In this document: one piece after another, positions 1 through 64,000 of the stretch | How the letters are laid out: each line of letters starts with the position of its first letter | How positions within the stretch are numbered: the stretch's first letter is position 1 | Translations under genes and position numbers: made by a program | The notes under the pieces: model-generated | Database searches by the model: none | What the model was told of the DNA's origin: nothing | What the model saw: only the letters and a program-made list of their open reading frames with translations | Source: Lytechinus pictus | Lineage: Eukaryota | Reading direction: 5' to 3' | DNA: 64,000 nucleotides | Assembly: GCF_037042905.1 (NCBI RefSeq) | Contig: NC_087251.1 | Span: 44,022,001-44,086,000, forward strand

Positions 1-264
1 ACACCTCACCTTGTGATAGACTCTATAAAAGTGAGAATATAAGTGAAATAAGTACTAAAGTAATGAGGGAGTTGTACGTGTGTGATATCACAGATCTTGG
101 TCGCATTGCCGTTGGGAGGATCTACATGGCACTAGTGATCTCAATATTCGAATGCTCATAACTTTCTTATTATTCATTCAATCTTCCTCAAACTTTCAAC
201 AATATGTTTCTTTGATTTTTCTCTTTGATATGGATTCAGCTGGTTTCAAGGGTTTCATTCTCCT
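1..264. mobile_element. Right end of a TTAA-type (Kolobok/T2-like) non-autonomous element
   Basis: Ends CATTCTCCT|TTAA; carries CATAACTTTCTTATT...GATTTTTCTCT subterminal motifs shared with the MITE family below. Confidence 0.5.
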
Positions 265-280
265 TTAACATTGTGATGAA

Positions 281-290
281 GGGGATTTCC
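281..290 (+). promoter_or_regulatory. Consensus kB site GGGGATTTCC
   Basis: Exact match to GGGRNNYYCC; function unproven. Confidence 0.4.
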
Positions 291-662
291 AGGGTCCCTT
301 TTTTAGTTTCTAGGATTCTTTTGAGCATTGCCTCGCTAAAAGTAAATTCCTAGTTTTTATACCTGTTAGTAGTGTGGATGTGTGATACAATTTTGTTTTT
401 GGTTTACAAGTATAGATGAAAAGTGAAATTTGACAGTTCTGATCAATGTTGCATGGATCTACTAAAACTGGTTTTTTTCTAATTTACAAATAGTTCAGTT
501 TCAGTTTAGAAGCTGGAGTTTATTTTTTGTTGACAGCTTAAAAAAGAAATTAGCAAAGAAAATGATTAAACAAATTATGAAGAGAATTGAAATCCGACAG
601 ATATGAACAAGCATTGCTTGCACTGACCAGAATAGAAATCAATAAAACTACATGGCTGCATG

Positions 663-2792
663 CAGGGTTGGCGCGTTTTAAACGGTGTGTTTTAAAACAT
701 GTTTTAAAACGCGTTTTAAAACACCCGTTTTTTTTACAAAAAAAACGTGTTTTAAAACACCTCATAGACTCGTGTGTTATAAATATGCAGGGATGTGATT
801 TTACATGAATTTATTTTTTATACTTTTATTTCTTAATTAGTTTATTATTTTCTTCTAACTAAATCTCTTTCTCAACACCACTCTTTTTCTCCTCTCTCTT
901 TCCCCCCTTATTCTCCCTTTCTCCATTGCTTTGTCATGTTCCTTTCCTCCTGTTCAATTGTGCACATCAATCCATATTTAAGAATATTCTCATTTTAACA
1001 AACATCTGAGTGTTGTGCTCACTTTTAGACAGGGAAAGAAACACTATTTAAAATGAGCTCAAATATGTAATAGTAGTACTTGAATGAAATGGAAGTGTTG
1101 CACAAACATAATAATATTTTGCAAATAGACTGTACATGTATATCTGACATTGTAACCTTGAGGTACACACGAAATTAGGTGAAACTTTGCGCTTCGTAAA
1201 GATGAAGAAAAGTAATTTAATTCAGTATAAGATAATCAGCTAGCAAACCTTTTTTTCCTCCCTGAACATGTGTGGAACTACCATTGTTTTAACATTTTTT
1301 GGTTCAGTCAAGTTGGTCATTATTATCAAATCTGTAAAAATTGAAATATTGTATTGTTCAAACAATTAAAAAAAAATAGTGAGGGGCATTATCAACTCTC
1401 TCATTTGCACATCACTGAGTTGTAATAAATGTTTTGTGAAAAATAAGCGAAATTTTAAAATGTTATAACTTTCTTATTTTACATCCGATTTTGATGTAAT
1501 TTTCAGCATTATGCTTGTTTGAATTTTTTCTACTGATTCAAATCAAACATTTTTCTGGGGTGGACTTGACCTTTAACCCTCCTAACACTCCCAGGGGACC
1601 GTAATGGCCCCCTTAAAAATTTCTATGATAAATCCATAAGCACAACAGGGCCACGCCATATTGTTCAAGACTTTTTTTTGGATACATGCATGGATATGTG
1701 GTTATGATATTACCATGGAGCTATCAACACATTAATAGCTCAATGATATTACAAGTGCATGACAGACCAGAATTGCTCAATATCGTGATTTCATGTATAA
1801 AGCCAATGCTAATTTTTCGCCAACATTTTTATCTGTATCAATATTTGTACTTTTTGTTAATGATTGGAAAATTATTGCCAATAATTTCCATTAAAAAACT
1901 GATAAAAAAAACACAAAAGTAACCACAAAACTGTAGATAAGAAATATGTAAAAAAAAACAGTTAAAACAAACATTAAAAAAACAATTTGATCAGAATTCC
2001 TCAATTAAAGAAATAAGCAGTTCAAGGGCCTAATATTTATAGATTTAAACCCAATTTTGTATTTCATGCACTTATGGGTACCCGGTAGAATGTAAAAGTC
2101 ATTGTAGCTTGTCCAGTACTGTGTGCGCCTCACTGGCGACTGACTTGAATACTACCCAGGGAGTGGAGGATGTGCATACATTGTGTGCGGGAATGACTGA
2201 TTGAATCCGATGATTGTGGTAATAATAAATCTTTAAAGCGCTTAGACATGTCGTTCCAATGTATTAAGCGCGATATAAAAGCGGACTTTTATCATTATTA
2301 TTACTTAAAATTTGTATAATTGATTCAAATGAAATAAAGCATATTGAGTAAATGAAATTAAGCATTGAAAGCCTATAGTCTATAGATTATGTCATTTTCT
2401 TACATTGTGCAAATTCTTCTCACCCCCTAGATTGACAAGACTAAAAAAACCCTGAGACTACATCATATGTATGAGGAATAAACTTATGAAATGTCAACTT
2501 ACTTTTTCGGCATTCAATTTCCTTGATTTTGTTATTTGGGGGAAAATATGAACTTTTCTGTTGGAAATTCAGTAAAAAAAATTGTAGTCATCTCTTACTA
2601 ATACTCCAAAAATGTATTTAAAACATCAAGAACTTAAATCATACTGTATTAAATGTACAATTTAATTGATTTACAGAAAATTACATCGTTCGTTGGGAAA
2701 AAAACGTTTTAAAACGATTTAAAACGTTTTAAAACAATAAAAAGCGTTTTATTTGTTTTTTTTAATAAAAAACGTTTTTTATTACAACCCTG
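663..2792. mobile_element. Non-autonomous composite hAT element, copy 1
   Basis: TIR CAGGGTTG...CAACCCTG, perfect 8-bp TSD GCTGCATG (655-662 and 2793-2800), subterminal GTTTTAAAAC arrays; near-identical to 21675-23942. Confidence 0.92.
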
Positions 2793-3131
2793 GCTGCATG
2801 AGATTCGGGGGAGGGGAGGGGGAAGTTGGAGAAGGAAAAGGTTTAAAAAGTCAATATTAAACTGATGAATATATTATGGGTGTATAGTCAGAAAAATCCA
2901 TGTGTACAGTCAATGCAATGTTAAATTACTATAGGAAAACATGTAGCAGCTATTACCCCACCCCCCCCCCCCCCCCGAGTAAGTAAAACATACATTTCTT
3001 ATCTTTCGATAATTAAAAATGTGAAGTATTATGAAACTTTTATGATTTTAAAAAGCCTTACATGTACATATAAGTACCAAGAAAATTATGCCTTTGAAAA
3101 CTATATAGCACTGGTAAATGTTAATGTGTAT

Positions 3132-3755
3132 TGTCAGTTACCGACAAGTAATTATAAAAATGTTCAAATCAAAGAAAGGAATTAAGAAAAAGAAAAAGTT
3201 TTTTCATTGAAATGTTCCTAGATACTCGGGTATACTTCCACATCAAGCTCACTTTCATGTGAAGCCCTGCACAGAAGATACAATGCAATGATTCCACACA
3301 TTTGACTTCCATGTGTTATCTCTATGGCAAATTAAGTGTAATGTCAGTTACCGTAATGTCAGTTACCAGCATGGTTGTGGAAAAATTATCATAGCCCCCA
3401 AAAGACAAAAACAAATTGTTTAATATTTTGACACATCTTAACCTAGTAACGGAGGTATTTTACATATTCAAATTATTTCGCTATCTACTCAGGGACATGA
3501 GATATTTCAATTTTAATGAACACCCTGAAATTACATGTCCTTTTGCGTAATGTCAGTTACCGACACATTTTTGCTTGCTGATGCGTAAAAAAATAATGTT
3601 ACATAAGAAAACTTAGTATCAGAGTATACAGCAAGGTTCACTTTATTAACTCTATCAAAAGCAAACTCCCATCATTTGTTGTTTTAGAGATACACACAAT
3701 AAAAGGTGTGAAAACATTGTGCCGTGTAATGTCAGTTACCATGAAAATGCCCTTA
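3132..3755. repeat. Five dispersed TGTCAGTTACC motifs, probably subterminal repeats of a degraded DNA transposon end
   Basis: Motif at 3132, 3342, 3357, 3551 and 3730; the last runs into ATGAAAATGCCCTTA, which resembles a terminus. Confidence 0.55.
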
Positions 3756-3949
3756 TGGGAAGTTACATTTTATGGCAGATATTTCTGCTACATGGCAGTG
3801 GAGATTGTATATTATTTTCTGCTTAATTTTTCAAGTGGGCAAGACACAATATTGCAAATGCTTTCATTCGACTTGTAACTTATGACCACCATGGAGGGGA
3901 GGGGGGGAGGGGCTTCCAAAGAACAACAAAAGCGCCTCCAATGGATAAT

Positions 3950-6395
3950 GGATCAGATGCATAAAAAGTACCAATTGCTTTTGCTAGACTTTTGCTTGAT
4001 TCCGTATGCATAAAAATGAGCGAGCAAATGCTTTTGCTAGTAAGTTCAAGCAATCGCTAACTGACTGCTAGCATTTCCTTGACGGTTAAGCTATTGTTAA
4101 AAAGCATATGCATGTTTGGGTTTTTCAAGCTCCGTCAGAGCAGCTTGAGCGTTTGCTTGATCAAGTTCACGTGTTTTAATCATGATTATGCACCTGAGAG
4201 AGAACCCCAAGGTGTACCGTAGTCTACATGAACTTGTTTTCTTCCTAATAAGTACAAACCAAATGCCAAATACATAATTTTTTCAAAAAGAAACAAGTTA
4301 TTTTGACACCACGTCTGAGGAAAAGATATAGTAAAGAAGCGGTAATTTGCACTGCCACACCTTTGCGTTCGAGTAGTGCTGTAGCCGAACTGCCGAACCG
4401 AACGGAAGTTCGCCGAACTTGGCACTTCCGAACCGGACCGAACCGAACCGAACACAAAGGCCTGGTTCGGTGGTTCGGTAAAAAAAAAAAAATTGGCACA
4501 TTTATTCACTACGTAATATGAATAAAAGCGGGGACTACATATATTTAAATATAAAATGAAAAAAAAATATTGGTTAGTGATTGTGCACAATAAGAATTCC
4601 ACACAAAATATTTTTTAAATCCACCATTTAAGCTCACATCTTGTCTTTGATTGAATTGTTATCAACTTAAGAATATTTTATTAACATGAATATATTTTTT
4701 CTTCATTAAATGAGGAGACATTTGAAGCTAAACTCGGTATAAAAGTGTGGTTGAATTACGTATTGCCGTAATCGATCGTGATCGTAATCGGACCTAATTG
4801 TTTTCTATTTAATTAAGAAAAAGGACAAGACATAAATTCATTCCTCGTAAATGACAAAGTATGACAGCTTCGGTCTCGTCTTTGATTGAATTTTTATCAG
4901 TCTCAATTTTTTTATTACCATGAATTTATTTATTTTTCTCATAACATGTGGGGAAATTTTAAGCTAAACTCGGTTAAAAAGTGTAGTTGAATTACGTATA
5001 AGTGTAATCGATCATGATTGTGATCGGGCGTCCATGTAATTGTTTTGTATTTAATAATAGAAAAAAAATGACATAAATTCATTCCTTGTGACTGACAAAG
5101 TAATGGTAAAGTATGTATATTTCACCTTCTGAAATATACATATCAATATTAAAGATAAATAAATAAGAGATGAAGTAATGAGGTTAGAAAAAACAGAAAA
5201 GATAAAAATTCAAAGCAAGTCAACGCATGTTCCCTGATCGTGTACCGGAAATGGTTGATAAGGAAAGTTGAAACAGGACGTCCAAACAACCTGCTCTCAG
5301 TTGCTATTACGCTGGTAAAATTCATATTCCGAATTTGAAATGTTTTTCCATTGTCAATATTTTCTAAAAAGTGGTTTAATCTGGTCATTTACTGAAAATG
5401 AAATGATAAATTTTCAGTTCCTTCTTGGTTCTGACGATCAACGCCGAGTGATTTCATAACACTAAAATACACAGTACAGTCCCATGTACTCATTTTCTTG
5501 TTGGAAATATGTTTGAAGTCACTCGAGTGTCGATCTTTCGGGACCAAGAATGGACTGATATTTTATCTTTTTAAAGTAATTGATTGACCAGATTTAACCA
5601 CTTTTCAGAAAATAGGGACTTTCTAAAAGATTTCATATTCTTTGGAATGTGAATTTTACCAGTATAATAACAGTTGAGTGGAGGTTGTTTGTCTACTGTT
5701 CCGACATTCCCGATCAACACATTCCAATCGGAGAAGCTGCGTTTGCAATGGCATTGTAATCGATCATGATCATATCTACATGGAATAATCAATGAACAAA
5801 AAATATTCTGTTCTTTGTAATTCTGTTTCTGTCCTCATTCTCTCGTTATCAATATTATTTTCTTTGTTTTTTTATTCAATTTAAAAATGAAAGTAGAAAC
5901 GACTCTTATTTTTGGTTTCAAGATTGAAATAAATAAAAGAAAGTTATGCAGCAATTTTTATAACCATTCTTTTTAAAAACAAAATTTATTATAAATATAC
6001 GACAGATATTGCATATGTTAATTTGTTCGAGGGTTGGCAATCTTTAGTTTCATGTGTTGATAATTTAATTGCGCATTTATTGCCGAACCCCGAACCGAAC
6101 CAAAGTTCGGAACAAATTTGCCGAACCCTGCCGAACCCTGCCGAACCGAACAGAACCCGAACATGCCGCCTGACTTGCAGCACTACGTTCGAGTCCTGCC
6201 TTTTCTGTGAGTCGTGTTTGCACAGAAAGCAATTGCTTCCTGAAGGCAAGAAAAGGGTTCAAGCACTAGCAAGGGGTTTAATGCATATGCAGTATTTAAA
6301 GCAATTGCTGAAGCATGATCTTTTGCTTGGCTAGCTATTGCTTGTGCTTGAACCGATTGCTTGCCAGCAATTGCAACTTTTTATGCATCTGACCC
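3950..6395. mobile_element. TIR element (host of the nested hAT below)
   Basis: About 20-bp TIR GGATCAGATGCATAAAAAGT...ACTTTTTATGCATCTGACCC; a second, uninterrupted and diverged copy starts at 28520. Confidence 0.75.
4374..6185. mobile_element. Non-autonomous hAT element with CCGAA subterminal arrays
   Basis: TIR TAGTGCTG...CAGCACTA, perfect 8-bp TSD CGTTCGAG (4366-4373 and 6186-6193), many CCGAAC repeats at both ends, internal tandem duplication of about 235 bp (about 4640-5100). Confidence 0.92.
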
Positions 6396-7002
6396 AACGC
6401 AATGACCCAGGTGTGTTGCTATGTCAGTGCATAAATTATCTTTTGATATCAGGCAAACTCGAAGCACTCCAGTCAGAAGTCACCATATAAAATAACACCC
6501 AAGACAGAAATGGTCTATCTAGGCAGATACATAGGCCTGTAGGTGGTGACAATAGGTGTGTTTAAATTACTGGATTACCTGTTTAAACAGAAATGATAGT
6601 CCCTTCTTTTTCATTTTTCATACTTAACGATGGAGTAAATTGTAGAGAAAGGGGGTAAATAATAAAAATAGTATTGTTTTACATAAATGAAAATTAATTA
6701 CAATGTCATAGCATTGGAATACACTGACACAGTTGCCCTGATCAGGATATAAAGAGACAAACAACCTCCACAGTCTACACAACTGCTATCATCCTGTTTT
6801 AACTTCACAATCCATAGGGAATGTCCTTCCAAAGTCCATATTTTCTTATAAGGGGTTTTGTCTAGTGTAATGAATTGGTAAAATATATGTGCATGTACAC
6901 TGTATTCAAATTACATACATGTAATGTAACTTGAATTTTGTTGTAGAAATTAGTCAATTTGTTTTCACAATTGATTTGTTCTTTGTTTTATTATTCATAG
7001 AA

Positions 7003-7063
7003 ATGCAGATGGATGCAGCAGCAATAGAGGATATGGAAGAACTTCTTCAGTCCTTGAAAACAA
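7003..7063 (+). CDS. Rel: Putative first coding exon of Rel (MQMDAAAIEDMEELLQSLKT); exon begins at 7001 after an acceptor, so a non-coding exon probably lies further upstream
   Basis: T-rich tract and TTCATAG acceptor ending at 7000, ATG at 7003, 20 codons + 1 nt, strong GTGAGT donor at 7064. Phase 1 matches the phase-1 acceptor of the RHD exon at 40205. No homology support. Confidence 0.6.
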
Positions 7064-8401
7064 GTGAGTAATATTAATTATATCAAGACAAAATAAAGAT
7101 CAAGTGACAGACAACGGGGAATAATTTTCCTGGTATCGCAACGCAAATTTGCTCCACATTTTTTAAAAGACTGCTTCACAAAAAGTTTTTGTGGCAGAAT
7201 AATTTACCGGTATACAGTACATGTACTATTATGGTACCATTTTTAAGCTAAAAAGAGTTATGAACACCAATTGAGATAATTGATGAAAATTGAAAATCGT
7301 ACTCTTTTTATCGATTAAAGCCTTGTTCATTGCTTCTTTTTAAAGGAGAAATTGGGCTGTCCAGGCCAGCTGAACTCGTAAGCTGCACTGCGCATTTTAC
7401 GTTGACCTCAGATGAAAGGTCAGATAGGGTCATTTGTCCCTTGCCGCGCTTATGTTGCAATTTTGCACTTACATACAATGAAATTCGACAATGATTAGAT
7501 TTTTCCTTTGATATCATCCAGAAGAAGCTAAAATGCAATTCAATTCATTCATTCAACCATCAAAAAGATAAAATCAGTAGGCCTACAAGATAAAATATTA
7601 ACAAAAGTATCAGAAATACAAAACAAGTAGATGGTTCGGAGACCCCGGAGAAGCGATGCTTATAAAAGGGGTCACCACGATACATTAATACATTACAAAT
7701 AACAAGTGTGAAGAAAAATAGAACTCACATTATTTAAAACAAGGTTAGAGAAATGCAATATGATGTGGTTTGATCACATGATTACAAAATTAAAAAGAGT
7801 GAAAATCTAAGATTAAAATTAATTACTCTGTCAAGTCTTGGGAATGACTACACAATAATAATCGGTGTCAATGGTCAGTATAGGGACAGTGATTTTCTGT
7901 TTTACCGATAAATGAAACAGAAATTCCGTTTGGTTCTTATACTTTTCATGTAAAAATTCGTGGAATTCACCTTTGCAAAACGGAATTCAGGTTTTTGCTG
8001 TGTACATTTTCAGTGACAAAACAGAACTTCCATTTTCAAATCAAGTTGAAACGGAATTACAGATTTTCAGAAACAGAAGAGACCATTTTTTGAATCAGAA
8101 TCACTGTCTCTAAATCTAGATTCAGACAAAATATCAAAACAATAGTCAATATTACTCCACCCAAATTAATTCAGCATGCAAAGAGTTAAAAAGAGTATTG
8201 TATTGTTAGTTTGCAATCTTGATTGTAGTGTATTGCATTGTTTATCTGAATATTGCACAGTTTATTATAGCAGTATAATAGCACATTTGGCCTTGTCACA
8301 TTTCCCCTACTGTGGCAGCACAGCGTGTAAAAAAAAAATTGGTCGGTTTGAAGAATTTTGCTCTGGGTTGTTTGCATAGAAATACGTAAAAGGCTGTTTA
8401 T

Positions 8402-8411
8402 GGAATCTCCC
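8402..8411 (-). promoter_or_regulatory. Consensus kB site GGGAGATTCC within a motif cluster
   Basis: Exact match to GGGRNNYYCC; neighbouring kB-like half sites and an ETS core (CACTTCCTG at 8502-8510). Confidence 0.45.
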
Positions 8412-10560
8412 TGCAGGGGAATGTGACTGCAGCATTACTGTCAGCTTTCTTTGTCTCGAATTGAAGTTATTATTTTGTTTATTTGCATATATAGCGTTAT
8501 TCACTTCCTGCTATGTGATTGGGAATAGTTAATGTTGTGTTGGCATGTTTTTATATTTTGTGAAGTGCAGATCAATTACTAAAACTGGAAACACTTCATG
8601 ATCTAAAGCACTCTGTTTTATGGGTTTATGAAAAATGAGAATTCCTACAAGTATGTTTTGAAATAAACACGCAACAAAAGCCTGGTGTTAGCCTGAAAAT
8701 GAGAAGCCTAAATACATCCCTTACCAATACATATATACAAATACATATTACCAAATACAGGTTGGTCCTGATTGTTATTTATCATGGCAATCCTCTCCTG
8801 AAAAAAATAAAATCATAATTTTGTATATGTGTCATAATTCATATCCTCATTTTCAGAAAATTCTTTTTTTTTCTTCAATTTGTGCCCTTTTCCATAGACA
8901 TTTTATTTCTGACAATACAGTTTGCGCAATATGCCTCATGTACATTGTATCTCCATGCCAAGGCAATTTTAATGACCACATTATTCCTCTCGAGATAAAT
9001 CTGTAGTTTCCATGTACAGTACCTGCCGTAAGTACTATGTATTTCACATAAAGAGTATTCTTGTTAATAATATGCAGGCTACATGGATGTCAACAGTATT
9101 ATTCTTTTGTATTTCCTTTATTACAATGGAAACATAATTTGTTCCACACATTTAAAACAGTAAGATGCAGACCTTAAATTCAGTCAAGTTGTACTACACT
9201 ACACTACACTACCCTTTTCCTTTTATCGCATCAGAAATAGAAAGAAAGTGAGAGAGAGAGAAAAAAACAACAACAACAGCCATGATACCTTTTATTTTCT
9301 GTTGTGTGCTCTGATCTGAATTTGATTTGTATGTTCATTGCAGTTTGTGTGAAATCAACACCTGTAAGCTTCCTTTATGAATAGTTTTCTATTCTTTTTT
9401 TCTTTTGGATAAATAATGAAACTGTAGTTTTATATTTACCAACATCCTACATTGATACATTTTGGTTTTTCTGCAGCGTTATACTTGAAGCCATACTCCC
9501 CCTCTACCACTTAATTTTTTGTCAAAGAAAGCTTTGTATACGCCTACAAAGTAACGATATATTATAAGACATCTTGAACAGAAAAGGAACCAATTTCCTC
9601 TTTTTTTTTCTTTTTTTTTTACTTTGGAGGCACTTGTGAATTATGATGGTATTAATATTAAGATTGATTTCAAAATTAGCTAAATATTCTCAATTACATC
9701 TGGTGTACAAGTACCATGCATGTGTGCACTGCATTGTTATTAATTTTGTAAATGAGACTGGCAAAGATACTTTTAACATCCTATTTTATATCCTACTTTT
9801 ACACCAAAAGTGTACAGCTATTTAAAAAAAAATTACATTTTTTTAAAGGTTACATTTTTAAAGGACATGTTCAGCCCAGCGATAAATCAAATTAATTAAG
9901 CATAACGCTGATTATTTCATTAGAATTTTATTTTTAATATGAAAATTTGCTTTTCTCAATTCTTAAATAAAATACAATGAGGGAACAGATGATATCAATC
10001 ACACATTTTAATATGGATGTGTTTTACATTCAGATATTTCAATATTTATAGATTTGATAACAAAGAAACTCTCAGTCACAGTCTAATTCCCCTTTTTTCT
10101 TCCTTTTATGTTAAAATAATAAATTGCGTGTACATGATAGAGCTACATAGATTGTGATTAAACTTTTCTCATCAAGTCACAATATTAATTGGAAATGCAA
10201 AGGAGAACAATCTACATTATGTACATCTATACAGTATTTACAATGGGGCTGTAAGTGGCAGTCCACCTGTGGTTGACTGATGCTGTCGGTACAGACTGTA
10301 CAGAGCCTGATTTCTCAATTTTCGGTCATGCAGCCATGTTGTTTTGTTCGTTAGCAATTCTTAAGTACTCCAATGCAGAAATACAGTGGAGAAACTAAAA
10401 ATCTCAAACAGAACAAAATGGCAGCACCCATGCACCAGTATGTTACCAGCTAATATAAATTCAAGCAAGAAAATTGAGAAATCCTGCTCAGTTGTATTAT
10501 TTCCATAGCTTATCTACTTGGTTGATAAAAGGTTTGAAATACTGTGTTATGTAAAAGTTT

Positions 10561-10876
10561 TAATAATAATAATACACAGTTCTTGTATACATGTAGCGCA
10601 TATATCACAATTATGAATAATGTCTCTATGCGCTTCCAAAGGACTTGGATATTATTACCCCAGCTGTAGCTTGGCAGCCGTAATGACTAAGATTACAGTG
10701 CACACGCATTTCAAGGAATAAATTCCTGCCAGTTACCCATTCACCTCACCTGGGTTGAGTGCAGCACAATGTGGATAAATTTCTTGCCGAAGGAAATTAC
10801 GCCATGGCTGGGGTTCGAACCTACGACCCTCCGTTTCAAAGTCCGTAGACTAATCCACTGGACCACTATGCTCCAC
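10561..10876 (-). mobile_element. tRNA-derived SINE
   Basis: Minus-strand head with A/B boxes (GGTTCGAACCC), conserved core GCTGCACTCAACCCAGGTGAGGTGAATGGGTA and (TTA)n tail; paralogues elsewhere in the window. Confidence 0.85.
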
Positions 10877-11589
10877 TTTTCATTTAATACATTTAGATTT
10901 GAAATAAAGGTCTTGAAATGGCTTATGTTTTCATAGTCTTTTATGACACTGAATATCTGTTCTATATTTTGGCGGTCCATCAGTCTGTAAGAAATGGCAC
11001 TGGTCACTGAGTGGGATACAAGAAAATATAATTAGATAAAGCTGGAATAAATACGTCTTGGACGAGTCACAAGGCATGTCCAATTTTTTATTCACTGCAA
11101 CCAACATATACAATATGTATTCCATCCACAAATTTGGTCATCTAATATTTGAAATTTTATTTTGATAATCCACAAAAAGCTGGCAAATTGTTATGAATGT
11201 GGATTGAGCCTATAATGTAGTCAGAATCTTGTGGAAAATCCTGAAAATCTACGCTCAAACTAATTGTGACATCACAAGTAGGCCTAGTGGCTACTACCTA
11301 GTCACAACTCGCAATTAATTTTGCTTACTTTTGATATATTTAATCTTCTATGAAAGGGTACATGAGACCCGCAAGTTTCAAGCACAATCTAGGAATATGA
11401 TATATGCACAGCTTTCGCAAAAATGATGCATAATCTCATGGTCATTAATAGGCCAATCATAATCTTGTGGGCTGGAAAATACTGATCTTCCAATAAATTG
11501 AGATACCATTAAATTTATCTTTTTTTATGACATATCATCATTGGCATTTTCTTACTCATTAGGTGGTCTGTCTATGTTTAAGTCTTTAT

Positions 11590-14500
11590 TTATTTATTTT
11601 TCGCACCTATGTTTGTCGCCAACTTTTCTCCAAATCGGCTGTATCAATTTCGCTGAATCTTTTGTCATATATAATTATAAAGTCTATCATAGAGACGGCA
11701 TACTAAGCTTTTCAAGGTCATCTGATTACGATGACGTCATCTACGCGCCATTTTGTAAAATTCTTAATTTGATCATATGGCCATGCGTTTTGAGTTGGGC
11801 CCATTTCCGTTACAACTCAAATTTTCCTCCAAAATCGCACCATTTCATACTATTGTATTTTTTTCTTATGTTTGACATCCTATACCCATAAAAGTATATA
11901 TATTCTGAAAGGAAATTGTGTGAGGAATTCAAAAATGCAATCAGAAAAGGCATAGGGTAATGTCTTTAAAAGTTAAAGGTCAAAATATGTGAAAAACTGT
12001 GAAAAAAACATACTTCCCAATAAATCTGAGAATCAGATAAACTTTACACCCTATAGGGAAATAACATGCATATTTCAACTCTTTAGAGTGAGACCTTTCC
12101 AGTGATTTATAACTTGTTAGGGATAACTCTACCAAAATAATTGGGCGCGATCATCTTTTAAGACCAAATTTCACATCACAATTTTTCAGGTAAATATGTA
12201 TCGATGCTTGATTTACCCCTAAAATATTATGTAGTCTTGCCTTTAGTTGCATAAATACACTTGCAAACACTAACCAGTATATTATAATATATTTACTGTG
12301 GTTATTATGAATAAAAAATGTTTTAATTTGACTCTAATCTTGGGATTTGACACCTCTTGGCTCAAAGACCGGTGGACCACAGGTTGACCACTGAGAGTCA
12401 TGTTTAACATATAAATATAGGGAAAATGTGAATGCACAATGAAAAGTTCTCATTACTGCTAAAAACAACCAACATGTTATAAATAAATCCATACACCTGG
12501 CATAAAATACTTTATTTTATAGTGTTATATTTTAAATATATCCTCTTGCTCGACTTTCTGCAGGACAATTGAATCAACTGGGCCAATTGAATGTCAATGC
12601 ACAAAACACATTGTATGGGTACAATTGCCTCTGTTTAGTGTAATCTTTGTACCAGTTTCATTCTCAAGTAGTTTTTTGATAATTTGGAAAAATATTCTCT
12701 GAACACTTTTGTGCCAGCCAAATATGTGTCATCTACTGATTCATAGACGCAGTGTGATGTAACATTAAGAAAAAAAAGTAAATAGCATCAGATGAGGGCT
12801 TTATTGCTACAAACAAGTTTTCATTAATTAAAATTGCATAAAAGGTGTATTTTCTATCTGTTATGTTACCAGAATAATCTGAAGATTCGGACACATCAAA
12901 GTTATCACTGTCAGTCTACGCTGTCAAAATTGAAACCATTAGGTCATAATTAACAATAGATTGATTTATCTCTGAAGACTTTAATTTGTCAAATTGTGCT
13001 TTTCTTTTTGAAATTTTTGCAGCTTCTAAATTTTATTGAAGGTGGAATCCACAACTATATTTTATCTCTCCTCATTTCCTATACATCAGCCACAATTTCA
13101 ATCATGTTAATTTCATGATTTACATCAATTAATTATACTAATTAGCTTAATTAGGTATCCTTTAAACTTAAAAGTTCAAATTTGGCCCACTTATGATTGA
13201 AGAATAAGCCAGTGAGCCCCAAAACTATTACATGTACTGTGATGTTACACATTTAGTTTCTTAATGAAATGAAAATTTATGCTCCCCTCGTCATGCTCCC
13301 CTCGTCTACCACCATGCATAAATGGCCAATTGATGTTACATAATTGCTAATTACTGGTAAATGAAGCAATTTCAAGTATTTCTTTTTCTTTCAAGTAATT
13401 GGTATAAAGATTCCCTTTAATATGATACCAAATATACCCATTAGCACATGTATTTCAAGTTTTATACCATTAATTATTTATGTGCTTGTCGTGCAAATGT
13501 AACGATACCACCTATTTGCGGGCCCAACATAAAACGCATGGCCATATCTACATGACGGATAATCAATAGTCAATCATATTTACATCAAATAAACTTTAGG
13601 TCAAAGGTCGTCTGTCAGTGTCATCAAAGGTCACTCATGTAAAGGTCATGACGCGTGCGACAAAGCGTAAAAAATTCTCAAAATGGCCTGTAGAAAATTT
13701 TGGATACGTTTCAGGTCATTTTAAGCATTTCAAAATTGTGTGCGCGTGTTTTCGTGCATAACGGCATTAGGCAGCATGAATTCGCTTTTTTTTCTATGCG
13801 TATCTATTATTGATATAATTCTGATCAAATTGATACCTCGATCAGCTCTCTACAATCATTAATGAGGGAATGAGCACCCATTAAAGTTTGCAGCATGCGT
13901 GCGCGCGAGCTCTTTCCATAGGCTATATATGGGCAAAAACATGCCTATAAAAAATTCACTGTAGCTCTTCAGAACGAACGGGGACCCCCAATTTTTTTTC
14001 ATATTTCGATAGAGTATGAATCATACATATGATTTCATGTCTCATTGGACCATAACGTATATCATGACGTCATCAAAATGGCGTCGGAAGTCAAAATATC
14101 AATTTTGCGTGTTATGACGTCATTATAATTATGTAAATTTGGCTCTAACTCCGTGAATATTGGTCAATTTACGCCCAATTTTGTATATGTTGTAGCTTAG
14201 GTCGTACTCTTTCAGAGTTATTGCCTTTATTTTTCATTTTAATAAACAGATTATCCTGAAAAATTGCAAATAATAAAGGCATGTCATTTTTAAATCATTT
14301 GCGTGTAATCTCTATGGGACATGACTTTTTCTCAAAACTAGATTCTACATTCCTCTATTTCGTGAGCCATATCTCCATTTTTTCTTGTCAGTAATGCCTG
14401 AGCTTTTAGTATGTTGTAGCTGAGATTCTAAGCTTTTGAGAGTGTTAGGCCTATATTCATTTTCCGATCAGATGCCGGGATCATGCCCGTATTTCACTTG

Positions 14501-14640
14501 CAAAATTGGATTTGAGATTCTCGTATTTTGCATACGTGTAAAGTCTATGGCAAATATTTTAGCTCAATCGGTACAGCGTCAGACTTGCATCTCATGGGTT
14601 CGAGTCTGAGGGTGAACATGATTTTTTTTTTTTTTTACTA
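11590..14640. repeat. Unclassified interspersed repeat hosting the element below; boundaries approximate
   Basis: CpG-richer than its flanks, with multiple TGACGTCA and AAAATGGC motifs; host sequence reads through once the 11779-13543 insert is removed. Confidence 0.35.
11779..13543. mobile_element. TIR element with ATAT flanks (possible 4-bp TSD, Sola-like; class uncertain)
   Basis: Inverted repeats GGCCATGCGTTTTGAGTTGGGCCC and GGGCCCAACATAAAACGCATGGCC, each flanked by ATAT. Confidence 0.7.
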
Positions 14641-14729
14641 TCTTGCGCACAATCAATTATAAAAATTCTAATAAATAATAGTTAAAATATTGAAAAATAA
14701 AACAGATTATAATGACTTTTTTCATATTA

Positions 14730-14824
14730 TATCTATCTAATCATATCCGTCTATCTATCTGCTATCTATGTTATAAATCTATCTTTCTATCTATCTATCT
14801 GTCTGTCTATCTACCTACATGACA

Positions 14825-14857
<33 letters not shown>

Positions 14858-15683
14858 CTCTGTCTCATATATATCTATCTGTTTGAATATGTCTCTCTCT
14901 CTATCACTCTATCTATCCATATGTCTGGCTGTCTGTCTATCTACCTACATTGTATATCTATCTGTCTATCTATCTCTCTCTCTCTCTCTCTGTCTAATAT
15001 ATATATCTATATGTTTAAATATGTCTATCTATCTATCCATCTATCTGCCTGCCTGTCTCTATCTATCTATCTATAGTATGTCTGTCTGGCTATCTATCTA
15101 TTTCTCTAATATATATCTATCTGTTTGAATATGTCTATCTTTCTATATCAATCTATCTGTCTCTCAGTCTCTCTCTCTCTCTATTTATCTATCTATCTAT
15201 ATGTCTGTCTGTCTGTCTATCTATCTGTATATCTATCTATCTATCTACCTACCTACATGATATATTTATCTATCTATCTTTCTATCTATCTATCTGTATG
15301 TCTGTTTGTCTGTCTCTCTATCTATTTTCTATATATCTATGTTCTATCTATCTTTCGTATATCTCTCTGTTTGAATATGTCTATCGATCCATTTATCTTT
15401 CAATCTAATATATTATATATTTATTCGTTTCAATTATTATGTATGTTTATCTATCTATCTTCTATCAATCTATCCACCTATATTTTATATATCATCCATC
15501 TATCTATCCGACTATCTATTAAATCTGTTTAATATGTTATTCTATCTGTTTATCTATCAATAAATATATTGATATATTTTCTGTCTGTCCATCTGTGTAT
15601 ATATAATATCATCATCATCTTATTTGTCATCAATCATTATTATCATCATCCTTATCATCATTGTAATTTTTGTCATCGATCAT

Positions 15684-15714
<31 letters not shown>

Positions 15715-16860
15715 CTATCTAATGTCTATCTATCTAATATGTATTTATATGTTTTTGTATATACAGTGTGTCTCTAAAAAAAGTAAACCCAACTTCAACG
15801 GCAAATTTTCAGAAAACTAAAAAATATTTACACATTATTTTTTCATGGTTAGATAGTCCAATAAGTCTTTTGTCCAATTACATAACTTAGGTTATCTAAC
15901 TCTCATGCATGACTGAGCATGATTCAACTTAGTGAACTGGTGTCAAATCATCACTGTGGCAAGTTATTTCTTGTTATTTTCATGCATTCAAGGCCTATTT
16001 GAAGTTAAACTCAGTGGTTCCGTGATCAGCATACTGTCTCACATTGTACCAGATGGCCCTTTTGTTGGAGGCTGCCTCTCGGAGAACTGCACCCGAAAAG
16101 CCTCTTGAACTTCCACGAAACTTCTTGTTTCCTGGTATTGAGTTACCAGGAATACTCTCTGCTCAATTGTCAACTGTACCATGTTTGGAAAGCGTGTGAA
16201 GTGTGCCTGTGTTAGGAACAACCTTTGCTGAAGTTGTTATGAAATTATAGGCCTAACATGTGACCAAAATTTAACTTCAAATAGGCCTTGAATGCATGAC
16301 AATAGCAAGAAATAACTTGCCACAGTGATGATTTAATCATAGGCCTAACATGTGACAAACATTTAACTTCAAATAGGCCTTGAATGCATGAAAATAACAA
16401 GAAATAACTTGCCACAGTGATGATTTGACACCAGTTCACTAAGTTGAATCATGCTCAGTCATGCATAAGAGTTAGGTAACCTAAGTGATATAATTGGACA
16501 GAGGACTTATTGGACTATCTAACCATGAAAAAATAATGTGTAAATATTTTTTAGTTTTCTGAAAATTTGCCATTGAAGTTGGGTTTACTTTTTTTAGAGA
16601 CACGCTGTATATATCTCTATATCTATCTATCGATCTATCTTGTCTATAGTCTATATATCAAGATATAATTTATCTACCTTTCTTCTATTAATCTATCCAC
16701 TTATCATTTATCTCTCCATCTATCTATATCTATCTTTCCTATGTGTATCTATTTAAATATATGTATGTTTATCTGACTGTCTATTTATCTTTCAATCTTA
16801 TATCTACTCATTTGTTTAAATAATTATGTATGTTTATCTGCTAGTATAAATTTATCTTTC
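14730..16860. repeat. Degenerate (CTAT)n/(CTGT)n microsatellite field, split by a Tc1/mariner derivative
   Basis: Direct reading of TCTA/TCTG repeats; explains the spurious YLSI-rich ORFs. Confidence 0.95.
15764..16607 (-). mobile_element. Internally deleted Tc1/mariner element with long TIRs (about 245 bp) and a transposase N-terminal HTH remnant
   Basis: TA|CAGTGTGTCTC...GAGACACGCTG|TA. Minus-strand MVQLTIEQRVFLVTQYQETRSFVEVQEAFRVQFSERQPPTK(fs)RAIWYNVRQYADHGTT from ATG 16182 resembles DUF4817-type HTH domains of Tc1/mariner transposases. Confidence 0.88.
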
Positions 16861-16993
16861 TACGACAGTCCACCTAATTCGTCCTCATGATGAATGAAAA
16901 TCTAGTTTTATGTTTATTTTTAGTGTTATGCTTTTGACTTTTTGTTGTTTATTCATGTCAATATGTTAAAAAAAGAATGGACTGAACCTTTAA

Positions 16994-17588
16994 AGGACAA
17001 GTCCACCCAAACAAAAAGTTGATTTGAAAAAAAGAGAAAAATCTAACAAGCATAACACTGAAAATTTCATCAAAATCGGATGTAAAATAAGAAAGTTATG
17101 ACATTTTAAAGTTTTGTTTAATTTCACATAATAGTTATATGCACATCCCGGTTGGTATGCAAATGAGGGAACTGATGACATCACTCACTCACTTTTTCTT
17201 TTGTATTTTATTATAAGAAATATTCTAATTTTCTCCTCATTGTCCTGTGAAACAAAGTTTCATTTCTCACTAAACATGTGGAATTACCATTGTTTAACAT
17301 TATATGGTTCCGTCGAGTTGGTCCTTATTGTCAAATCTGTAATAATTGAAATATTGTATTATTCAAACAATAAAAAACAAAAGAAATAGTGAGTTAGGGA
17401 CATCATCGATTCTCTCAATTGCATGTGACTAAATTGTGCATATAACTATTTTGTGAAAAATAAGCTGAACTTTATAATGTCATAACTTTCTTATTTTACA
17501 TCCGATTTTGATGAAATTTTCAGCATTATGCTTGTTGGATTTTTCTCTTGTTATTGAAATCAACTTTTTGTTGGGGTGGACTTGTCCT
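16994..17588. mobile_element. TTAA-TSD MITE (Kolobok/T2-like), family AGGACAAGTCCACCCC
   Basis: TTAA|AGGACAAGTCCACCC...GGGGTGGACTTGTCCT|TTAA with long imperfect TIRs. Confidence 0.9.
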
Positions 17589-17881
17589 TTAATGAAGAGT
17601 GCTTTATGTCTGCTGCAGCAGTATGAGGAAGTGCTCAGTCAATATCATGTATACCACAAAATATATTAATAACACAATAGAGCACTTCCCTGTGCACTAT
17701 AGGCTTTGGAAGCACTATGTTTGCTGCTACATTATTTTCATAATTAGAAATACATGGAGCATGGAGTGATTCAGAATAACAACTACATGCATGCCTGGAT
17801 CTAATAATATTGTACCGAGTCTAGGCCTACAGGCTCATATTAAAGCAAAACTACTTTACTTGAAATTAAATAAAGTAATTT

Positions 17882-18075
17882 GGAGGCGCGATAGCTCAGT
17901 CGGTAGAGCGGGGGTTTCGGATTCCGGTGACCCGGGTTCGATTCCCAAGTGGTGCGCTAGTGCCCTTTGGTAAGGCATTTATCCTCATTACCAGGTCCCT
18001 CGGAGAGGACCTTAATCCGTTGGTCCCCTGGTTGCTTGCTCACAGGCATTCGTGCTTTCTTAGCAGTCAGGTAAA
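17882..18075 (+). mobile_element. tRNA-derived SINE (second family)
   Basis: TAGCTCAGTCGGTAGAGC A box and GGTTCGATTCCC B box followed by non-tRNA body GTGCCCTTTGGTAAGGCATTT. Confidence 0.8.
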
Positions 18076-18129
18076 ACAACCTCGGTACAACAATAACACT
18101 GAATCATAAAAAGATTTTAATTGTCACAT

Positions 18130-18577
18130 TGTGAAGCGCGCAACACTGGCACTGGTCCGACGGTCCCAGACCAGTAAAAAATGCTGTCGGGCCAGTAACC
18201 TTTCAGAAATAGCCAGATTTACTGGTCTGACATGACCAGTAAAAAATATATCAAACCATCAATATAAATGATATTTTATCCTCTTTAGTCAATAATAACA
18301 ATGGCTTTGGCATCTTAAAAAATGGCTTTCCAAATCATGAATTATGTTGTGTGTGTATGTGTGTACTGTTTGTTAGTAAGTTTGTTGTTGGTTTTTTTTT
18401 TTTGGGGGGGGGGGCAATAAAAGACAGCAAAATAAACAAGTTTTTATTTATGTTTTTCATTTTTGGGGGGACCAGTGAATTGTAGGTTTGGACAAGTAGA
18501 AAATGAAAAACTGGGTAGCTACTGGTCCGACATGAACAGGTTGGACCAGTAGAAAAAAAGGGTTAGTGTGAAGCCCT
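18130..18577. mobile_element. Degraded MITE-like repeat with multiple GGACCAGT/ACTGGTCC motifs
   Basis: Repeated ACCAGT motifs in both orientations; right end AGTGTGAAGCCCTG resembles a CAGGG hAT terminus. Confidence 0.45.
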
Positions 18578-18611
18578 GTTAATTGTGTACCCTACATGTA
18601 GAAGTCACTTA

Positions 18612-19167
18612 TACCCTTTTTACACAGGATTTTCTTAGCCCCGGACTATCGCTAACCCCGTACTATCCTTAACCCCGTACTATTTTTTTTCCTTTTCACA
18701 CATGCCAAATTGTTATTTCTAACCCCGGATAAGGAATGCTTGCTTTTCAGACACGAAACTCGCTAACCCCGGACTAGTGGTTTTTGTCGATCATTCGTAT
18801 AGTACAAGTACTTCACTCGTACCTTTTTTACACACGCTAAAATTTCCTTAACCCCGTACTATAGGTGGGGCCAAATTGCCATTTAGCCCCACCTATAGTA
18901 CGGGGTTAAGCTTAGCCCACTTTCGTTTTACACTAGCGATCTTAACCCCGTACTATCGCTCTTAGCACCGCAATTGCTGGGATAACCCTGCTTTTTTGCA
19001 GGGCCAAATAATCCCGTACTAAAGGTGGGGTTAGCCCACTTTGCAAAAATGCTGTGTAAAAAGAAAGTGGGCTAAGCTTAACCCCGTACTATAGGTGGGG
19101 CTAAATAGCAATTTAGCCCCACCTATAGTACGGGGTTAAGGAAATTTTAGCGTGTGTAAAAAGGGTA
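18612..19167. mobile_element. PIF/Harbinger-like MITE with internal AACCCCGTACTA repeats and hairpins
   Basis: TTA|TACCCTTTTTACAC...GTGTAAAAAGGGTA|TTA (3-bp TSD); about a dozen CCCCG(T/G)ACTA motifs in both orientations. Confidence 0.85.
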
Positions 19168-20685
19168 TTAGCTGTTTCATTTCATGACTGGAGGCTTTCA
19201 TGTAAACATGTACCTCACCTCCTGCATGTTGCAGACAGAATTCTAGGGACGGAGGCTCAAAGATCGCCAAAGATTGTGAAACCAGACTCGCATTGTCATT
19301 ATGAGCCTAACACGAGATTTGGGAAGAAATGTTATGTTGCAGTTGGATTTCAGGCAGCAAAGGCTAAAAGATCATGAAACTTGATTCACACTCGATTCTC
19401 ATTATTTATGTATGCAAAGTAGGAAACACGAACTTCGGGTCCAGGGCGTTGCTCATGCTTTTGTGTGCAGTAAACTGCCGAATGTGTCGTTTCTGCGCAT
19501 CAAGTCGTTCTCATTTGCATATATGGGTCTGGTCATGAGGACTGCAAACAATAGGCTATACATGAAGTTCACCACACATATTCATATACATGTATGTGGG
19601 TAACTGGGTATTGTGTATACATGGGATGCAATGTACTGAACATGTGGTATAGGCTTACAGGTGCTATACATGTATGCGTAGCCTGGTAGGATGAATTTAG
19701 TAGATCCATTACAGACATGGGCTCCCCCCCCCCAAAAAAAAAAAATCTTAAAGGGGTCTCGCGTCATTTGTTTTACTTTTATTCCTCTCTCATTTCTCCC
19801 TCATTTGTCCAGATGGTTACACTGTAGTTTGAAATCATTAACATGGGTTTTCATGAAAAATGGATGCCTATTTAATTTATAATCTGAGAACTCCTTCCAC
19901 CCCTCACTCCCCCCCCCCCTCGTGCAGAATCTCTGCAGAATCTTCAACCAGGGCATAGTAAATACATGTATGGTGATCAAGGTAGACAGTAGTTAGAGCC
20001 CAGTTATCTTGCCTCTAGAGGTACAAGAATGAAGTAGACTGACTGGGCAAATATCTTGATAAGGGCTTACAGAGTTGATCAGTTTTGTCTGTGGAACCTA
20101 GTATTATTTACAATTTGCCATCCTTCCTTCCTGAAACAATACTTGAGAGACAGACAACATCGGCCTACATACAAAAAGGGCACATTTTCCATTAAGCAAT
20201 TTAGGCGTACTGTGTATAGTTTAATTTTTTTCTGCATTGATGTCTGTTTATTCTGTTTGGGAAAATTTTAATATGAATTTAAGATTTTCTATCTTATCAG
20301 ATTGGCAGGCTTCTTTTTTTTGCAAGAATTTCATGTATTTTGCTCCAATTTCGATGAGATATTGGGCACACTTACTCTTCAGAATGAGGAATGATATGAA
20401 CCAAAATTTATGTGGAATATTATCAAAAGAATTCAGTGCTTAATCTTAGGTTCAATTTACTAGCAGACATGCCCCCCCCCCTTTCATGATCAACCAACTG
20501 AGCAACAGGCTCCTGCTGAGGCAATGCAATCACCACAACAAAAATGTTAACAATTTTTGTATACAAGTTATGAATTTTACAGTAGTTGTGTAACAGTTTA
20601 AACAACCATGCTTGATTGAGAATTGAATATTAAAAATTAATCTGTTGTTTTTTATGATTTTAAAAAGTTTGATTAAAGTGTTTAA

Positions 20686-21262
20686 AGGTCAAGTCCACCC
20701 CATACAAATGTTGCAAGCATAACGCTGAAAATTTCATCAAAATCGGATGTAAATAAGAAGTTACAACAATTTTAAGTTTCACTTATTTTTCACAAAACAG
20801 CTATATGCACAACTCAGTGACATGCAAATGAGAGAGTCGATGATGTCCCTCACCCACTCTTTTCTTTTGTTTTTTATTGTTTGAATTATACAATATTTCA
20901 ATTTTTACAGATTTGACAATAAGGACCAATTTGACTAAACCATAATATGTTAAAACTATTGTAATACCAGAAGTTCAGGGAGGAATAAAACTTTGTTTCA
21001 CAGGACAACGGGAAAATTTTGAATATTTCACATTTCATATAATAAAATACAAAAGAAATGACTGAGTGATGTCATCAGTCCCCTCATTTGCATACCGACC
21101 AGGATGTGAATATAACTGTTTAATATGTGAAATTAAGCGAAACATAAAAATGTCATAACTTTCTTATTTTACATCCAATTTTGATGAAATTTTCAGTGCT
21201 ATGCTTGGCGGATTTTTCTCTTTTTATTCAAATCTACTTTTTGTTGGGGTGGACTTGTCCCT
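20686..21262. mobile_element. TTAA-TSD MITE, same family, reverse orientation
   Basis: TTAA|AGGTCAAGTCCACCCC...GGGGTGGACTTGTCCCT|TTAA. Confidence 0.88.
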
Positions 21263-21674
21263 TTAACCAACTACTGTAAGGTTGATATAGTCAACAGCAT
21301 TGTATGAAAATTTCAAACAGTGTTTTTACTGTGTATAGCTCCATCTCTTTACCTTATTCGCCATTCAAAATAGTTATGCCCTAGTATTTTAAGACCCAGT
21401 CATTTTATATCATGGATAGTCATGATTCTACACGGTGCTAAAAACTGAAGGTTATGATAAAACAGATCCAGTTACAAACATTCCCCCTCGCGAAATTCGC
21501 AATCAACCTGGTTCATTTAACATTAATGCCAATTGATGAGTTAATAACTCCATGTTAATTCATATTCCCAGGGCCTTAGCAACAGGCAGTGTTTTGTGCA
21601 TCGTATAAGGTCTGTAACCAAAACAGTTCCTTTTCATTAAATTGCATTGATGGGCAATATCTCAGGCATGGGGC

Positions 21675-23942
21675 CAGGGTTGGCACGTTTTAAACGGTGT
21701 GTTTTAAAACATGTTTTAAAACGCGTTTTAAAACACCCGTTTTTTTAACAAAAAAAACGTGTTTTAAAACACCTCATAGACTTGTGTGTTATAAATATGC
21801 ATGGACGTGATTTTACATGAATATATTTTTTATACTTTTTTTCTTAAGTGGTATATTATTTTCTTCTAACTAAATCTCTTTCTTACAACCACTCTTTTTC
21901 TCCTCTCTCTTTCCCCCCTTATTCTCCCCTTTTCCATTGCTTTGTCATGTTCCTTTCCTCCTGTTCAATTATGTAGATCAATCTATATATTCTCATTTTA
22001 ACAAGCATTTGAGTGTTGTGCTCACTTTTAGACAGGGAAAGAAACACTATTTAAAATAAGCTCAAATATGTAATAGTAGTACTTGAATGAAATGGAAGTG
22101 TTGCACAAGCACAATAATATTTTGCAAATAGACAGTATAACTGACATTGTAACCTTGAGGTACACACGAAAGTAGGTGAAACTTTGCGCTTTGTAAAGAT
22201 GAAGAAAAGTAGTTTAATTCAGAATAAGATAATCAGCTAGCAAACCTTAAAGGACAAGTCCACCCCAAGAAAAAGGTATTATGCTGAAAGTTTCATCAAA
22301 ATCGGATGTAAAATAATAAAGTGATGACATTTTTAAGTTTCGCTTAATTTCGCAAAACAGTTATATGCGCATCCTGGTTGGTATGCAAATGAGGGGACTG
22401 ATGACATCACTCACTATTTATTTTGTATGTCGTTATTTTCTCATTGTCGTAATGTGAAATATATTTTTTTTCCTCCCTGAACATGAGTGGAACTACCATT
22501 GTTTTAACATTTTTTGGTTCAGTTATTAGTTGGTCATTATTATCAAATCTGTATAAATTGAAATATTTTATTGTTCAAACAATTAAAAAAACAAAAGAAA
22601 TAGTGAGTGAGGGACATCATCAACTCCCTCATTTGCACATCACTGAGTTGTTATAAATGTTTTGTGAAAAATAAGCGAAACTTTAAAATGTCATAACTTT
22701 CTTATTACATCCGATTTCGATGAAATTTTCAGCATTATGCTTGTATTTTCTCTACTGATTCAAATCAGCATTTTTCTGGGGTGGATTTGACCTTTAACCC
22801 TAACAATCCCAGGGGACTGTAATGGCCCCCTTAAAAATTTCTATGATAAATCCATAAGAACAGCAGGGCCACGCCATATTGTTCAAGACTATTTTTTGGA
22901 TACATGCATGGATATGCGGTTATGATATTACCATGGAGCTATCAACACATTGATAGCTCCATGATATTACACAAGTAAAGCCAATGCAAATTTTTCGCCA
23001 ACATTTTATCTGTATCAATATTTGTACTTTTTGTTAATGATTGGAAAATAATTGCCAATAATTTCCATTAAAAAACGATAAAAAAACCCAAAAGTAACCA
23101 CAAAACTGTACATAAGAAATTAAAAAAAAAAACAGTTAAAACAAACATTGAAAAAAACAATTTGATTAAAATTCCTCAATTAAAGAAATAAGCAGTTCAA
23201 GGGCCTAATATTTATAGATTTAAACCCAAACTTATATTTCATGCACTTGTGGGTACCCGGTAGGATGTGAAAGTCATTGTAGCTTGTCCAGTACTGTGTG
23301 CGCCTCACTAGCGACTGACTGGAATACTACCCAGGGAGTGGAGGATGTGCATACATTGTGTGCGGGAATGACTGATTGAATCCGATGACTGGGTTAATAA
23401 TATATCTGTAAAGCGCTTAGACACGTCGTTCCAATGTATTAAGCACTACATAAAAGCGGACTATTATTATCATTATTATTACTTAAAATTTATATAATTG
23501 ATACAAATGAAATAAAGCATATTGAATAAATGAAATTAAGCTTTGAAAGCCTATAGTGTATAGATTATGTTGTTTTCTTACATAGTGCAACTTCTTCTCA
23601 CCCCTATAGATTGATAAGACTAAAAAACCTGAGACTACATGTATGAGGAATAAACCTATAAAATGTCAACTTAATTTTTTGGCATTCAATTTCCTTGATT
23701 TAGTAATTTTGGGAAAAATATGAACTTTTCTGTTGAAAATTCAGTAACAAAAATTGTAGTCATCTCTTAATACTCCAAAAATGTAATTAAAACATCAAGA
23801 GCTTAAATCATATTGTATTAAGTGTATAATTTAATTGATTTACAGGAAAATTACATCGTTCGTTGGAAAAAAAACGTTTTAAAACAATAAAAAACGTTTT
23901 ATTTGTTTTTTTTAATAAAAAACGTTTTTTATTACAACCCTG
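21675..23942. mobile_element. Non-autonomous composite hAT element, copy 2
   Basis: Same TIRs, perfect 8-bp TSD CATGGGGC (21667-21674 and 23943-23950); contains a full TTAA MITE (22251-22793) and a SINE 3' part (about 23250-23480). Confidence 0.92.
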
Positions 23943-24300
23943 CATGGGGCTTTGGTCATTGCATTATCAAAAGTGAACGTGAAAGGAGTTGATGATATTT
24001 TAGATCAAGCAACGTTAGCCACATCTTACATAAATTTTGCCTTTGGTGGTGTAATTATTACCACAATTATTTCCATATATATACATTATTCATTTTAGTG
24101 TAATTATTACTCTTTTGAAATATTGCATTATTTGTAGCATGAATTTGAAATATCCAATATAGAGGCCTTTAAAGGGAAAATTTGGAATGAGTTAATATAT
24201 TTTCATATTAACATACCATTGAAACATCATTGAAATGTGGATTAGGTTGAGAGGAGTGGGAATGGGACCAAAGTAATACTTTTGCCATATATCCTACTAG

Positions 24301-24703
24301 AGGCCGTTCTCATTACGCTTTCTAAAACCTAGTTTACTGGAAACCGATTCAGGAAACCAGTTTGGAAGATCGCTTTGCTAGCGTTCCCACTTGATCGCCC
24401 GAAAGTGGTTTTCAAAATCACTTCACGTAAAGCGATCTTGTTGCTATGGAAACGCTCTCAGTGGGGTGACATGTTACGCGCGAAATTCTAAACGGCAGCG
24501 TAGGCATTCTACACCTGTCGTGTGGAGTAGGGCGCTCATAATGTGCAAAGATTGCTTCCCGAAAAACGGTTGTGTCCTCACTTATGCTAAACCAGTTTAC
24601 AGAGGTAAAGCGATCTTGAAAATTACATTGCGAGGTGGTTCTCACTACACGTTAAACTAGTTTCCAGTAAACTAGTTTTAGGAAGGTTGTGAGAACGGTG
24701 TCC
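24301..24703. mobile_element. MITE with CCGTTCTCA termini; partial second copy at about 38685-38810
   Basis: Imperfect TIRs CCGTTCTCA...CTAGTTTACTGGAAAC and GTTTCCAGTAAACTAG...TGAGAACGG, flanked by TAG. Confidence 0.75.
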
Positions 24704-25221
24704 TAGTTTCATCTTCTATTCTTTACCAGTGTTTGTGTGTTCCACTACGTTCACTGGCTGAACCTTGGACTCTCAAAAGAATTATAATTCAAAGTGTAAA
24801 CTGGAATAATGTTCACCTACTCTATACATGTATTCTAATATAATTCACACTGTTCAGTATTTGCAGAGCAGTGGTGAAAGGTGACATCTGTAAACATGAA
24901 GTTGAAAATGACCCCCCCCCCACCCACAAAGGCCAAAAGGCCCATCCTACCTTTGATCTGAGTAAACAGAGTAATATAAATGAAGTACTAAAACAGAAAA
25001 TTCCATAAAAAGCAGATAGACAGGCAAATAAGGTATTTTAATAGTTTTGCAAGTTTATTCACGTCAGTTTTTTTTTTTTTTTTTTTTTTTGGGGGGGGGG
25101 CTACACTCTTCTATTGGCTAGATTATTTAAAATTACCGCCCATGGAGAAAATGAAGTCATACATTCACTCTGCTCCATTTGTATAAAAATGGGCTTTGAC
25201 TCATTGGCAGAATATATTTAA

Positions 25222-25812
25222 AGGACAAGTCCACCCCAACAAAAAGTTGATTAGAATAAAAAGAGAAAAATCCAACAAGCATAACACTGAAAATTTCATC
25301 AAAATCGGATGTAAAATAAGAAAGTTATGACATTTTAAAGTTTCGCTTAATTTCACAAAACAGTTATATGCACATCCTGGCTGGTATGCAAATGAGGAGA
25401 CTATGATGTCATCCACTCACTATTTCTTTTGTATTTTATTATATGAAATATGAAATATTTTAGTTTTCTCCTCATTGTCAAGTGATACATCGATTAATTC
25501 CTCCTTGACCATGTGGAATTAGCATTGTTTAATACTATATGGTTCAGTCAAGTTGGTCCTTATTGTCAAATCTATAAAAAATGAAATTTTGTATAATTCA
25601 AACAATAAAAAACAAAAGAAATAGTGAGTGATGGACATCATCGACTGACTCACCCAATTGTGCATATCACTGTTTTGTGAAAAATAAGCAACACTTTAAA
25701 ATGTCATAACTTTCTTATTTTACATCCGATTTTGATGAAATTTTCAGCACTATGCTAGTTTGATTTTTCTCTATTTATTCAAGTCAGCAAATTCCTGGGG
25801 TGGACTTGACCT
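25222..25812. mobile_element. TTAA-TSD MITE, same family
   Basis: TTAA|AGGACAAGTCCACCCC...GGGGTGGACTTGACCT|TTAA. Confidence 0.9.
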
Positions 25813-25887
25813 TTAATAATTTTGTAACTGAATGGAAACAAGTTTATTGATTCTTTTTTAAAAGTACTTGAAAGATATTAAAAACTT

Positions 25888-26177
25888 GTGGAGCGTTGTG
25901 GCCCCGTGGATTAGTCCTTGGACTTTATAACAGAGGGTGGTGGGTTCAAATTTCAGCCATGGCGTAGTTTCCTTCCGCAAGAAATTGATCCACAATGTGC
26001 TGCACTCGACCCAGGTGAGGTAAATGGGTACCTGCAGGAAGAAATTCCTCAAAGAGCATTGAGCACCGGAATCGGTAGAGTAGCTCAGCTGGCGTAATAT
26101 TATAAGAGCGTCTTGACTCTTGAGCACCTTACAAGGTGGTTTAGTGCAATATAGAAATATCCTATTATCATTATTAT
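25888..26177 (+). mobile_element. tRNA-derived SINE
   Basis: Paralogue of 10561-10876 in + orientation; same head, core and ATT-rich tail. Confidence 0.85.
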
Positions 26178-26542
26178 AAAAAAGGTTCCAGAAGACTATG
26201 TCATGAATGACATTTATCATTCATTTATAAATTTTCATTTTCCATCTGACTATTTTGTTATTATTATAATCAGACTCACAAAAAGTTTCCAAGAACATAA
26301 TTTCCTTGTGCACAGTGTATTGCCTCTTGTTTTCGATGATTCTTGCTTTAACTTCTTTGTATTTCAATTGTGACTGCTAATACAACAAATGGTTTTATCA
26401 CTTAAAAAGAGTTAACTATTCATTTTAGGGGGAGGTCGGGCCTATTTTATTGTAAAAAAACACACAATTAAAATATGCGTGGTTGGTTTGCACAGATTTT
26501 AAGTTCCTATTAAGTTTGAAGGAATGATGAATAAAACTTGAA

Positions 26543-27151
26543 AGGACAAGTCCACCCCAACAAAAAGTTGATTTGAATAAAAAGAGAAAAATCCAAAAAG
26601 CATTTACACTGAAAATTTCATCAAAATCGGGTGTAAAATAAGAAAGTTATGGCATTTTAAAGTTTTGCTTAAATACACAAAAAAGTTATATGCACATGCT
26701 GGTCGGTATGCAAATGAGGAGACTGATTACGTCATCCACTCACTATTTCTTTGCATTTTATTGTGAGAAATATGAAATATTCTAATTTTCTCCTCATTGT
26801 CAAGTAAAAAAATGATTAATTCCTCCATGAACATGTGGAATTAGCATTGTTTAATACTATATGGTTCAGTCAAGTTGGTCCTTATTGTCAGATCAAATCT
26901 GTAAAAAAAAAATGAAATACTGTTTAATTCAATTAAAAAACAAAAGAAAAAGTGAATGAGGGACATCATTGACTGTCTCATTTGCATGTCACTGAGTTGT
27001 GCATATCACTGTTTAGTGAAATATAAGCGAAATTTTAAAATATAACTTTCTTTATATTTTACATCCGATTTTGATGAAATTTTCAGCATTATGCTTATTT
27101 GATTTTTCACTATTTATGCAAATCAACATTTTTCTGTGGTGAACTTGACCT
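26543..27151. mobile_element. TTAA-TSD MITE, same family
   Basis: AGGACAAGTCCACCCC start with degenerate left TSD; ends GAACTTGACCT|TTAA. Confidence 0.87.
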
Positions 27152-27440
27152 TTAAGCAGGAATGATATCAGTTATATGCATGATCATGGGAATAAATAAC
27201 CATTGGATTATTACCTGTAAACCACTTAAGATGTGAAATAATTTCAGACATTAAATCTAACTTTTCATTCTTCTATACCTACATGTATATGTATTTCCAG
27301 TCGAATAATGAACTCTAATCACATTTCCATTGCCATCTACCATCTGGAATCTAGAATATATAATCTTGAGAAATTAATCATATAAATGCTAAAAAGACCT
27401 AAATTTATTTTTAATTTTTATTCTCCCAAGTTCTGAGAAC

Positions 27441-27455
27441 ACACTAGATGGCGCT
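27441..27455 (+). promoter_or_regulatory. Candidate CTCF site ACACTAGATGGCGCT
   Basis: One mismatch to the CCASYAGRKGGCRSY core; in apparently unique sequence. Confidence 0.45.
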
Positions 27456-27884
27456 CTTCAGACTGAATATAACATTCATGTTTCCGCTTCCCGTATTGTG
27501 GAGGAAATCGTGAAGGAAATAGAGAGGTTAATAGAACAATTATGTTTTCACAGATTTGGTTTCCCCTTTTCTCTGGTACTCGACCTGTATTTCAAAGTCT
27601 GCAGACACAGACCCTGATTGAAACTTTGATCAACAAGTGGGTCTCCACGCAAAGACACATTATACGACTTTCAATCCAGGGCCTTCAGTACGCAAGGCAT
27701 TATAGGCTGCATAGTCGGACCTTTAACTCTCAAGTGAAGGATTTGCACAGCAGACAATGTATGTCCAGTAGAAATTGTCCTTACCTGGAAAAGTTGTGAA
27801 GTTTGTATGTTGATTTGTGTTCAATATGGGTATTGAAATAAACTCCATACTCATAGAGCTGAATTTACTTCAAAACCTATAAAG

Positions 27885-28100
27885 TAATAATCATAATAGC
27901 TGGATTTATAAAGCAATTTTCGCCTGAGGATACAAAGCGCTGCTAGTATTACCCGGCTTTAGCTTGAGCTACCACCACCGGTGCTCAGTGCATGCAAGGA
28001 ATTAATCTTGCTGAAGGAAACACGCTCAGGCTAGGATTCGAACCCACAACCCTCTGTTTAAAAGGCAAGAGTCAGAACCACTAGACCATGACGCGCCCAC
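27885..28100 (-). mobile_element. tRNA-derived SINE, internally deleted
   Basis: Minus-strand B box GGTTCGAATCC and the same tail as the other copies; central core missing. Confidence 0.75.
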
Positions 28101-28167
28101 AAGAGAAAACAGATTAACAAAACAATATAAAGCAACAAAAGAACCTTGTATTTCACAACTTTTCCAG

Positions 28168-28437
28168 GGCCCGTCTTACAAAGAGTTGTGATTGATCTGA
28201 TCAACCTCAACTATGGAAAGCCAGCAACGCCCACATCTAAAATGCATGTCAGTTCAAAATGTTTTCTAGATTATAATGTATATCCATAAATTCATTGTTT
28301 TCTTGGCTATTTGGTATGTTTGCCTTTGTTTACCAAGGACATTTTGCAAATTTCCTGTTGAAAAAATTATGACATTGACGGATTTCCATAGAATTAGGAT
28401 TTATTGGATCAATCGTAACTCTTTGTAAGACGGGGCC
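28168..28437. mobile_element. Harbinger-like MITE
   Basis: TIR GGCCCGTCTTACAAAGAGTT...AACTCTTTGTAAGACGGGGCC with CAG on both sides. Confidence 0.8.
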
Positions 28438-28519
28438 CAGGTCTCGTAAATGGCCTCTGTGGGCATCTCCTGGACTACATGTATGTGTAGAAAATTTACC
28501 AGCAGTCTTCACAGTCACT

Positions 28520-29080
28520 GGATCAGATGAACAAGTAGTAGCAATTGCTTTTGGTAGACTTTTGCTTGGCTTTGCTTGATTTGGTATGCATAAAAATACT
28601 AGTAAAATGCTAGTTAACTCAAGCAATTTCAAACTGCCTGCTTGCATTAGCTTGATGATTAAGACATTGTTAAAAAGCACTTGCTTGGTTTTTTTTCAAG
28701 CTCCGTTAGAGCAGCTTGAGTGTTTGCTTGATCAAGACGTTCATGCTTTATAATCAATATTAAGAGAGAACCCCGAGGTGGTCATGAGCCTACATATTCT
28801 CTTCCTAGTAAGTGCAAACTGAATGCCAGCTATATAATTTAATTCATTAGAAACAATATAGAAGAATAGTTTGACACCACGTCTTAGGAAAAAAAAGTTA
28901 CGTTAAAAAAGTGGTATATTTCGCACTGCCTTGTCAGGAAACCCTTTGCAATATGAGTCCCGCCTTTGTTCTTTCAATCATGTTTGCACCAGCCTGACGT
29001 CGCTATTGTACAAGGCACTAGTTAGTAATAGCTTGTTGACAAGAAAAAGTTTTATGCATACAAAATAAAGCAATTGCTAA
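28520..29080. mobile_element. Second, uninterrupted and diverged copy of the 3950-6395 host element
   Basis: Colinear similarity (GGATCAGATG..., TTTCAAGCTCCG..AGAGCAGCTTGAG, TTTGACACCACGTCT). Confidence 0.75.
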
Positions 29081-29381
29081 AAATCTGCATGTTTATATGC
29101 ACAATAGTGCTGTGCACATGGCCCTGGGAAGGGGGGGGGGGGGTGCTGAAGTACCCCCAGGAAATTTTCATGGGGTGCCGCATGTTTAGGTTGACAAGCA
29201 AAAAAAAAAAGTTATTGCTCCCAAATGAAGGAGATTTGGGAGCATCAACTTCGTGCTTGTCAATTTTTTTCTTACTAAAATCCCCTTCATCTTGGAGTGA
29301 TTTTTTTTCTTTATTTAATTTTTTGTTTGTTTGACATTTCCCCCAGCACCGCCTATTTCAAGATCATTCCCAGGACCCTTG

Positions 29382-31192
29382 CATACCTGCCAACCATTCC
29401 GATTTTGGCGGAATTATACCGATTTTTTAGCCTCCATTCCGAATTCCGAATTTTTAAACCAAAATTCCGATTTTTAGGTCAATCAATATAGTGTTGAAAT
29501 TATTGAAACGGCTGTATGATGCGACTAACGCATAAGCGGCTGTAACATACGACTAACGCATAAACAACTGGGGCGCACGGCTAAGTGCTAAGTGCACAGT
29601 TCCATTGCAATTGCATGTGAAAATTACGAGCAGCGGCCACAGCGGCGCGGCCGATATATTAGCGTTGACTTCCGGAACAAAATGGCGGCTGACATCGGCT
29701 CGCGAAAGTGCCAGTTTTCAGTGAGGACACGTTTTCAAAATCCACGAACATCGGAAAAACCGTGAAAAATTCACTTTTTTAGACCCCTTGTTTCCTAACT
29801 ACGATGTATAGAATTAAGGATGGTGATATTTTTGACGCGAAATATGGTGATTTAGTAAGATAATTTCACTTTTTATTCGAGGTTTTGCTCTTTTCGCCGG
29901 ATGATTTTGTATTGTGGAATGAGTTAGTGAATGAGTCGTGTACTGGTGTCTAGAGTGTGCTGGTAATATCATTGATGAGTCTGCTTACCGGCGCCTGCTT
30001 ACCCGGCCGATCGGCCGCGCCGTGCACATCGGGAGGCTCTGCCGCAGTTACTCAAGTTTATCCCTACGCAATGTTAAATTGATCTGTACTTTATTTTTTC
30101 GAATAATTGTCAAATTTGTGAGAAAGAAAGCGGCAATTATCAACTTTCGAGTCAAGTTGATCCATCGGAGCCGAACGCCAAATCTACTTGCTTCGCTTGC
30201 CTAAACTCCCGGCGCCCGAGTTGCAGCGCCTCAGCCTCACAGTCTCATCGGCGCACCGCAAGTGCAGTGGTGGGTGCGGGTCGGGCGTATTCCGCCGTAT
30301 TACTTCGGCTCCGTTTTTGTCATGGCTGAAAATATGCTTTCTTATGCCAACAAGCACTTATCTAATAAAGGTTATGATATAACCTTGTCCTCAGTCACTA
30401 CTCCTGTGTGGTGAAATATAAACATGAATAAGATGACAATGTTTGGCTTATTTTGATGCATATGATAGACTTGATATAATTATAAATGATAAATAAATGT
30501 TCTGGATCTGGATGTATACGATGCAGGGCCCTCCTGGGCATAAACGCATCGGGTGAGAGAGGGCGGGGTGAGGATTAGAAAGCTCTGTCAATGGCCTTCT
30601 TGAATGAGCTTGTCGATGTTGAGTTGATGACAGCGTCACTCAAGTGATTCCATCACTTGTTAGATTTTTTTGCACTCAGTTTTTAATACAGTAGGCTAGG
30701 CCAACTTGAATCTGAATTAATGATACAAAATATCCCTTGGCCCAAAACTCAATTGAATTCTTGAAATTAGTTTTTTTCTGATTAAAAAGAGAATCTTTCC
30801 AGAAACTTTCCAACAATAGAGGGCCTTACAAAAATATGCTCAAAATCAAATTATTCCTAAATCTATATAGATTTCAATGAAAACAAATCACACCTGAATG
30901 AAACTGGGTGTATTTTTTTGTCACAAACGTGATATCTTAAAGACCCTTGTTTTAATGTTTGATTGATAAATGATATTATATTACATATAAGTAGACTAAC
31001 GTTACATGTAGGTCATCCTGTGGTATGGTTAAGAGGGTAAATTTGCTTTAAAAAGGGTAGGGAAATGCTACTTTTACATGCAGAAAATGCAGAGTCCCTA
31101 CCATGGGAGGGGGAAACCATCTCGCGCGCGACCCGCTCGGCGCCCTCGTGACTTTGATACTGATTTTTTATTATCAAAGGTTGGCAGGTATG
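29382..31192. mobile_element. Non-autonomous hAT-like element with 6-bp TSD and GC-rich interior
   Basis: TIR CATACCTGCCAACC...GGTTGGCAGGTATG, direct repeat CCCTTG at 29376-29381 and 31193-31198, TTCCGA subterminal repeats. Confidence 0.85.
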
Positions 31193-31936
31193 CCCTTGCT
31201 GTGTGGTGCCGGCTGGCGCCCAGAGAAACCACAGAGTTCATATTAATTCAGAATCACGTTCGTTAGTTCCAAGATGTAATCTGATTACTGATGGGCACAT
31301 ACTTGTATTTCATTTATACTTCATTAATTTGTTTTTCGGGAAATAGCTCGTGTACACTGGGACTGTAGAGTCTGCACCCACCAACTATTGAAATGGACAA
31401 GTACGTTCTCTCAAACTAAATTTGTGAAATGTTCAAGTTCAAATATTTTTGCTTACTGTGCAACTGTCAAAGATAAAATATATTCACAGGTCAATGATTT
31501 CATTGCCTATACTTAATCTAACAAAATCTTGATTTATGAATATTCTACTCAATAAAATCATCACTTTTCGAAGGCTAGTGATTTATGAAGTACTTTTCTG
31601 TGGTTTTGTCAGATAAATTTGCTCTCAGCCAAATTAGATATGAGGATTTAACATCACAAATTCCTTCATGAAGCACTCCCCCCCCCCCCCCCCCCGGTCC
31701 TCATTTCTCATATAAGCATCAACACATAAACTTTGAATATCAATATTCATTAATGTTTTCAGTACAGAAGTAGGCAATTTATTAGGGCAAATTATATTTT
31801 ACTTTCATTGTGAAAACTGAGAATCATTTTAGTCTAATAGATTCTTTCCTTATAATATTTCTTACAAATGCCACAAAATGATAGAAGATTGGGCTCTTAC
31901 TGGTACATTGAACCTTGTTACATGCCAGTACATAAT

Positions 31937-32210
31937 ATGATGATGATAATAATAGCTGGATTTTTAAAGTGCTTTTTGACTGAGGATACAAAGTAGTGCT
32001 ATTAATACCCTGGCTAATAGCCATGCTGCGGGACTGCTCTGGCATTCAAGGAAGTTCTTCCTACCGGGCACCCATTCACCTCACCTGGGTCGAGTGCAGC
32101 ACAATGTTGGTGAATTTCTTGCTGAAGGAAAACTCGCCATGGCTGGGAATCGAACCCACGTCCCTCAAATTGAAAGACGAGAGTCATAACCACTAGACCA
32201 CGACGTCCCC
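31937..32210 (-). mobile_element. tRNA-derived SINE
   Basis: Same head, core and tail as 10561-10876. Confidence 0.85.
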
Positions 32211-33189
32211 CAAATATGATGATGAAAATAGCAAGTTGGCATATGTAACTCTGAGTATACAATAAAAAAAAATTAATAGGCCTATAGCTATTGGACTTTT
32301 TTTTATTTAAATGCTTTTGATAAGCCAGTGTACAGTGATATCCAATTCTTACTCCATGTGAAAGTCTTGTCAGTACACTTGTTTATTTTATTAGGAAGGG
32401 CTGAAAAGATTGTAATTTCATTGTGGGATATGGATTGTGCAGATAAAATATGACATCCATAGCCTACTTTCAACTTCATTCAGGCAATATCATCCTTAGA
32501 AAGACAAACTTCCAATAATTAATTAAGTGCTACATGTATAGAAAATATAATTGGATTGAAAAAAAGTAGTTTGAAACAAAAAATCAATTGATACTCTTGT
32601 CGGAAAACAATTTCAAGACATTGATTAAGATAAGACTGTGGATTCTCTGAATACAATCTCTGTATTCCATAAAAGGAAGTTGGTACTTCATATGCATAGA
32701 TTCAAGGAAATGCTTTTAATAGTTGTTGAAACAGGACTTTGCTTTCTGTGCGTGCGCTAATAATGCATGACATCATGCATACAGTTTAGTGTCTGATAAT
32801 GATTCTGTGATCTATGTAATTGATATAACCTATCACTTTAGTAACAGATGGTGTGTGACAAGGATGTGCATGTACTCTACAGAAGTTCTGAATCCATTTT
32901 CTTTTAGCGGATTGGATATCTAATAGGAATACTTTCATGAGTTGTTCTCCTTTAATTCAACTAACTTGCATTTTTGATTAATTATGCCGATGGAATATCA
33001 TGTGAAAAAATAGTTTATGGCGATTAACTGAAGCATTTTCACGCACATGACATCATTAACCACAGTTTAGAGAGTAGCGCTTCATGTCCATGTGCATATA
33101 GTATTGCTTCAGGGATGACTCTGTTTGGTCAGAATGTCATAAATTGTTGTGTGCTACATTAAAAAGCTGAACTGACACCACTATTGTAG

Positions 33190-33324
33190 ATTGTGACAGT
33201 GTTGACATATTTGCCAAGATGAATAGTTACTATCATCATCCACCGATTAAGACGGAACCTGTATCGCCAGATGCAGATCTCTTTGCGGTGTATCTCAAGG
33301 ATCTTATGATAGGGGATCATTGTG
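33190..33324 (+). CDS. Rel: Optional Rel exon: alternative first exon from ATG 33219 (MNSYYHHPPIKTEPVSPDADLFAVYLKDLMIGDHC) or symmetric 135-nt cassette exon from 33190
   Basis: Open frame with coding-like composition and a GTGAGT donor at 33325 in phase 1. The upstream TAG ending at 33189 keeps the frame with the 7003 exon, but its pyrimidine tract is weak. Confidence 0.65.
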
Positions 33325-33714
33325 GTGAGTAGTCCGTGGGTATCACTGGGTCAGGGTAAGGATTTGGAAACGGGTTCACGTTTAAAATCGTGATTGTATT
33401 CTCACACATTGTTTATGTAAACACAACTACTAGTCCCAGTCTCAAACTCTTCTCGCATACTACCCCTCCAGTCTACCTCAACTGAAGACATCGACTACAA
33501 ACAGTACCCCTCTGAATATCTTTTGGTACACATGACACCCGAACTTGAGGGGGTCCGAAACCCAGCCACAGCAATTGCGCCGCCAAGCAAGGCATTTTAT
33601 CCCTGAGATGCCATGTTCAAAGACTGGCTATGTTTTAGACTTTCTGTGACTCGGCGAGAGATCGCAGGGATTGTATATAGGCCTAATGTTATTGGAGAGA
33701 GGCCTTACATATAT

Positions 33715-34135
33715 TGGTGGTACGGGGACGTGCCGCTTTAATGACCCCCTATTTCAGTTCTGTAGATACTCCGAATGACAAAAAATCATTCAAAAGCCGC
33801 CCCGCCCCGCTCTCAAGACCCCCGTTACGAAACATCTCGGTTCCCTAGCCCGGCCAAAACTGTCCAGCGCAAGCACCGCATGCGAGAGCTGCACGCACGG
33901 CTTCACAACTCCCTCCGCTAGCAGCTCCATGCACTGCTAGCGTCCACATAAACATGCACAGCGCTAGCTTGTACCATAACTACTGTACTGCGATCCCGTT
34001 CCGTAGACCCTGTTTTTCACACCGCCCAGTATATATTTAGTTCCCAAGACCCCGTATTTTACCCTTGTGGTCAGTTCCTTAGACCCCCATTTCAGGGTTT
34101 CGTGAGGCACACCCCCTTCAAAATATAATTTAGAT
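33715..34135. repeat. GC-rich interspersed repeat with GACCCC motifs, resembling the 62031-62557 element type
   Basis: GGGGACGTGCCGC start, repeated (A)GACCCC motifs, GGCACACCCC near the end. Confidence 0.45.
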
Positions 34136-34381
34136 GATATATACATGTGCATTTCTGCTTGCAGTACATGCGATTCTCACTGATATTTAATCATTCTGAA
34201 ATGCCCACAATCTTTGTGCATACACAAATCTTCCTTTGAATTATAATCAGCTTATCTCTCATGATGTATATGGTACTGATCTTTATGTCAACTCTTTATG
34301 TCTACTACTTATTCAGTTTTCATTGACAAAGAAAACATATAGGCCTATATAGGCCTACATATACGCAGTCTAAGACTATAT

Positions 34382-34975
34382 TCAGCTCCAAGTTCTGTCT
34401 AGCTCTAGGTTGGCCGGATCATGTCCTGGTGGGTCAGCGCCAAACTTGTACTTCACAGGTTCACATCTCCAATACTTATCCAGTCCATTCTCGGAGCTGT
34501 GGACACTGGGTGCATTTACTAATTCATTACTTAGGCTATTCCAAGGTTTCCTCATTCTTCTGTAAAAAGAATTCTTACGTTTCTCAGTTACTGACCTCGG
34601 AATGTACAATTTTTTATCATGACCTCTGGTAGGCCCATGCACCTGACCCAAATCTGGCACTACCTCCTGGTCATACCTGTGACATAACTTGTATGTTTCG
34701 ATCATATCTCCTCGCGCACGGCGATATGCTAATGTAGGAAGTTTTAGTTGAATCAATCTTTGTTCATATGGAAGGTTCTTTACTTCAGGTACCAACTTAG
34801 TGGCCCTTCTTTGTACATTTTCTAGTGCTTGAATATGTTTCTTTTAGTATGGACTCCATACTGCATGAGCATACTCCAAATAAGGTCGAATCAATGCTTT
34901 GTAGAGGAGTAAGAATTTCTCCTTGTGAAGATCAAAAAACGTTCTCCTAATTAGATCCATTAGCCTATTGGCTAT
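34382..34975 (-). mobile_element. 5'-truncated CR1/L2-group LINE 3' end (RT C-terminal region), decayed
   Basis: Minus-strand [39 protein letters not shown]...L..RRARGDMIETYK...TRGH..KL, typical of CR1-group ORF2 C-termini; in-frame stop. Confidence 0.9.
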
Positions 34976-35239
34976 TGGCTGAAAACAGATATGTATCAAT
35001 TTGAAACACAGGATAGTAAATGCAATGTAATTGGTCTTATGATATTGTCATAAATATAGAGTTTACATTCAGCCTGATGCCAAAGTGAAACCTACAGATT
35101 ATATATGTAATACAGTCGTTAGACACACAGATGGTACACTGTAGGCCTACACGGATAGAAGCATGGTCCATGCATATAGTATTACATACCAGCAATGATC
35201 TTGCGTATCATGCAGAGTTTGTGTGTAGGTGGAAGAAAA

Positions 35240-35250
35240 GGGGATTCCCC
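35240..35250. promoter_or_regulatory. Palindromic 11-bp kB site GGGGATTCCCC
   Basis: Identical to the classical MHC class I-type kB element; lies in unique intronic sequence. Confidence 0.5.
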
Positions 35251-35882
35251 TTTGCCTGCATTACTCATGCCTAGCCTTCCTTTTCAGACCCTGGAGGTGA
35301 TTGCACTGAAATGCATACAATGTATATATTTCTTTGTAAACACTCTTTAAGTTGGTGTGTTGTTATACCTGTCATTTTAAGAGAAAATATACTTGAGCTG
35401 TTTGATTTCTAGGGACTTTATTTACATGTTTAGTATATTTCAATGTGTGTATGGTAAAGAGAAATAATGTCTGAAATACTATTCTAATCCCCAGCCTGCC
35501 TGATTGATCTTAAGTTATGCTGTATATGACCTCATTGACTGCCAAAGCAAGCCCCCCCCCCCCCCACACACACATGCAAGCTCACAAACGCTTTTGACAA
35601 ATCACCCATTGGACAGTATTAGGCAGTCTGGACAGTATTTGTTGCCATTTTTTAGGGGGGGGGGGGAGGCTGATCATGATGATAAATGAATTAAAAATAC
35701 AGATTATTTTAAGAACATATATGTCTATTTGGGCCTACCCAACCACATCATGTATAAACGAGTGCATGAAGATGTCCCTTCATTTTACTATAGACAGGTG
35801 AGGTCTATAATTTCTTTATGGGTGCTTTAATACATATAGTTGCCCTGCTTAAATCGGGAGTAAATATTTTTCATTTTCATGA

Positions 35883-36020
35883 AATAATGATAATGCTGCT
35901 GCTGCTGCTGCTGATGATATGATGATGATGATGATGATAGTAATGGTGGTGATGATGGTGATGATGATGGTGGATGTGGTGGTGATGATGACGAGGATGA
36001 TGATGATGATGATGATAATA
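35883..36020. repeat. (GCT)n/(GAT/GGT)n trinucleotide microsatellite
   Basis: Direct reading. Confidence 0.9.
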
Positions 36021-36524
36021 GTGATTACATCATTATTACAGTGAGGGAATTCATCATTACAGTGGGGGAAATTATTTGAAATGAAATTTTAAAAAAAGCA
36101 GATTTTATTAATCAATTTTTTTTTCAAAAACTGTTTTTTTCTTCTTTTTTTTTCATCCATTAGATATGACAGGATGCAGGTGTTACATGGGTCTAGAAAG
36201 GGGAATATTATGAGCTTGTTTAACTGCTCAAAGGATATTGCAACATGATTTAATAGTCCTTCTGTATTAGTCAAAGTGAAACTAAATGTTTTTGGTAGTT
36301 GGTACCTGGTAGTACACAGGCATACATGCATATCAAATATGGATTCATTGTATTACATGTAGGTCTATATGTATGTGGTGGACACTGGTGGTACATGGAT
36401 TGTAAACAATGTGTGTGTTTTTTTGTGTGCATGCGTCATTATTCAGGTACTAGATGTAACCCGTAGGTTGAAGTTACACACTTTTGTAAATCAGGACAGT
36501 TATTATACATTACTTCGTCAATTA

Positions 36525-36826
36525 AGCGCCGTGGTGTAGTGGTTCTGACTCAGCTCGCCTTGTAATCAGAGGGTCGTGTGATCAAATCCCACCCTGGCCT
36601 AGCACCCTTTGGCAAGGAGTCAATCCACTCTCACCCAGGTGCTAATTGGGTACCGGTGCGAAACAAACTTCGATGTGGTTGGTTTAGCATGTGTTGGCCT
36701 AACAGGCCGCTATTTGCAACAACAAAAAAATGAATCCAGTGACTGGGTAATAATTATTTTGAAGAGCTTTAAGCAGTCATAGATTGATATTGCACTTTAT
36801 AAGATTATTAACAAAGTATTATTATT
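36525..36826 (+). mobile_element. tRNA-derived SINE, diverged
   Basis: GGTGTAGTGGTTCTGACTC head, CCCTTTGGCAAGG and CACCCAGGTGCTAATTGGGTACC core, ATT tail. Confidence 0.7.
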
Positions 36827-36932
36827 AATAAAATTATTCTTGTACTTTACTACATATGCCACTTTCTTTTTACTATACATGTAGATACTTTTGAAATACG
36901 TTGTTAGGAATCCTAAGCCACAGGGCTCTCAC

Positions 36933-36964
<32 letters not shown>

Positions 36965-38272
36965 TGCCAACCGGACAACCTATACATTTTTTAGGTTGCC
37001 AAATGGCAGTTCAGGTAATCACTGATTATTGTAAACTAAAAATGTGCGATCCATCAATAGCAAACCCTTTCAAAATATTGCCTGTTTCTGACAGCACTAG
37101 AGCTGCAAAGGTCTATTAAATCAGTTGGTATTTGATTCTTATTTAATTTGTTTTCAATAATTTTTTTTTATGAACTCCAAACTTGCTGTTCTGGTGAATC
37201 TTCCACTATTTCACTATATCCTATTCCAGGCCTTCCAATATTGTCTTTAGAACCTAAATTATCGATTGATTGATTGATACAATTTATTGTCCAATTAATG
37301 GAAATATGATGCTCGCATTTGATATCAAAAATACAAATACAAGGACTACAAATTAAGCAATACATCTACTATATCAGCAAAATTGCACTGCAGCTGAATT
37401 AACAAGACATGGTTAGTGTTGAATTGTTTTCTTTGTACCCCCCAAAAAAAAAAGATTAAGAGAACTTTCTCTTTGTCCTATATATATATATTTTTTTATA
37501 TTTTGTCATGATTTCGTCAAGATTTATTGGCTGTGAATTAGTGATAATTGAGGAAGTTGACCATTGTTTATGATTTCTTTCCTTGGAACGTCAAAATGGT
37601 CCTTATAGCATAGTAATAAGTGGAGAAATGGAGCAGTACATGGACATAATACTGCTCCAAGTTGTGCTTGGATAATTGGAGCAATATAAAAAAAATTGAA
37701 TGTTAATTGCCCATGCTTGAATTCTCAAATCTTTAATATGATTTTAGATTTCGATGTAGGTACCCCTTCCGCTGCCCCCCCGATGCAACTTATTCCCCCT
37801 TTTTAATAATCTGTGGTGTTGACTCTTGTTCAGGCTTTCTACATGTATCAGAATCCCTTCTTATTTGTCGTTCACCGGTTTTGATATGAATTCCCTGAAA
37901 ATTGTCTTCTTTGATATTTGGAATGAAGTCATTCTGTGGGCAGCCATCGGAGAAAGAAGAGCTGGGCCGTGTTGAATAAAGAATTTTTACGATAACTGCA
38001 TAAATTCTATAACAAGTTTATATTCAACGAATCAGATTGAAGAATTTCAGTAGCTTTAAACTGTTATTGAATTTTTTTTGTAACAAGGTGAGGCCCCTGG
38101 ATGTGGATTGTTGTGTGGAATTTTTCAGTTAGGTAACGGAACTTCTCATCTTGTGAGGATGGATATTGAAATCTTTAATGATGTCTTAGTCATGAACATT
38201 GGTGAATTCTTTTATGTATACTACTGTAAGTACAATGAAATAAAACTTTTCAATTTTGAATGTGACATGTAT

Positions 38273-38427
38273 CGGGGGCCGCGGAACGGTTTTCAAAGTG
38301 GGGGGGGGGGCTGACCATGCAAAATATCACAATCCTATGGTTATTTTTACGTTTTTGTACACGGTTTTGGAAAAAAAGTGGGGGGCTGATGACCCCCCCC
38401 CCCAGCCCCCCGCTTCCGCGGCCCCTG
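38273..38427. mobile_element. Short GC-ended MITE (hAT-like ends)
   Basis: GGGGCCGCGGAA...TTCCGCGGCCCCTG inverted ends; TSD not clear. Confidence 0.65.
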
Positions 38428-40204
38428 TGTACTATTGTAGGCCTACATGTATCAACCACTGACAAGGGATAGAAACTTTCGTACTTCCACTTCCTGCATA
38501 TTTACATGTTTAAAAAAGCATGTAACAAATCTTGGTTTCGTATTGAGTTCACTTTGTTTGGTTTTATGCTAAACTTTAGTTTATTTCTCATTTCGGCATT
38601 CGATATGATAGGCCTACTTTCATGTTCATAGATAGAACACTGGTGGTAATAAAAAGAAGACTTACTTCACTGCAGTTTCATCTTGGACACCGTTCTCATT
38701 CCAATCCTAAAACTGGTTTTCAAAACCCACTTCACATGAAACGGTCTTATTGCTACAGGAATGCTCTCAGTTGGGTGACATGTTTGAAATGGCAGCATAG
38801 ACATTCTCAATTCTATTGAAAATTTGTTTATTGATCGAGAGAAATGTGTTGTAGCCAAAAGCTCAATAATATTGTTGCAATAAACCTCAATTCATTACAA
38901 TTACAAAACCATACTACCAGTGATGATAATAAATGGAAGTACATATTAAATGACAATGAAATTAATTATTACATCAAAGAATTTTGTATCCAATAATTAA
39001 GCCAGATGACAAGTGAAAATGGGGGTCAAGTTTTAAGAGACAAAAAACAGGATGAGAACGGGATGGAGAGAAGAGATGACAGGATGAACATAGATGAAAG
39101 GAAAAGGAGAAGGGCAGACACTGGAGGGAGTCCGATAGAGAAAGAAAGGGAAAGGATAAAAAGGAGAGATCAAAAGAGAGGGTAGGGGGGCAAGGGTAAT
39201 AAAGGAAATACTTGAAACACAGCTCAATACTAAAGGTGGTTTTAAAGAATGAAACAAATAATAAATACAAAACTAAAACGTATTGTAGGCTGGACATACA
39301 TATCCTTCAAAGGTGAGGGGAGCATAACCTATTAGGTAAATGCCATGTGTGAATTATTGCATTCATATTTATGTCCCAATTATTGATCAGGCCTATCGAT
39401 TTCAATTAATTAATGTCCATGGAGAATCAAATTGGCATTTCTGTGCTGATAGTGGTATCAAAGTTTCTTTTGTATAATCTGGAGGACTTTGTAATGAGTT
39501 TGGTTTCATTTTCATTCTCTTATCTCTGTATGCTCTGAAGTCCTGATCTCAAGTGCCATAAAAGAAGAAAACAAGCGGGAATGGGGGTCAGAAACATGCA
39601 AAATTATAATGAGTTCCTCAAGCACTGGATAATGTGTATAATTGTGAAAAGATATACATGTACTTGAATTTTCATTTGCATAGACTAAAGCTTTATTGTT
39701 AGATATTGGTCTTCATCCCTTGAATGAAAATGTGATTGATTGAATATTGTTCATTTGAATTCAAAATTGTATCACCTTTCTAGATCATATTGTCAAGATT
39801 ATGATGGGGTTTTGATATGAACCATCCCTGTTCATCGAATGGAGTTTCAGTGTTGCTAGTGTCCATTAACACTCCCATTTACACTCTCCATGGATTTGAC
39901 CCTTGACCTTGGGTCATTCATATCATGGCAGTCTTCTGTTTGTATACATCCAGTTTGGGATGATATTTTTGATTTTTTAGAATAAAGTCACTCTACTTGT
40001 GATAGTCAACCAGGTCAGATGTGTATCAACTATTATTCTTAGAAATTAGAACTTTAGGTTAAATAACAAAATTATCTTCCAAATAATCATTCCACTGAAC
40101 AATTACCAATGCTAAAAGTATAGATCATTGTGTCGCTCATACTGGTTTAATTGTTGATCACATTATATGTATCTATTGTTCATGTTCCCTCTTTTCTGCT
40201 ACAG

Positions 40205-40377
40205 GTGGGCTATCACCAATTGGTCCCACACGAGCTACTTCCGAGCCGCATATTGAGGTAACAGAGCAACCGAAACAAAGGGACCATCGATTCCGCTACC
40301 CGGTAGAAGGTCGCCAGGCTGGGAGCATCGCCGGGGAAAGATCTACGTCTGACCTTCCATCATACCCAACAATTAGG
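40205..40377 (+). CDS. Rel: Rel exon: RHD N-terminus and DNA recognition loop (GLSPIGPTRATSEPHIEVTEQPKQRDHRFRYPVEGRQAGSIAGERSTSDLPSYPTIR)
   Basis: Pyrimidine tract + CAG acceptor, GTAGGT donor, RHD signature sequence. Confidence 0.96.
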
Positions 40378-41409
40378 GTAGGTTCATTTGAAATGCATTC
40401 TGGGATAGGAAGAATGGATAGTAGTCGTAATAATGCTTATCACTGGAAAATGTGTTCCTATGCGCTCTTTGAAAAAGACAGAAAAGAAATAAGAAAAGAT
40501 TGAAAATTGCTGGCAATGGTAGCACTAACTCATTGAAAATAAATATATTAAGTATGTTTTCATGGTAGATTTAAATTTGGGTGTAGAATAGTTCTTTACA
40601 TACCATGGGGTGGTATTCTAAAGTTAAGGTGCAGCATAGGCAAAGGATCATTCTCCATAAAACTTGGTCTAAAAACTAGGACAGTGTAAAAGATCCTTCA
40701 GAGCTGATCTAAGATTGCAAGGTGGTACATACTTTTAATAAAACCTTTGCTAAAATATTTTGGAGCGATTGCTGTGAGACACTGATAAGCTAGAAGCACT
40801 ACTTAAAACTTTACATGCGACTGGCAAAGATTGTCTCATTTTGTATCTATTAATTTAAAAGTGCAGTAAATGAAGACATCTATTACTTTAAAAGTGCAGT
40901 AAATGATGACATTTTCTGATGGAAAATGTTTATGACATGGTGACATGGTGAAGTGGATATTACTGGAAATCAAATGTGTGGGTGAAACTAAAACATCTGA
41001 CCAGTCTCTCAATTTGCCTAATGGAGGATTTAGAACCTTTCCGTTGTCCAAGGGTTGACAGTCAAAACTACTATTGACCGCATAAATCTGATGTGCTCAT
41101 TGTAACCTGGGAAATTGGAACGTTTTTTTTTTCAAATACGCATTCAATGAATCAAAGCTCCTGCTAGTACTTGATGCAAGTTATTGGAGTTGTAATCTTT
41201 TTCAGTATGATTATTCGATTTTCAGAGACATAAAATTGTTAATTCTTGTAAATAATTAATTTCTTTTGATAAAAATGGGCCATTCTAGGAATGAAGTGTC
41301 TTAAAATTGAATTGAATCCAACCAAATGGAAATATGTTGCTATCGGTTTTAAATCATCTGTTTAGATGTTTGATAATATGCTCCATGAAAATGTTGTATT
41401 TGTTTTCAG

Positions 41410-41558
41410 GTTGCCAATTTGAATGGTCGAGCCAGGGTAGTGGTATCCTTGGTGACGAAGACTGATCCTCCCCAGCCTCATCCCCATCGTCTGGTCGGAG
41501 ATAACTGTAAAGATGGCGTCTGTGTCATTATGATCGATCCACAAAGACCCGAAGCAGT
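41410..41558 (+). CDS. Rel: Rel exon: RHD (VANLNGRARVVVSLVTKTDPPQPHPHRLVGDNCKDGVCVIMIDPQRPEA)
   Basis: TTTTCAG acceptor, GTAAGA donor, SLVTK/PHPH.LVG/C.DG.C motifs; phases 0 and 2 fit the neighbours. Confidence 0.96.
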
Positions 41559-41610
41559 GTAAGAAACTAATATCCTTTGTACCATGTAAATTGAGGTGAC
41601 TGCTTCTTAA

Positions 41611-41945
41611 AGGGATGGTCCGGGCTGAAAATATTTATATCTTAATACATAGAGTAGAATTCACTGAGCAAAATGCCGAAAAAAGGTGAAAACAGTCGTC
41701 TTGAATATTCATTAGGTGGGCTGATGATGTCACATCTCCACTTTCCGTTTTCTTATGTTATTACATAAAATCATAATTTTTTCATTATTTCATACTTGTG
41801 TGAATAATATGTCTCCCTTATAATGAAATAAGTTGCAGCAATAAATATCTAATGCACTAAATCAGTTGTCATTCCAATTTTTCTACTTCTTGGAGGAAAA
41901 ATTTGAATAAACTTCATTACATATAATAAAATACAAAAGAACAAG
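41611..41945. mobile_element. Truncated TTAA-type MITE (AGGGATGGTCC family)
   Basis: TTAA|AGGGATGGTCCGGGCTGAAAA start; inverse paralogue of 50107-50729. Confidence 0.75.
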
Positions 41946-42170
41946 TATCTCCTGTTTGTCTCACCTCCATACTAACCTTGTCTGCAAGCACAGACTAATT
42001 ACTTGACACTTTAATCTACAACAGCTCTAGAGTAAAGACTAGATGCCAAAGGCTCGGTCTGTGAACCAGCCACAGTACATAGTGAATCTAGTCTCACTAC
42101 TTCAGACTCTGAATTATGCACAATGCAAATTGCGAAAACAAAGGGTCTGTGCCTGCAGACTATCCATAGC

Positions 42171-42344
42171 CAGTGGCGGATCCATGATTTTGAAATAGAA
42201 GGGGTGCAAATAAAAAGATTGGAAGTAGAGGGGGCGCAGTTGACAAATTGATTTGATTTCTAAGCTACAATGTATGTTCAATGAGCAATTATCAAAATAT
42301 ATAGGGGGCGCACACACCTTATGCCCTGCCTGGATCCGCCACTG
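42171..42344. mobile_element. Short MITE with CAGTGGCGGATCCA TIRs (hAT-like)
   Basis: Perfect 14-bp TIR CAGTGGCGGATCCA...TGGATCCGCCACTG; TSD not conserved. Confidence 0.8.
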
Positions 42345-42742
42345 ATGGGAGACGTGGGCGAAGCTTTTTTGACAGCGGGAGCAGCATCATCACCATCAAA
42401 AGCATAATCTAAGGTTACGTAGTTGAAAAGTCATTGTAACTTTGAAAGACGAAGATCCTATTTCATGAAAATTAACTACAAATGTTTTTTTTCAGAACGA
42501 TCATTATGATCATAGGCATATGATGAAAAAAAATATTTTTGCCAGGATAGGATAGTACAGACATCCAATTTTTTCGTATTTTGCTTCTTGTTGTGCAGGG
42601 TTTTTTTCCACACCTCTTCTCATTTCTTTGCAATATGAATACTATATCTGCTCTGAGCAAGAAAGATCGCTTGCTATTTTAAACTTGTCATTTACGTAAA
42701 CTTCATAATTACCATACATGCATTCCATTGCAAAGAAATAAA

Positions 42743-43003
42743 AATGATAATGATATTGATGATGGGGATGATGATGATGATAATAATGATGATGGTGATA
42801 ATATAGATAATGGTGGTGATGATGATGATAATGATAATGATAATGATGGTGGTGGTGATGATGATGATGATATTGATGATGGTGATGATGATGATGATGA
42901 TAATAATATTGATGACGGTGATGATGATGATGGTGGTGATGATGATGATGGTGGTGATGGTGATGATGGTGGTGGTGATGGTGATGATGAAGATGATGAT
43001 GAC
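42743..43003. repeat. (GAT/GGT/AAT)n microsatellite
   Basis: Direct reading; source of the poly-D, poly-I and poly-S ORFs. Confidence 0.95.
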
Positions 43004-43157
43004 AACATCTTGAACAGCAGCAACATTGGATTTATAAAGTGCTATTTTCAGAGGATACATAACACATTATAACCCTGGCTTTAGCTTTGCACTTTGTGTA
43101 CCCCTCATAAACCATCATCAGAACACCTGATTATCGCTTTACTTTGTATTTATACAG

Positions 43158-43399
43158 CTTTCGTAAGATTGGAGTGCAGCGAACGATGAACAAAGAAGTG
43201 GAGAACTCGCTTGCAGAGAGAAAGAAAGCCAATGTCAGACTCTCCATGGAAGTAAATAAGGGAAAGACTGGGAAGAAACACAATTACGAGATGAAGGCTG
43301 TTCGACTCTTCTTTGAAGTCTACATTGAGACAAGGGAATCATCCGGCGTCTATGATAGGTATCTTACACCTATCACATCAAGTCCCATCTATGACAAGA
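43158..43399 (+). CDS. Rel: Rel exon: RHD (FRKIGVQRTMNKEVENSLAER...AVRLFFEVY...PITSSPIYDK)
   Basis: TACAG acceptor, GTGAGT donor; matches ORF 43144..43449; F..LGIQ-like, VRL.F and S.PIYD motifs. Confidence 0.95.
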
Positions 43400-43505
43400 G
43401 TGAGTACAAAAAAATTCAATGGATTGACAGGATTTCATTATGTATATGACTGTCCACCTCAAAAATCCCACAATAAGTCATCCATGATTAATTTGGAGAT
43501 CCTAA

Positions 43506-45108
43506 AGGCCTGGTCACACCACCCGAGCGTTGTTGGAGCGGTCGTGGAGTGGAGAGAAAAAATCATCACCGCTCGCTACCGTTCACCACCGTTTAACCAA
43601 AGTTGGCCTCCGTTAAGGCAACGCCGAATACGCTCGGCCACCGCTGATGGTCTCTCCTACCGCTCCGAAAGTTTTGAGCTGCTAAAAATATTGCGAGCGG
43701 TGAGGAGCGGGCAATTTTCCGCTCCAGCAAAGTTGACTACCGCTCTAACAACGCCCAGTCAAAGTTTGGCACCGCTAGACGAAAAATCGTGAACGCTTGG
43801 GTCCGCTAGGCCAATGCAGAAATCTTCGCCAGCGTTGCCCGGCCGGTGATTAAACGGTTCACAAACTTTGGTGGAGCGGTTGTAAGCGTTTTTTGAGCGG
43901 ACACGGGATTGCTGGAACGGTGCTGGGTGTTAAAGTAGCGATCCATTGCGGTGATGAACCTTGGTTTAGCGTTGGTATGGAGGTGTCGGAGCGGTACCAG
44001 AATTTGGCTGAATAAGGAGCTCATTTGGAATCGAAATGGGCTGATAAACCATGTTTTTTGCATTTACATGAGAAACGTTTTGATTTCCGTGGATTTCCGT
44101 TTAAATTCTATCATCATCATTTCGCCCGGTGTCTAAGCTCTAAGTCGATACCAAATACAGCTGCCCTTTTTTATGTTAGAGCTGATTTTACTTGAGACAT
44201 CACCCCAAAAACCTGTTCAAAAACGGTCATTTTTATACCATGCAGTCATCGCAGCGCACCGTGTGGGGTGTACATTGCCGTTCATTTTTGCAATTTTGCA
44301 CGGCGGGGACGATTCCCCTTCCATGAAATTCCGGGCATAATGTAAACAAAATGAAGGTTGATAACGCATATAAGGGCTACCCAGCCCTCTTCCAGAGATA
44401 AAAGTTACTTGTAGAATAATTTCAGCCAAAAACCCTCATCTTAGTAAAACATTCGTTGTGTTATGTACTCTACGTTTTAATCAAGTCTACACAGCTTGAT
44501 AAAGCACGGTCAATATTTTTCAGATTTTAAAGTATTTTTTTAATCTAATGATCATTTTGATGTCATAAAATTATTTTCAGGATCTCATACACACTTTTTA
44601 GGCATGTGAGAAGCATAAACCAACATTCACTCTGATCAATCTTAAAGTAACACATAACACAAAGTTTATATACTTCACATTGTTTAGCGTAATTTTTCTT
44701 TTCACAGATAGGTTTTAAGCAGCCAATCAAAATTTGGTATCAAAGTGACGTCATATGGGCTTTAAATTATGTTCAGTCGATTCTACGCCCCAAATTACCC
44801 CTAATCTACATGTTAAAGTAAAAATATAACACGGAAAATAATTTTGGCGCACTTTCAACTCATTCTGGCCCACTGTGCGGCGCCCGCATGCGCAGAACTC
44901 CGCTCTATCAACGCTCGAGTCACCGCTAAAGCAACGCTCGCCACCGTTAAACCAACGCTAAAGCTACGCTGGCTTCAGCGGTGCACCGCTAAGGCAACGC
45001 CCATGTTTTCGATTTTTTCCCCAATTTTGTGAGCGGTGACGATCATTGTCGAAATTCGACCCTCTCTCCCTACCGCTCCAACAATGCTCGGGCGGTGTGA
45101 CCAGGCCT
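43506..45108. mobile_element. Non-autonomous PIF/Harbinger element
   Basis: TAA|AGGCCTGGTCACACC...GGTGTGACCAGGCCT|TAA (3-bp TSD), long imperfect TIRs, ACCGCT/AGCGGT subterminal repeats. Confidence 0.9.
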
Positions 45109-46956
45109 TAAGCTGTAAATTTATACATACCTTGTCCAAATTAATCAACAATAGCCCACGCAAGTACTTGATTTAAGGAAGAAGAATTTCAGTGATATTC
45201 AAAGAAGGAGAAAATTAGAATTGAAGTGTTGGTTCACTGGATCATGGCACTTGCATACTGTTTAAACTGGGTTTAATTTCCAGCAGTCTGGAATAAAATG
45301 ATGTCAAAGAAACCCTTATATCTCATTATTGGTTTGATTCATAAAAACCTCAAATTTTAACAGAATAGTGAAAAGTGTTGCTCTTTCGGATAAGGCGACT
45401 CTAAAATGTTGGATTTTAAGAGATCAAATAACTGAAAAATTTGCCTGGTGGCTTATTGTTGGTTTTGAGGTTGAGGGTAGCATACTGAAGACGGATGGAT
45501 CTGAGACCAGCTCATTCTGCCAGCCTTAGCCCCGGTCTCAACCAATGTACAAAGTAAATGGAGAAATTAACCAAGGGGTCATAGACCCTTTGCAGGAGTT
45601 GCAGGATGATAGGTGTCCAGAGCATGAACGGGGCTTATGACTCAAAGACTGTTGGGTTTATTAAGTTGAGAGGAGAATTCATGAAATAGGAGAGAGGGAG
45701 AGAATGAGAGAGAGAGTGTATATGTGTGTGGGGGGGGGAGGGGGCGGCAAGGTGTCGTATTCTAAACTTTTGACAGAAAGGACTGTAAATCAGACGAGAT
45801 ATGAAGAGGAATGTAAGCTTGAAGAAGGCAATGACATAGGGATCTCTAGTGAACTCTGCATGTATATAGTGGGGTAAAAAAACAGTCAGTATAAAATCCC
45901 ATTATTGGGATGGAGAAGCTCCAACTCATCAGGTTTCCCTCCTTTAACTTGTAATTCAATTATGCATTGAGTAGATGCATCTTTGACATGTCTTCATGTT
46001 AATAAACTTGGCTGCCCTTCCTCAGGAAGTTCACGTTCTAGGAAAGCAGGAGCCCTTGTGTTTTCATGAAAATCCCTTTGGCATTTGGAGTCTATTGTAA
46101 TGCCAAAATATTTGCATGAAATATAGCCGGTAGACAGAAGGGAATCTTCCAAGTTTGGCTGGAAGCCATGTTGTGAAAACACAAACATGTTATGATGACT
46201 TTGTTCCAACTGATGCAGAATGGGGGGGGGGTAACTTCTTTATACTTATTTTTATAAGTCTAAATAAGTTCTCTTTTTTTTGCGAATTTATTTTATGAGG
46301 CTATACAGACCATTCTTGTCACATTCATTTTTATATTACACAAATTTAAGTAAATAGGTTTTAATATGACAATGATGTAACAATATTGAAATGATTGTTA
46401 AAAAGAAAAGAATTTTACAAAATCCATGAGAGAAAGACGAAAAATATATGCTTTACTGCCCTACTTTCTCTTTGACAAAAAAAATAGTTATTTCATGTGT
46501 TTACATTTGATGAATTGATTTTGACTTCCACACCAAATTTCATACTACTGCTATGCAATATGGCTTTCATGCATATGCAGATGTGACTATACAAACCAAG
46601 GGGTTGTTTCAAAAAGCTGTTTGTAAGTTAAGAGCAACTTTAAGAACCTTTCTTTCGCGCTATACCATCGCCAATGAACATTTTGGTGTGTACCATTTAC
46701 CGCAAGAAAGGATCACCAGTCGTTCTTAGAGTCTCTCTTAACTTACAAACAGCTTTGTGGAATGGTCCCCAGAGGCACATTTTGCTCATTTTCATGAAAT
46801 CGCAATTTTGTTACTTGCTACCTTTTGTCAATTTGGGCAGTATAGGTGTTAAACAGCTGTGATAATTTTCTGCAAATTTTGAAGTTCTACTATTTTTGAC
46901 ATATGTGAACTCTAAGTCTTAATATTGAAGGTCTTGTTTTGATTTTGTTTTTGTAG

Positions 46957-47052
46957 AGGATACGGTATTGTCTATCTGTCGTGTGAATACCAATACTGGC
47001 AGCGTGGAAGGTGGTGATGAACTCTTCATCCTATGTGAAAAAGTTCAGTCGG
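46957..47052 (+). CDS. Rel: Rel exon: start of IPT/dimerisation domain (KDTVLSICRVNTNTGSVEGGDELFILCEKVQS)
   Basis: T-rich TAG acceptor, GTGAGT donor, L.ICR...GS..GGDE.F.LC.KVQ motif. Confidence 0.96.
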
Positions 47053-47083
47053 GTGAGTTCTCATCTATTTACTTTCAGGCAAG

Positions 47084-47420
47084 TTCACGGTTTAGTGGTT
47101 CTGACTCTCACTTTGGTATCAGAGGGTCGTGGGTTCAAATCCCACCGCCGCCTACCGTCCTTTGAGAAGGCGTCATTCCACATTTTGCCACTCCCGAGCT
47201 AGGTGCTAAATAGGTACCTGGTAAGATGTGAAATTCACTGTAGGTTGTCCAGTATTGTTTGTACCTCAATGGTGACTGGCTGGAATACTCTCCAGAGAGT
47301 GGAAGATGTGCACACATCCAGCAGGAATGACTGGTTTAAATCCGATGGTTATAATTTTTCGGAAAGGACTTTATGTGAAACGTATCTGAAGCTCATTGTA
47401 ATCAACTCGATTGTTATTAT
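47084..47420 (+). mobile_element. tRNA-derived SINE in the short intron between the IPT exons
   Basis: GGTTTAGTGGTTCTGACTC...GGGTTCAAATCCC head; the 3' part matches the SINE body inside the composite hAT. Confidence 0.75.
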
Positions 47421-47547
47421 TACAAGTAGTTGGTCTAATACCACATTGGCTCAACCCTTTGCTTTCTAATATAACAAACTTTCTGTTTTACATGATTTGA
47501 GTGTTAAAAATGATTGAGTTGTAAGATAAAATCGTCGTTCATTTCAG

Positions 47548-47642
47548 ATGATATCAAAGTGAAATTCCATGGGAAGGACCCAGAGACAAACCAACCCTGG
47601 TCAGCGTTTGGTGAATTCAGTCCAAGTGATGTTCACAGACAG
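47548..47642 (+). CDS. Rel: Rel exon: IPT domain (DDIKVKFHGKDPETNQPWSAFGEFSPSDVHRQ)
   Basis: TTTCAG acceptor, GTAAAT donor, DI.V.F...W...G.FS..DVHRQ motif. Confidence 0.96.
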
Positions 47643-48209
47643 GTAAATTAGTACACAAATAAATAGACTTCATCAGGGCTTTTAATAGTAAGAATTATAC
47701 ACACAAGGGACCTTTAGAACAGCTCTAACATGCCCGAGTCATAGCCGAGGGCAGTTGGACTGTTTCAAAAGTAATTGGTGTGTGTGGTGTAATTATTCTA
47801 ATAATAGTAATAATAGTATGCAACAATTATAGAGCACTTAATACAATGTTTCTATGCGCTGCATGCTATTACCTGGCTTTCACCCTAGCAAAGTGATGTG
47901 TCCTTTCTTTTGTAAGATCGGGATGTGGATCTTTGTTATGTGAGAAACTGTCCTAACCTTAAAACCAAGAGCAGTCATTACATCTAACCCATGACCACGT
48001 ATCACTGGTCATTAGTAAATCTATGCATTATGCCAGATAAATGACCATTTACATATGCAGGTGACACTGATGATATTAGTAACATATTAATTGTAACATA
48101 GTAGGCATAACAAGCTTGACCCCACTAGTATTCTTTTTCATTGTACAAACCTTTTTAATTTACGATTTGAATTTCATTGATCAAAGATATACTTTTATTA
48201 ACTATTTAT

Positions 48210-48350
48210 TGCAGGGAACCCATACTAACAAGCTTTGCTTTCCAGTGGGTTCCCTTTTTTCATTTCTGTATATTATACTTTTGTGTTTTGCTATACATTG
48301 TAACTTTTGTTAAATTTTGGAATGAAAAAGAATAAATGCAATCAATCAAT
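48210..48350 (+). mobile_element. Possible LINE 3'-end remnant (stem-loop + AATAAA + (CAAT)n tail)
   Basis: GGGAACCCA...TGGGTTCCC stem followed by a T-rich tract, AATAAA and CAATCAATCAAT. Confidence 0.45.
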
Positions 48351-48978
48351 AACAATATCTACTTTGTCGTCTTATATTGAATTTGCTTCAGATCTTTAGA
48401 AGAATATATAACCAGCATCATCATGATGTCTTAACATGCATAGTTTTTTTATGATCTTGTTGCTGTCTGAAGAAGCCACCATGTTAATATATTGATAACT
48501 TAATTTGATAGTGCGTTTACCTGTTGCATTTAATACAAAATCAGGAAATGCATTGTCTTGATGGTCATAAAATCGTACCATATGTTTGTTAATCATGAAT
48601 TGCTGCGCTATTACGTTTCATGGTAGTAAATGATATCCAAAGCATTGCGTATTCCTTCCTGTTACACCACCATTTCCTCCTTCTTGCCTGGAGACTGAAA
48701 GATAAATGTTTGCTCCCTCTTGGTGTTAAGTGGTTACCAAGTAGGATGTGAAACCCTATGTCGTATGCCTAGCAATTCAACTTGTGGAAACGCTTGTTGG
48801 AATGCTCCCCAGGGAGTGGAGAACGATGCATACATTGTGTGCAGGCAAGCCAGGATCCGATGACTAGGGTGATACTGTCTGTAAAGCGCTTTTGAGACTT
48901 TTTGATGTGTCAAGTACTGTATGAAATCAGAATATTATGTTAATCATTTCTTTATTATATGTTGGGTTCATTTCTCAG

Positions 48979-49123
48979 TTTGCCATTGTCTGCAAGACGC
49001 CTCGCTTTGTGAATCAGAACATCAAGGCTGCAGTGGAGGTTAGTTTTCACCTCTACCGACCGTCGGATGATGATTCGAGCATGGACATGACTTTCACCTA
49101 CAAGCCACGGGAATCTGTCCTTG
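48979..49123 (+). CDS. Rel: Rel exon: end of IPT domain (FAIVCKTPRFVNQNIKAAVEVSFHLYRPSDDDSSMDMTFTYKPRESVL)
   Basis: TTTCTCAG acceptor, GTAAAT donor, AIV..TP, RPSD and FTY.P motifs. Confidence 0.96.
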
Positions 49124-49801
49124 GTAAATTTGAAAACAATTTCCTCATGGGGGGGTGTTTTCACAAAGTTTCAAGTGTGACTTAAAGTCATGTTTAGTGC
49201 CAACGCGACATGTAATCTACGGTTGTTGATTTATACGCAGTAGTATGTCCTCTGGGCATGATTTAACCTATGCAGTTGATGCGTTTTATACAGCACACAA
49301 CTATGAATTTACATGCAACTGTTGGTCACACTTAAATCTTTGTGAATCACCCCCTCCCCAACCCCCCCCCCCCCCCCCCCGATCAGGAAAAAGGCTTGAT
49401 TTTAGAAACCGTAAAATTTGATTATTTTTGTGTTAATATGCCCAGTGGATTGGGAGCTTAAACCTTACTCCATTTTTCATTTATAGGTGGATATTTATAC
49501 AATGATCAATATGTTGTGCTTATTTACTTAGAGTGGTTATTTTGCTTTCAAAAAGAAAATCTTATAAATAAGAGTGTATTTCATTGACAATAAGTATTGT
49601 TTTTGTCTATGTAGTTGATGTATCCCCATCAAATGTAAGCATTTAATTTGGTATTTATGCATAATGATGTTGAAGACCCAGACTGGACCCGTGAAATAAA
49701 ATTGACAAATCATGTATTATTAGATTCTGTACAAACTCATTTTGAAATCATTGCCACAGCTTGCATTTATCTTTAAATGATGTCTCATTCTCTGTTTACA
49801 G

Positions 49802-49897
49802 GACTTGGAGATATTGAGAAGAAAAAGAGAAAGCTGTCTCACAAGCCACCAGAAGAATACAACAGATATTTCGCCAACAGTGGCCGACCAGTCAAGA
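49802..49897 (+). CDS. Rel: Rel exon with the nuclear localisation signal (GLGDIEKKKRKLSHKPPEEYNRYFANSGRPVK; NLS at 49819-49833)
   Basis: TTTACAG acceptor, GTAAGT donor, basic cluster just after the IPT domain as in other Rel proteins. Confidence 0.93.
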
Positions 49898-49934
49898 GTA
49901 AGTTATTCCTATCTAAAGCCAAGTTCGTGTAGTT

Positions 49935-50773
49935 GGGTTCCATGACATTTGCTCTTTCAACAGTTGCTCCACTCTTAAATTCCACACACTAATCATATTA
50001 CCAACTTCAACACTGGGTTTAACAGTATACCCTACCCTAAACCAAACCCTAACATGATATCCTATTGCAACCCTCACACTAACCCTACATCTTAGATGAG
50101 ATTTAAAGCGATGGTCTAGGCTGGAGATATTTCTATCTCAATAAATAGAGTAAAATCCACAGAGCAAAATGCTGGAAATTTGATCAAAATCGGATAACAA
50201 ATATCAAAGTTATTGAATTTTAAAGATTTGCATTATTCCGGTGAAACAGTTAATAATAATAATAATTAACTTCATTTATATAGTTCTAGGCATGTCTTTA
50301 TGAATATTCATTAGATGGGCTGATGATGTCACATCCCCACTTGTTCTTTGGTATTTTATTATATGAAATTAGGTTTATTCAAAAATTTTCTACGAAGAAC
50401 TGAACAATTGGATTGACAACTGATTAAGTGCATTAGTTATTTATTGCTGCAACATATTTCATCATAATGGAGAAACATCATTTACACATTTATGAAAAAA
50501 TGGAACATTTATGATTAATTACGTAAGAAAAAGGAAAGTGGGACTGTGACATCATCAGCCCACCTAATGAACATTCATGACGATGTGCATATAACCATTT
50601 TCACAAAATATTTATAAAATTTAAAATTCAATAACTTCGCCATTTGTTATCTGATTTTGATGAAATTTTCAGCATTTGAATTTGACTCTATTTATTTAGA
50701 TATAAACATTTTCAGCCTGGACCATCCCTTTAAGCTTGGAGCAATTGTCGCAGGAGCACATGTTGTGTCACCT
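49935..50773. mobile_element. TIR element with AACCCT-like internal repeats, interrupted by a TTAA MITE
   Basis: Imperfect inverted ends ACATTTGCTC...TTGCTCC and GGAGCAA...GAGCACATGT; several AACCCT motifs at about 50030-50090. Confidence 0.55.
50107..50729. mobile_element. TTAA-TSD MITE (AGGGATGGTCC family)
   Basis: TTAA|AGCGATGGTCTAGGCTG...CAGCCTGGACCATCCCT|TTAA. Confidence 0.88.
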
Positions 50774-50959
50774 GTAGTTACACCCAACAATGATTTCGTA
50801 AGAGTCTCTGAAAGTAAAGTCGGGTGTCAAAATATTAAAGATCTAGATCTAGTTTACTTACGTAAACCTAACTCTGTGAAACCATGAAAGCATAGCTGAA
50901 CGACACTGAAAAATGCCAGAACAAATAAGCACTTGTGGGAGACTATGATTGTTCCATTT

Positions 50960-51960
50960 ATTATTATTCAAATAGCGAATAGGCATTCGTGTGATGGTGC
51001 AAAATATTGCATAAGGTGAAAAAAAAGATGCTCTATTCTACGAGGCATTAGCCTAGTTGAATGTAGTGTCCATTTCTTTCATCGAATGCGACATCTCGCG
51101 CTATTGCATGAATAAGAATATTCGCTATTTGTGTTGTACAACACATCGCAAGTTAGCGAAAATATGAACAATGATTTTTTTTCCCGACGTGAATCTATGA
51201 AAATAAGAAAGGAAATTTTGAAAGCGAAAGGAAAATCCTTCAAACGTGCATCGGATCTGCAGCAGCAGTGCATTTACTAAGCCCATGCAATGTGTTAAAT
51301 CATATTTTCATAGTGATGTCACCTTTTCCTGACCCATGCAACAGTATACAAATAATGAATGTGTATGCGTGCAATGGGAAGAATATTTTCATGAGATGAA
51401 AGATGTAAAGTTCCATTCAACGAGGCGTTAGCCGAGTTGAATGGAACTTTTAATCTTTCATCGAATGTAAATATTCTTTCCATTGCACAAATATTTACAT
51501 TCATTATTTGTTTTATATAACTCATATAAGTTACAAAGTTTTTAAAAATGTAAAAAAGGAATAAAAAAGATAAAGATTAGGTTGGCCTATTTCCAGCAAC
51601 TCCTTTTCTCTGATAATTGCTAGTCGGTGGATTACACCATGTATCGACAGCTCATCAGCCCTTTGCTTTCATGTTTGTGACGTGCATTGCTTCATGGATC
51701 TGAGTCGAGCGCGCACAGTCAGTTTGATCTGCGCTAACTTCATGCGGGCAAACACACACACACATACACAAAAAGGTAAGTAGACATACACACGATTATA
51801 CTGAGGGAGCGCTAGCGCGCGTACCGTGCAATGGAAAAATCAAAAATGCATGGTCACCGTGCAATGGAAAATTACAAAATGCACGCAGTAAAGAATGGAC
51901 CAAATATTGAACACCTTTCAACCAATCAGATGGCAAGAATCTTCTTTTGAGTTATATAAT
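50960..51960. mobile_element. Hairpin-bearing interspersed repeat, possibly Crypton-like non-autonomous (class tentative)
   Basis: 15-bp perfect stem at 51407-51450 with loop GAGGCGTTAGCCGA, a degenerate second copy near 51035-51065, and CCAATCAG...GTTATATAAT at the right end. Confidence 0.4.
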
Positions 51961-52151
51961 ACATTATGGACATTACTTGTGCAACGGTATGAATGTTTGA
52001 CATTCAGCCTCCCATTTGCTCGCGTACAACAAGCTATTAGGTGTAGTACAACCTCAATGTATATGTTTTGAGATGTAAGTCATTAAATTATTCTATGTAT
52101 ATAATTTCTTTGTGATTTGATAAAGTATGATTGTATTTTTATTGTCTGTAG

Positions 52152-52304
52152 CGGAGACCCTTGGAGCGAGTGCCCAATCCTGCAGTGGTGCTCCATTAAG
52201 TCATCCAGTATCCAATGCACCATCCACCCTCTCATTAACACCGGTTACCATGACAATGCCATCAACAGACACCAGACGAAGTCTGCGTCAGCATCTCATG
52301 AGAG
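52152..52304 (+). CDS. Rel: Rel exon: Ser/Thr/Pro-rich linker (TETLGASAQSCSGAPLSHPVSNAPSTLSLTPVTMTMPSTDTRRSLRQHLMR)
   Basis: TGTAG acceptor, GTAAGG donor, symmetric phase 1-1, open frame (ORF 52127..52360). Confidence 0.85.
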
Positions 52305-52321
52305 GTAAGGAAAATGAGTAT

Positions 52322-52560
52322 TTAATAATGATTGATAACGTAATAGTTTACCCAGGGTAGCCACTTCAGTTTTGAAAAACTGTTCTCCCAGCAGGGCCTG
52401 CTTAGCATGATGTTATTACTGGTATTACTCCAGCGTAAGGTGGGTTGCCCAGGCACTCAAACATTGAAGGAATCTACTACACCTGGGTGGAGTGTGGGAA
52501 ATGTAGACGAATGCCGTGCCATTTTGCGCAACTGTTGCGTTGGGATTCAAACCCTGGACC
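52322..52560 (-). mobile_element. SINE remnant
   Basis: TACACCTGGGTGGAGTGTGG core and GGGATTCAAACCC B-box-like sequence on the minus strand. Confidence 0.55.
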
Positions 52561-53062
52561 TGTCTACTCATATATTTTACTCCAATTATTTGATCTTCCC
52601 GGCGTAAGTTATTGCACCCGTGAACTCTTATCCACTCAAACTTTCATTTTCGGGACTTGACATTACAACAACACAGGAAAAACTCAGGTCCGTATCTTGA
52701 GCTTGGGTTTAGTTTGCACTCTAGTCTTAAGGTTATGGGTAGCCAATTGTGACAGAAATTTCTATCATTAGAGGTCATATCAGTCGGCTCATTTGACCCT
52801 CGAATCATTCAGAATTGTCCTGGAATAATAACCAAAGTTGCTTTCTTTGCCATTATAACATAGTTAAAGAAGAGTGTAGCAAACATAAGAAATAAACAAT
52901 ATAAACTAAATTTAGACATTTTTGGCTTTCCATAGTTTTAGCACAGAGTTAGAACTTGGCTTAAGATAAAATGGACTTCAGAATACATGCCCCAGTATTT
53001 CTTGTTGAAGAGGAATCTCAATCAGGTATATAACCCTATGGTTTTCCGATTCTCTCATTTAG

Positions 53063-53610
53063 GGGACCCATCTCTTGGTGTGAGTGATGACCCCCAGGCT
53101 CTTTTTGGTGACTTCACATTCACCGGCGGCACCGCACAGGTACAGGATACCAACAACATACCGGTCACCTACACAAGCGGAGCCCACATGAGCTCCAGCA
53201 CCGTGACGCAACATCAGCACCAGCCAGTGAGCACCGACCAAGGTACCCTCGATATCCCACACGAAGCATTTTTGAGGTCCCTGGCGACGGCTCAACCGAT
53301 GGAGGAAGATTCCGTCGATGAGGAACGCACCACCAGCCTTCAGAGAATAAACGCCATAGCTTTTGAGCTCATGAGTTCGTCTGCAGGCGTGTCTGGAGGG
53401 GCCACCGGAGGCGGTGAGCGCGTTATTGTCGAGCCAATGCCAGATACTGCATCTCTGAATGATTTAACATACAGTGTTCTGGAAACAATAGACATTGCTG
53501 CCTACCAGGACGTCGGAAGTGATATCGTATTTAGCACATTTGAGGGCTCCGATACGGAGAGAAATAATACAAGCAACAGCAACAATAGCAACAATAATCC
53601 GATGGGATAG
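53063..53610 (+). CDS. Rel: Rel terminal coding exon: acidic putative transactivation region ending ...NNSNNNPMG*
   Basis: CTCTCATTTAG acceptor, phase 1, long open frame (ORF 52987..53610) with GC-richer codon-like composition, TAG stop. Confidence 0.88.
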
Positions 53611-56600
53611 CAATCGTAAGAACTTTCATGACTCCTAATTCCGAGAAAGATTTGACATCGATTCAATCTAGGAAATTAAGAGATTTATGCTTGCTTTGAA
53701 ATTTTATTGTATATACAAAACCAGGTATCTTTTATGCATGGAACCCTCATCTTCCTTACATGTATAAAAAGAAATCAAAATCTGGAAAATAGTTTTCAAT
53801 TGGCTGGTTTATTCATTGATACGTTATGAATCATTCACTGTATGCAAGTAATATGTTGCGATACATGCAGCTATTTCTTGGCATGCATGGAAAGTGACTG
53901 AGTATACAAAAACACTATTTTTTCGAGGGCATTTTAACAGAGTAGTTCACAAATAATGCATATGAGTGTGCACAACATTGTAAATACCTGAGATTCATAC
54001 ATTATCTTTTTTTATGTGAATATTTGGCAAGAAAAGTGGTTACTAATTCAGGGGATTTTTAAGAAACCCAGTCTTATTACGCAAGGCTGCATTACCATTA
54101 TGACATCATCACTGCTATAGTGTAGCAAATGTGGAAAGCATTCCTTATGTATATGCGCCAGAGGGTCCTTGACTCGGTTAGCATGGGGTGTATAAAATCA
54201 TGCTCAATATTTCATGCACTCAATTTGCCTATGTTACAAATGTCATACTAATTTTGGTATGCATGTTATGCTTTTTGCTGCTCACTCGTTGCACTTACTT
54301 TGAAGAACATAAGCATGACCCAAGTAGTGCATGTGATTAGCTACGATCATTCACTCGTGTGATGATAAGTGATAAAAGTGTCATCTGTAAATAATTTCAT
54401 CAGTATTGTGTTTTGTCTGATAAATTTTCTGTGTGGTTGTTGTACTTGCTCATCAAAATGTAAATTATGTACTTTTTTATGTGCGATGATCTGGCATTCC
54501 TCTCTTATATTAGGCCATATTAGGAGAGAAGGATAAAGGGACAGGATTTAGCTTTTATTTTGTATTACTCCAAGCATAGGCGTCAGAGCCGAAGATTATC
54601 CTTTGTTCATGGGGGGACATCTATTGTTGCGTCGTCCCCCCCCCCCCCCAGTATAAGGATAATCCTCTGCTCTGTCACCCATGATTCCAAGTGTGGATCC
54701 AGGAGGGTGGGAAACGGTGTGGACGCACCCGTCAAATTTGGAAAGAGAACAGTGCACTGCTGTAAAATGCCTCCATTGCACACCCCGTAAAATACAAAAG
54801 ATACCTCCATTTGTGAGCGATGACCCTTTTCCTATTTTTTTTGTGCTTGTCAAATTTTCGTGACAAATTCGCCCGTAAGAGCTTGAATCTGGATCCACTC
54901 CTGCACTCCCTGTGGAAAGTGTTTTTTTTTTTAATTATGAACTGCCATCAGATAGAAATCTCATAAATAACAACAACTTCAAAGAAATGTCTCTTTTATT
55001 TCCATTGTGACATGTACCTTTAAATGTAAATAGATGTATAAACACCATTTCATACACTGTCTTAAAAAATGAAGAGAGGTGTATAATCTGTGTACGTTAT
55101 TTGTTTTTCATAGTTGATGTCAACATGTGCTAACATGTAGCACTAATCAGAATTATTAGATTGGATTAAGAAATGGAGTAGGATGGTTTAGAACCAAAGA
55201 TGAGTAGTAATATTTTTTTGTTGATTTATCAGTTGTACTATAGAATAACATACTTTTCTTGTTATATGTTAAATTGTGGTTGATTTACCATTTGTACTAT
55301 AAAATTCCTTATTTTGCGTTATATGTTACTCTATCATGCTCTATCCTTACTCTGTCATACACTATCTATTAACTCTATCATGGAACTATGTTATTAGTGC
55401 ATATTTTGTTTTTATCATTATTCTTGAAAGTATAGCGTTTTTGCTTTTGAGTTTAGATGGTGTTGGAAGTGGAGAAAACTGTATAGTGTATATTATGAAC
55501 ATGTAGCGACAGACAGAGTCTGTTAATATATAAATACTTATAATATCGATAATCTTGCAAAGCTAAATATGTTTTTTGAATAGTGGCAGAGCAATGATGC
55601 ATTAAAGGCAACTTCTATTTTGATCTTCCTATGTGAGGAAGCTGAAAAAGACAAATGTTAATATGATTGATCCTCAAGTTGCTGAGTTCTTTTGGGAAAG
55701 GAAAGAAATCATTGTATGAATTGTTACATTGATAGTGACAAAGAAGTTTTATAACATTAAAATGTTCTGTTCACTTTTGAAGTCATGTTTGTTTTGTCCC
55801 TCTGTTGTTTAAGACTGAAAAATGTAAATCAGAAAAACTAAATAGAATTTTTTTTTTCAGACTTAAAGTCATGTTTGTTTTTATCCGTTTCTCATTAAAG
55901 ACTGAGAAATGTAAATCAGAAAAACTGAATCAATTTTTTTTCCTGTAAAAACCTGTATTATGTATGTTGTATGATAGCTATTGTAATTTGTAATGGTAGC
56001 ATTGTATGTTAATATTTGTTTATTTTATAGCATATATACTTTTATCTTTTTCATATAATTGTAGCAAAAGTTTTAAGAATTGTTTAAAGTATATATATAA
56101 ATTGTCCTGTTCCTTCATGTTATGTGTTTTAGATTAAGCATATAATGCTTTATTTGTTTGTTAATTTTCATAAAGTAAAGTACTCTAAAAATTGCTTGAT
56201 ATCACCTCGTCATTCCACTGTTAGAATGTATTGTACTCCTTTGATATTTATTAAGATGATTTTTCTTTAGAGTGTAGAAAATGCCATGTTAATGCCAATT
56301 TGAAGCTCAAGACAAACCATCCCCCAAAATCGGCAGAGAGAGATATTATAAAGCCATTTGAAGAATAAAATTTTGAATATATATTTAGGTTTTCATTTGG
56401 GTACAAAGGAAGCATTTTAGGATGTTCTCCAGTTATGTTTGTGCGCATCCCTATCTGCGTGCTGTGCATATTCTACTCATGCGCATTGACGTCACAATAA
56501 GTAAACAGGTTACTGACCAGCTACAGGTATCAGCTGATTTTTCCAAGCATCTGCAATCTAACAGCAAATCAAGATGTGTTATTTTACAAAGCTTTGAACT

Positions 56601-57830
56601 AGAAATAACTTTTTAAATGCCTCTACCTTCTCAGAATACTTTACTCTGCAGTGCTTGGAAGTATGACAAATATGACGTCAAGTTTGATTAAATGGGATAG
56701 TGGAGTAGAATTTTTCTTTATGAGGATACAAGCCTGTTGCCGCGTTATTTGTCTTTTTAAAAGCACATTTGTTCCAACAAAAGTGTTGATATTTAAAAAA
56801 CAAGCACATGAACCCCTAGTTTTTAATGTTCACACATATTTAGTATACGTTTCTCTACAACCATGCAAAATGACATGGGTTTTTAATAAAGTGCAGCATT
56901 TGTTGTAAAATATTTTAGATATATGTTTTTGTCGTCTCACACCTTTTTTAAAACTGAAGGTGCCGCTGCTCTTTAAATGACAAACGAAGAGCAGTATGGG
57001 TTGATTCTTTATAGTAAGTAAATCTGGACTATAATGTAAAATTTGGTGAAATTTAGATGGATTTTGACTGAGTAAGAGAGGTTTAAACTGAACGCTGTGA
57101 TCTCGTAGGGTTTAAAAACAAAATTATTTTTATTGTGTATTTCTCGAGACCTTTCAAATGGGTGAACTTCAAAGCTTGGGAGCAAAAAATCAAGCACATG
57201 AACCCATGTTAATTTTTACATAATTGGAATAATTAGGTGCTAAAGTAACTTTGCAAAATTTGGTGAAAATGACATGGAACGTCCTTAAAGGGGTGGGGTG
57301 TGAGAGAAATATGACAAATATACCAAAATGTTAATCTTGTTTTTGCAGATGGTAGGCACAATACTAGTATGCTGATGATAATGATAAATAATTGTAATAT
57401 TGATAATGAAGGTGATGATGATGATGTTATTGGTAATGATAATGATCACAATGATATAATACTGAAAACTAAAAAAAAGGGAGCCATGGAAAACCCATTT
57501 TCATTGCAATGTTAATGCTTATCCTCTGTTACATACAAACTTAAGCAGTATAATGATAATGATCTTATAAATGATTATCATAATGATAACGAGATAATTG
57601 TGGTGACATGTGATGTTATTGGAATGGAGAATCCATTGTATATTAAACAGGATTGGCTTTTTGATACTGTCCTATTAGCAAAATAAGGTAAAGATTTGGA
57701 TTTAATTGAACTAGGTTAGTCCAAGGAGATGGGAGGTTTGTCTTGTCACAACAAAGTACATATATTTTTTGTCTTTGTAAATTTGTACATAACTTCATGT
57801 AAATATATCATCTAAAAATAAATTCAAAAT
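53611..57830 (+). other. Probable long AT-rich 3' UTR of Rel; true end unknown
   Basis: Follows the stop codon, mostly repeat-poor and T-rich, with several AATAAA candidates (near 56363, 56885 and 57817). Confidence 0.35.
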
Positions 57831-58207
57831 TGTAAAGAATATTTTGGATGCTGATAGCTAGTCTTGTTATTCTTCTTTTCTCTCGAAATGTGGATGGTTT
57901 TTTTATACAGCTAGTTATGTTTGCAGCTGTTATGATTAAATATCTTAATATATTTACTTTGAAAAGTACAGGCCCCATGCCTTTCTACAAAGCACCCGGG
58001 GGGGGGGGGTAGGGGGTATATGTGTTCTTGCACACACTCACTGGCCAGGTTCTGTGGAGAGGTCTTCCTCAGGCTATCTGAAGATGCATTTCTATTATTG
58101 ACACTATTTCTATTATTGACACTTGTAAATGTTAACTGAGGACGTCCTTATTTAAAGGTTCCTATTCAAACGTGTCATTGACTCCTAAATGTATATGTGT
58201 CAATATA

Positions 58208-58970
58208 AGCTCTCTTATTTTCTTTTTTGCCTCCTTATTCCTCTTCCTCCCTGTCTTTCTCTTCATCTCTTCTCCTTCCTTCCCTCCTCCTCTTCTTCTT
58301 TTTCTTCTCCCTCTTTTCCTCCTGCTTCTTCTCTTCTTCGCCTCCTTCTTCCTCTTCTTCTCCTTCCTCTTTTCCTCCTTCCTCTTGTTCTTCTCCGGCC
58401 TCTTTTCCTCCTTCGTTTCCTCCTTGTTCTTCTTCCTCTTTTCCTCCTTCCTCTTTTTCTTCTCCGGCCTCTTTTCCTCCTCCTTCTCCTCCTTGTTCTT
58501 CTTCCTCTTTTTCTTCTCCGGCCTCTTTTCCTCCTTCGTCTCCTCCTTCCTCCTCTTCTTCTTCCTCCTCTTTTCCTCCTTTGTCTCCCCCTTCTTCTTC
58601 TTCCGCTTCTTCCTCTCTTCTTTTCCTCCTTCGTCTCCTTCTTCATCCCCTTCCTCCTCTTCTTCTTCTTCTCCCTCTTTTCCTCCTTTGTCTTCCCCTT
58701 CTTCTTCCGCTTCTTCCTCTCTTCTTTTCCTCCTTCCTCTTTTTCTTTTTCGGCCTCTTCCTTCTTCGTCTCCTTCTTCCTCCCCTTCCTCCTCCTTCGT
58801 CTCCTCCTCCTTCTTCCTCCCCTTCCTCCTCCTCTTCTTCTTTCTCTGTTCCTCCTTTGTCTCCCCCTTCTTCTTCCTCTCTTCTTCTCCTCCATCTTCT
58901 TTTCTTCTTCTTCTCCCTCTTTTCCTCCTTCATCTCTTACTTCTTCTTCCCCTTCTTCTTCTTCCCCTCC
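58208..58970. repeat. About 760-bp polypyrimidine/polypurine (CTT/CCT) low-complexity tract
   Basis: Almost exclusively C/T on the + strand; source of the spurious S/F/L/P and R/K/E ORFs. Confidence 0.97.
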
Positions 58971-60794
58971 TGGATAAGAGAGAAAAATTAAATCCGGCCT
59001 CCAGTTCTATCTCCTGTCCCCAGATTCTTTCCAATCATGACATCCGCTGCCTTCTCATGACCTAATAAAATCAGTGTTTTTCATACTATTGTGTTTCAAC
59101 AGTTCAATTATTCAGTTTATTTTTTTCCAACTTAATACATATATTGAATTTCAAATTACATTAAATAATTTTTTTAATTTGTATTCCAGTTAATTGTTAT
59201 AAAAATCATCCTCGACAAAATTATTCAGATTATTTATTCAAATGTTCAGTTTTATAAGGCAGTCTATCCCAACAACGAATTTATTTTAATTAAAGAAAAA
59301 TGAAACAAGCATAGTTACGGAAGCTTTTGTGCCATTGAGGGCGAGATGATTTATCAAGTCGACAGAATGACTGTTAATGTCAAAATGGGGAGCTGCGTTT
59401 TCATCTCGGCCGTTGTATACTGATCCCTTTAAGTTCTTCCTCCTCCCTTTTTTCCTTCTTATATTCACATTTCGATCCTTCTCTTTCTCCCTTTTCCGTC
59501 TTCCCTATCTCCCCCCCTCTCCGTTTCCATCCTTTTCCGTCTTCCCTATCTCCCCCCTCTAGCTCCGTTTCCATCCTTTTCCTAATTTGTCTGTCTGTCT
59601 CTCTCCTTTCCCCTCCTTTTTCTCTCTCCTTTTCCCTTTTTGCTTTCATTTTATTTCCGGAGGGGGCGCGGGGGGGGGGGGGGGCACCAAGGAGGCCCCA
59701 GGCCCAAATGGATATGTGCATGCAGATCATTGATGCATGATTCCTTTTATTTCTTAATATGTTGTCATGATGTCCATGACAATGTTGGTAATGTCGATGA
59801 TGACGTCGACGACGATGAAGAAGTCAATGATTTCGATGGCATTTATACTTTTAACTGTTAGTGAGATCATTACTTAATGGTTAAATACATGTATCTCCAT
59901 ATATACCTATTTGATTGATGAAAGAATATGATACTATGATGGCAAAGATGGAAATTGGAAATTTTGATGTATTTAACAGATCAATTGACCTGGTGAGTTC
60001 TGTGTTCTATATGCACGACTTTACCTGCAAAACGATTTGTTATGTAAAAATAAACTTCAGAATGATATATCCCAAATTGTACGTTTATTATTTTCAAAAC
60101 AAATGGATCCCTTCCATAGAATTAATGAATAGGGAAGTGACCAAAATCATTGTTTTCCTTCTCTTATTATTGTCTGGTAATATTGAATCAAACCCAGGCC
60201 CAAAATTTAAGTTTCCATGTGGAAACTGCGAAAAGTCAGTAAAATCAAATCAGTGCGGCCTTCTTTGTTCCACTTGTAAAAGATGGTATCATATTCACTG
60301 TCAAGAAATAAGCCTGGAAATATATTCAAATTTATATTTGAGCCCCGATGAAGAATGGTTTTGTTCAACCTGTTTTTTACCATCTTTCTGTGAATCTTTA
60401 TTTGACGACTACAATAATACTATTGTAAACTGTGAGAAAGAAATTCGGGTACCCGAAAACATTCCAGAGCCAAATTTACAACAAAAAAACTCGAAGGATT
60501 CAAGTTTACTTTATCCAGATTTTGAAAACATATCTGCTGTAAAAGGTCTTCACTTTGTACATCTAAATGTTAGATCTATTCTACCAAAAATTTCAGAACT
60601 TCGAATTCTATTTAAGAGAAAGAATCTTGCAGTCATTGCTTTCACAAAAACATGGCTAAATGACTCGGTGAATGATGAAGAAATCAATATAGATGGATAC
60701 AAAGTAATACGCAATGATAGATTATCAGGCTCTGGGGGTGGTGTATGTTTTTATGTCAGAAACGATATTGCATTCAATATCATAGATGTTTTAA

Positions 60795-61376
60795 AGGACA
60801 AGTCCACCCCAACAAAAAGTTGGTTTGAATAAAAAGAGAAAAATCCAACAAGCATAACACTGAAAATTTCATCAAAATCGGATGTAAAATAAGAAAGTTA
60901 TGACATTTTAAAGTTTCACTTAATTTCACAAAACAGTTATATGCACATCGTGGTCGGTATGTAAATGAGGAGACTGATGACGTCATCCACTCACTATTCC
61001 TTTTGTATTTTATTATGTGATATATGAAATATTCTAATTTTCTCCTCATTGTCAAGTGAAACAATGATTAATTCCTCCCTGAACATGTGGAATTAGCATT
61101 GTTTAATACTATATGGTTTAGTCAAGTTTGTCCTCATTGTCAAATCTGTAAAAAATGAAATATTGTATAATTCAAACAATAAAAAACAAAAGAAATATTG
61201 AGTGATGGACATCATCACTGAGTTGTGCATATCACTGTTTTGTGAAAAATAGCGAAACTTTAAAATACCATAACTTTCTCATTTTACATCCGATTTCGAT
61301 GAAATTTTCGGTGTTATGCTAATTTGATTTTTCTCTATTTATTCAAATCAACATTTTTCTGGGGTGGACTTGTCCT
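60795..61376. mobile_element. TTAA-TSD MITE inserted into the LINE endonuclease domain
   Basis: TTAA at 60791-60794 and 61377-61380; removing the element restores ...NIIDVLSTSDSESLWINLLLPRSKPIIAGVIYRPP. Confidence 0.93.
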
Positions 61377-62030
61377 TTAAGTACAAGTGATTCTGAATCA
61401 CTGTGGATTAATTTGCTTCTACCAAGATCAAAACCAATTATTGCTGGCGTCATTTATAGGCCTCCGAAAAGCAATCAATTTATTGAGAAGATGTCAAGTA
61501 TTCTCGATACATTAAAGAAAGATGATGAAATTATACTTTTAGGTGATTATGAATGTTTGTCTTTTTCAGAAACCTCCACTGGCTAAAACTTATACTGACT
61601 TATTGAGTCTTCATGGATTTAGCCAACTCATCAAAGATGCAACCCGTGTCACACACACATGTTCTTCTTTATTGGACCATGTTATTTGTAATAACAAACA
61701 AAAAATAAGTCAAAGTGGTGTTATTGATCTTGGTATAAGTGACAATTCTTTTACTTTCTGTACATGAAAGAAAATTAGGCTGGCTATAGGTGTTCACAGA
61801 ACCACTGATATTAGATCGTTGAAAAAATATAGCGAAGAATCTTTCAATCTTAAACTGTCTGCCGTTGATTGGTCAGATTTAACACTGACGTAAATAAAGC
61901 TTGGTCAGTTTTTCAAAATACTTTTATTTCAACGTTGAATATGATAGCGCCTCAAAAACGGATTAGAATTAAACAGAGATCAGAAAACTGGATGACTAAA
62001 GATATTATATCTCTTATTCGAGAAAGAAAT

Positions 62031-62557
62031 CCCGGGGGGGCACTCGACCAAAAAAGTGGTAGGGGCCGCGGGCGAGACAAAAAACTGGGGCCTTGGAGCG
62101 GGCTTATTGTAAAAAGGAGGGTCCTCGGAACGGGCTTCGGAACTACAATTTTGTGAAAACGGGGGTCCTTGGAACGGATCGCCAGCGTGCGAGTACGTGC
62201 GTATGTACCCCTATGGAACGGGCATGCGTGCATGATGCAGCTATACGCGGCCTCCGCTGGGTGCGCTAGCGCAGAGACGATGGTCGGACAGCGCTCGGCG
62301 GCCGCTTTTCACCAAAATTGCAGCAGATCGATGCGACCGGAACGGCGTAACGAAAAATATGCGAAGCTTTGGAGCGGATTTCTTTCTTTTTTTTTCTCGA
62401 TAAGAACAAAGTGCTATGCCTTGGAGCGGCTTTCTTTGTTTTTTGTCTCGATAAGACAAAAATGCTATGCCTCGGAACGAAAATTTGAGTGTGAAAATGG
62501 GGGTCCCCTCCGCGGCACATACCCACTATGCATTATATACTGAGTGCCCCCCCCGGG
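62031..62557. mobile_element. GC-rich MITE with CCCGGGGGGGCACTC TIRs and 8-bp TSD, inserted into the LINE
   Basis: TSD AAAGAAAT at 62023-62030 and 62558-62565; removing the element restores ...ISLIRERNVAYKKRKK. Confidence 0.92.
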
Positions 62558-64000
62558 AAAGAAATGTGGCGTATAAAAAAAGGAAGAAAAATCTAAGCGA
62601 TGATGATTATGACACGCTTTCTAAAAGATACAAGAAATTAAGAAATATGGTTCAAAGAGAGGTCACCTGAAAAAAGGCCAAATCAGAATACCTACAAAAT
62701 AAAATAGAAGAAAATAAAAATGATTCTAAAAGACTTTGGCAGAATCTAAATAGTTTGGGATTAAAAACGAGAAATGGAAAGGACCAAGAATTAGTCGTTT
62801 CAATTGACGGAGAATTATATCATGATAAGATAACTATTTCCAATGAATTCAATTCCTATTTTACAAATGTCGCAGCTACGTTGGTAGATAAACTTCCATC
62901 TTGCAAAGACATTTTCAGTGCAGACAGTGAGAACATTCGTGAATTTTATGAAAAAAAAGTATAAGCCAAGATAAATTTGAATTATTACCTGTTATAGTGA
63001 TCAATTCATTTTTAATGAGTTGCGTAAATTAGATGTATCAAAAAGCACTGGATTTTTGATACCTGCTAAATTTCTAAAAGAAGGAGCAAAGAGTTTGTAC
63101 AAACCATTGAATTTCTTGATAAATCTCTTTATCTTTACTAGCACATTCCCAGAGGATATGAAAATTGCAAAAGTAACTCCTATTCATAAGAAGAAAGATA
63201 AAACTGCTGTTGAAAACTAAAGACCTATCAGTGGTTTAAGCATAGTATCCAAAATTCTAGAAAAGGCGGTATGTGTTCAGATCGAAAAATATTTTAAAGA
63301 AAATGATATGATTTACGAATATCAGTCTGGTTTTTGACATGACTATTCGACTGAGACATGCCTTATTCACTATCTGAGAACTAATATTTCTAAGGGACAA
63401 TTCGTTCGGATGGTACTCCTAGATCTTCAAAAAGCATTTGATACAGTTAATCATGGCATCTTATTGAAAAAAATACAAATAATGGGTTTTAACCAGGCTA
63501 CTGTAGCATGGTTCAAATCCTACTTGTCGAATCGACATCAAGTAGCGGCTATTCGCGATATTCGTTCCAAAATTATGCCTATAACGTGTGGAGTTCCACA
63601 GGGAAGTATTTTAGGCCCAATTCTATTTTCAACTTATATCAATGACATGTCTATTTGTATAAAAGCTGACTGTAAATTATTATTGTATTTAGATGAAAGC
63701 GTACTACTTTGTTCAAATTCCAACCCAAAATTTGTTGAGGAAAAACTTAGCGAACAGCTGTCTACATGTGTCGATTGGATGACTGATAACAGATTATCGT
63801 TACACTTAGGCAAAACCGAGAGCATTCTGTTTTGTTCTAAAAAGTAATTATAAAACTTCATTTGAATTTGAAGTATCATACTATATTAAGATAATTCAGA
63901 GGAAAGAATCTGTAAAGCATTTAGGCATTGATTTTACTAGCTCCCTTTCATTTCATCTTTAGTAGAATCAATCGTAAAAAAGGCGAATGCCCGTTTGAAA

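Follow-up and report, generated by a model that had tools for sequence, protein, structure and literature searches.

SUMOylation that depends on phosphorylation has been described for the PDSM (phosphorylation-dependent SUMO motif) proteins HSF1, HSF4, MEF2, GATA-1 and ERR-gamma (PMC1524954, PMC10821541). Repression by isoform-encoded SUMO sites is likewise already known. In TFAP2A, an alternative first exon supplies isoform 1a with a SUMO motif (K10) that makes this isoform a repressor (PMC3219183). In NFATc1, the optional C-terminus of isoform C adds the repressive SUMO sites K702 and K914 relative to isoform A (PMC7953626, PMC10821541), and the common site K349 depends on these isoform-specific sites (PMC7953626). 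SUMO also lowers the activity of Dorsal, RelA and RelB (PMC9252280). The verified SUMO site of Drosophila Dorsal, K382, reads IKTE and attenuates signalling (PMC9252280, PMC11330768).

The Rel gene of the sea urchin Lytechinus pictus can be compared with each of these systems. It contains the same exact psi-K-x-E-x-x-S-P consensus as the PDSM proteins, also in a transcription factor; function was shown there, whereas for sea urchin Rel it is predicted from consensus and conservation, on an optional exon. Human TFAP2A resembles it in having alternative first exons that are conserved and bring their own ATG, and in a SUMO motif near residue 10 of one short N-terminus. However, TFAP2A is not a Rel protein and no phosphorylation gate is described for it in the available part of the source. 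A strong site is missing from its other isoforms, whereas a consensus behind the nuclear localization signal (NLS) is kept in every urchin Rel form. Repression by TFAP2A was tested experimentally; for the urchin Rel it is predicted. NFATc1 is a factor with a Rel-similarity domain that gains SUMO sites through the choice of isoform and so becomes a repressor. It differs in that the sites belong to an optional extension of the C-terminus instead of a first exon, that it belongs to the NFAT family, and that the available text mentions no PDSM. Dorsal is a SUMO-attenuated member of the Rel subfamily, and the urchin VKTE (residues 366-369) likewise lies behind the Rel homology domain (RHD) and NLS; the Dorsal site is a single one and, in the available parts of the sources, is not described as isoform-specific or phospho-gated. 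The echinoid Rel would thus work like a known kind of isoform-coded SUMO control, and not as a strict on/off switch of the TFAP2A type. As the principle is established, the surprise is limited. An earlier note on this DNA had stated that no such switch was known in Rel proteins; this stands for the Rel subfamily, for which none was found, but NFATc1/C (from the superfamily) and TFAP2A precede it. In the literature outside subscription papers and supplements, no report was found that deals with the Rel isoforms of sea urchins or with a PDSM at the N-terminus of Rel proteins.

The window, i.e. the whole analysed stretch of 64,000 nucleotides (contig NC_087251.1, positions 44,022,001 to 44,086,000, forward strand), contains the following features of the gene.

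7001-7063, forward strand: alternative upstream (internal) exon with ATG 7003 and phase-1 donor at 7064, placed by a tblastn match to the N-terminus of Strongylocentrotus purpuratus isoforms X1/X3 and by alignments
32857-33324, forward strand: alternative first exon, seen in an RNA contig, with its 5' end at 32857 or farther upstream
32857-33218, forward strand: 5' leader of 362 nt with 12 upstream ATGs
33219-33324, forward strand: coding part of the PDSM exon, 35 codons plus 1 nt, start of XP_054758205
33246-33269, forward strand: PDSM consensus IKTEPVSP, with the K11 codon at 33249-33251 and the S16 codon at 33264-33266
33273-33317, forward strand: acidic/hydrophobic conserved segment, residues 19-33, with a DLFAxYLKDL core
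33325-33330, forward strand: phase-1 donor GTGAGT, used in RNA
33188-33190, forward strand: AG proposed as a cassette acceptor, unsupported, inside the first exon
40205-40377, forward strand: first common exon (exon 2) and start of the RHD, from RNA contigs, exon chain and Pfam
41410-41558, 43158-43399, 46957-47052, 47548-47642 and 48979-49123, forward strand: RHD exons, from the exon chain
49802-49897, forward strand: exon with the NLS KKKRK and the V-K of the shared psi-KxE, K367 codon at 49894-49896
52152-52304, forward strand: exon completing VKTETLG, the SUMO consensus common to all isoforms
53063-53610, forward strand: last coding exon with the acidic C-terminal tail and the stop

Translated together, ten exons of the window between the ATG at 33219 and the stop at 53610 match RefSeq XP_054758205.2 (600 aa) letter for letter. 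A search with the translated PDSM exon found two proteins, S. purpuratus isoform X2 and the 600-aa L. pictus 'putative transcription factor p65 homolog', the latter with 100% identity in the matched region. Pfam places the DNA-binding and dimerisation parts of the RHD at residues 52-223 (PF00554) and 230-331 (PF16179). The NLS KKKRK follows at residue 342 of the 600-aa form. No C-terminal ankyrin repeats were found in the four proteins scanned, each with two Pfam families, and the closest solved PDB structures to the urchin RHD are those of p65/c-Rel. By its sequence, the locus is a Rel-subfamily gene of the RelA/c-Rel/Dorsal type, and its acidic C-terminal tail is a putative activation tail.

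The earlier reading of the PDSM exon was confirmed from the sequence: positions 33246-33269 encode IKTEPVSP (K11 and S16 of the 600-aa form), the exon ends in a phase-1 GTGAGT donor at 33325, and its own ATG at 33219 (GCCAAGATGA) begins the annotated 600-aa protein. The motif matches the PDSM consensus exactly, is flanked by proline and followed by acidic residues, and falls outside the Pfam domains. The strict pattern [IVL]KxExxSP was seen twice, against an expectation of 0.1 matches in the six frames of the window, as obtained from 60 Markov simulations. The second match, at 26531, was set aside as chance; it belongs to a stretch with further copies in the window (a repeat). Since a strict match thus arises by chance elsewhere in the window, the motif alone is weak evidence, and it is conservation that carries the weight. 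In the AlphaFold model (mean pLDDT 47), residues 1-46, with a pLDDT below 50, and residues 333-600 are of low confidence; this is compatible with disorder, a weak indication given the shallow alignment of 12 sequences. The ESM Atlas returned no usable match, and a pattern scan detected no kB-like site near the exon.

RNA was mapped on positions 29000-41650 from four of the 20 listed runs, namely one set of assembled contigs (run X1) and three raw runs (X18-X20). That the contigs of run X1 represent RNA is a guess, although both exon joints are of the GT..AG kind. Contig 5 of this set spans 32857-33323 without a single mismatched letter and is spliced to 40205 across GT..AG. The 33324-40205 junction is therefore present, and the donor at 33325 is used by a transcript, as had been anticipated. 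No coverage was found in run X1 over 32376-32797. As the contig passes 33190 unbroken and the preceding bin is empty, the exon acts as a first exon whose leader measures 362 nt or more. It combines its own ATG, a 5'-extended transcript without an upstream joint and a splice to the common exon, which together define an alternative first exon, and a separate promoter would lie near 32.8 kb. The leader holds 12 upstream open reading frames of 1-19 codons, every one of which ends before 33219. These 12 upstream ATGs cast some doubt on how efficiently the PDSM isoform is translated; they possibly confer translational control, or the transcription start site possibly lies nearer the ATG.

As a candidate promoter, the CpG-rich stretch at 29.5-30.5 kb was rejected: it has no joint to the exon, lies between 18-nt inverted repeats and is covered by variant-rich reads. 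It forms the core of a 1.8-kb element (29381-31193) with strand-biased RNA reads, many variants and no joint to the Rel exons, which is probably a transcribed transposon family. Elsewhere in the window, an element of roughly 2.2 kb was noticed by eye in two similar copies, at about 670-2795 and 21670-23945. The ORF fragments at 34382-34843 (reverse strand) and 59915-63847 (forward strand) resemble LINE endonuclease/reverse-transcriptase remnants.

The use of the PDSM exon is optional. The exon-2 contig of run X1 starts exactly at 40205, at a depth of 153.4 versus 43.8, and G40204 plus 30 letters are contained in the joining contig. In a graph of 31-letter words, this break implies a second 5' partner of exon 2 whose last base is not G. 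With its final A, the 7003 exon would fit as this partner. In L. pictus the 7063-40205 junction is deduced in this way; it is absent from the loose contig ends displayed, to which 879 further ones have to be added. The raw runs X18-X20 cover exon 2 about 3, 6.5 and 4.5-fold (summed about 14x), and 3, 3 and 2 of their reads span 40377-41410, whereas the depth over 32376-33641 is zero in all three. A rough Poisson estimate for the missing first-exon reads is 3e-6, although the reads are paired and 5' ends are under-covered; the three runs come from a single study, with about 6% of the reads. Dips in depth may stem from the human-read filter, but the same first-exon stretch did pass this filter in run X1. 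Among 22 echinoid records, 16 contain a 7003-type exon, six the PDSM exon and none both, where the records are gene models, mostly from RefSeq, and not independent experiments. An exon that is absent from 16 of 22 records, and from three runs that cover exon 2, is not constitutive. The 7003 exon would be its mutually exclusive partner in L. pictus. The records examined from L. pictus and L. variegatus show the PDSM form only.

According to the earlier note, the exon could also be included as a 135-nt cassette behind the 7003 exon, and the isoforms would be either SUMO-repressible or non-repressible. Formally, the cassette is possible: 33190-33324 (135 nt) lies behind an AG and is free of stops in frame after the 7003 exon, the AG at 33188-33189 is the sole stop-free in-frame acceptor among six in-phase AGs of the leader, and splicing the exons together gives the predicted lengths of 585, 600 and 630 aa. 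Since rare forms are lost from assembled contigs, a cassette of minor use is conceivable. Nevertheless, the run X1 contig continues unbroken through 33190 to 32857, none of the 22 records combines both exons into the 630-aa isoform, and the pyrimidine fraction before the AG is 0.53, compared to 0.65-0.88 at used acceptors. No preceding exon was seen to use this acceptor, rare use aside. The N-terminal alternative is a choice of first exon and not cassette inclusion, and the cassette model, which also fails on its strict division of the isoforms (see below), is very improbable.

The 7003 exon is itself internal, being preceded by an AG at 6999-7000, and orthologues often have further coding exons ahead of it. 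For these exons no tblastn match occurred in the window among the matches listed (10 orthologue N-termini), and a pattern scan of positions 1-7000 gave no convincing MT.. micro-exon. Where the 7003-type exon ends, the Diadema models differ by four residues. The N-terminus of two D. setosum models is long and unrelated, perhaps a read-through from a neighbouring gene.

The PDSM was expected to be conserved in related species, and this is the case. IKTEPxSPD is found in L. variegatus, S. purpuratus, D. antillarum and D. setosum, and the P-IKTEPxSPD block is identical at 9-10 of 10 positions across the five species. Over the whole exon, the identity to L. pictus is 35/35 for L. variegatus, 31/35 for S. 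purpuratus X2 and 23/35 for both Diadema species, which belong to a different echinoid order than Lytechinus. The Diadema split is dated to about 250 million years ago (PMC7299941). The Diadema motif reads IKTEPQSP, so that position 15 is free to vary (V/Q) and S-P is fixed, which matches what the PDSM consensus allows. In comparison to Diadema, the motif block retains 9/10 residues, the preceding eight residues 2/8, the exon-2 linker 7/15, the RHD 216/280 and the C-terminal tail 94/222. Outside the echinoids, a profile of the exon found only the six known echinoid carriers among 339 proteins, and no such N-terminus occurs in the records from crinoids, sea stars, brittle stars and hemichordates, which comprise few isoforms per group.

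The hydrophobic segment behind the motif (residues 19-33) is conserved as well, with 15/15 identical residues in L. variegatus, 14/15 in S. purpuratus and 11/15 in Diadema, so that selection on the exon need not concern SUMO alone. DLFAxYLKDL is a possible activation or cofactor helix. It might be asked whether this is a real alternative first exon that acts through its promoter, its leader and this helix, with K11 little modified or modified independently of S16. The conservation of the segment agrees with such a view, as do the 12 upstream ATGs, the acidic M-x-x-L/V/I-L segment that the alternative 7003-type exon encodes in all echinoids aligned, the acidic residues behind the motif, which could act without phosphate, and the existence of a shared site at K367. 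It is weakened by the motif block being the best-conserved part of the exon, with its invariant S-P next to a varying position 15, and by the chance of about 7e-5, estimated by shuffling, of a strict PDSM in a 35-aa stretch. Overall, this explanation is considered rather unlikely.

A second SUMO consensus is shared by all isoforms. [VFLC]KTE(TLG) lies about 25 residues behind the NLS in all 22 echinoid records; in L. pictus it reads VKTE with K367, an intron splits its coding sequence (49891-49897 / 52152-52160), and residues 366-378 around it are identical to Diadema at 12 of 13 positions. In a family scan of 150 HMMER representatives of Rel/NF-kB proteins, 148 were parseable, and an NLS could be called in 123. 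In the stretch of about 80 residues behind the NLS, [IVL]KxE occurs in 46 of these 123, compared to a mean of 6.7 and a maximum of 15 in 500 shuffles; the representatives are related, so the 46 are not independent events. The next 82 residues contain [IVL]KxE in 11 representatives. Carriers of the post-NLS psi-KxE include a brittle star and two hemichordates. The post-NLS psi-KxE is possibly an ancestral SUMO site, and Dorsal K382 and urchin K367 would be positionally homologous. No family-wide enrichment was seen for N-terminal psi-KxE (8/148 versus 4.7 in shuffles). PDSM-like matches were found in 6/148, five of them C-terminal to the RHD; the one N-terminal match is the sea urchin Rel exon, the only predicted N-terminal, optional and phospho-gated consensus among the 148 representatives.

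In S. purpuratus X1 and four Diadema records, a further exon precedes the 7003-type exon and encodes IKTEPEE or VKVE downstream of a basic patch; an L. pictus counterpart was not found within the window by tblastn among the matches listed. For a strict on/off switch, the other isoforms would be without a strong SUMO consensus, and here the post-NLS site is present in 22/22. With this site and the extra N-terminal psi-KxE in some 7003-type isoforms, the idea of 'non-repressible' isoforms is doubtful, and isoforms without the PDSM exon are probably not SUMO-free as judged by consensus. What stands of the proposed switch by promoter or splice choice is the optional first exon; its strict repressible/non-repressible split does not. 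As all isoforms share the post-NLS consensus, the choice of start probably adds a signal-controlled brake and does not turn SUMO on or off.

The preferred reading, to which a probability of about 0.5 is assigned, is that the IKTEPxSP exon carries a predicted phospho-gated SUMO site that would dampen its own isoform, on top of the likely K367 site common to all. S16 would be phosphorylated by a proline-directed kinase, and phospho-S16 would recruit Ubc9 to K11, as in HSF1 and MEF2. SUMO at K11 may then recruit a co-repressor or mask the adjacent DLFAxYLKDL segment. Isoform choice would in this manner decide on the presence of a kinase-timed negative feedback on Rel output, with a graded effect. 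A dependence on isoform-specific sites of the kind known for NFATc1 K349 might also hold for K367 on K11.

The outcome of a phospho-dependent modification of K11 could also be non-repressive, in the form of activation, nuclear retention, an acetylation/SUMO exchange similar to MEF2A, or turnover. SUMO leads to nuclear anchorage in NFATc2 and to repression in NFATc1 (PMC7953626), an older study of Dorsal saw activation raised by SUMO (cited in PMC9252280), and the PDSM lysine of MEF2A switches to acetylation (PMC1524954). Most of the cited cases are repressive, however (Dorsal in vivo, RelA, RelB, NFATc1/C and TFAP2A-1a), and a non-repressive outcome is regarded as quite unlikely.

The recognition loop of the urchin RHD reads RFRYPVEG (window 40288-40320) in all aligned echinoid records. 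At the position of its Val, 142 of 146 family representatives have Cys, two Val and two Ser. We take the Cys missing here to be the redox-sensitive C38 of RelA. A second Cys (p65 LGIQC) is replaced by Arg in the urchin RHD. A second Rel-like protein of the crinoid Antedon, with an N-terminal extension of 475 residues, also has Val at the loop position. The RelA SUMO lysines K37 and K122, numbers that are in part our assumption for the aligned positions, correspond to P and M/N, respectively, of the urchin sequence.

Going beyond the dampening of one isoform, it may be speculated, tentatively and with considerable doubt, that euechinoid Rel possesses an N-terminal SUMO selector with three positions, which the choice of promoter would set and which would have persisted since the Diadema split, and that its control was rewired to isoform-coded SUMO. 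The first position would add no site (a short MT.. start plus the 7003-type exon), the second a phosphorylation-independent site behind a basic patch (IKTEPEE in S. purpuratus X1; VKVE in Diadema) and the third the kinase-gated PDSM (exon 33219-33324). An RHD without the recognition-loop Cys, and apparently without the RelA SUMO lysines, would then reflect a move of control from redox/RHD modification to N-terminal SUMO.

Sea urchins serve as a model for the gene networks of innate immunity. If the dampening role of the PDSM exon is true, a SUMO brake could be triggered by a kinase in some Rel isoforms but not in others, and the gene would offer a natural, isoform-resolved test of phospho-SUMO feedback on NF-kB output. 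Knock-downs and annotations that treat Rel as one protein would then miss this isoform difference. For the family as a whole, the scan suggests that a Dorsal-type post-NLS SUMO consensus is widespread in Rel proteins.

Follow-up and report, generated by a model that had tools for sequence, protein, structure and literature searches.

A sea urchin class II Rel protein with valine in place of the redox-sensitive loop cysteine and changes at DNA-backbone contact positions

Judged by alignment with RelA, sea urchin Rel keeps the residues that read DNA bases while the positions that contact the DNA backbone are enriched for changes, among them the loss of the recognition-loop cysteine C38 (residues at contact positions are numbered as in RelA unless stated otherwise). 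The gene analysed here lies in a 64,000-nucleotide stretch of Lytechinus pictus DNA (the window); it is a p65-like (class II) Rel gene that is intact and expressed, and its loop reads RFRYPVEG. We give a rough probability of 0.55 to the reading that the protein still recognizes kB half-sites by means of a rebuilt grip. On this prediction a phosphate contact would fall to Arg120, and neither oxidation nor alkylation of thiols at the C38/C120 pocket would affect the subunit.

Mapping the protein back onto the window places the gene on the + strand between 33219 and 53610, in ten exons separated by nine introns, all of them GT–AG (Table 1). The reading frame encodes 600 amino acids, lacks internal stops and is identical to P0048 (XP_054758205.2), recorded as 'putative transcription factor p65 homolog [Lytechinus pictus]', which was the best match (100% identity) in a protein search with exon 2 that gave 4 matches from 8 candidates. 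Exon 2 by itself matches positions 1–42 of the Pfam RHD_DNA_bind family (E 2e-12), and the full protein carries both the DNA-binding (PF00554, E 1e-49) and the dimerisation (PF16179, E 4e-36) domains of the RHD. A KKKRK stretch after the RHD aligns with the KRKR-type stretch of other Rels and is a putative nuclear localization signal; residues 481–600 form an acidic tail (20 D/E versus 5 K/R), and a Pfam family search gave no ankyrin family match in the protein. Two family searches located three RHD loci in the genome: Rel itself, a p105-like NF-kB gene on contig C18 that retains the loop Cys (GCEG) and an NFAT5 locus on contig C2 that reads RTEG in the loop. No second, canonical class II Rel paralogue was found in these searches, which scored the best candidates only (7/7 and 8/8). 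We rejected a class I identity (p105, p100 or Relish) for the gene in the window on three grounds: its loop runs on as RQAGS and is not of the HGG type, the ankyrin match is absent and the class I gene sits on C18.

Table 1. Exons of the Rel gene and features of its DNA-contact loops, in window coordinates
Feature	Coordinates	Strand	Remarks
Exon 1	33219..33324	+	Coding, with ATG
Exon 2	40205..40377	+	RHD start, recognition loop L1; also Q73 (RelA S42, 40315–40317) and P87 (RelA K56, 40357–40359)
Asp-His preceding the loop	40282..40287	+	Common to sea cucumber Rel with Cys intact
Loop L1, RFRYPVEG	40288..40311	+	R64, R66, Y67, E70 (RelA R33, R35, Y36, E39) kept; P68 at K37; V69 at C38
Exon 3	41410..41558	+	RHD N-terminal domain; D124 at RelA K93
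Exon 4	43158..43399	+	RHD N-terminal domain, loop L2; K189 at RelA N155
Loop L2, RTMNK	43180..43194	+	Replaces RelA C120-V-K122-K123-R124
Exon 5	46957..47052	+	Dimerisation domain; K252 (RelA K218) kept; S255 at RelA K221
Exon 6	47548..47642	+	Dimerisation domain; R286 (RelA R246) kept
Exon 7	48979..49123	+	End of dimerisation domain
Exon 8	49802..49897	+	Basic KKKRK at the position of the Rel nuclear localization signal; role inferred from position
Exon 9	52152..52304	+	Low-confidence, likely disordered C-terminal region
Exon 10	53063..53610	+	With stop; acidic tail, likely transactivation region; without ankyrin repeats

Elsewhere in the window, kB-like sites occur at five distinct places, which is near chance (shuffled sequences average 3.4 matches); one of these, a near-palindromic kB-type site in Rel intron 1 (35240–35250), could be autoregulatory. 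Downstream of Rel lies a fragmented LINE-type retrotransposon (59915–63844, + strand) with a PHD finger (E 4e-5) and a reverse transcriptase (E 5e-22) in separate frames. Dispersed intronic repeats (40560–40735 and 41606–41650) show very high depth, with loose ends, in DNA contigs and RNA reads, and low-complexity simple-repeat tracts (14777–15817, 42683–43069 and 58136–59062) yield long spurious open frames.

Exon 2 aligns with RelA without gaps, which sets Val (GTA, 40303–40305) opposite C38 and Pro opposite K37; a His codon (CAT, 40285–40287) precedes the loop. The Cys at position 6 of RFRYxCEG, a feature of canonical thiol-regulated Rel/NF-kB proteins, is absent, and translation, alignment and transcript agree on the Val that had been predicted from the window alone. 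A spliced contig of run X1 spans 40205–40376 and 41409–41558 with no other letters and shows the Val codon rather than a Cys codon, which rules out an assembly error there. Stranded RNA reads (X21 and X22) lie over exons 2 and 3 at mean depths of 2.4 and 5.2 on the Val codon, three reads in each cross the GT..AG splice joint 40376>41409, and no difference at the Val codon is among the table rows listed for the RNA reads. Over exon 4 lie reads of X21 and X22, those of X23 in part, and an organism B contig; loose ends extend into exons 3 and 5. The Arg151 codon (protein numbering) is CGA in the window and CGT in the RNA reads, Arg either way. Assembly error, a private allele and a pseudogene therefore retain practically no probability: the contig has no mismatch, five other urchin proteins carry the same residues and motif, the 600-residue frame and its nine introns are intact and transcribed, and the Arg151 change is silent. 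The intact frame and splice sites, from which the original prediction had argued against pseudogene decay, thus stand.

To place the loop among known contacts, we used the base contacts (R33, R35, Y36, E39, R41 and R187) and backbone contacts (Y36, C38, S42, K56, K123, R124, K218, K221 and R246) given for RelA in the accessible part of PMC11161749. Our profile alignment combined the best 150 of 1,697 representative matches with 8 added proteins (158 in total); Relish and NFAT were not recognized among those best 150. R33, R35, Y36, E39 and R41 are identical in 6/6 urchin proteins, and position 187 is Lys in the urchins, as in 89/111 other Rel representatives. For the backbone test we excluded R246, at which urchins retain Arg and no residue reaches 60% of the column, leaving eight conserved positions. 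Five of these eight carry rare residues in urchin Rel (C38V, S42Q, K56P, K123N and K221S), against 23 of 144 conserved columns (Fisher p=0.003), whereas the sea cucumber control shows one of eight against 17/144 (p=0.64). Taken singly, the 111 other Rels have no backbone change in 94 cases, one in 12, two in 4 and four in 1. Although so many altered contacts might suggest a protein that no longer binds DNA and works through protein contacts alone, as a decoy or co-activator, we consider this very improbable: all 14 contact columns, base readers included, are invariant across the six urchin proteins, the deepest pairs of which are only 75–78% identical, against 181 of 282 columns overall (p=0.002, an optimistic value since the sequences are related), and this is the only class II Rel found in the genome.

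The loss of C38 is real, then, but the original description of it as a change in a single loop residue was too narrow, because backbone contacts have been rebuilt more widely, in a second loop as well (C120R, K122M and K123N). Loop L2 lacks the C120 and the K122-K123 patch of canonical thiol-regulated Rel and has R, M and N at 120, 122 and 123; among the 111 other Rel representatives, 107 have Cys in the C38 column and 109 have it in the C120 column. Further urchin changes near DNA are K93D, N115K and N155K, the last common to sea cucumbers. The acetylation sites K122, K123 and K221 are lost. After the L2 helix, at about residues 168–188 of the urchin Rel P0002 (exon 4), a Pro conserved in 110/111 other Rels is lost and the segment is Lys-rich in sea urchins, with an uncertain model (pLDDT 57–76).

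These losses may simply be uncompensated, so that the homodimer binds poorly and Rel serves as the transactivating half of a p50-anchored dimer; the Cys loss would then be a by-product and no redox adaptation. We hold this to be possible but unlikely. K56, K93, K122, K123 and K221 are all gone, the p105 loop is canonical, and the dimer-face residues that we checked are RelA-like. Against this reading, basic residues have been gained near the contacts (protein positions R151, K146, K189 and mostly R145), the net RHD charge of urchin Rel is +2 to +7 compared with −3 to +2 in other echinoderm Rels, and the new states are invariant in 6/6 urchin proteins. In RelA, neutralizing K122/K123 reduces DNA binding, according to the accessible part of PMC11266062, and a mutant combining R187K with a loop-L2 swap is severely defective, according to that of PMC11161749; by analogy, binding by urchin Rel may be weak.

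The alignment with echinoderm and other Rel, NF-kB and NFAT RHDs shows RFRYPVEG, with Val at C38, in 6/6 sea urchin proteins (L. pictus, L. variegatus, Strongylocentrotus purpuratus, Diadema antillarum, D. setosum and one protein placed inside the urchin clade), a sample without a named cidaroid or irregular urchin. Cys is retained in the Rels of the sea star Acanthaster, the brittle star Amphiura, the crinoid Anneissia and the hemichordates Ptychodera and Saccoglossus. Three Rels of the sea cucumber clade (P0116, P0243 and P0244, one named Apostichopus japonicus) read DHRFRYPCEG, with Asp-His and Pro present and Cys kept, so His and Pro are older than the Cys loss and not tied to it. The His before RFRY had been put forward as an NFAT-like trait that accompanies the missing Cys; it is indeed common with the NFAT5 of this genome, but we rejected it as a sign of Cys loss, because 3/3 sea cucumber Rels pair it with Cys. 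The same sea cucumber proteins have rare DNA-contact changes of their own (R124 to Ala, R246 to His and an altered AGA loop end).

An IQ-TREE tree of 33 RHDs (277 columns), with p105/p100 as outgroup, recovers the Rel clade with full support (100/100) and joins urchin Rel to sea cucumber Rel as sisters (86/82); deeper nodes are weak, including echinoderm Rel monophyly (53/41). On this topology the change was made in two steps: Asp-His, Pro37 and Lys155 arose in the ancestor common with sea cucumbers, and the urchin stem then gained Val38, Arg120 and Asn123 and lost the lysines. That stem measures 0.71 substitutions per site and is followed by short branches. General fast evolution was rejected as the cause, because sea cucumber Rel, on a stem of the same length (0.71), shows just the one backbone change in eight.

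A long stem followed by short branches might also be expected if altered L1 and L2 had changed the preferred site, for example in central-base selectivity or towards NFAT-like single half-sites. In the accessible part of PMC11161749, swapping the KKRD patch of RelA altered central-base preference, and urchin Rel matches the NFAT5 of its genome in His32, in Asn123 and in carrying a beta-branched residue at 38 and a basic one at 120. A shift in specificity, which the original prediction had raised, is nonetheless distinctly unlikely: every base reader of loop L1 is unchanged, which leaves little support for a new core site, the sea cucumber stem reached the same length without these changes, the overall sequence and fold are far nearer to RelA than to NFAT, and the match with NFAT5 (Thr, Lys and Asn at 38, 120 and 123) was noticed post hoc on a weak profile alignment of the exon (E 0.002).

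Val38 goes together with particular residues at 120 and 123. According to the accessible part of PMC6950227, C120 sits near C38 where DNA is contacted, and Y36 and N155 belong to the same pocket. Across the 158 proteins (best 150 of 1,697 matches plus 8 added), 147 have Cys at position 38, seven have Val, three Ser and one Gly. Val38 is paired with Arg120 and an amide at 123 in 7/7, although these seven cases represent two lineages only; Arg120 occurs in no other protein of that set, and all three Ser38 proteins retain Cys120. Cys-less loops also appear in the Rel-like P0166 (ENA), with Ser in the loop and 4/8 backbone positions changed; in P0067 (Frankliniella fusca), of whose two RHDs the first has Ser and the other Gly; and in a further lineage, that of the hemichordate proteins P0147 (Ptychodera flava) and P0189 (Glandiceps talaboti), in which an RHD with Ser at C38 is fused, unusually, to ZU5, UPA and Death domains.

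The seventh Val38/Arg120 protein is P0100 (XP_071955940.1) of the crinoid Antedon mediterranea, annotated as uncharacterised, which groups with crinoid Rel (99.8/100). A tree constrained to unite it with the urchins is 23 log units worse (p-AU 0.068), and 28 worse (p-AU 0.026) once columns 38 and 120 are removed. A shared origin is thus disfavoured, with a borderline rejection that falls below 0.05 only when the two columns are dropped, and the urchin and Antedon states are probably convergent. This protein (P0100/P0216) has a weak N-terminal DED match (E 5e-4) below the Pfam cut-off.

The recurrence of this arrangement and its likeness to NFAT suggest a broader idea, which we offer tentatively and regard as doubtful: that a second, thiol-free backbone clamp of the RHD, in which the side chain is beta-branched at 38, basic at 120 and an amide at 123, arose three times, as T/K/N in NFAT, V/R/N in urchin Rel and V/R/Q in crinoid Rel, and that in urchins it would keep Rel working in naphthoquinone-loaded immune cells. 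Lys120 and Asn123 of NFAT5 are also kept in human NFATs; the literature that we searched yielded nothing relevant on DNA contact by NFAT residues at 38, 120 and 123. Urchin Rel is itself no misnamed NFAT or NFAT chimera. It falls within Rel in the tree, shares 43% identity with RelA (E 1e-64, against 1e-3 to NFAT), and NFAT5 is a separate gene on C2. In an AlphaFold model built from a 97-sequence alignment, the RHD is confident and the tail low; the structures closest to the model are RelA–DNA complexes (E 1e-33, TM 0.81–0.83), with NFAT chains at TM 0.42–0.57.

Under our preferred reading of a rebuilt grip, in which both pocket cysteines (C38 and C120) are replaced along with several lysines that bind the backbone, Arg151 of the protein (RelA 120) would supply a phosphate contact in a Val/Arg/Asn arrangement, and the subunit would be indifferent to oxidation or alkylation at the replaced pocket. 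We further infer that Rel pairs with the p105/p50 product. As p105 keeps its Cys, such a Rel–p50 dimer would be thiol-sensitive on the p50 side and the heterodimer just half protected. Several observations count against this reading: the published resistant mutants are Cys-to-Ser, with a side chain that can hydrogen-bond as Val cannot; five Cys are left in the RHD of urchin Rel; and P0166 alone also has four of eight backbone changes. As for why urchins should have lost the Cys, we can only speculate that naphthoquinone pigments are the reason. The accessible part of PMC10096920 reports that red spherule cells of urchins contain the naphthoquinone echinochrome A and that an extract of Arbacia red cells reduced the DNA-binding activity of human p65 in a cell assay, which shows no direct thiol effect.

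C38 is regarded as nearly universal in Rel/NF-kB proteins and is a target of S-nitrosylation, glutathionylation, sulfhydration and alkylating inhibitors, according to the accessible part of PMC11266062. Natural losses are known: Ser in Relish and in one Nematostella allele, and Thr in NFAT (PMC2751831). The alignment published in 2009 (Figure S1 of PMC2751831) has sea urchin NF-kB and NFAT and omits sea urchin Rel. We found no description of the urchin Rel loop change in the text of the open literature, and an earlier remark in a figure or a subscription journal is possible; the accessible parts of PMC13043383, PMC5660111, PMC13673367, PMC3630861 and PMC4583530 do not mention the urchin loop, and a literature search for RYPVEG matched solely a phage-display peptide paper. 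The Rel gene as such is already known and carries an annotation, and public databases contain its S. purpuratus counterpart. A Cys-less Rel loop is already known in kind, and what we did not find described is the Val form in a class II Rel, which is real and lineage-wide in the urchins sampled.

A whole lineage that includes a standard model of immunity appears to run the sole class II Rel found without C38, C120 and K122/K123/K221. Urchin Rel offers a ready test of the purpose of the thiol and of whether, as proposed in 2009, losing it requires other residues to co-evolve. In sea urchin experiments, NF-kB inhibitors directed at C38 may fail to act on the Rel subunit and, if the clamp idea is true, the thiol-free arrangement would provide a natural model for a p65 that withstands oxidation and alkylation.

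Compared with known systems, urchin Rel shares with class II Rels (RelA/p65, c-Rel, RelB and Dorsal) the two Ig-like RHD domains, the NLS-type basic stretch, the acidic tail, the lack of ankyrin repeats and the base readers, and differs from them in C38V, C120R, K122M, K123N, K56P, K221S, S42Q, K93D and N115K. Its sister orthologue, Aj-rel of the sea cucumber Apostichopus japonicus, has the same Asp-His, Pro37, Lys155 and short KKD linker but keeps C38, C120, K56, K122, a basic 123 and K221. The Antedon protein is like it in Val38, Arg120 and an amide (Gln) at 123, and unlike it in keeping K56, K122 and a basic 221, in having Asn at 187 and in a C-terminal tail that is almost absent. NFAT proteins (NFAT5/TonEBP and NFATc) likewise have His before the loop, a beta-branched 38 (Thr/Val), a basic 120 (Lys/Arg) and Asn123, a resemblance confined to these four positions; urchin Rel has neither the HRAxYxTEG loop nor the NFAT-type RHD.

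The nearest precedents for natural loss of the position-6 Cys are insect Relish and the Ser67 allele of Nematostella NF-kB (PMC2751831). Both are class I proteins with a Cys-to-Ser change that takes one base, the anemone case being a polymorphism, whereas urchin Rel is class II, has a Cys-to-Val change that takes at least two bases and is invariant in the sampled urchins, and has also lost the second Cys. For such loops it was proposed that loss of the Cys is tolerable only with co-evolved changes; in Nematostella, Cys-to-Ser abolished the DTT and NEM responses, yet other residues mattered too and the native Ser protein was still partly NEM-sensitive (PMC2751831).
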